This document shows positions 1-24,000 of a stretch of DNA of 24,000 nucleotides, one piece after another. The stretch covers positions 163 to 24,162 of the forward strand of contig CAZXXL010000020.1 in assembly GCA_964644635.1 (NCBI GenBank), read 5' to 3'. A model generated the notes under the pieces. It was given only the letters and a program-made list of their open reading frames with translations, was not told the origin of the DNA and searched no databases. A program made the translations under genes and the position numbers. Each line of letters starts with the position of its first letter. The stretch's first letter is position 1. This DNA comes from an uncultured Thermoanaerobaculia bacterium. Lineage in GTDB: Bacteria > Acidobacteriota > Thermoanaerobaculia > Thermoanaerobaculales > Sulfomarinibacteraceae.

Positions 1-51
1 TTCGTATCTTCTTGCGTGTGATATTGTTCAAGTATCTCATAAACAAGGATT

Positions 52-60
52 TGGTAGAAT
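52..60 (+). promoter_or_regulatory. candidate extended -10 promoter (TGgTAGAAT) for the downstream oxidoreductase gene
   Basis: TG-n-TAGAAT at 52-60 lies in a ~60-nt AT-rich island at the window edge, in otherwise very GC-rich DNA. A GGGGG SD-like run at 74-78 precedes ATG 85. No convincing -35. Confidence 0.35.
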
Positions 61-84
61 GCCCCACGATGCTGGGGGTGAGCC

Positions 85-1998
85 ATGCCGATGAGGAAAG
101 AGCTCGTGATCGCGGGTCTGCGGTTCAAGAACCGGATGGTGATGGCGCCGTTCAAGACCGCCATGGCCGAGCCCGGGGGCGTGGTCAACGAGCGGATCCT
201 CGACTTCTACGCCCGGGTGGCGGCGGGCGGGGTGGCCATGGTGACCACCGAGCCGATGGCCGTTCGCCCGGAGGGACGCGAGCACCCGCGGCAGCTCGGC
301 ATCCACGACGAGAGCTTCCTCCCCGGCCTCCGCCGCCTGGTCCGCGTCATCCACGAGCGGTCCACCCTGGCCTGCTGCCACCTCAACCACGCCGGGCGCG
401 CGGCCAACCCCGGGGCAACCGGTACCGTGCCGGTGGCCCCCTCCGAGACCACCTGCCCGGCCAGCGGCGCCGACGCCCGCGCCCTGGACGCCGACGAGAT
501 CGAGGCGATCGTGGAGGGTTACCGGCTGGCGGCGTGCAAGGCCTGGTGGTCCGGTTACGACGCCATCGAGGTCCAGCTCGGTCACGGCTACCTGGCCGCG
601 CAGTTCCTCTCCCTGCGGATCAACCGCCGCACGGACGCCTACGGCGGCGACCCCGAAAAAAGGCTCCGTTTCGCCCGGGAGATCCTGGAGGCGGTCCGCG
701 AGGGCATGGACGGCGAGCTGCCGGTGTTCGTCCGGGTCTCGGGCAGCGAGATGGTCGACGGCGGCCTGACCGCCGGGGATCTCGCCCCCCTGCTCGCCAT
801 GGCCGAGAGCATGGGTGTCGCCGCCGTGCACGTCGGCATGGGATCGGCCTGTGACACGCCCCCCTGGTACTACGCCCACATGGCCCTGCCCATGGAGCCG
901 CAGGAGGAGGCCGTCGCCGCCGTGCGCCGCATGACCTCGCTGCCGGTCATCGTCGCCGGCAGGATGGGCGAGCCGGAGCGTATGGAGCGGCTGCTGGCCG
1001 GCGATGCGGATCTCGTGGCCCTGGGCCGGCCCCTGGTGGCGGATCCCGACCTGCCCCACAAGATCGTCGAGGAACGCCTGGACGAGATCACCTTCTGCGG
1101 CTCCTGCCTCCAGGGGTGCCTGCTCCGGGTCAAGCAGGGCAGGCCCATCGCCTGCATCGTCAACCCGGAGGTCGGCCGGCCGGGCGATCCCGGGCCCGCC
1201 GCGGCGCCGCGCCGTTTCATAGTGGTGGGCGGGGGTCCGGCCGGGATCGAGGCCGCCGTCACCCTCGCCCGGCGCGGCCACCGGGTCGCCCTTTACGAAC
1301 GGCGGGATCACCTGGGCGGCCAGTTCGCCCTCGCTCCGCGGGGGCCCGGCAAGGAACGCATGCACCTGCCGCTGGAGTCGCTCGTGAAGAGACTGGATCG
1401 CGCCCGGGTCGAGGTTCACACCGGCGTCGAGGTGACACCGGAGCTGGTGGAGCGCGAGGCCCCGGACGCCGTCATCGTGGCCACCGGTGCGGCTCCCGTC
1501 GAGCCTGCCGTCCCCGGGCTGGACGGCGTGCCCACCTTCACCGGCACCGAGCTCTTCGAGACCATGCCCGAGCTGACCGGCCGGATCCTCGTGATCGGCG
1601 GCGGCATGATCGGCATGGAGGCGGCCGAGGTGCTCGGCGCCCGCGGCGTCGAGGTCACCGTGGTCGAAATGCTGCCGGACGTGGCCCGGGACATGGAGCC
1701 GGTGACCCGCCGGCTCCTGCTGCAGCGGCTGCAGCAGCTGCCGGTGACCGTCCTCACCGAGACGACGGTGGCGGCGGTGGACGCCGGCGGCGTCGAGCTG
1801 CACACGGCGGACGGAGGCAGCCGCCACCTCCCGCCCGTGGACGCCGTGATCCTGGCCGTCGGGACTCGTCCCGGGAACGGTCTGGCACGGCAGTTGGAGG
1901 CGCGGGGCGTCGAGGTGCACGTGGTGGGTGACGCCGATCACCCCAACCAGGTCATCGGCGCCGTCGAGAGCGCCTACGAGCTGGCGCGAACGCTGTGA
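85..1998 (+). CDS. FadH-like NADPH-dependent 2,4-dienoyl-CoA reductase / OYE-family FMN oxidoreductase fused to an FAD/NAD(P) pyridine-nucleotide oxidoreductase domain
   Basis: 637-aa ORF. The N-terminal OYE-like TIM-barrel blocks are present (MAPFKT, CCHLNHAGR, VQLGHGYLAAQFLS..NRRTDAYGG). A Cys cluster CGSCLQGC..x11..C fits the FadH-type 4Fe-4S motif. Two Rossmann motifs follow (VVGGGPAGIEAA, VIGGGMIGMEAA). Amino-acid composition is natural compared with the shadow frames. Confidence 0.88.
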   Translation: MPMRKELVIAGLRFKNRMVMAPFKTAMAEPGGVVNERILDFYARVAAGGVAMVTTEPMAVRPEGREHPRQLGIHDESFLPGLRRLVRVIHERSTLACCHLNHAGRAANPGATGTVPVAPSETTCPASGADARALDADEIEAIVEGYRLAACKAWWSGYDAIEVQLGHGYLAAQFLSLRINRRTDAYGGDPEKRLRFAREILEAVREGMDGELPVFVRVSGSEMVDGGLTAGDLAPLLAMAESMGVAAVHVGMGSACDTPPWYYAHMALPMEPQEEAVAAVRRMTSLPVIVAGRMGEPERMERLLAGDADLVALGRPLVADPDLPHKIVEERLDEITFCGSCLQGCLLRVKQGRPIACIVNPEVGRPGDPGPAAAPRRFIVVGGGPAGIEAAVTLARRGHRVALYERRDHLGGQFALAPRGPGKERMHLPLESLVKRLDRARVEVHTGVEVTPELVEREAPDAVIVATGAAPVEPAVPGLDGVPTFTGTELFETMPELTGRILVIGGGMIGMEAAEVLGARGVEVTVVEMLPDVARDMEPVTRRLLLQRLQQLPVTVLTETTVAAVDAGGVELHTADGGSRHLPPVDAVILAVGTRPGNGLARQLEARGVEVHVVGDADHPNQVIGAVESAYELARTL

Positions 1999-2029
1999 GC
2001 CGTGCCGGGGCCGGGCGTATACTGCGCCC

Positions 2030-2323
2030 ATGAAAGCTCTCCCGGCGGCGATCCTCGTGCTCCTCCTCATCGTCACCGCGCTCGCCGTCTCGCGGCCCGA
2101 CCGCGCCAGCTTCGACCGCTTCATCGGCCGTGCCGCGGAGGCGCCGGACGGCAACCTCCTGCAACGGGCGGGGGCGGCGATCGCCACCCTGCAGGCCCAC
2201 CTGACGACCCAGTATCACGACCACGCCCTGTGGGCGACGGCCGAGGTCACCGTCGGCTCACGCCACGAGCGCTACCTCGGCGTCGCCGGCACCTGGATCC
2301 GTCTCGGCACCCATGGCAGGTAG
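2030..2323 (+). CDS. small hypothetical protein with N-terminal signal-anchor/TM helix
   Basis: I start it at the internal ATG 2030 (MKALPAAILVLLLIVTALAV...), not at the track's ATG 1928, which overlaps the preceding gene. It has a hydrophobic N-terminus and no SD. TATACT lies 6 nt upstream of the ATG. The 3' end overlaps the lnt start by 11 nt. Family not recognised with confidence. Confidence 0.55.
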   Translation: MKALPAAILVLLLIVTALAVSRPDRASFDRFIGRAAEAPDGNLLQRAGAAIATLQAHLTTQYHDHALWATAEVTVGSRHERYLGVAGTWIRLGTHGR

Positions 2324-3824
2324 CCGCGCGACCGGACCCGCCGGCCCCGACCGGCGCCTGTTGCCGTGGCTCGCCGCGGCCGGCGCCGGGGCGTCCTTCG
2401 CACTCTCCCTCCCGGGAGCCGGCATGGTGCCCCTGGTCCTGGCTTTCCCCGCGCTGCTCCTGGAGGCGGTGCACGCCGCCCGCCGCGGGCGCCGGGCGCT
2501 CCTGTACGGCTGGCTCGCCGGAGTTGTGTACTGGATCGTCGCCGCCAACTGGGTGACGCCGGTGATGCACCACTACGGGGGCCTGCCCGTCCTGCTCGCC
2601 GCCGGCTGTCTCCTCGCCATGGCGGCGCTGCTGGCCCTGACCTGGGCGGCGGCCGCCTGGGCGACCTTCCGCGTCCGGCCGTGGGCCAGGCCCTGGACCT
2701 TCGCCTTCGCCTGGATCGCGGCCGACGCCCTGCGCCGCTTCCCGCCGTACAACTTCCAGTGGAACCCGGCCGCCGCCGTCCTCTCCGGCACGCCCGCCCT
2801 GCTGGCGTCGCTGCCGGTCTGGGGGGCGACCGGGCTGAGCTGGGCCGTCGTGGCCCTCGGCGCCGGCCTGTGGGCCGTCATCCGTCCCCGGACCCGGAGA
2901 TCCGGCGCCGTCCTGGCGGCCGCGTCCGTGCTCGCCACCCTCGCCCTCGGCCTCGCCGCGCCGGCCGCCCGGCCACAGGGTCCGCCGGTGACGGTAGCCG
3001 CGATCCAGCCGGGGACGACCATCGCCGAGCGCTGGAACCCGGCGCGCGCGGACGCGATCTTCCGCCGGGCGGTGAGGCTCACCCGGCGCGCCGCGGCCAG
3101 GGGCGCCCGCCTGGTGGCGTGGCCGGAGAGCGCGGTCGTCTACAACGTGGAACGCGACCCGGCCTTCCGCGCCCGGCTGCAGGAGCTCGCCGGCGAGCTC
3201 GGTATCGCGATCGTGCTCAACTCCGTGGGCACGACGCCGGCCGGCGGGTACACCAACTCGGCCTACCTGGTGACGGCGGACGGGATCTCACCCCACCGCT
3301 ACGACAAGGTCCATCTCGTCCCCTTCGGCGAGTACGTCCCGTTCTTCGCCCGCTTCGCCTTCGCGCGCGGTCTGGTCCGCGAGGTGGGACGGTTCACGCC
3401 CGGACACGACCTCCGCCCGCTGACCGCCGGGCGGCTGCGCCTGGGGATGGCCATCTGCTTCGAGATCGTCTTCGGGGATCACGTGGCGGCCGAGGTCCGC
3501 CGTGGCGCCGACCTCCTCGTGACCATCAGCAACGACGCCTGGTACGGGTACTCCTGGGCCCCGCACCAGCACTTCGGCCAGGCCGTGCTGCGGGCCGTGG
3601 AGACCCGGCGCTGGGTGCTCCGCGCCGCGCTGACGGGGATCTCGGGCGTGATCGCGCCCGACGGCCGGGTGGTCGCCAAACTGGGGGTCGGCCGGCAAGG
3701 CGTCGTCGTCGAGCGGGTGGGGCTGTGTACCGGCGTCACGCCGCGGGTGCGTCTCGGCGACTGGTGGCTGGTCGTCTGCGCCCTCGGCACCCTGCTCCTG
3801 CTGCTCTCCGCGCGTCGCCGCTGA
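2313..3824 (+). CDS. lnt: apolipoprotein N-acyltransferase
   Basis: 503 aa with a multi-TM N-terminal half and a C-terminal CN-hydrolase domain. The characteristic Lnt blocks are present (VAAIQPG, VAWPESAV, KVHLVPFGEYVPF, MAICFEIVF with the catalytic Cys, SNDAWYG), followed by a final TM helix. Confidence 0.9.
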   Translation: MAGSRATGPAGPDRRLLPWLAAAGAGASFALSLPGAGMVPLVLAFPALLLEAVHAARRGRRALLYGWLAGVVYWIVAANWVTPVMHHYGGLPVLLAAGCLLAMAALLALTWAAAAWATFRVRPWARPWTFAFAWIAADALRRFPPYNFQWNPAAAVLSGTPALLASLPVWGATGLSWAVVALGAGLWAVIRPRTRRSGAVLAAASVLATLALGLAAPAARPQGPPVTVAAIQPGTTIAERWNPARADAIFRRAVRLTRRAAARGARLVAWPESAVVYNVERDPAFRARLQELAGELGIAIVLNSVGTTPAGGYTNSAYLVTADGISPHRYDKVHLVPFGEYVPFFARFAFARGLVREVGRFTPGHDLRPLTAGRLRLGMAICFEIVFGDHVAAEVRRGADLLVTISNDAWYGYSWAPHQHFGQAVLRAVETRRWVLRAALTGISGVIAPDGRVVAKLGVGRQGVVVERVGLCTGVTPRVRLGDWWLVVCALGTLLLLLSARRR

Positions 3825-3875
3825 ATCCCCGGCTGCCGGGAGGACCCCGGCGGCGGCCCGGCGGGCCGGCCCGGC

Positions 3876-4010
3876 TCACTCCTTGCCGTCGTCGTCCGCC
3901 GGCTCGCCCTGGCCCTTGCGCTTGCGTTCCAGCTTCTCCTGCCGCTTCTTCTGCTTCGCGAGCTCCTTCTGCCTCTTTTCGAACTTGTACGCGCCGCGTT
4001 TTCGTGCCAA
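3876..4010 (-). CDS. small highly basic Lys/Arg/Glu-rich protein (44 aa), TTG start, absent from the ORF track
   Basis: My own translation of the minus strand gives (M)ARKRGAYKFEKRQKELAKQKKRQEKLERKRKGQGEPADDDGKE*. A perfect AAGGAGG SD (4022..4016) sits 5 nt upstream of TTG 4010..4008. About 39 of 44 codons end in G/C, matching the coding bias of this genome. A candidate TGcTAGGGT promoter lies at 4040..4032. Confidence 0.5.
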   Translation of the reverse strand: MARKRGAYKFEKRQKELAKQKKRQEKLERKRKGQGEPADDDGKE

Positions 4011-4031
4011 TCGTCCCTCCTTTACCCCACG

Positions 4032-4040
4032 ACCCTAGCA
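4032..4040 (-). promoter_or_regulatory. candidate extended -10 promoter (TGcTAGGGT) for the small basic ORF
   Basis: The minus strand reads TGcTAGGGT. The predicted TSS is about 4025, just upstream of the AAGGAGG SD. The pattern matches the other TGnTA....T elements in this window. Confidence 0.3.
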
Positions 4041-4106
4041 GATCCGCCCGCACGGGTCTCCGGGAGCCCGTGACAGCGGCCCGCTCCTGCGGCGTCCGCT
4101 TCGCTC

Positions 4107-4115
4107 TGTTAGCAT
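4107..4115 (+). promoter_or_regulatory. candidate extended -10 promoter (TGtTAGCAT) for prfB
   Basis: TG-t-TAGCAT at 4107-4115, about 55 nt upstream of ATG 4171, in the divergent intergenic region shared with the small basic ORF. Confidence 0.35.
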
Positions 4116-4126
4116 ACGGTGATCGA

Positions 4127-4150
4127 CGGCGGCGCCGGCGGCGGCGCCGG
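4127..4150. repeat. perfect tandem duplication of a 12-mer (CGGCGGCGCCGG x2) in the prfB leader
   Basis: Read directly: 4127-4138 equals 4139-4150. Each unit contains the palindrome CGGCGCCG, so small alternative hairpins are possible. Functional meaning unknown. Confidence 0.9.
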
Positions 4151-4170
4151 TGGTGCGGGGGGAGCGGATC

Positions 4171-5287
4171 ATGCTCGACGAGATCATCCAACACGGCGAG
4201 GCCGAGCTCGAACGGATTCATCGCCTCCGGGGGTACCTTTGACGAGGACCGGCTGAGGGAGAGCCTGGCCGAGGCCGACGCCGAAGCCCAGGCTCCCGAC
4301 ATCTGGTCGGACCAGGAGCGGGCGCGGGAGGTCATGCGCCGGCGGAGCGCGCTCCAGAGCCGGGTCGAGACCGCCGCCCGGCTGCGGGAGGCGGCCGAGG
4401 AGCTGGAGATCCTCCTGGAGATGGCCCGCGAGGGAGAGGCCGGGATCGAGGAGGAGCTGTCGCGGACGCTCAGGAAGGTCGGCCCCCAGCTCGACCGGAT
4501 CGAGCTCGAGACCAAGATGACCGGCGAGCACGATGCCGCCAACGCCTACCTGGAGATCCACCCCGGCGCCGGCGGCACCGAGTCCCAGGACTGGGCCCAG
4601 ATGCTGGAGCGCCTGTACCTGCGCTGGTGTGAGCGGCGCGGGTTCGAGGCCGAGATCCTCGAGGAGCAGGCGGGCGAGGAGGCGGGCCTGAAGAGCGCCA
4701 CCATCCTCGTCCGCGGCCCCTACGCCTACGGCTACCTGAAGTCGGAAAACGGCGTCCATCGCCTGGTGCGGATCTCCCCCTTCGACGGCCAGTCCAGGCG
4801 CCACACGTCGTTCGCCTCGGTCCACGTCTACCCCGAGGTGGACGAGAACGTGGACATCGAGATCCCCGAGAAGGACCTGCGGATCGACCGCTACTGCTCC
4901 TCGGGACCGGGGGGGCAGGGCGTCAACACGACCTACTCCGCGGTGCGCCTGGTCCACCTGCCCACCGGCATCATCGTCACCTGCCAGAACGAGCGGTCCC
5001 AGATCAAGAACCTGGCCTCGGCGATGAAGGTCCTCAAGGCCCGCCTGTTCGAGCTCGAGCGCCAGAAGCGCGAGGAGGAAATGGCGAAGCTCAAGGGGCC
5101 CAAGAAGGACATCTCCTGGGGCAACCAGATCCGCTCCTACGTGCTTCAGCCCTACCGGCTGGTCAAGGACCTGCGGACGGGCTTCGAGGTGGGCGACACG
5201 GACCGGGTTCTCGACGGCGACATCGATCCCTTCATCGAGGCCTACCTGCACTGGCAGGCCCAGCAGCGCACGGAGAGTGTGTCATGA
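4171..5287 (+). CDS. prfB: peptide chain release factor 2, expressed through a +1 programmed ribosomal frameshift at 4240
   Basis: Frame 0 (4171-4239) encodes MLDEIIQHGEAELERIHRLRGYL and then hits in-frame TGA 4240-4242. The +1 frame from 4241 reads DEDRLRESL... and carries the SPF tripeptide (RISPFD), GGQ (SGPGGQG) and the full RF2 body to stop 5285-5287. GGGGGAG SD lies upstream of ATG 4171. Confidence 0.95.
4229..4243 (+). promoter_or_regulatory. prfB: RF2 autoregulatory +1 frameshift site (GGGGG-TAC-CTT-TGA-C)
   Basis: The internal SD-like GGGGG (4229-4233) is 3 nt before the slippery CTT (4237-4239), followed by TGA C. This is the same architecture as E. coli AGGGGGUAUCUUUGAC. Confidence 0.9.
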
Positions 5288-7098
5288 GGCAGTCCATCCT
5301 TCGTCGTGCGGCCCTGACGGTGGGCACGCTCATCATCGCGGCCGCCGCCCCGGCCCACGAGCCGCTTCACTACCGCGTCACCGCCGCCAACCCGGCGAAC
5401 CACTTCTTCCAGGTGGAGCTGAACGTGCCCCCGGCGGACGGCTGCCCGGACTTCGCCTACGCCGTCTGGACGCCCGGAGGCTACACCCTGCACCCCCACG
5501 CCGAGGACGTCCTCGACGTCACCTGCACCGCCCCCGACGGAGGACCGCTCAAGGTCGCCAAGACCGACCTCAACACCTGGCACGTGACCTGCAGTCCCGG
5601 CGGGGGTTATACGGCGCGGATCAGGATCCACGCCCTCGCCGACCGCACGCCCTACTCGGCCCACCTCGGCGCCGGGCTGCTCTTCGCCAACGGCGTCAGC
5701 ATCCTCCCCTACCTGCCCGCCGACCAGGACCTGCCGGCGGAGTTGACCATCGATCCGCCGCCGGGCTGGCCGCTGGTCTGCTCGCTGCCGGCGACCGCGC
5801 CCCACACCTTTCACGCCGGGAGCTGGGACGAGCTGGCGGATGCCATCTTCGCGGCGGCACCGGAGCTCACGGTCAGGAAGGTCCGGGCCGGCGCGGCGGA
5901 GCTGACCCTGGCCTTCACCGCCAGGCCGGCGCCCGGGATGGACATGGACACGATCGCCGAGGCCCACAAGAACCTCGTGCTCGCGGCCGGGAAGACCTTC
6001 GGCGGCATTCCCTTCGACCGCTACCTCTTCCTGTACAAGGTCGGCCCCAAGGGCTCCCACGGCGGGCTCGAGCACAGCTTCGGCACGGCCATGGGCATCC
6101 CCGCCTCGGCGTTGAAGTCGACCGACGCCATGCTCGGCGAGATGGGTCTGCCCGCCCACGAGCTGGTCCACGCGTGGAACGTCAAGCGCGCCCGGCCCGC
6201 CCAGCTTCGGCCCTACGACTACGCCCACGTGCGCCAGACCGACCTGCTCTGGGTCGCCGAGGGCTGGACGAGCTACTACGGCCCGTTGCTCCTGACCCGT
6301 TCGGGCGTGCGGACGCCGGAGCAGCTGTACGCGACCCTGACCCGCCGTCTCCGCTGGCACCGCCGCAACCCGGCGAATCGCTTTCTCTCGCTGCGCCAGA
6401 TCAGTCTCGGCTCCTGGCTCGACTGGTCGGTCCCGTTCTTCAGCTTCCGCAGCTACTACGTCAAGGGAAGCCTGGCCGGCCTCCAGCTCGACCTGCTCCT
6501 GCGCCGGGCCAGCGCCGGTCGTCACAGCCTGGACGACATCATGCGCGCGCTGCTCGCCGACCCCCAGCTCCGGCGCAACGGTTACACGGAGGCCGATCTC
6601 CGCTTCCTCGCCGGCAAGCTCGCCGGGCGTTCCATGGACGGCTGGTTCGCCGCCGCCGTCGACAGGCCCGGATACATCGATCTCGCCCCCTCGCTGGCCT
6701 CCGTGGGCCTGCGCCTGGTGCCGGATGAGGATCACCCGCTGGCCGGCTTCACGGGGATCCGCCTGGCGCCGGCCGGAGAGGGGAAACGGGGCGCGAAGAT
6801 CCGCTGGGTAGAGCCCTCGTCGCCGGCCGAGGAAGCCGGCCTCGGCGAGGGCGACACGCTGCTCGCCGTGAAGGGCCGGACCGGCGCCGCCGACCGGCTG
6901 GCCGGGCTCCTCGACCGGCTGGAGACCGGGAAGAAGGCGGTGCTGACCGTGCTCCGCGCCGACCGGGTGCTCGAGGTCACGGTGGTGCCCACGGCGGTCG
7001 AGCCCCTGCGCATGCCGGTGCGGATCGAGGAGGACCCGGACGCCACGGCCGAGCAGGTGGCCGCCCGCCGCGCCTGGCTCTGGTCGAAGGGCCGCTGA
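5284..7098 (+). CDS. secreted M61-family (glycyl aminopeptidase-like) metallopeptidase with C-terminal PDZ domain
   Basis: 604 aa. ATGA start/stop overlap with prfB. Signal peptide (MRQSILRRAALTVGTLIIAAAAPAHE). Zinc motif HELVHAWNVKR, typical of M61. PDZ-like segment (IRWVEPSSPAEEAGLGEGDTLLAVKG). Confidence 0.82.
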   Translation: MRQSILRRAALTVGTLIIAAAAPAHEPLHYRVTAANPANHFFQVELNVPPADGCPDFAYAVWTPGGYTLHPHAEDVLDVTCTAPDGGPLKVAKTDLNTWHVTCSPGGGYTARIRIHALADRTPYSAHLGAGLLFANGVSILPYLPADQDLPAELTIDPPPGWPLVCSLPATAPHTFHAGSWDELADAIFAAAPELTVRKVRAGAAELTLAFTARPAPGMDMDTIAEAHKNLVLAAGKTFGGIPFDRYLFLYKVGPKGSHGGLEHSFGTAMGIPASALKSTDAMLGEMGLPAHELVHAWNVKRARPAQLRPYDYAHVRQTDLLWVAEGWTSYYGPLLLTRSGVRTPEQLYATLTRRLRWHRRNPANRFLSLRQISLGSWLDWSVPFFSFRSYYVKGSLAGLQLDLLLRRASAGRHSLDDIMRALLADPQLRRNGYTEADLRFLAGKLAGRSMDGWFAAAVDRPGYIDLAPSLASVGLRLVPDEDHPLAGFTGIRLAPAGEGKRGAKIRWVEPSSPAEEAGLGEGDTLLAVKGRTGAADRLAGLLDRLETGKKAVLTVLRADRVLEVTVVPTAVEPLRMPVRIEEDPDATAEQVAARRAWLWSKGR

Positions 7099-7164
7099 CG
7101 GCTCCAGGGGAATGCTACCGGGCCGGCGCCACGCCTCCCACCTCACCGCGCCGGGTACGGATGG

Positions 7165-7887
7165 TCAGCGAAGGTCCGGGCTGACGGACGCCTTCAGGAA
7201 GCGGCTCAGCCGCTCGTGGTCCGAGCCCGCGAGGGCGACGAAGCGGGCACCGAAACCCTGGATCCCCTCGCGCTCGGGATCCGTCTTGCGGGCGATCTCC
7301 GCCACCCCGCGCACCGGTTCCTCTTCGCCGGGCACCTGGAGCTGGAACTCCACCCGGGTACCGGGCTCACCGATGGCGCGGCCGCGGACCAGCATGCCCG
7401 AGGCCGAGATGTTCTCGGTCTGGTAGAGAACCTGGACCGGCCGTTCCGTCACCGGCAGCACGAACCGCGCCGGGACGTGGGCCGGAACCCGCGGCGCGGT
7501 CTCGAGCAGCGCGAGCAGCTCGCCCAGCACCACGCCGACCCCGGCGCCATGCGCCACCACCCGGTTCACGCCGTGGCTGATCAGCCGGCGCGCCTCGTCG
7601 ATCCGGCCCGGTGCGGCCACGGCCACGAGCGCCGCGTGCCGGCTGGCCATGGCGCTGGCGCGGAGGGCGCTGAGCAGGATGCCGAAGCCGGCGCCGGGGA
7701 GGGGGTACGCCGCCACCACCCCGGCGAACGAGAGCCGCCGGACGAGATCGAGGACGGCATCCTCCCAGTCGGCCACGTGCACACCGAGACCCCGGCCGAG
7801 AAGCTCGGCTCCCAGCTGCTCGGTGAGCGTCTCTTCGAGACCGGTCAGGAGAACCCTTCCGCGTGGTGTGGTCATCGTCCGCTCCAT
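7165..7887 (-). CDS. PilZ-domain protein with N-terminal pseudo-receiver domain
   Basis: The C-terminal half has the PilZ second motif N-I-S-A-S-G (NxSxxG) and a beta-barrel-like pattern. The N-terminal half looks like a CheY fold, but the phospho-acceptor position reads AAYPLPG (Tyr, not Asp). The start may instead be the second ATG at 7875 (MTTPRG...), which lies 10 nt after a perfect TATAAT (7891..7886). Confidence 0.72.
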   Translation of the reverse strand: MERTMTTPRGRVLLTGLEETLTEQLGAELLGRGLGVHVADWEDAVLDLVRRLSFAGVVAAYPLPGAGFGILLSALRASAMASRHAALVAVAAPGRIDEARRLISHGVNRVVAHGAGVGVVLGELLALLETAPRVPAHVPARFVLPVTERPVQVLYQTENISASGMLVRGRAIGEPGTRVEFQLQVPGEEEPVRGVAEIARKTDPEREGIQGFGARFVALAGSDHERLSRFLKASVSPDLR

Positions 7888-7941
7888 TATATGGCCGCGG
7901 CGGCGCCCCGGGGGCGGCCGCGCCTTTATGCAACGTCAAAG

Positions 7942-7971
7942 TTGGGTCAATTCGGGACACCGGGTTACACT
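7942..7971 (+). promoter_or_regulatory. candidate sigma70-type promoter TTGGGT-N18-TACACT placed for a leaderless mgtC-like transcript
   Basis: TTGGGT is at 7942-7947 and TACACT at 7966-7971. Only 6 nt (ggcgcc) separate the -10 box from ATG 7978, and there is no SD. Confidence 0.4.
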
Positions 7972-7977
7972 GGCGCC

Positions 7978-9246
7978 ATGGAGGCGTTGGGCCAGCACAT
8001 CTCTCCCGAGCTGGTGGGGTTCGTGCTCACCCTGGCCCTGTCCTTCCTGATCGGCTTCGAACGCGAGGAGTTGCGCTCGGACCGGCCGGTGGCCTTCTTC
8101 GGGGGTGTCCGGACCTTTCCCCTCATCGCCCTCTCCGGGTTCCTGCTGGTGACGGGTTTCCCGAAGAACCCCCTGCCGTTCGCGGCCGGTCTCGTGGTGC
8201 TCGGCGGGCTCCTCGTCGTCTCTCACTCGGCCACCCTGGGGACCCTGAAGACGGGGATCACCACCGAGGTGGCCGCCCTGCTCACCTACGCCCTCGGCGC
8301 CGCGGTGGCGTTCGGGATGTACTGGGTCAGCATCGCCACCGCCATCGTCGCCGTCCTCATCCTGCACGAGAAGCAGCGCCTCGAGAGCCTGGTCCAGACC
8401 ATCCCCAGGAACGAGCTGGGCACGCTCCTGCGCTTCCTCGTGCTCACCGGCGTCATCCTGCCGGCGGTGCCCAACCAGGCGTTCACCCCGTTTCAGATCA
8501 ACCCGTTCAAGATCTGGCTCGTGGTGGTGGCCGTGAGCACCATCTCGTACCTCTCCTACCTGCTCCGGCTGCGCTGGGGCCCGGGGGGTGGTCTCGTCTT
8601 CGTCGGGCTGCTGGGGGGTGCCTACTCGTCGACGGCGACCACGGTGGCCCTCGCCCGCCAGTCCAAGACCAACACGGGGCGCCCGGTGCGCCACGCGGGC
8701 GCCATCCTGGCCGCCACCGGCGTCATGTACCTCCGGTTGCTGGTGCTGCTGGCGCTGTTCGCTCCCGCCCTGGCGAGACCGCTGGTCGGACTCTTCCTCG
8801 GCCTCGGGGCCGCCGGCATCCTGGTCGGCTGGCTCCTCGCCTCGAGCGGCCCGGCGGCGGGGGGCGAGCCCGAGGAGGGCGCCCAGCGGCAGAACGGCAA
8901 CCCCCTCGAGCTGACGGCCGCCTTCACCTTCGCGCTGCTCTTCCTCCTCGTGCTGGTGGTCACCCGCCTCGTCTCCCAGTACTTCGGCAACACCGGGGTG
9001 CTCCTCCTGGCGGGGGTCATGGGAACCACCGACGTCGACCCCTTCATCCTCGGCCTTACCCAGTCGGCGGGCCACGGCGTGGTGCTCGCGACAGCGGCCC
9101 TCGCGGTGGTCATCGCCTCGGCCTCGAACAACGTGATGAAGGGGATCTACGCCCTCGTGTTCGGCAACCGGGCCGCCGGCCGTGCCGCACTCGGCCTGCT
9201 GGCGCTGTGGGCGGTCGCCAGCGTGGTCCTCTTCCTGGTTTTCTGA
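7978..9246 (+). CDS. MgtC/SapB-family membrane protein with DUF4010-type C-terminal extension
   Basis: I start it at the internal ATG 7978 of the 676-aa track ORF, because the upstream part is Arg/Gly-rich shadow sequence. It reads MEALGQHISPELVGFVLTLALSFLIGFEREE...GGVRTFPLIALSG (MgtC block), followed by about 10 hydrophobic helices. Confidence 0.8.
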   Translation: MEALGQHISPELVGFVLTLALSFLIGFEREELRSDRPVAFFGGVRTFPLIALSGFLLVTGFPKNPLPFAAGLVVLGGLLVVSHSATLGTLKTGITTEVAALLTYALGAAVAFGMYWVSIATAIVAVLILHEKQRLESLVQTIPRNELGTLLRFLVLTGVILPAVPNQAFTPFQINPFKIWLVVVAVSTISYLSYLLRLRWGPGGGLVFVGLLGGAYSSTATTVALARQSKTNTGRPVRHAGAILAATGVMYLRLLVLLALFAPALARPLVGLFLGLGAAGILVGWLLASSGPAAGGEPEEGAQRQNGNPLELTAAFTFALLFLLVLVVTRLVSQYFGNTGVLLLAGVMGTTDVDPFILGLTQSAGHGVVLATAALAVVIASASNNVMKGIYALVFGNRAAGRAALGLLALWAVASVVLFLVF

Positions 9247-9248
9247 GC

Positions 9249-9494
9249 TTACTCCAGGCCCAGCTCGGCGAAGGTCGACGAGCCGCCGAGGAAGCCGATG
9301 GAAACCCGCTCGCGGTCCACCACCACCGGCAGCCGGTGCTCCCAGCAGTGGACCCGTAGCTCGGTCATCCGCTCCGGCTCCCGGCTCAGGTTGATCTCCA
9401 GGAAGCGAACCCCGCGGCGGCGCAGGTCCTCGCACAGCGCCCGGCTGTGGGGACAACCGTCGGCGGTGAAGACAATGATGCGGTACAGGGTCAC
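9249..9494 (-). CDS. glutaredoxin/NrdH-like thioredoxin-fold protein with a monothiol CPHS active-site motif
   Basis: GTG start at 9494 overlaps the era stop as GTGA. The product is VTLYRIIVFTADGCPHSRALCEDLRRRGVRFLEINL...LPVVVD..., a beta-alpha-beta Grx pattern. The track's longer N-terminus is Arg-rich shadow sequence. Confidence 0.68.
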   Translation of the reverse strand: MTLYRIIVFTADGCPHSRALCEDLRRRGVRFLEINLSREPERMTELRVHCWEHRLPVVVDRERVSIGFLGGSSTFAELGLE

Positions 9495-10453
9495 GCCCCG
9501 CCCCCCCGAGGATCGTCCCCGCCTCCCAGGATGGCGTCGAGGTCGCCGTCGATGACGGCGGTTCCCGGCTCCATCCGGGCGAGAATCCGGGGATCCTCGC
9601 GCCACCTCGGGTGCACTTTCACGCGCAGGCCGAGGAAGACCTTGACGCCGAAGCGTGCCTCGAGCTCCAGCCGCGCCGCCTTGCCGATCCTGCCGATCAT
9701 GCGCCCGCCCCTGCCGATGACGATCCCCTTCTGGCTCTCGCGCTCGACGTAGATGATCGCCTGGATGCGGAGCAGCGACTCGCTCTCCTCGATCTCCTCC
9801 ACGATCACGCCGGTGGTGTAGGGCAGCTCGTGCCGGGTCATCGCCAGCAGCTTCTCGCGGATGATCTCGGCGATGTAGAAGCGCTCGGACTGGGTCGTCG
9901 TGACGTCCGGCGGGTAGAAGAGCGGCCCCTCCGGAAGCAACTCGAAGATGGCGTCGCGCACCTCGTCCAGCCCCTCCCCGGTGAACGACGAGATGGGGAT
10001 GATCCGCGCCTCCGGCCGATGCTCCCGGTAGCGGTCCATGAGGGGCAGCAGCAGGCTCTTGGGCTTGACCAGGTCGATCTTGGTCAGGAGGCCGACCACC
10101 GGTGCGCGGACCGGGGCCAGGAGCTCGAAGAGGTACTCCTCGCCGCCGCCCCAGGGCTGGGAGGCGTCCACCAGGTGAAGAACGACATCGACCTCGTTCA
10201 GTGACGAACGCACCTCCTGCATCATCTTCGCGTTCATCTTGTGGAGCGGCCGGTGCACGCCCGGGAGGTCGAAGAACACCGCCTGGCCCCGCTCCTCGGT
10301 GAGGATGCCCACGATCCGGTTGCGGGTGGTCTGAGGCTTGTCGGAGACGATGGCCACCTTGTCGCCCAGGAGGGCGTTGAGCAGCGTGCTCTTGCCGGCG
10401 TTGGGACGCCCGGCCAGGGACACGAACCCGGAGCGCGTTGGCTCAGCCGCCAT
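9491..10453 (-). CDS. era: GTPase Era
   Basis: MAAEPTRSGFVSLAGRPNAGKSTLLN (G1), DLPG (G3), TKID (G4) and a KH domain (GIVIGRGGRMIGRIG). I start it at ATG 10453, not at the track's 10870. It has a C-terminal extension of about 25 aa beyond the usual end. Confidence 0.95.
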   Translation of the reverse strand: MAAEPTRSGFVSLAGRPNAGKSTLLNALLGDKVAIVSDKPQTTRNRIVGILTEERGQAVFFDLPGVHRPLHKMNAKMMQEVRSSLNEVDVVLHLVDASQPWGGGEEYLFELLAPVRAPVVGLLTKIDLVKPKSLLLPLMDRYREHRPEARIIPISSFTGEGLDEVRDAIFELLPEGPLFYPPDVTTTQSERFYIAEIIREKLLAMTRHELPYTTGVIVEEIEESESLLRIQAIIYVERESQKGIVIGRGGRMIGRIGKAARLELEARFGVKVFLGLRVKVHPRWREDPRILARMEPGTAVIDGDLDAILGGGDDPRGGGA

Positions 10454-11708
10454 CGCCGGGCTCCCCTCCCTGCAGGCGGCGGACCACGACGGTCCGGATC
10501 CGCCGCTCGTCCACCTCCTCCACCGTGAACTCCAGGCCGAGACCCTCGTCCACCACCACGATCCCCTTTTCGGGTACAGTCCCGTGGCGCGAGAAGACGA
10601 GCCCGCCGACGGTGTCGACCTCGTCCTCGTCCACCTCCACGCCGAAGAGCTCGCCGAGGACCTCCAGCGGCGCGCGCCCCAGCAGGCGGTACCTGCCCGG
10701 CTCGATCTCCTGCCACTCGGGCGGCTGCCTGGGCTCGTGCTCGTCCTGGATCTCACCGACGATCTCCTCCAGGATGTCCTCCAGCGTGACGATGCCGGCC
10801 GTCCCGCCGTACTCGTCCGCCACCACCGCCATCTGCTGCTGCCGGCTCTGGAACTCCCGCAACAGCTCACCGATGTTCTTGCTCTCCGGGACCACGGGAC
10901 ATTCCAGGAGGAGCTCGGTCACCGCGGGCTCGTCGCCTCCCACCAGGTGCTCCACGATGCCCTTGACGTGGACGAGGCCCACGATGTGGTCCACCGTGTC
11001 CCGGTACACCGGGATCCGGCTCTTGTGGCTCTCGGCGAAGACCTTGACCAGCTCGGCGAAGCCGATGTCCTCGGGAACGGCGACGATCTCCGTGCGCGGG
11101 GTCATGATCTCGCGCACGGTGGTATCGAAGAAGTCCACCAGGGACTCCACGAACTCGCCCTCCTCGCCCTCGAAGATGCCGGCCGCCTCGCCGACATCCA
11201 GGAAGGCCTGGATCTCCCGCTCGCTTGCCTCTTCCTCCTCTTCGCTCGGCGGTGTCGCCGCGCCGCGCCGGTGGCGGGCGAACGTCGACAGCAGGGGGAT
11301 CACCGCCGGACGCACGAGCCTGAGGAGTGTGGCCACGGATTCCTCCCTGACCCGCGGCACCGCCATGCCCGAGACGGCGACGACGACGAGCCACGCGGCC
11401 AGCCCGACGCCGAGGGCGCGGACCGGGGACCCGCCGGGGAACCACGCCGCCACGAGCCACAGGAGCCAGATGACCACGACCTCGAGCCAGCGCACCGCGT
11501 CCACGATCCTCGACAGCGCGAACGGGGCGTCGCCGGCGATCGGCAGCAGGTCCCGGTGATCGTCCAGGAGCCCCTGGAAGCGTACGTTTCCCATCTCCGC
11601 CAGGCGGCGCAGGAGGATCTCCAGGACGGCGAGTGACACCACCAGGAACGCCCCGACCAGGCTCAGGGTCACCGGGTGGCGGAGCCAGCTTTCGATCTCC
11701 GGCCTCAT
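10443..11708 (-). CDS. CNNM/HlyC-CorC family transporter-associated protein (DUF21 TM domain + CBS pair + CorC_HlyC)
   Basis: N-terminal TM helices. CBS-pair blocks (IMTPRTEIVAVPED, RIPVYRDTVDHIVGLVHVKG). EYGGTAGIVTLEDILEEIVGEIQDEHE and a C-terminal CorC_HlyC-like domain. ATGA overlap with ybeY and an 11-nt overlap with era. Confidence 0.9.
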   Translation of the reverse strand: MRPEIESWLRHPVTLSLVGAFLVVSLAVLEILLRRLAEMGNVRFQGLLDDHRDLLPIAGDAPFALSRIVDAVRWLEVVVIWLLWLVAAWFPGGSPVRALGVGLAAWLVVVAVSGMAVPRVREESVATLLRLVRPAVIPLLSTFARHRRGAATPPSEEEEEASEREIQAFLDVGEAAGIFEGEEGEFVESLVDFFDTTVREIMTPRTEIVAVPEDIGFAELVKVFAESHKSRIPVYRDTVDHIVGLVHVKGIVEHLVGGDEPAVTELLLECPVVPESKNIGELLREFQSRQQQMAVVADEYGGTAGIVTLEDILEEIVGEIQDEHEPRQPPEWQEIEPGRYRLLGRAPLEVLGELFGVEVDEDEVDTVGGLVFSRHGTVPEKGIVVVDEGLGLEFTVEEVDERRIRTVVVRRLQGGEPGDGG

Positions 11709-12130
11709 GGCAGGAGGTCCTTTCGCAGCTCGAGCTCCAGCCGGTTCATCTCGCCGTCGTCCGTCTCGTGGTCGTAGCCGAGCAGGTGGAGCACGCCGTG
11801 CAACGCCAGCTCCTCGAGCTCCCGCAGCAGCGGGTGCTCCATCTCGACGGCCTGGGCCCTCGCCTCGTCGAGGGAGATGACGATCTCGCCGAGGAGGCGC
11901 CGCCCGTCCGGGAGCTCGTCGCCGTCCGGGAAGGAGAGCACGTCGGTCGGCCGGTCGACGTCCCGGTAGACCCGGTTGAGCTCACGGATGCGGTCCCTCC
12001 CGGTCAGCACCAGCGACACGTCGGCCGTGGACTCCCCCATCCTGTCCAGCGCCCGGACCACGACGCGCCGGAGCGCGTCAGCCACCGGCGGGCCCGGTCT
12101 GCGTTCCCAGGTGATGTGCACCCGATTCAC
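11705..12130 (-). CDS. ybeY: rRNA maturation endoribonuclease YbeY
   Basis: 141 aa with the zinc motif HGVLHLLGYDHETD and the PTDVLSFP block. The start is uncertain: ATG 12130 overlaps the upstream gene by 53 nt, and GTG 12121 is an alternative. Confidence 0.9.
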   Translation of the reverse strand: MNRVHITWERRPGPPVADALRRVVVRALDRMGESTADVSLVLTGRDRIRELNRVYRDVDRPTDVLSFPDGDELPDGRRLLGEIVISLDEARAQAVEMEHPLLRELEELALHGVLHLLGYDHETDDGEMNRLELELRKDLLP

Positions 12131-14414
12131 TCGCCTTGCGCCTCCTGTTGAAGTCGAAGCCGGGGTAGTCGATCCGGCTGTGGAACATGTTCGTCAGCAC
12201 CCACAGGAAGGACGACCCGACCTTCTCCAGCTCCTTGAAGGTGAGCTCCGATTGGTCGAGCTGGCCGTCCTCGAGGGCGTCGGTCACGATGCGCTCGATC
12301 ATGGCCCGGATCTTCCCCGGGGTGGGGTTCTCGATGGTTCGGGCCGCCGCCTCGACGGCGTCGGCGAGCAGGAGGATTCCCAGCTCCTTGGTGTGTGGCT
12401 TGGGACCCGGGTAGCGGTAGTCGCTCTCGCGGACCTCGTCCGGGTTGCGGCCCTCGGCCTCGGCCCTCTCCCGCGCCCGCGTGTAGAAGTACCGGATGAG
12501 CTTGGTGCCGTGGTGGGTGGCGATGGCCTGCCGGATGGGGAGGGGCAGGCGTTCCTTGCGCGCGATCTCCAGGCCCTCCTTGACGTGGCTCATGATGACC
12601 AGGGCGGACATGGAGGGCGCCAGGTGATCGTGCGGGTTGCCGCCGTGCTGGTTCTCCACGAAGTACTCGGGCTTCACCAGCTTGCCGACGTCGTGGTAGT
12701 AGGCCGAGACCCTGAGCAGCAGGCCGTTGGCCCCCACCGCGTCGGCGCCGGCCTCGGCCAGGTTGCCGACGGCCAGGGAGTGCTGGTAGGTGCCGGGCGC
12801 CTCCAGGGAGAGGCGCTTGAGCAGCGGCAGGTTCTGGTTCGAGAGCTCGAGCAGGCGGATGTCGGTCGTGACGCCGAAGAGCCGCTCGAAAAGCGGCAGG
12901 AAGAACGTGGCCACTCCCGCGGCCACCGGCCCGCCGGCGAAGGCGAAGGCGGTGCCGAGGACCATGGGGCCGGGACCGTCCGGGAGCCCGCGGTAGAGCT
13001 CGAGAACGAGCATGCCCGCGGCGTTGGCCGCGCCCACCATCACGCCCACGCGCGTGAGCACCGCCCGGTCCTTGAAGTGCTGGGCGGCGAACACCCCGAC
13101 GAATCCGGAGAGCAGGGCGTAAAGCCCCACCGTCAGGTCACCGCCCAGCATGAGCGCCGCCAGGATGGCCTCCGAGACCGCGAACAGCAGGGCCGGGTGG
13201 AAGCCGAGCATGAGCAGCATGACGATCGGCCCGGCGGCGTGGGGCAGGGCCCACAGGTAGCTCCCGGGCGACGACAGGAGCGAGCTCTGGCTGTTCAGCG
13301 CCACGGCGTCGGCGAGGAACACGGCCAGCCGGTCGAGCACGGTGAACACCACGGTCAGCATGAGAACCGTGGACAACTGGTACCTGCGCTCCCCGACGGC
13401 GCCGAGTCGGGCCAGCGCCTTCCACCACCCGAGGACGATCATCACGATCAGCAGGAGCGTGCCGGTGAGGGTCGTGTAGTTGACGACCCGCCGCCGGGCG
13501 CGGTTCATCTCGTGGAGAACGGCCGCCACCGCCGGAGTCACCGTGTCACCGCGGCGGATCAGGACCTGCCCGCGCTTGAAGGTCTGGAGCCTCGGGGTCA
13601 CCCTCTTGGCGGCGGCCACCCTGCGGGCGGCCGTCTCGGCGCGGTTGAAGACGAGGTCCGGCGTGATGTTCTTGACCAGGAAGCGGACCGTCGGCTTGAT
13701 CCACCGTCTCTTGACCGCGTCATGCTCCAGGAGCCGGGTCCGGATCGCCGGCTCGAGGTCCGACCGCAGGTCGATGACGTGGGCGAGGTCCTCCAGGCTC
13801 CTGCGGGTCTCGGCGCCGGTGGCCAGGCTGCGGACGGTCACGCCGGCGGTACCCCTCCTCTCGAGGTTGATGCGGTCGTCCACGACGTGGTCCGCGTACA
13901 CCTGGGTGACGACGTCCACCAGCGCCTGCTCGAGATCCGCTCCGCACTGGGCCGAGCGCAGGACCCGGACCATCGCGGCGTCCAGGCTCAGGTCCGAGCC
14001 GGCGGTCATGGTCTCGAGATTGAGCCTGCCGTGCGCCAGCTCGTCCCGGCAGACGGCGAACAGCGCCCGCAGCTGGTCGATGGTCTCCTGCCGGACCCGC
14101 GGCTCCTCGTCGTACACGGGCAGAACGGCGGCTGCGGCCTCGCGGCGCAGCTTCTCCGTCGCCGCTGGGTCCGGGATCGCCTGATCCTTGCGGACGATCA
14201 CGTCGAAGGTGGCGACGTCGCCGGGCTTCCAGTCCGGCAGCCGCCGCCCGACCCGGGGGACGACCAGCCACGTGCAGAGCAGGACGGCGATCACCGACCA
14301 CGCCAGCGGGTACTCGAGCACCCGGTCCCACCAGCCCGCACGCTCCTCCAGGCCGCGCTGGATCCGCCCGACGGGATGCTGCTCCTGCTTAGCCTTCCGG
14401 CTCTTTCGCATCAT
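12078..14414 (-). CDS. 7TM-receptor HD/HDIG-domain phosphohydrolase (PgpH/YqfF-like)
   Basis: 778 aa with an N-terminal signal-anchor and extracytoplasmic domain, then a 7-TM block. The C-terminal HD domain has YYHDVGK and ATHHGT motifs. Its position between phoH and ybeY matches the classical operon. Confidence 0.9.
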   Translation of the reverse strand: MMRKSRKAKQEQHPVGRIQRGLEERAGWWDRVLEYPLAWSVIAVLLCTWLVVPRVGRRLPDWKPGDVATFDVIVRKDQAIPDPAATEKLRREAAAAVLPVYDEEPRVRQETIDQLRALFAVCRDELAHGRLNLETMTAGSDLSLDAAMVRVLRSAQCGADLEQALVDVVTQVYADHVVDDRINLERRGTAGVTVRSLATGAETRRSLEDLAHVIDLRSDLEPAIRTRLLEHDAVKRRWIKPTVRFLVKNITPDLVFNRAETAARRVAAAKRVTPRLQTFKRGQVLIRRGDTVTPAVAAVLHEMNRARRRVVNYTTLTGTLLLIVMIVLGWWKALARLGAVGERRYQLSTVLMLTVVFTVLDRLAVFLADAVALNSQSSLLSSPGSYLWALPHAAGPIVMLLMLGFHPALLFAVSEAILAALMLGGDLTVGLYALLSGFVGVFAAQHFKDRAVLTRVGVMVGAANAAGMLVLELYRGLPDGPGPMVLGTAFAFAGGPVAAGVATFFLPLFERLFGVTTDIRLLELSNQNLPLLKRLSLEAPGTYQHSLAVGNLAEAGADAVGANGLLLRVSAYYHDVGKLVKPEYFVENQHGGNPHDHLAPSMSALVIMSHVKEGLEIARKERLPLPIRQAIATHHGTKLIRYFYTRARERAEAEGRNPDEVRESDYRYPGPKPHTKELGILLLADAVEAAARTIENPTPGKIRAMIERIVTDALEDGQLDQSELTFKELEKVGSSFLWVLTNMFHSRIDYPGFDFNRRRKASESGAHHLGTQTGPAGG

Positions 14415-15372
14415 CTCCCGCCGCGGCCTGGCGGGCCTCCCATCGCTCGTAGCGGTCGACGATCCGTTGCACCAGGCGGTGGCGGACGACGTCCTTGCGC
14501 GTGAACTCGATGAAGCCGATGCCCTCCACGCCCCGCAGGATGTTGATGGCCTCCACCAGCCCGGAGGTGCGGCCGCCCTCCAGGTCGATCTGGGTGATGT
14601 CGCCCGTGATCACCGTCTTGGAATGAAAGCCCATGCGGGTGAGGAACATCATCATCTGCTCGTGGGTCGTGTTCTGGGCCTCGTCGAGGATGATGAAGGC
14701 GTCGTTGAGCGTTCTCCCCCGCATGAACGCCAGCGGCGCGACCTCGATCACCTCCCGTTCCATCAGCTGCGACACCCGGTCGTAGCCGAGGATGTCGTAC
14801 AGGGCGTCGTAAATCGGCCTCAGGTAGGGGTTGATCTTCTCCTCGAGGTCGCCCGGGAGGAAGCCGAGACGCTCCCCGGCCTCAACCGCCGGCCGGGTGA
14901 GGACGATCCGCCGGACCTTCCTGTCGAGCAGGAACGCGGCGGCCATCGCCACCGCCAGGAAGGTCTTGCCGGTGCCCGCGGGACCGGTCGTGAACACGTA
15001 ATCGTGCTGCATCACGGCCCGGATGAAGAGCCGCTGGTTGAGGTTTCTCGGCACCACGTGCCGCTTCAGGCTGTCCGGGATGCTGGTGTCGAGGAAGAAC
15101 TCCACGAGATCGATGTCCAGGTCCTCCTCCAACACCCGGACCCCCGTCCTGAACTCCTCCTTGCCGACCTCGTACCCCGCCGCCAGCAGGCGGTCGAAGG
15201 ATTCGAGCAGGCGCACCGCGATGCGCTCGGCCTCCACCTCGCCCGAGACGACCACCTCGTTGGCCCGCGCGTTGACCTCCACCCGCAGCCTCTGCTCGAG
15301 GTAGCGGAGGTTCTCGTCGCGAACGCCGAAGAGGCGCTCCGGGTGGCGCTGGGAGAGGCTTACTTTCTGCAT
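14389..15372 (-). CDS. phoH: PhoH-family ATPase (YbeZ-like)
   Basis: I start it at ATG 15372 ([16 protein letters not shown]...). Walker A is GPAGTGKT and Walker B is IILDEAQN, with the [22 protein letters not shown] and [10 protein letters not shown] blocks. The track's longer N-terminus is shadow sequence. Confidence 0.9.
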
Positions 15373-15553
15373 CGCTGGTACGTAATGTCCACCGCCACCG
15401 GTCGGCCGGTCTCGTGACGCCCGCCGCCCCTGGCGGGCCCGTGTCCGGAGTGGGCCGGCATACTCACGGCACGAGGGTGGTTCTCGCCCGGCGGGCGCGG
15501 CCCGCCGGCGAGCCGCCGATCGTGGCGGGCGGAAGGAACGCGGACATGGGGTC

Positions 15554-15562
15554 ATTGTACCA
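15554..15562 (-). promoter_or_regulatory. candidate extended -10 promoter (TGgTACAAT) for the phoH-ybeY-era operon
   Basis: The minus strand reads cTGgTACAAT, 11-19 nt downstream of the pduO-type gene stop. This would give a GC-rich leader of about 175 nt before phoH ATG 15372. Confidence 0.35.
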
Positions 15563-15572
15563 GCCCACGGCG

Positions 15573-16136
15573 TCAGCCCCCCTCCTTCCCTGTTCCGGGC
15601 CAGGTCGTCTCCGCCATGCCGAGGCGCCGATTGAGGAGGCGGGCGAGCACGAAGAGCGCATCGGACAGGCGGTTGAGGTACCGCACGGCCTCGTCCACGC
15701 CCGGTTCCCCGGGTCCGACGGCCACCACCCGGCGCTCCGCCCGCCGGCACACGGTGCGGGCCAGGTGGGCGAGGGCGGCGGCCCGACAGCCGCCGGGGAG
15801 CACGAAGGATTTGAGCGCCGGCAGCTCACCGTCCATCTCGTCGATCCACGCTTCCAGCCGGGTGACATCGACGGCGGGAGCTCCCGCCGCCCTTCCCTCG
15901 GCGTCGGCGAGGCGGCCGCCGATCTCGAAGAGGGCTCGCTGCACGGACGCCAGGCGCTCGGGCACACCCTCCGGCAGGGGTTCGGTCGAAAGCAGCCCGA
16001 GCCACGAGCTCAGCTCGTCCACGGTGCCGTAGGCCTCGATCCTCGGGTCGGTCTTGGACACCCGGCCGCCCGAAAACAGAGAGGTCTCACCGCCGTCCCC
16101 ACTTCGCGTGTAGATCTTCACCCGGTCATGATACAT
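15573..16136 (-). CDS. PduO-type ATP:cob(I)alamin adenosyltransferase
   Basis: [14 protein letters not shown] near the N-terminus, [19 protein letters not shown] and [10 protein letters not shown] blocks typical of the PduO/MMAB family. The start may be GTG 16121 (VKIYT) rather than ATG 16136. Confidence 0.85.
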
Positions 16137-16176
16137 GCACCGTGACAGCCGGCGGCGCTCGGGCTACCCTGGGGGC

Positions 16177-18108
16177 ATGGACCGCCCCCGCCGGCTCTTG
16201 CGGCGCCTCGGCGTATCGGTGGCGCTTCTCGCCGCGGGGGCCGGCGTCGTCGCGGCCCAGACGCTGGAGATCTGGCAGATCCAGGGGCCGGGAATGGCCT
16301 CCCCTTGGGCCGGCCGACGGGTCACCACCGTCGACAACCCCGTGACCGCCGTGGCCGCCACCGGCTTCTTCATCCAGACGCCCACGGCGCGGAGCGACGG
16401 CGATCCGAACACGTCGGACGGCATCTTCGTCTACCTGGGCGGGCCGCCCGCGGTGCGGACGGGAGACCTGGTGGACGTGACCGGTACCGTGGTCGAGTTC
16501 GACGGGGTCACCGAGATCGCGACCAACCCCGTGGTCACCGTGACCGCCCACGGCGCGCCCCTGCCCCCGCCCGTGGACCTCGACGCCCGCCACCCCTCTC
16601 CCAACCGGCCGCAACCGGAAACCGAGCTCGAGCGCCTGGAGGGCATGCGCGTCCGGATCGCGACGGGTACCGTCACCGGCCCCACCGACCGGCACGGGAG
16701 CTTCGCCGTCGTCGCCAGGAGCACCAGGGCCTACCGGGAGGCCGGCATCGCCTTTCCCGGCCTGCCCGGGCTGCCGGTCTGGGACGGCAACCCGGAGATC
16801 CTCGAGGTCGATCCCGACGCCCTCGGCCTCCCCGACGTCGTCGCCGCCGCCGGGTCGCCGGTTACCGGCCTCGAAGGAGTGCTCACCTTCGCCTTCGGCC
16901 GTTACCGGATCTGGCCCCAGTCGCTCACGGTCGGCGCGGTCCCGGGCCCGGGCCCCGTTCGGCCGCGCGTGGCCGGCGAGCTCACCGTCGCCACCCAGAA
17001 CCTCGAACGCTTCTTCGACGATGCCGACGACCCCGCCACCGACGACACGGTCCTCGCCCCGGCCGAGCTCGAGACCCGGCTCGCCAAGGCCTCGCTCTGG
17101 ATTAGCGACGTCCTCCGCGGGCCGGACGTTCTGGCCGTCGAGGAGGTCGAGAACCTGGCCGTGCTCCGGCGCCTCGCCGACCGCGTGGCGACGGACGACC
17201 CCGCCCTCAAGTACACCGCCTACCTCGTCGACGGCCACGATCCCTCCGGCATCGACGTCGGCTTCCTGGTGCGCCCGTCCCTCGAGGTCCTGCGCGTCGA
17301 GCAGCTGGATGCCGGTGCGACGTTCACCTTCGGCGGCTCCACCTTCCCCACCTTCGACCGTCCGCCGCTGCTCATCGAGGTGCTGCCGGCAGGCGCGGAG
17401 GGCCCCGCCCCGCTGACCCTGGTCGCGGTGCACCTGAGGTCTCTCAACGGCATCGACGACCCCGCCAAGGGTCCCTTCGTGCGTACGAAGCGGTGGCAGG
17501 AGGCCGTCGCCCTCGCCCGTGACATCCAGGCCCTCCGGGCCGCCGACCCGGCGACGAAGCTCGTCGTGCTCGGCGATTTCAACGCCTTCGGTTTCACGGA
17601 CGGCTACGTCGACGTGATGGGACAGATCACCGGCCGGCCGGACCCGCTCGGCGCCCTCCTGCCGCCCGTTCCGGGCATCGTGGCGCCGCCGCTTTCGGAT
17701 GCCGTGTCGCTCCTGCCGCCGGCCGCACGCTACACCTTCGTCAACCGGGGCATCGCGGACGATCTCGACCACGTCCTCATGTCGCCATCGCTCTTCCCCT
17801 GGGTCCGGGGTGTCGCGGCCGGCCGCGGCAACGCCGACGCCCCGGTCTCCCTCGCCGACGAGCCGGGCACCGCCCTGCGCACGGCCGATCACGACGGCCT
17901 CGTGCTCTACCTGATGACCGACGCCGACGGCGACGGCGTGCCCGACGACCGCGAGCCCTCCGGGCCCCGGCCGCCACGACGGGCCGGCGGGCGGTCGCGC
18001 GCCGTCGGCGCCGCGGACGAAAAAGTGGCCGCGGCGTCGAGGGAGGACGGTTCCGCGGCCGGGAAAAGAGTAAGGATGGAGGGTCCCGTTTCGAGCTACA
18101 TACCGTAA
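16177..18108 (+). CDS. secreted ExeM/NucH-type extracellular nuclease (N-terminal OB-like domain + endonuclease/exonuclease/phosphatase domain)
   Basis: I start it at ATG 16177, preceded by GGGGG (MDRPRRLLRRLGVSVALLAAGAGVVAAQ signal peptide). It has IWQIQG...GFFIQTP...DGD.NTSDGIFVY...GDLVDVTGTVVEFDGVTEI, the ExeM/NucH N-terminal signature. EEP blocks follow (LTVATQNLERFF, VLGDFN, DHVL, ADHDG), then a Ca-binding-like DADGDGVPDD. The last ~55 aa are low-complexity. Confidence 0.8.
   Translation: MDRPRRLLRRLGVSVALLAAGAGVVAAQTLEIWQIQGPGMASPWAGRRVTTVDNPVTAVAATGFFIQTPTARSDGDPNTSDGIFVYLGGPPAVRTGDLVDVTGTVVEFDGVTEIATNPVVTVTAHGAPLPPPVDLDARHPSPNRPQPETELERLEGMRVRIATGTVTGPTDRHGSFAVVARSTRAYREAGIAFPGLPGLPVWDGNPEILEVDPDALGLPDVVAAAGSPVTGLEGVLTFAFGRYRIWPQSLTVGAVPGPGPVRPRVAGELTVATQNLERFFDDADDPATDDTVLAPAELETRLAKASLWISDVLRGPDVLAVEEVENLAVLRRLADRVATDDPALKYTAYLVDGHDPSGIDVGFLVRPSLEVLRVEQLDAGATFTFGGSTFPTFDRPPLLIEVLPAGAEGPAPLTLVAVHLRSLNGIDDPAKGPFVRTKRWQEAVALARDIQALRAADPATKLVVLGDFNAFGFTDGYVDVMGQITGRPDPLGALLPPVPGIVAPPLSDAVSLLPPAARYTFVNRGIADDLDHVLMSPSLFPWVRGVAAGRGNADAPVSLADEPGTALRTADHDGLVLYLMTDADGDGVPDDREPSGPRPPRRAGGRSRAVGAADEKVAAASREDGSAAGKRVRMEGPVSSYIP
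18019..18060 (-). terminator. intrinsic (Rho-independent) terminator of the sigma54-driven orphan gene
   Basis: The minus strand reads GGCCGCGG-aac-CGTC-ctccctc-GACG-CCGCGGCC followed by ACTTTTTCG. That is a 12-bp GC stem with one 3-nt bulge, a 7-nt loop and a T5 tract. It begins 36 nt after stop 18096. T-runs are very rare in this DNA. Confidence 0.6.
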
Positions 18109-18695
18109 AGCGGAGCCTGCCAGTCCTGCTCCGCGGCGAACGCCGCAAGGGTGGCGTCGAGCCTTTCGTAAAGCCCGCTGATGGAGCGCTCGATCCTCTC
18201 CACGGCCTCGACCAGGGCCGGCGGCGCAACCGGCCAGCGGGCGATCTCGGGCCGGGTCAGCGGATAGACGGTCACGAGTTGAACCCCCAGGAGGTACGGT
18301 GATCCCCGGAGAGAGACCGAGCGCAGCCGTGGAAACCAGTCGAGGACGGCCAGCGGCTCGCGCGGCCGGAAACATCCGGCGAAGGTCCGGAGGCCGATCC
18401 TCCAACCCTCGCCTTCAAGCTCCGGAGCCACGCCGGTGAGAAAGCCCAGGGCGGCGCGCTGCACCTCCTGGTCGTTGTCCCCCAGGTACCCGAAGACCGG
18501 AACCGGGATCCCCAGCACGAGGAAGCGCACGTCTCCGGCGGGGAGAACCGTCGATGCGAGGCCGCGACCGGTGGTGTAGACGGTGCCCGGAAAACAGCTC
18601 ACGAGCGAGCGCCCGAGAAACAGGACCTCGGACGCGAGATCCATGGCCGGCCTCTCCGGTACCCCCGCCTCGTGCCCTTTTTCCCAAACCTCCAT
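18096..18695 (-). CDS. hypothetical cytoplasmic protein (199 aa), no family recognised
   Basis: GGTGGAGGG SD lies 4 nt before ATG 18695. The composition is natural (W/F/Y/L/E-rich rather than R/G/P shadow). No TM helix or signal peptide. It is flanked by a sigma54 promoter upstream and an intrinsic terminator downstream. Confidence 0.62.
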   Translation of the reverse strand: MEVWEKGHEAGVPERPAMDLASEVLFLGRSLVSCFPGTVYTTGRGLASTVLPAGDVRFLVLGIPVPVFGYLGDNDQEVQRAALGFLTGVAPELEGEGWRIGLRTFAGCFRPREPLAVLDWFPRLRSVSLRGSPYLLGVQLVTVYPLTRPEIARWPVAPPALVEAVERIERSISGLYERLDATLAAFAAEQDWQAPLYGM

Positions 18696-18728
18696 CGGCC
18701 CTCCACCGTGACGCTCTCACCGACGCTC

Positions 18729-18746
18729 TAGCAAGGCGCGTGCCAG
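18729..18746 (-). promoter_or_regulatory. sigma54 (RpoN) -24/-12 promoter, CTGGCACgcgccTTGCTA
   Basis: The minus strand reads TGGCAC-N5-TTGC, an exact match to the canonical consensus. The predicted TSS is about 18719, roughly 24 nt upstream of ATG 18695. It lies immediately downstream of a sigma54 enhancer-binding-protein gene. Confidence 0.75.
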
Positions 18747-18879
18747 GTCACCCGGAGTCGGCAGGATCACTGTCACCACCGCGTCCTCGGCGTCCGCCAA
18801 CGGTTCGAGGGCCCGCGAGTGAAGCCCCCTGGAAACAGAATGTGTTAACTCACGGAATCGTGCGCCGGGAGCCGGCGGC

Positions 18880-20682
18880 TCACAGGCCGAGCCTGCGCAT
18901 CTTCTTGAAGAGCCCGGCGCGGCTGAGGCCCAGCCTGGCGGCGGCGGCGGTCCGGTTGCCGCCACACTCGGCGAGGCAGGCCTCGATCAGCCGGCGTTCG
19001 AACACGTCCCGCGCCTCGGCGAGGGACATCCCGGCGAAGACCGCCGGGTCCACGCCGGCGGTGGGGTGGCCTTGGGGGTCGGCCTCCCCCCCCAGCGAAA
19101 GGTGCCGCACGTCGATGATCGCCCCCGGCGTCACCGCCGCGACGGCCCGGATGATCTCGCTCTTCAGCTCGCGGACGTTGCCCGGCCAGTCGTGACCCTG
19201 GAGGCGTTCCAGGGCGCGGACGGTCACCCCGTTGATCGGCTTGTGCATCCTCGTCGCCGCTTCCTCCAGGAACGCGCTCACCAGGACCGGGATGTCCGGC
19301 CGGCGCTCGCGCAGGGGAGGCACGTGGATGCGCAGAACGTGCAGCCGGTAATACAGGTCGGCGCGGAAGCGGCCGGCGTCGACCTCCGCCTTGAGATCGC
19401 GGTTGGTCGCCGAGACGATGCGCACGTCGCAGCGGATCGGCGTGTCCTCGCCGACCCTGTAGAGCTCACCCTGCTCGAGCACCCGGAGCAGCTTGCCCTG
19501 CAGGGGCAACGGCAGGTCCCCGACCTCGTCGAGGAGGAGGGTGCCCCCCTCGGCCGCCTGGAACCTGCCCCGCCGCGGCTGGACGCCGGTCGCCGCCCCC
19601 GGCGCCACGCCGAAGAGCTCGGCCTCGATGAGCTCCGCCGGAATGGCCGCACAGTTCACCGCCACGAACGGCCCGCCGGATCGCGGCGAGAGCTCATGGA
19701 TCGCCCGGGCGAAGAGCTCCTTGCCGGTACCGCTCTCACCCGTGATCAGGACCGGCTCTTCCTGGGCGGCGAAGCGCTCCGCCAGCTGCTTGCAGCCGGT
19801 GATGGCGGCGGAGCTGCCAAGGATGGCGTCCAGCGCGGCGGCGCCGCCGGTCCCCGGCCGGTGGGGGCCCCCGGGGCGCTGAGGACGGCCCCTGCCCAGC
19901 GCGTTGAGGACGATGCGGACCGCCGCCGCCACCGCGCAGATGTCACCGGTGGCCGGCCTTTCCTCCCCGCACCGCAGCAGCAGCTCGTGCTCCCGGTTCA
20001 CGCGGGCCACGAGCAGGGGCCGACCTGCGACCGACGTCTCGCGTACGGTCTCGCCGCCGGCCGCGGCCAGGGCCTCGTCGGCGCCGGCGAGGCCGGCTCC
20101 GATGCTCCCCAGGTCGAGGTCGCCGGAGGCGGCCACCAGGGACAGACCGCCCCGGCCGCCGGAGTGGACGACGGCGGCCGCGGTGAAGTGAAACTTCTCC
20201 ACGACCCAGCGGAGCAGGTCCGCCACCGAGACCCGCTCGGCGCACGCCGCGCTCATCTCCAGAAGCGCCACCATGTCCTCGATGTCGGCCACGGCCCGGA
20301 AGTGGGCGGTTCCCTCGCTCCCCGTCCCTTGCTCGGCCGCCGGAGCCGTCGGGCGGATCTCCGGCGCCAGGGCGAATGTCCCCGAGGAGACCTCCACGAT
20401 GGTGAGCCGCGCCGACGAGAGCATGATCTCGTCCCCGGGGCGAAGCTCTGCGGAGTTGACCGACACGCCGTTGACGAACGTCCCGTTCTTGCTGTTGAGA
20501 TCGGTGACGTGGAAGCGGCCGTGATCGGCGCGGAGCACCGCGTGGTTGCGGGAGACGTCCTTCTGGGGGATCACGATGTCGTTGCCGCTGCGCGAACCGA
20601 GCCGGTACGTCCGGCCGGCCTTGAGCTCGAACCGTTGCTCCCCAAGTTCCGGATGGTCGTAGATGAGCAGGTACCGACCCAT
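18880..20682 (-). CDS. sigma54-interaction-domain transcriptional regulator with N-terminal FHA domain, central GAF-like domain and C-terminal Fis-type HTH
   Basis: FHA blocks (YRLGSRSGNDIVI, VSRNHAVL, DLNSKNGTFVNG). AAA+ sigma54 domain (LITGESGTGKELFARAIH, GGTLLLDEVGDL, VRIVSATNRDL, FRADLYYRL, WPGNVRELKSEI). HTH (GNRTAAAARLGLSRAGLFKKMRRLGL). The GAFTGA loop reads GAATGV. Confidence 0.9.
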   Translation of the reverse strand: MGRYLLIYDHPELGEQRFELKAGRTYRLGSRSGNDIVIPQKDVSRNHAVLRADHGRFHVTDLNSKNGTFVNGVSVNSAELRPGDEIMLSSARLTIVEVSSGTFALAPEIRPTAPAAEQGTGSEGTAHFRAVADIEDMVALLEMSAACAERVSVADLLRWVVEKFHFTAAAVVHSGGRGGLSLVAASGDLDLGSIGAGLAGADEALAAAGGETVRETSVAGRPLLVARVNREHELLLRCGEERPATGDICAVAAAVRIVLNALGRGRPQRPGGPHRPGTGGAAALDAILGSSAAITGCKQLAERFAAQEEPVLITGESGTGKELFARAIHELSPRSGGPFVAVNCAAIPAELIEAELFGVAPGAATGVQPRRGRFQAAEGGTLLLDEVGDLPLPLQGKLLRVLEQGELYRVGEDTPIRCDVRIVSATNRDLKAEVDAGRFRADLYYRLHVLRIHVPPLRERRPDIPVLVSAFLEEAATRMHKPINGVTVRALERLQGHDWPGNVRELKSEIIRAVAAVTPGAIIDVRHLSLGGEADPQGHPTAGVDPAVFAGMSLAEARDVFERRLIEACLAECGGNRTAAAARLGLSRAGLFKKMRRLGL

Positions 20683-20715
20683 GGCCGCAGTGTACCGCGG
20701 ATGCCGGGCCGCGCG

Positions 20716-21867
20716 CTACGAGCCCAAGGCTGCCCTCACCATGTCGGCCGTGATCGTGACCCTGTAGGCGCCGTCTCCCATCTCCTCGAGATGCTCGCTG
20801 TGCCAGGGATCGAACTCCAGGGGATTGACGATGCGGCCGAAGATCGCGCGGAGGGCACGGGCCCCGGTGCGGGTATGCTTGGCGGCTTCTTCCGCGATCA
20901 GCGCGGCCGCGAGATCCTCGATCTCGAGCGAGATGTTCATGACCTCGAAGTACCGTCGCGAGCGGACGAACGGCGAATCCAGGGACTCGAGCAGGATCGC
21001 CTTCAGGACGTCTCCACCCAGGTCCTTGAGCATGACGATGTTGTCGAACCGGGCCAGGAACTGGGGGACCATCCCGTACTCGAACAGGTCTTCGTCCTTG
21101 AGGAAGTCCGCGAGTGCGAACCGGGTCTCGATCCGTACCGTCCCGTCCGCGGAACGGATGGCCTGGCTCTTGAGCTTCTCGCCGCTGCCGGGCTTGATGA
21201 CGCGCAGGTACACCTGGTCGTAAAGCCCTTCGAAGGCCCCGCCGCAGATGAACATCATCCGCCCGGTGTCCACGTCCAGCGTCACCTGCTGCTCCTCGCC
21301 GTCGACCACGGCGAAGGTCCGGTAGGCGACCTTCTCGCCCTCCATCAGGGTGAGCAGCCCCTGCTGGAGCACGACGCCGATGGCGTTCGGCTTGCCGGCC
21401 ACCACCGCCGCCATCTTGTCGATCTCGTCGATACAGATCGTGGCCCGTTCCATGGCGGCCGTGAGCTCCTCGGCCGTGGCCCTGGGACCGAGTAGGGCGC
21501 GGGCGCGCTGCTCGGCGGCGGTGAGCAGGCGGTCCGGCCGGAACTCCATCCGGTCCGAGTCCACCAGGAGGTTGGCGTTGACGATGGTCATGGCCCGGAA
21601 GGGGCGGTACTCCGGAATGTCGTGGTACAGCCGCCCGATGTTGTTCATGATCGTCGTCTTGCCGGTGCCGGAGCTGCCGATGAGCAGGATGTTGCCGGGC
21701 ACCTTCCCGGTCACGTGCTTGTACACGGCCACCGCGACGTAACGCAGGGCCGCGTCCTGGCCGAGCACCCCCCGTTTCAGCTCCACGAAGATCTCCGCCG
21801 GCGTGATCGCGGCGAGCTCGCGGGGCCGGCCCCCGCCGGCCGCCGCGCCGCCTTCCCCAACCGTCAT
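20716..21867 (-). CDS. ClpX-family AAA+ ATPase lacking the zinc-binding domain, GYVG pore loop, RKH loop and IGF ClpP-docking loop
   Basis: Block-by-block similarity to ClpX: ITPAEIFVELKRGVLGQDAALRYVAVAVYKH, NILLIGSSGTGKT (Walker A), ICIDEIDK (Walker B), VLQQGLLTLMEG, MFICGGAFEGL (sensor 1), GMVPQFLARF, TGARALRAIF (sensor 2). AAGGAGG SD lies 6 nt before ATG 21867. Confidence 0.85.
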   Translation of the reverse strand: MTVGEGGAAAGGGRPRELAAITPAEIFVELKRGVLGQDAALRYVAVAVYKHVTGKVPGNILLIGSSGTGKTTIMNNIGRLYHDIPEYRPFRAMTIVNANLLVDSDRMEFRPDRLLTAAEQRARALLGPRATAEELTAAMERATICIDEIDKMAAVVAGKPNAIGVVLQQGLLTLMEGEKVAYRTFAVVDGEEQQVTLDVDTGRMMFICGGAFEGLYDQVYLRVIKPGSGEKLKSQAIRSADGTVRIETRFALADFLKDEDLFEYGMVPQFLARFDNIVMLKDLGGDVLKAILLESLDSPFVRSRRYFEVMNISLEIEDLAAALIAEEAAKHTRTGARALRAIFGRIVNPLEFDPWHSEHLEEMGDGAYRVTITADMVRAALGS

Positions 21868-21868
21868 C

Positions 21869-23065
21869 TCATGCCTCCTTGACCCAGACCCCGCCGCGGG
21901 GCACCAGCCGCACGCCGTCGATGTGCACGGACCGCCCGCAGCCCCCGGGCCGGAAATCGGTCACGATGTCCACGTGCTGGGCCGACCTGTTCAGGCTCCG
22001 CGCCTTCTCGAGCTCGGCGATCTTCGCCCTGCCGGCCTCCGAGGCCGGATCCTCGACGTAGCACTCTTCGTAGCTGGCGCCGATGGCGATGTGCAGCGTG
22101 CCGCCAACCTTCTCCACGAAGAGCGGATGCCTGAGCACCCGGTCGAGGCCGGGGTTCATCCCCAGGGCGACCTCGCCGAGCCGGTGGGATCCCTCGTCGG
22201 TCTCGACGATGGTCTCGAGGTATTCCTGGCCGGTCTCTGCCGAGTAGCCGACGATCCGCCCGCCCTCGAACCGGAGATGGATCCCCTGGATGTCGTGCCC
22301 GCCGTAGTTCACCGGCAGGTCCACGAAGATCTCGCCCTCCACCGAGCGCGCATCGGGGCTGGTGAAGACCTCCCCGTCCGGGAAGTTGCGCAGGCCGTAG
22401 GAGAGCACGGCCCGGCTCGGCGACAGGTCCATCCTCAGCTCGAGCCGCCTGCCGTCCCGGGGATCCTCGGTGACGATGACGATCTCCCGCCCGGCGTCGA
22501 AGAGCGGCGCGATCCTCTCCTCCGCCTCCTTCAACGGCGCCGGGTCCTGGGTCGACGCCCGCACGATGAAGGCGGCGTACTCCTCGACGTCCATCCCCTC
22601 CATGGCGGCCGCCGCGGGGGTGGGGAACAGCGTGATGACCCACGGCTTGCCGAGGCGGATGTCGGCGAACGGCCGGTCGGCCGCGGCCAGCCGCTGGGCC
22701 TGCTCCGCCTCCAGGCCGGAAGTGAGGGCCGGGTCCTCGGCGCCCAGGACCTCGACGTACTTGGTCATGCTCCGGTAACGCTCGCCGTGCCACTCGGGGA
22801 TCCGCTCCAGCTGCTCCGGGCTGCCCCAGCGGCCCATGGCGGCCGACCAGACCCGGCCGCGCTCGTTGTTGGGCGGGATCAGGTAGACGTCGGGGACCGC
22901 CCCGGCCTGGATCACCCGCCTTTCCAGGACCGCCATCAGCGGCCACGCGATCCTCTCGCCCTTGATCATCACCCGGTCCCCGGGCTCGATCCCGCCCAGG
23001 GAATGGTCGAGAAGGTATCCGGCCCAGGTCTCCAGGTCCTGTGCATCGATCGTGATCTCCTGCAT
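21869..23065 (-). CDS. M29-family aminopeptidase (AmpS/AmpT/PepS-like)
   Basis: 398 aa with the family metal-ligand blocks NFPDGEVFTSP, RLGEVALGMN, GTLHIAIG and SAQHVDIV. Confidence 0.88.
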   Translation of the reverse strand: MQEITIDAQDLETWAGYLLDHSLGGIEPGDRVMIKGERIAWPLMAVLERRVIQAGAVPDVYLIPPNNERGRVWSAAMGRWGSPEQLERIPEWHGERYRSMTKYVEVLGAEDPALTSGLEAEQAQRLAAADRPFADIRLGKPWVITLFPTPAAAAMEGMDVEEYAAFIVRASTQDPAPLKEAEERIAPLFDAGREIVIVTEDPRDGRRLELRMDLSPSRAVLSYGLRNFPDGEVFTSPDARSVEGEIFVDLPVNYGGHDIQGIHLRFEGGRIVGYSAETGQEYLETIVETDEGSHRLGEVALGMNPGLDRVLRHPLFVEKVGGTLHIAIGASYEECYVEDPASEAGRAKIAELEKARSLNRSAQHVDIVTDFRPGGCGRSVHIDGVRLVPRGGVWVKEA

Positions 23066-23082
23066 CGGTCAACACCGCCTTT

Positions 23083-24000
23083 CTACGGCTTCTTGGCGTT
23101 CACGTCCGCGCCCGCCGGCTTGCCGGGAGCCTTCTCCCGGGACAGCCGGAGGGTGCGGGGTATCCTGCCCCGGCCCGACCGCGTCCGGCGGACGACGATG
23201 ACCGGAACGCTCACCGTCGGGCGCGACGGATCGTCCGTCCGGATCGTCACCGTCGCCCGCAGCGACCCCCAGTGCGCCGCCGCGGCCCTGGCGTTGTCGA
23301 GGGTGACGCGGAGGTCGTGGGTGACCGCGGCGGCGGCGGAGCCGGCCGTCACGCCGATCAGGTCCGGATGGTCGCTGACGGCGCTCAGGATCCGGAAGGG
23401 CTTTCGCCCGCCGTGCGTGAGGCGGAGGATGCGCCACACCTCCTTGCCGCCCTGGTTGGGCAACACGAAGCGGATCCGGGGGGGCGCCGGCTCGATCAGC
23501 GGCCGGATGCGGAGGGAGACCGGAATGTCGAGCTTCGCCCGGCCCGGTACGTTGGTTCGCAGCGCCAGCGAGCCGGAACGCACCACCGGCTGCGCGTCGC
23601 CGGGAATCTCCGCGATCAGCCACAGGTCGCCGGGAACGGCGTGTACGCCCCGGATGGACGTCGCCTTCGTCACCGCGGCGAAGCGCACCCGCAGGGGCGC
23701 CGGCACCGACTCGACCTCGAGCACCCTGAGCGGCCTGCCGTCCCTCCGGTGGAGCAACAGCCGCGACCAGACGCCGCGGCCCTCCTGTGTCGTCAGCCAG
23801 ATCCGCTGGGAGGGCGTCATCACGATCGGCGCCTCCACCTTCGCGGTCAGGCGCAGCATCACGGTGCGCAGCCCGGGATCGTCCGTGAAGACCCGAATGG
23901 TCTTCGAGATGCGTCCGTTCTGCCGGGGCGACGTGTGGACCTTCGCGACGAGCTTTCCCGACCCACCTGCCGGGATGACCGAGTCGTGCTCGGCCACCGT
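23083..24000 (-). CDS. DUF1573-like, multi-Ig-fold protein (5'-truncated by the window edge)
   Basis: The frame stays open to position 24000. The first visible segment (IPAGGSGKLVAKVHTSP...ISKTIRVFTDDPGLRTVMLRLTAKV) matches the C-terminal half of a DUF1573 unit. Two more beta-rich repeats end in ...TIRTDDPSRPTVSVPVIV. The C-terminal tail is basic. Confidence 0.65.
   Translation of the reverse strand, partial: TVAEHDSVIPAGGSGKLVAKVHTSPRQNGRISKTIRVFTDDPGLRTVMLRLTAKVEAPIVMTPSQRIWLTTQEGRGVWSRLLLHRRDGRPLRVLEVESVPAPLRVRFAAVTKATSIRGVHAVPGDLWLIAEIPGDAQPVVRSGSLALRTNVPGRAKLDIPVSLRIRPLIEPAPPRIRFVLPNQGGKEVWRILRLTHGGRKPFRILSAVSDHPDLIGVTAGSAAAAVTHDLRVTLDNARAAAAHWGSLRATVTIRTDDPSRPTVSVPVIVVRRTRSGRGRIPRTLRLSREKAPGKPAGADVNAKKP

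Follow-up and report, generated by a model that had tools for sequence, protein, structure and literature searches.

Sigma-54 promoter site and its geometry

In a 24,000-nt stretch of DNA from an uncultured Thermoanaerobaculia bacterium (hereafter the window), the gene for an FHA-domain EBP is followed by a sigma-54 promoter-like sequence and then by an ORF of 199 aa. This arrangement raises the question of whether the sequence is a genuine promoter, what would be transcribed from it, and whether the adjacent EBP is its activator. The features concerned are the following:

18880..20682, minus strand: FHA / mid-domain / sigma-54-type AAA+ / HTH_8 regulator, 600 aa (Pfam)
18746..18729, minus strand: predicted sigma-54 (-24/-12) promoter, sequence CTGGCACGCGCCTTGCTA
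18696..18719, minus strand: predicted leader, 24 nt, with Shine-Dalgarno sequence GGAGGG at 18704..18699 (GGAGG 18704..18700)
18096-18695, minus strand: orphan ORF, 199 aa; acidic, soluble, alpha/beta, family-less

The preliminary description had reported an exact, ten-position TGGCAC-N5-TTGC on the minus strand, the only one in the window, lying 133 nt from the EBP stop and preceding a leader of about 24 nt with GGAGG and an ATG. On re-reading, the sequence at 18746..18729 was indeed CTGGCACGCGCCTTGCTA, and the uniqueness of the site and all distances held. TGGCAC-N5-TTGC occupies 18745..18731 (minus), and TGGCACGCGCCTTGCT spans 18745..18730(-). The GG and GC dinucleotides are spaced exactly 10 nt apart, and all 13 specified positions of the extended consensus YTGGCACG-N4-TTGCW are matched. 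This is the single exact match in the 24-kb, 71% G+C window, whereas mononucleotide composition predicts 0.04 matches per window on both strands and a first-order Markov simulation 0.01. Only two one-mismatch sites occur in the window, and both were rejected as promoters because they lie inside genes: 1883(+) in an Oxidored_FMN gene (85-1998) and 5578(+) in an M61 peptidase gene (5284-7098).

The site is correctly oriented and intergenic, 184 nt separating the stop of the EBP from the start of the ORF. The EBP gene ends with its stop codon at 18882..18880, 133 nt before the C of CTGG, and 36 nt lie between the -12 C and the ATG of the ORF (18695..18693). With the -12 GC at 18732/18731, the transcription start site (TSS) is predicted near 18719. 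The GGAGGG-N3-4-ATGGA arrangement is also found in the homologous loci L006 and L011. A promoter scan of positions 15500-21000 found no sigma-70-like site.

Conservation of the promoter across homologous loci

Homologous loci were gathered by exact protein look-up (L001, L008 and L009), by back-translated protein search of metagenomes with a 6-sequence alignment (L011-L016), and with a DNA pattern drawn from the 3' element described below (L006, an Acidobacteriota MAG). The window's own locus is denoted WIN. The motif TGGnA[C/T]-N5-TTGC was present at the same place in 9/9 independent homologous loci with upstream DNA, a set that includes loci retrieved through protein alone. The sites read as follows:

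WIN: TGGCACgcgccTTGCT
L001: TGGCATgctatTTGCT
L011: TGGTATcgaacTTGCA
L006: TGGTACagaacTTGCT
L013: TGGAACgggacTTGCT
L015: TGGAACgacccTTGCT
L016: TGGTACgggacTTGCT
L009: TGGAACggcccTTGCT
L008: TGGCACacaagTTGCG

TGG, A and TTGC are invariant in all nine sites, and two lineages carry the full TGGCAC-N5-TTGC consensus. The distance from the site to the called start is 14-55 nt across loci, falling at 32-41 nt in six of them. The 16-nt promoter core contains 1.39 bits per position, versus 0.41 and 0.46 in the flanks.

Since the motif is kept while the proteins of these loci are only 24-51% identical, it is under selection. The 9/9 conservation, together with the information content of the core, is the strongest non-experimental evidence for a functional -24/-12 promoter. 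The comparison thus supports reading the site as a true -24/-12 promoter kept by selection, one that would be expected to depend on sigma-54 in vivo. Cultured Acidobacteria carry rpoN and 6-23 EBPs; rpoN is present in A. capsulatum, S. usitatus and Ca. K. versatilis (PMC3162934 supplement).

The 199-aa orphan protein

The orphan ORF has a GC3 of 0.82 versus a GC2 of 0.50. A word-indexed search of 5.8 billion proteins returned the orphan itself and one protein at 51% identity, and an exhaustive profile search with HMMER against 1.84 billion representatives returned 10 genuine relatives (~200 aa) and one repeat artefact. Across loci the family members are 24-51% identical, with invariant residues clustered in LLG-QLVT-x-P ... 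WP-x-P ... D; the family alignment shows no conserved motif of catalytic appearance. The orphan represents a real but very rare protein family of ~10 clusters, and the ORF is clearly under protein-level selection.

The AlphaFold2 model, built from 12 sequences, has a pLDDT of 83.7 and a pTM of 0.80, and shows an alpha/beta fold with long helices at the end. The orphan has a pI of 5.0, and 11 of the 12 family members fall within pI 5.0-6.7, the remaining one being at 8.6. Its acidity makes the protein an unlikely binding partner of the RNA motif encoded downstream.

In agreement with the preliminary description, which had recognised no family for this protein, Pfam, NCBIfam and PADLOC profiles gave no significant match to the orphan, Pfam gave none for any of the 12 family members, and a PDB sequence profile search found no relative. 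Foldseek with the orphan model returned nothing below E = 0.04 in PDB and E = 0.025 in BFVD. The best Foldseek matches were T3SS class I chaperones (ExsC, InvB, SigE, SpcU), ARPC2 and PprA, which resemble the orphan as small acidic alpha/beta proteins; at E 0.04-0.8, TM 0.23-0.50 and rmsd 7-13 A, these matches are insignificant and indicate no membership. The T3SS chaperones, ARPC2, PprA and HIT proteins were therefore rejected as relatives.

A conserved RNA motif in the 3'UTR

Downstream of the orphan stop codon, the following features were identified:

18073..18085, minus strand: invariant single-stranded 3'UTR box GACCCUCCAUCCU, separated from the stop codon by 10 nt
18020..18060, minus strand: terminator hairpin GGCCGCGG / CCGCGGCC with loop CCGUCCUCCCUC, then a U-run
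16135..18108, plus strand: ExeM/NucH-like nuclease ORF, convergent with the orphan

In the terminator, GGCCGCGG at 18060..18053 pairs with CCGCGGCC at 18034..18027, followed by AC and by TTTTT at 18024..18020. The stem thus consists of an 8-bp GC helix and 4 inner pairs, followed by ACUUUUU; an automatic scan missed it because the loop limit of the scan is 8 nt. The orphan gene had initially been described as ending in a "clean intrinsic terminator" that makes it a self-contained unit. The hairpin and U-run bear this out, as does locus L016, where the cassette is inverted as a whole. The word "clean" fits less well, as the hairpin belongs to a conserved RNA motif under tighter constraint than the orphan protein.

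This 3'UTR motif (~66 nt) comprises the box, a short U-rich spacer, the GC-rich hairpin and the U-run, and was found in 10/10 loci. The box is identical in nine of these, differs by one base in L012, and is unpaired in the local fold. The hairpin loop is CCGUCCUCCCUC in eight loci, UUCCCUCCCUC in L009 and GCAGUCCCUUCC in L008, while the stems vary by paired changes (GGCCGCGG/CCGCGGCC, GUGACCGUGGG/CCCACGGUCAC, GUGGCUGCGAG/CUCGCAGCCAC, GUGGCCGCCC/GGGCGGCCAC). Compensatory double changes were observed at 7 of 11 stem pairs and one-sided changes at none. The covariation score was reached by 0/500 shuffles, slid controls collapsed, and RNAalifold independently gave the same helix. A covariance model, R1, scored 68-87 bits at one position in every locus and had no other match in 64 kb. 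Rfam at the gathering threshold gave no match in the window or in L001; below the threshold, the only match was DUF805b on the opposite strand (14.6 bits, E = 0.49). The motif pattern was not found in viral contigs. The 3'UTR element is a covariation-supported RNA motif outside Rfam. Both of its conserved single-stranded parts, the box and the loop, contain CCUCC, the anti-Shine-Dalgarno core.

Several other origins of the motif were considered and rejected. It is not a dispersed repeat, as the window and every locus contain just one copy, and a pattern match in L007 was discarded as chance at only 10 bits. The nuclease ORF overlaps the orphan stop by 13 nt and spans all of the terminator. Its homology with the L016 orthologue does not extend beyond residue 607 of 657; the 50-aa tail is therefore unconserved read-through. 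Conservation of the motif as coding sequence for the nuclease C-terminus was rejected because the nuclease homology ends 50 residues earlier; moreover, L001, L006 and L016 carry the motif without an overlying nuclease gene. A leader or riboswitch of the downstream gene was also rejected, since the downstream genes differ and are often convergent.

Pairing potential of the box

Duplex energies between the box and the orphan translation-initiation regions ranged from -21.0 to -8.3 kcal/mol. Pairing with the box was stronger than for 24 control initiation regions drawn from professional gene calls (Mann-Whitney p = 0.002), and five of the nine orphan regions outdid every control. L009 additionally contains a 13-bp match to the box (-22.9 kcal/mol) just inside the annotated ORF. 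In MFE folds of whole transcripts (~700 nt), the box pairs with the first 40 nt in 5/9 loci (WIN, L001, L006, L015 and L009), against a background of 2.5% of 13-nt windows. C/U boxes shuffled in place often pair with the leader too, nearly as often in L001 and L009, and shuffled leaders are little worse than real ones in several loci. Part of the 5'-3' pairing signal, and a large part, is compositional. An invariant box facing variable leaders suggests a conserved trans partner or many targets, rather than pure self-pairing. Judging from its conservation and pairing potential, the 3' element is probably riboregulatory.

The nearest precedent for the 3' element is the ccaF1-CcsR locus, in which a protein gene is followed by 3'UTR sRNAs with CCUCCUCCC motifs (PMC8034643); further C-rich sRNAs of anti-SD-like sequence belong to the same group of comparable systems. 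ccaF1-CcsR1-4 of Rhodobacter sphaeroides likewise combines an alternative-sigma (stress-type) promoter with a small protein gene and 3'UTR hairpins whose exposed loops are rich in CCUCC and precede the terminator (PMC8034643). In contrast to that locus, there is no sequence or protein homology, the acidic orphan of 199 aa is no DUF1127 protein, one hairpin and a linear box replace the four repeats, and the promoter is of the sigma-54 rather than the RpoHI/HII type.

These observations also bear on the possibility that the RNA, not the protein, is the main product, either as a 3'-derived sRNA or as a dual-function mRNA with anti-SD-like seeds, the ORF being a carrier or secondary product. The box is invariant among loci whose proteins share 24-51% identity, the stem covaries around a fixed loop, two CCUCC-containing stretches are exposed, and ccaF1-CcsR offers a precedent (PMC8034643). 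However, the ORF is clearly selected at the protein level and has a confident fold, the motif occurs once per locus, and it comes without a known processing site, separate promoter or target. We consider this possibility unlikely, although it overlaps with our preferred explanation, in which one mRNA carries both the protein gene and a proposed riboregulatory element.

The adjacent FHA-EBP and its L1 loop

The regulator is the last gene of a tight minus-strand operon that also encodes a 304-aa protein weakly matching OS_HP2 (23083-23997), an M29 peptidase (21869-23065) and a ClpX-like AAA+ protein without zinc finger (20716-21867). Its Pfam matches are Sigma54_activat (PF00158; 2.3e-63), FHA (PF00498; 1.6e-19), AAA_lid_14 and HTH_8 (9.8e-13, residues 560-597). 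The ATPase motifs are intact (Walker A GESGTGKE, Walker B LLLDEVGD, and FRADLYYRL with the arginine fingers), and the AAA+ domain is ~45-50% identical to solved EBP AAA+ domains (E = 1e-66).

The model of residues 1-290 is of low confidence (pLDDT 56.9). Within it, Foldseek matched the FHA part to the pThr readers GarA and OdhI and to Rv0020c (E = 5e-6, TMt ~0.7). The motifs GSR, SRNH and SKNGT occur in the regulator sequence, the usual pThr contacts of FHA domains being a conserved Arg, Ser-x-x-His and Asn-Gly; the mid domain resembles Roadblock/MglB and GAF folds weakly. FHA-domain EBPs were reportedly described in Myxococcus xanthus by Jelsbak et al. 2005. They likewise join an N-terminal FHA domain to a sigma-54 AAA+ and an HTH domain, a fusion that implies a Ser/Thr kinase signalling input; the regulator studied here differs in belonging to another phylum and in having an extra mid domain and a non-canonical L1 loop. 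No Ser/Thr kinase is encoded among the genes of the window. A phosphothreonine input to the regulator through its FHA domain is plausible from its domain composition.

In the alignment, the L1 loop of the regulator is ELFGVAPGAATGV where NifA, ZraR and FlrA have ELFGHEKGAFTGA. GAATGV thus replaces GAFTGA, with the Thr retained and the Phe absent. All five orthologues in which the L1 region is visible have GAATGV, with L006, L013, L015 and L016 matching the window regulator. The regulator fails one defining feature of sigma-54 activators, the GAFTGA motif in L1.

In PspF, F85 and T86 contact sigma-54 region I, and the bulky crosslinker pBpa at any single GAFTGA position abolished open-complex formation (PMC3467059). 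Changes of the central Phe or Thr "mostly abolish" activity, and homologues with an altered motif (TyrR, DhaR, HupR) act with sigma-70 (PMC3162934). A 2025 survey called GAFTGA invariant and used it as a filter, discarding deviating homologues (PMC12316311).

Among the deviating EBPs of Francke et al. 2011 are proteins of Solibacter usitatus (gi 116625691; ELFGIEKGVATG-V; GVATG-V; PMC3162934, additional file 3) and Bdellovibrio bacteriovorus (gi 42523371; ELFGVVKGAATG-T; GAATG-T; PMC3162934). Compared by the loop, they share ELFG-x3-G(A/V)ATG(V/T) and a one-residue shortening with the regulator studied here, and one of them is from Acidobacteria. Both were set aside as probably non-functional, without an assigned promoter (PMC3162934). 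In contrast, the variant EBP described here co-occurs with a conserved sigma-54 promoter.

The pairs pspF-pspA, norR-norVW and rtcR-rtcBA likewise place an EBP gene beside a single consensus -24/-12 promoter, with 130-350 bp upstream for an enhancer site and a C-terminal Fis-type HTH_8 in the regulator. The present locus departs from them in its GAATGV L1 loop, in a sensory part made of FHA and an uncharacterised alpha/beta domain, and in a single family-less target gene with a conserved 3'UTR RNA motif.

Association of the EBP with the promoter-ORF cassette

An orthologous FHA-EBP adjoins the cassette in all six loci with visible flanks (WIN, L006, L008, L013, L015 and L016). The adjacent orthologues are 50-60% identical, and 55-60% in the AAA+ domain. 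In L016 the promoter-ORF-terminator cassette is inverted, so that it is convergent with the EBP gene and has the nuclease gene upstream, while still lying between the same EBP and nuclease genes. Inversion with unchanged neighbours shows that the cassette is an autonomous unit. An invertible switch was rejected as the cause, as no convincing flanking inverted repeats were found.

A search with the N-terminal 290 residues of the EBP found three proteins (P0017, P0018 and P0019) in which the FHA and mid domains are joined directly to HTH_8, without an AAA+ module. The loci of these AAA-less regulators (L017, L018-L020) have the same M29 / ClpX-like / 227-aa / regulator operon, with an RNase P RNA gene, read from sequence, downstream. 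No sigma-54-like site, orphan homologue or 3' motif was found in the L017-L020 contigs (2.5-13 kb). The AAA+ module and the cassette are therefore both present in 6 loci and both absent in 2 lineages, and because of this co-occurrence we argue that the EBP works with sigma-54.

A possible binding site of the regulator was noted upstream of the promoter:

18831..18849, minus strand: candidate upstream activator site (UAS), GTTAACAC-N5-GTTTCC, ~104 nt upstream of the -24 element; tentative

In five loci, GTTRAC(AC) precedes the -24 element by 80-105 nt: WIN (18849..18842), L006 (twice), L008, L015 and L016 (three times). It was recognised post hoc, and none of the 6-mers remains significant once 593 tests are corrected for. 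L008 has the same arrangement as WIN, GTTGACAC-N5-GTTTCC, so that GTTRACAC-N5-GTTTCC is common to both, and the GTTRAC repeats of L016 travelled with the inverted cassette. In L013 the exact GTTRAC(AC) is absent and one-mismatch versions only were found. GTTRACAC-N5-GTTTCC is tentatively proposed as the UAS of the regulator.

The preliminary description had named the orphan as the output of the adjacent FHA-EBP through sigma-54. The pairing of the two stands, given the synteny in 6/6 loci and the joint absence in both AAA-less lineages. The mechanism is less secure, since L1 reads GAATGV, not GAFTGA, in all five visible orthologues; regulated output via sigma-54 is consequently drawn from co-occurrence and is no textbook case. 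The same co-occurrence makes the EBP-to-cassette link well supported, the atypical L1 loop notwithstanding.

The L1 loop gives some weight to an alternative in which the promoter is sigma-54-dependent but is activated by another, canonical GAFTGA EBP. The GAATGV neighbour would then act independently of sigma-54, as a DNA-binding regulator like TyrR / DhaR / HupR / VpsR that may repress or modulate the cassette, or it would be a mere neighbour. Such a role would accord with the reports that central Phe/Thr changes mostly abolish activation and that TyrR, DhaR and HupR use sigma-70, and with the presence of the Solibacter GVATGV and Bdellovibrio GAATGT proteins among the deviating EBPs (PMC3162934). 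However, the AAA+ domain of the neighbour is otherwise intact and is 55-60% identical across orthologues, the Thr of the L1 motif is kept, the AAA+ module tracks the cassette in its presence and in its absence, and the cassette lies beside the EBP gene even after inversion. We regard this alternative as quite improbable, and the adjacent FHA-EBP as reasonably likely to be the activator of the promoter.

That the TGG..N..TTGC sequence is instead an HTH_8 operator or a chance match, with the gene read from an unrecognised sigma-70-type promoter, draws on the TSS near 18719 being a prediction, on the atypical L1 loop and on the poorly charted promoter types of Acidobacteriota, but is very hard to reconcile with invariant GG and GC at exact 10-nt spacing in 9/9 loci, the full consensus in two lineages, a non-palindromic motif unlike the expected HTH_8 dimer site, the right distance and orientation to the start codon, the lack of a sigma-70-like site in the scanned region and the 0.01-0.04 matches expected by chance.

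Proposed transcription unit and its significance

Taken together, the locus is likely to be a conserved, self-contained sigma-54-dependent transcription unit of a small group of (probably) Acidobacteriota. For the identity of the activator, the UAS, the FHA/phosphothreonine input and the function of the RNA motif, we infer the following scheme. Sigma-54 holoenzyme would bind TGGCAC-N5-TTGC (18745..18731, minus) and need an AAA+ activator for opening. The neighbouring FHA-EBP, with its non-canonical L1 loop GAATGV, would most likely provide this activity, its HTH_8 binding ~100 bp upstream at the candidate GTTAACAC-N5-GTTTCC. Transcription from near 18719 would then yield an mRNA of ~700 nt, comprising the 24-nt leader with a strong Shine-Dalgarno sequence, the 199-aa ORF, which encodes the novel acidic alpha/beta protein, and ~75 nt of 3'UTR. 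The 3'UTR would supply the intrinsic terminator and expose both the box GACCCUCCAUCCU and the loop CCGUCCUCCCUC, two sequences that are invariant, C/U-rich and anti-SD-like. As a riboregulator, the 3' element may fold back on the purine-rich initiation region of its own mRNA; alternatively, it may be freed as a 3'UTR-derived small RNA that pairs with Shine-Dalgarno regions.

Finding an EBP gene next to a sigma-54 promoter is nothing unusual. GAFTGA, however, is the criterion by which AAA+ regulators are counted as sigma-54 activators (PMC3162934, PMC12316311), and the finding bears on this rule: regulators with GAATGV form a clade that co-evolves with a textbook -24/-12 promoter, and loci lacking the AAA+ module lack the promoter too. 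Should this clade be active, genuine activators are being lost from surveys, and the role of the L1 phenylalanine needs re-examination with respect to non-proteobacterial sigma-54. The fullest version of the proposal is that the GAATGV clade is a working sigma-54 activator, dedicated to one mobile-within-locus cassette with two products, a fold-level orphan protein and an undescribed structured 3'UTR riboregulator with invariant anti-Shine-Dalgarno-like seeds; we put this forward tentatively, as something short of probable.

The new RNA motif combines covariation with an invariant 13-nt single-stranded box and is tied to one gene family; with the calibrated model R1 and its ten instances, broader motif searches can be made. 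The unannotated family of about ten clusters gains an experimental handle in its promoter, its candidate regulator and the neighbouring ClpX-like / M29 peptidase operon. The ensemble of GAATGV EBP, autonomous cassette, orphan fold and undescribed 3'UTR motif merits experimental follow-up.

Remaining genes of the window

Elsewhere, the window carries housekeeping genes. These encode a cobalamin adenosyltransferase, PhoH, a 7TM-HD protein, YbeY and CorC, as well as Era, an MgtC-like protein, RF-2 and Lnt.

Conserved RNA motif downstream of the orphan gene

The gene for the 199-aa orphan protein is followed by a conserved 3′UTR RNA motif comprising, in order, a box, a hairpin and a U-run. The box, GACCCUCCAUCCU, is invariant, the hairpin stem covaries and its C/U-rich loop is fixed. 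This motif is better conserved than the orphan protein itself and has no counterpart in Rfam.

Positions of the 3′UTR motif in the window and in compared loci (L numbers) from other genomes or metagenomes
Window 18020-18085 (-)
L001 825-890
L006 3759-3822
L008 1284-1349
L009 733-803
L011 727-798
L013 4573-4641
L015 4558-4626
L016 4592-4662

A pattern match in another Acidobacteria MAG (CCTCCATCCTCCTCCATCCTT ... CCGTCCTCCCTC, L007 658-720) is accompanied by neither the hairpin nor the orphan gene; it scored just 10 bits with the covariance model built from the motif and probably arose by chance.

The convergent nuclease ORF ends in an unconserved 50-residue tail (window 17959-18108 (+)), which crosses the orphan terminator and has a 13-nt overlap with the orphan stop codon. 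This tail probably represents read-through to the first stop available in GC-rich DNA.

Promoter region and regulator

In five lineages, GTTRACAC repeats, a candidate enhancer site, precede the -24 element by 80-105 nt; in the window and L008, GTTTCC follows GTTRACAC 5 nt downstream.

Positions of the GTTRACAC sequences
Window 18831-18849 (-)
L008 ~537-555
L016 3803-3833

In L016, the entire promoter-ORF-terminator cassette (3766-4662) is flipped compared with its orientation in the window, with the EBP and nuclease genes as the frame of reference. A search for inverted repeats flanking the inverted cassette found none.

The L1 loop of the EBP reads GAATGV in place of GAFTGA (residues 377-382, window 19537-19554 (-)), and the same loop is kept in all five EBP orthologues in which this region is visible. 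Solibacter usitatus and Bdellovibrio proteins with a similar loop have been placed among 'defective' EBPs (PMC3162934).

Operon context and AAA+-less relatives

In most relatives, the ClpX-like gene and the regulator are separated by the gene for a conserved protein of ~227 aa, which has no match in Pfam or PADLOC; this gene is absent from the window and L006. Regulator relatives lacking the AAA+ domain (FHA, mid domain and HTH_8) occur in L017-L020, within the same M29/ClpX-like/227-aa operon. Downstream of them lies an RNase P RNA gene, as read from sequence, and the orphan cassette is absent there.

Positions of the ~227-aa protein gene
L013 1000-1680
L015 1006-1686
L016 6577-7257 (-)
L017 4427-5110
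L018 980-1672

Positions of AAA+-less regulator relatives (also present in L019 and L020)
L017 5110-6192
L018 1725-2789

The first gene of the operon in the window (23083-23997 (-), 304 aa) weakly matches the C-terminal part of the NCBIfam OS_HP2 (seleno)protein family; its score of 35 bits is below the family's cut-off of 100.

RF-2 gene

Programmed +1 frameshifting is well known in prfB. Elsewhere in the window, the 973-aa RF-2 ORF (2366-5287) has its domains confined to the last third, and CTTTGAC (4237-4243 (+)) stands just upstream of the PCRF/RF-1 domains, a layout consistent with such a frameshift. An lnt gene lies at 2313-3824.

Follow-up and report, generated by a model that had tools for sequence, protein, structure and literature searches.

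The 24,000-nt stretch of DNA analyzed here (the window), which derives from an uncultured bacterium of soil or sediment type, probably a member of the Acidobacteriota, encodes, next to each other on the minus strand, an M29 (clan MQ) metallo-aminopeptidase of 398 amino acids (positions 21869..23065), identified by Pfam, its catalytic residues, and AF2/Foldseek, and a ClpX-derived AAA+ ATPase of 383 amino acids (20716..21867), identified by NCBIfam, PDB and Foldseek comparisons and by the family alignment A1. All further features given with coordinates below are likewise on the minus strand. At the gene junction (21865..21871), the M29 stop codon TGA (21871-21869) is separated from the ATPase start codon ATG (21867-21865) by the single base 21868, and the sequence reads ...GTC AAG GAG GCA TGA g ATG. 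A Shine-Dalgarno-like AAGGAGG (21874..21880) is situated within the last M29 codons, 6 nt before the ATPase ATG. Both the 1-nt spacing and the placement of this motif inside the M29 codons had been claimed in a sequence-only reading of this DNA and were confirmed at these coordinates.

Starting 33 nt past the ATPase stop codon, and probably the last gene of the M29-ATPase transcription unit, a gene for a 600-residue enhancer-binding protein (EBP; 18880..20682) was identified by its Pfam domains, namely, FHA, sigma-54-interaction AAA+, and HTH_8. It is followed by a gene for a 199-residue protein without a Pfam or NCBIfam family match (18096..18695), which is preceded, at a distance of 36 nt, by a perfect sigma-54 promoter consensus, TGGCACGCGCCTTGCT (18730..18745, 0 mismatches). 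In the related loci L007, L008, and L010, this promoter is kept at the same distance with 1 mismatch, and homologs of the 199-residue protein come after the EBP. This gene is likely a sigma-54-dependent target of the adjacent EBP. Control of the M29-ATPase pair itself by sigma-54 was considered and rejected, as no good promoter was found upstream of the pair within the window and the sole one fronts the 199-residue protein gene. On the other side, the M29 start is preceded at a distance of 17 nt by the 3' part of a DUF1573-like/OS_HP2 (seleno)protein-type gene (23083..24000; NCBIfam NF041425, E 1e-8), which starts outside the window; a longer copy in the related locus L005 carries an in-frame TGA in an S-[U/C]-G-C-T motif. 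The remaining window holds ordinary chromosomal genes (PhoH-PgpH-YbeY-CorC, Lnt, M61, and MgtC). In this housekeeping context, and with a best PADLOC match of the ATPase at E 4e-4 over 56 residues and none of the M29 protein, a role in antiphage defense was dismissed. An Rfam search at gathering thresholds found no regulatory RNA near the pair.

The M29 protein matches Pfam PF02073 with 167.7 bits (gathering cut-off, 27), and its catalytic and ligand residues E232, E298, H325, Y332, H364, and D366 are all present, aligning to AmpS E253, E319, H348, Y355, H381, and D383. In the alignment A2 of M29 proteins, five of these six residues are invariant and Y332 is nearly so. The AF2 model (pLDDT 80.8, pTM 0.80) resembles PepS (4ICS), AmpS (1ZJC), and AmpT (2AYI) with TM scores of 0.66-0.72 over both domains and ~440 alignment columns. 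The subfamily is nevertheless divergent, with 21-24% identity to these three enzymes, and no NCBIfam model matches the protein. Its N-domain contains a conserved PPNN[DE]RG[RK]VW loop, where AF2 confidence is low. The earlier claim of an intact M29 gene thus holds, given the full length, the complete set of six active-site residues, and the predicted two-domain fold.

Residues of the ATPase were placed by residue mapping and by aligning the protein with HMMER to the ClpX proteins of E. coli and Neisseria (8e91 and 6vfs). This located Walker A, GSSGTGKT (residues 64-71; 21655..21678), Walker B, TICIDEID, with D147 and E148 (residues 143-150; 21418..21441), the arginine-finger segment LARFD with R273 (residues 271-275; 21043..21057), and the sensor-2 motif GARALR with R337/R340 (residues 335-340; 20848..20865), in agreement with the core ClpX blocks that had been recognized by eye. 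The top NCBIfam match is ClpX with 135 bits, compared to 54 bits for HslU; however, the protein remains below the ClpX equivalog cut-offs (135 versus 359 bits for NF003745 and 99.3 versus 370.75 bits for TIGR00382), and no specific NCBIfam or PADLOC model was found for it. In a PDB sequence search the best matches were all ClpX (E 2e-27), and so were the top 50 Foldseek hits of the AF2 model, which is of moderate quality (pLDDT 67.5). The ATPase is therefore ClpX-derived, with ClpX as its nearest relative by both sequence and fold, and no characterized non-ClpX family fits it. It nevertheless stands outside canonical ClpX and every other characterized family.

In ClpX, the GYVG, RKH, and IGF loops together with the zinc-binding domain define substrate grip and ClpP docking. 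The zinc-binding domain is absent from the ATPase: its residue 20 is paired with ClpX residue ~63, and the open reading frame uses the earliest start codon that follows an in-frame stop, leaving no space for a C4 domain. Neither was a Cys cluster found in the protein, nor a C..C...C..C pattern in any family representative. The pore-1-loop equivalent NANLLVDSDRMEF (residues 97-109; 21541..21579), in which N97-D103, E108, and F109 are invariant, places A-N-L-L-V (98-102) opposite ClpX A-G-Y-V-G, so that NLLV stands in place of GYVG, with the invariant Phe F109 located 7 residues past NLLV. The pore-2-loop equivalent KMAAVVAGKPNAIGVVLQQ (residues 151-169; 21361..21417), placed by alignment, is nearly invariant and 4 residues shorter than that of ClpX. 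A beta-hairpin (residues 179-200; 21268..21333), modeled by AF2 as strands 179-188 and 191-200 with a block pLDDT of 93-94, presents an acidic tip, D189-G190-E191-E192, whose D-G-E (189-191) is opposite ClpX R-K-H; this tip is kept in most 60-81% clades of the family, with D/N-G at the first two positions. In the IGF-loop equivalent PGSGEKLKS (residues 226-234; 21166..21192), S-G-E-K-L (228-232) aligns to ClpX S-G-I-G-F, with EKL in place of IGF. The patterns G[YFW]xG and [ILMV]GF each occurred in 0 of 10 family representatives. A known peptidase-docking element, either an IGF-type loop or a C-terminal tail motif, was not found in the ATPase, whose C-terminus is variable in alignment A1. Hence, the absence of the C4 N-domain, GYVG, RKH, and IGF, noted before from the letters of the sequence, is upheld throughout by the ClpX alignment.

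Since the substitute motifs are invariant or nearly so across the family, the ClpX loops are exchanged, not degraded. Leucine at the position of the aromatic pore-1 residue, combined with a short pore-2 loop, argues against efficient polypeptide threading, and a simple unfold-and-hand-over mode of action may therefore be the wrong picture. The exchange of all four ClpX-specific interaction elements for strongly conserved motifs suggests that the motor grips or binds another ligand and has a docking partner other than ClpP.

We searched a representative library of 1.84 billion proteins, clustered at 50% identity, for relatives of the ATPase and obtained only 56 clusters at E values of <=1e-30. 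All of the about 10 full-length family representatives are without GYVG, IGF, RKH, and the zinc-binding domain, whereas lower-scoring ClpX representatives mostly possess them, and a score gap extends from >200 bits down to <=117 bits. Mean column identity in alignment A1 is 79%, and identity across orders amounts to 65-81%. These observations establish a real, discrete, and previously undescribed ClpX-derived family. Its members come mostly from Acidobacteriota metagenome-assembled genomes (MAGs), and labels from outside this phylum belong to MAG bins showing the same wider synteny as the Acidobacteriota loci. JGI names routinely misannotate members as "ClpX", so that ClpX is overcounted in Acidobacteriota and related MAGs. 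One fusion was found, P0122, in which the ATPase is combined with a xylose-isomerase-like TIM barrel; no natural M29-ATPase fusion appeared among the hundreds of homologs listed, and no clpP (CLP_protease gene) was listed in the window or in the annotated related loci.

Adjacency of the two genes extends well beyond the source genome. M29 adjoins the ATPase gene in 15 of 20 clade-1 ATPase loci, the ATPase gene is directly downstream in 75 of 92 M29 loci (81%), and it adjoins all three M29 homologs that were picked independently of the ATPase. Of the 21 junctions measured in related loci, 14 have a spacing of -4 nt (ATGA overlap), +1 nt, or +2 nt; GGAGG-like strings occur at the same place, and the pair is kept while both flanks differ between loci. 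Matched stoichiometry, which the sequence-only reading derived from co-translation, and physical contact between the two proteins would be possible consequences of such translational coupling. None of the papers in the library searched describes a pairing of a ClpX-like ATPase with an M29 enzyme, consistent with the earlier remark that no described case was known to its author. The pairing proposed in the sequence-only reading is thus supported as a conserved adjacency with tight junctions, but not as a general property of the ATPase family, and M29 genes also occur unlinked. No M29 gene neighbors the ATPase gene in the 60-69% clade, the 45-48% clade, or distant members, although the loops of these M29-less groups are exchanged in the same way or in a form typical of the family; we therefore discarded the idea that the loops are specific for the M29 partner. 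Conversely, 17 of 92 loci with M29 proteins of the same subfamily are without the ATPase. These unlinked proteins keep 168 of the 170 columns conserved in linked ones, and the 2 broken in both unlinked clades compare to 1 in the reverse control, so that partner-specific constraint in M29 was rejected as well. From these comparisons, pairing with M29 appears to be neither intrinsic to the ATPase family nor obligate, and the coupling is best described as facultative and lineage-specific. The shared gene order could largely reflect inheritance within one phylum.

Other peptidase genes lie near some family members. A Zincin_1 gene is found upstream of the ATPase gene in two or three clade-2 loci, and in clade 3 a secreted HExxH protein of ~670 amino acids with a signal peptide is encoded downstream. 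We do not regard these as signs of a general ATPase-peptidase theme, as the clade-2 and clade-3 neighbors seem to reflect local synteny and no peptidase gene adjoins the distant members P0131 and P0126.

We favor, with a probability of roughly 45%, the explanation that a motor working without ClpP forms a lineage-specific operon with M29 and that both products act facultatively coupled in the same proteolytic pathway. In the Acidobacteriota-centered clade to which the window belongs, the ATPase gene would have become the distal operon partner of the M29 gene, which lies just upstream, is predicted to encode an active di-metal aminopeptidase, and appears to be translationally coupled to the ATPase gene; FHA-domain regulators, in the window the FHA-sigma-54 EBP, are encoded further downstream. 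The ATPase most probably retains catalytic activity as an AAA+ motor and works independently of ClpP. It might engage, hold, or partly unfold polypeptides, whose freed N-termini the M29 dimer might then trim. The gene structure, the exchanged motifs with their conservation, the boundaries of the family, and the conserved adjacency with its limits are observed, while we infer hexamer formation, ATPase activity, ClpP independence, co-translation, and a joint pathway. If so, the locus hints at a new ATP-driven peptide-trimming partnership.

It is tempting to go one step further and assume an obligate machine that would be an ATP-dependent aminopeptidase: docked on the M29 dimer, the ClpX-like ring would drive or gate the entry of polypeptide N-termini into the cavity inside the dimer. 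The tight, frequently overlapping gene junctions, the 81% linkage seen from the M29 side, and the self-compartmentalizing nature of M29 would agree with this. The loop at the IGF position could have been repurposed for docking, as its length is retained and it is highly conserved, and the charge reversal from RKH to DGE would fit positively charged N-termini over C-terminal tags. However, ATPase clades without M29 conserve the loops equally well, unlinked M29 proteins show no relaxation of conserved positions, hundreds of homologs include no M29-ATPase fusion, and the aromatic pore-1 residue is missing. A ring of six on a dimer would also face a symmetry mismatch, with no known docking motif to bridge it and a variable ATPase C-terminus. 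We therefore consider such a machine unlikely, and the physical complex it implies, with DGE hairpins binding positive N-termini, the EKL loop docking, and processive trimming, is improbable to the same degree. A milder relation between the two proteins would make the ATPase a dedicated activase or maturation chaperone of M29, responsible for metal loading or release of inhibition, modeled on mitochondrial ClpX, which activates ALAS, and on MoxR-type ATPases, which mature metalloenzymes. Putative co-translation with a di-metal enzyme, the predicted ClpP independence, and noncanonical pore loops suited to limited remodeling over processive unfolding are in line with this idea. Yet characterized M29 enzymes are active without an ATPase, unlinked M29 proteins of the same subfamily keep their conserved residues unchanged, and an M29 gene is missing from the neighborhood of most ATPase family members; we rate the idea of a dedicated activase lowest of all.

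The partner of the ATPase might also be sought on the other side. A gene for a protein of ~225 amino acids, without Pfam, NCBIfam, or PDB sequence match, is found downstream of the ATPase gene in 15 of 20 clade-1 loci, and an FHA-domain protein is likewise encoded downstream in 11 of 20. Since they are linked about as often as M29 (15 of 20), M29 is not the sole candidate, and either the ~225-residue protein or the FHA proteins could be the true partner or client. The ATPase would then serve the downstream signaling genes, i.e., those for the ~225-residue protein, FHA-domain regulators or the sigma-54 EBP, and Ser/Thr kinases, with M29 as a co-expressed housekeeping neighbor; its task could, for instance, be to remodel a regulatory complex that depends on phosphorylation. 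The M29-less clade-1 loci L001 and L008 indeed keep the order ATPase/225-aa/FHA, a Ser/Thr kinase gene lies directly 3' in several loci, and in the window the EBP gene follows closely. Nevertheless, we find this explanation rather doubtful, as neither the window nor L010, its closest relative, contains the ~225-residue protein gene, FHA linkage is limited to clade 1, and the ATPase gene is joined less tightly to the genes downstream than to the M29 gene. Moreover, no regulatory loop is evident, because the conserved sigma-54 promoter serves the gene after the EBP and not the M29-ATPase pair. Finally, the two genes may have no joint function at all, the synteny being inherited in one lineage and the ATPase being a decaying ClpX paralog. 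Dominance of the distribution by one phylum and the occurrence of both genes apart from each other would be expected in this case. The ATPase is not decaying, though, considering the very strong purifying selection that includes the replaced loops (79% mean column identity), and both the persistence of the pair while its flanks change and the overlapping stop/start junctions typical of selected operons make a merely inherited neighborhood very unlikely.

Whichever partner applies, the family retains the ClpX motor while every interaction element is swapped for invariant motifs, which points to other uses of the ClpX chassis. To our knowledge, the AAA+ proteases known from bacteria all combine the ATPase with an endopeptidase chamber, which raises the question of whether an ATP-dependent exopeptidase exists. 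A conserved, often overlapping operon with a self-compartmentalizing exopeptidase makes this hypothesis directly testable. If true, an ATPase/M29 complex would mark the first use of an exopeptidase in an AAA+ machine and also the first such machine in clan MQ, and a ring that feeds M29 obligately would represent a new class of AAA+ protease.

The M29 protein shares with AmpS (1ZJC), PepS (4ICQ), and AmpT (2AYI) the two-domain fold and the six catalytic and ligand residues common to M29. Characterized M29 enzymes work without any ATPase, and we know of no ATPase partner for them. A precedent for a stand-alone motor acting on an enzyme is provided by mitochondrial ClpX and yeast Mcx1, which activate ALAS by ClpP-independent, ClpX-type remodeling. 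Unlike the family described here, these proteins keep canonical pore loops; we know of no link between them and an aminopeptidase, and the match of human mitochondrial ClpX to the ATPase is confined to residues 139-349 of the latter (E 2e-16). HslU (ClpY), the sister lineage of ClpX, gives just a weak N-terminal match (PDB E 8e-8; 54 bits versus a cut-off of 362, with residues 21-81 aligned) and contains an I-domain, which is absent from the ATPase, and the lack of GYVG is a further mismatch to HslU. Myxococcus xanthus ClpX3 (MXAN_2743) is reported as an extra ClpX paralog without the N-terminal domain and RKH motif, encoded away from clpP and dispensable, with a heat-sensitive deletion mutant and 43.5% identity to E. 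coli ClpX (PMC11423568). Going by its published description, ClpX3 is far closer to ClpX than our family is, and no M. xanthus protein was found among the close homologs of a Myxococcaceae-binned family member; on these grounds we set aside the identification of the family with ClpX3, which is probably not a member. As for ClpX itself, whose partner gene is clpP, no such neighbor was seen and an M29 gene lies upstream of the ATPase gene instead. With 24-27% identity to ClpX (e.g., that of E. coli, PDB 8E91/6WRF), the ATPase has the same AAA+ large and small domains and the same motif order, including the N-terminal helix LGQ..A...V.VAVY.H.

The 383-aa ATPase (20716..21867, minus strand) belongs to a discrete, strongly constrained family of ClpX-derived ATPases, which is real and previously undescribed. 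Its gene follows that of the 398-aa M29 aminopeptidase (21869..23065, minus strand) at the junction GTC AAG GAG GCA TGA g ATG, where a single nucleotide separates stop and start and AAGGAGG (21880-21874, minus strand) lies 6 nt before the ATPase ATG. The sequence-only reading, which had described a ClpX-like ATPase without zinc domain, GYVG, RKH, and IGF, encoded 1 nt after an intact M29 gene, was confirmed in every particular.

Pfam detected generic AAA domains and a weak Clp D2-small lid in the ATPase and nothing else. The top NCBIfam model was ClpX, with 135 bits versus an equivalog cutoff of 359, and the HslU score of 54 bits was limited to the first 60 residues. The best sequence matches among solved structures were all ClpX (E 2e-27 to 1e-14), with HslU and ClpB far behind, and the top 50 Foldseek hits of the AF2 model, which is of moderate quality (pLDDT 67.5, pTM 0.53), were exclusively ClpX chains (22-28% identity). 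Alignment to E. coli ClpX located Walker A (GSSGTGKT, residues 64-71), Walker B (TICIDEID, residues 143-150), the arginine finger (LARFD, residues 271-275), and sensor 2 (GARALR, residues 335-340), and we infer that the protein is active and oligomeric. It is derived from ClpX, yet it cannot be a canonical ClpX. Residue 20 aligns with ClpX residue ~63, and the zinc-binding domain is not encoded in the gene; A-N-L-L-V replaces A-G-Y-V-G of the E. coli protein, D-G-E replaces R-K-H at the tip of a confidently modeled beta-hairpin (residues 179-200), S-G-E-K-L replaces S-G-I-G-F, and the pore-2 loop has four residues fewer.

In an alignment of 20 family members with 70-81% identity (mean column identity, 79%), the residues N97-A-N-L-L-V-D103, E108-F109, V156-A-G-K-P-N161, G164-V-V-L-Q-Q-G-L-L-T-L-M-E-G-E178, P226, S228-G-E230, and K233-S234 were invariant or nearly so. 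Sequences aligned from 84 loci carried identical replaced motifs throughout the range of 60-81% identity, and remoter clades possess related yet distinct versions, such as NANTLATEE-GAVD and PKSGIKLPTTT. The channel-facing and bottom-face loops were thus replaced rather than lost, and this strong conservation argues that they are functional in a new form. Leu-Leu-Val occupies the position of ClpX Tyr-Val-Gly, with an invariant Phe seven residues further on, and the pore loop is thus possibly hydrophobic, albeit noncanonical. This qualifies the earlier claim that threading elements are lacking. The charge reversal from RKH to DGE is suggestive, and it is tempting to speculate that N-terminal instead of C-terminal tags might be recognized. 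Since an IGF-type loop is absent and no clpP was found in any annotated related locus, the ATPase probably works without ClpP.

A complete HMMER search of 1.84 billion cluster representatives retrieved just 56 clusters with E <= 1e-30, of which many were fragmentary. Ten full-length family representatives scored roughly 200-609 bits, and the next full-length proteins did not exceed 117 bits. A motif census found G[YFW]xG, [ILMV]GF, the C4 N-domain, and [RK]KH in none of the ten; GYVG, IGF, and a zinc domain are present in most proteins with lower scores, which are therefore true ClpX. The family is abundant in an index of 5.8 billion proteins, the best 120 matches all being at least 70% identical. 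Among the matches listed, NCBI names these proteins "AAA family ATPase" and JGI/IMG "ATP-dependent Clp protease ATP-binding subunit ClpX"; the latter name is given to members without any ClpX-specific element. Named carriers among the matches listed are all metagenome-assembled genomes, with none from cultured organisms, and overwhelmingly Acidobacteriota (Thermoanaerobaculia, Holophagae). Some bins are labeled Myxococcota, Desulfovibrionaceae/Desulfohalobiaceae, Methylomirabilota, or "Chondromyces"; the Methylomirabilota and "Chondromyces" bins share the wider Acidobacteriota-type synteny, so binning may be unreliable. One family protein, P0122 (716 aa), has a short, Cys-rich N-terminal extension, CYDCNKPLEQCDC, and a C-terminal xylose-isomerase-like TIM barrel (AP_endonuc_2), either fused or miscalled as fused.

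The M29 protein scored 167.7 bits with Pfam M29, matched no NCBIfam model, and shares 21-24% identity with AmpS, PepS, and AmpT. Its AF2 model (pLDDT 80.8, pTM 0.80) superimposes on these enzymes over both domains with TM scores of 0.66-0.72, and the six catalytic or ligand residues (E232, E298, H325, Y332, H364, and D366) are fully or almost fully conserved among 20 homologs. NicX, a dioxygenase of the M29 fold, matched less well (TM 0.5), which leaves the peptidase assignment intact. Controlled substrate access to M29 is conceivable. The N-domain loop PPNN[DE]RG[RK]VW (residues 65-74) is conserved more highly than any other stretch of the subfamily and, as the sole segment with pLDDT < 50, is apparently flexible; it is found in unlinked M29s too.

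The adjacency of the two genes is conserved outside this genome. In a survey of 80 genome loci, M29 lies directly upstream of the ATPase in 15 of the 20 clade-1 loci (ATPases at least ~70% identical to that of the window) with enough flank. M29 is missing at all 24 loci of the 60-69% identity clade except one borderline case and at 23/23 loci of the 45-48% clade; members farther removed are either orphan genes or flanked by different genes. Approached from the other side, all three M29 homologs picked without reference to the ATPase had it as the next gene, and when metagenome contigs were scanned without bias and combined with the genome loci, it came directly after M29 in 75 of 92 assessable genes. 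The 17 unlinked M29 genes belong to two groups of the neighbor-joining tree, which implies few gain or loss events. At 14 of 21 distinct loci the junction distance is -4 (ATGA), +1, or +2 nt, and at the remaining 7 it is 57-135 nt; GGAGG-like strings recur in the final M29 codons of related loci. What these surveys show is a lineage-specific operon, long conserved, that includes an intact M29 and, judged from the junctions, is predicted to be usually translationally coupled.

The window has a G+C content of ~70% throughout, matches no Rfam family, and has no sign of a mobile element or defense island. The other genes are housekeeping genes (Old-Yellow-Enzyme-type flavin oxidoreductase, Lnt, MgtC/DUF4010 protein), including the classic PhoH/7TM-HD (PgpH-like)/YbeY/CorC block (10443-15750, minus strand); a second aminopeptidase, an M61 glycyl aminopeptidase with C-terminal PDZ domain (5284-7098, plus strand), is located 15 kb from the pair. 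A further gene, present with its 3' part alone (23083..24000, minus strand) and ending 17 nt upstream of the M29 start, is probably a selenoprotein gene. It matches NCBIfam NF041425, "OS_HP2 family (seleno)protein" (E 1e-8), and a longer copy of the contig (L005, 2171-3328) has the frame RILRAAPS-TGA-GCTVAEHDS, with the in-frame TGA at the position of the first Cys in an S-C-G-C-T motif of the DUF1573 type. A 9-bp hairpin begins 12 nt past the UGA, its folding energy not being significant (z -1.3), and gene callers divide the gene into open reading frames (ORFs) of 77 and 304 aa.

Downstream, 33 nt after the ATPase stop, begins the gene of a 600-aa enhancer-binding protein with FHA, sigma-54-interaction AAA+, and HTH_8 domains (18880..20682, minus strand), followed after a 184-nt gap by a 199-aa ORF of no assigned family (18096..18695, minus strand). 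A perfect sigma-54 promoter consensus, TGGCACGCGCCTTGCT (18730-18745, minus strand), is situated directly after the former and 36 nt upstream of the latter. Homologs of the 199-aa gene at L007, L008, and L010 are preceded, at 33-36 nt, by a -24/-12 element with one mismatch, and this conservation makes the 199-aa gene the likely conserved target of the enhancer-binding protein. At L002, L004, L011, L016, L019, L025, L056, and L088, though not in the window, Peptidase_S66 (LD-carboxypeptidase-like), a cNMP-binding and FHA protein, and RecG recur as a block a few kilobases 3' of the ATPase, in some cases with a Ser/Thr kinase carrying PD40/tricorn-like repeats immediately 3' of it. In the paralogous 45-48% clade (L061-L086), the usual next gene encodes a ~670-aa protein with signal peptide and HExxH motif (AIHELGHNVEQ) that matches neither Pfam nor NCBIfam; upstream, the opposite strand carries a UvrD-like helicase gene. 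At a few loci of the 65-69% clade, the ATPase is preceded by a Zincin_1 mini-metallopeptidase and followed by an ankyrin-repeat protein.

We favor, with a probability of about 45%, a facultative functional partnership in which the ATPase would act on polypeptides, or on one specific client, by binding or remodeling, and M29 would trim exposed N-termini; both presumably act in one pathway. The partnership envisaged in the sequence-only reading is partly supported: the operon is conserved, but there are clades without M29, and constraint is not altered in the unlinked M29 proteins. What ties the two together mechanistically is gene order alone, and each can do without the other. An obligate holoenzyme, compatible with the close junctions, is therefore improbable: the special loops of the ATPase are equally conserved in clades without M29 and in linked clades, and of 170 M29 columns with a conservation of at least 95% in linked genes, only 2 were broken in both unlinked groups (reverse control, 1), so that no interface-like constraint was detectable. 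Among the homologs listed, no M29-ATPase fusion was seen, the TIM barrel protein P0122 being the sole ATPase fusion. Least probable is a role of the ATPase as dedicated M29 activase.

Neutral synteny is very unlikely: the flanks vary both upstream (AMP-binding enzyme, short-chain dehydrogenase, ADH/DHDPS, or a transglutaminase-TPR/DUF1573 set) and downstream (225-aa protein, FHA protein, or Ser/Thr kinase with PD40/tricorn repeats), and M29-ATPase is thus the most stable adjacency of the neighborhood. Also unlikely, though less so, is that the ATPase primarily serves an FHA/kinase/225-aa module, with M29 as a merely coexpressed neighbor. A ~225-aa protein without match in Pfam, NCBIfam, or PDB sequences is encoded between the ATPase and an FHA-domain gene in 15/20 clade-1 loci (for instance, L007, 9236-9910; L089, 8403-9089; L088, 8500-9183; L001, 9196-9864), and hence as often as M29, and this order is kept at L001 and L008, both lacking M29. 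An FHA-domain protein is found downstream in 11/20 clade-1 loci. On the other hand, neither the window nor L010, its closest relative, has the 225-aa gene.

The ATPase family is not only real but also strange in a well-defined manner, and it is experimentally tractable. A conserved operon of such an ATPase with an exopeptidase has not been described previously, and the literature searched contained no description of a ClpX-like ATPase linked with M29 or of an ATP-dependent aminopeptidase. ClpP-independent action of ClpX has a precedent in mitochondrial ClpX/Mcx1. The nearest described analog is Myxococcus xanthus ClpX3, which lacks the N-domain and RKH and whose mutant is heat-sensitive (PMC11423568). 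As ClpX3 is reported to share 43.5% identity with E. coli ClpX (PMC11423568) and no M. xanthus protein was among the close homologs of a Myxococcaceae-binned family member, we regard it as an analog of the ATPase rather than a member of its family.
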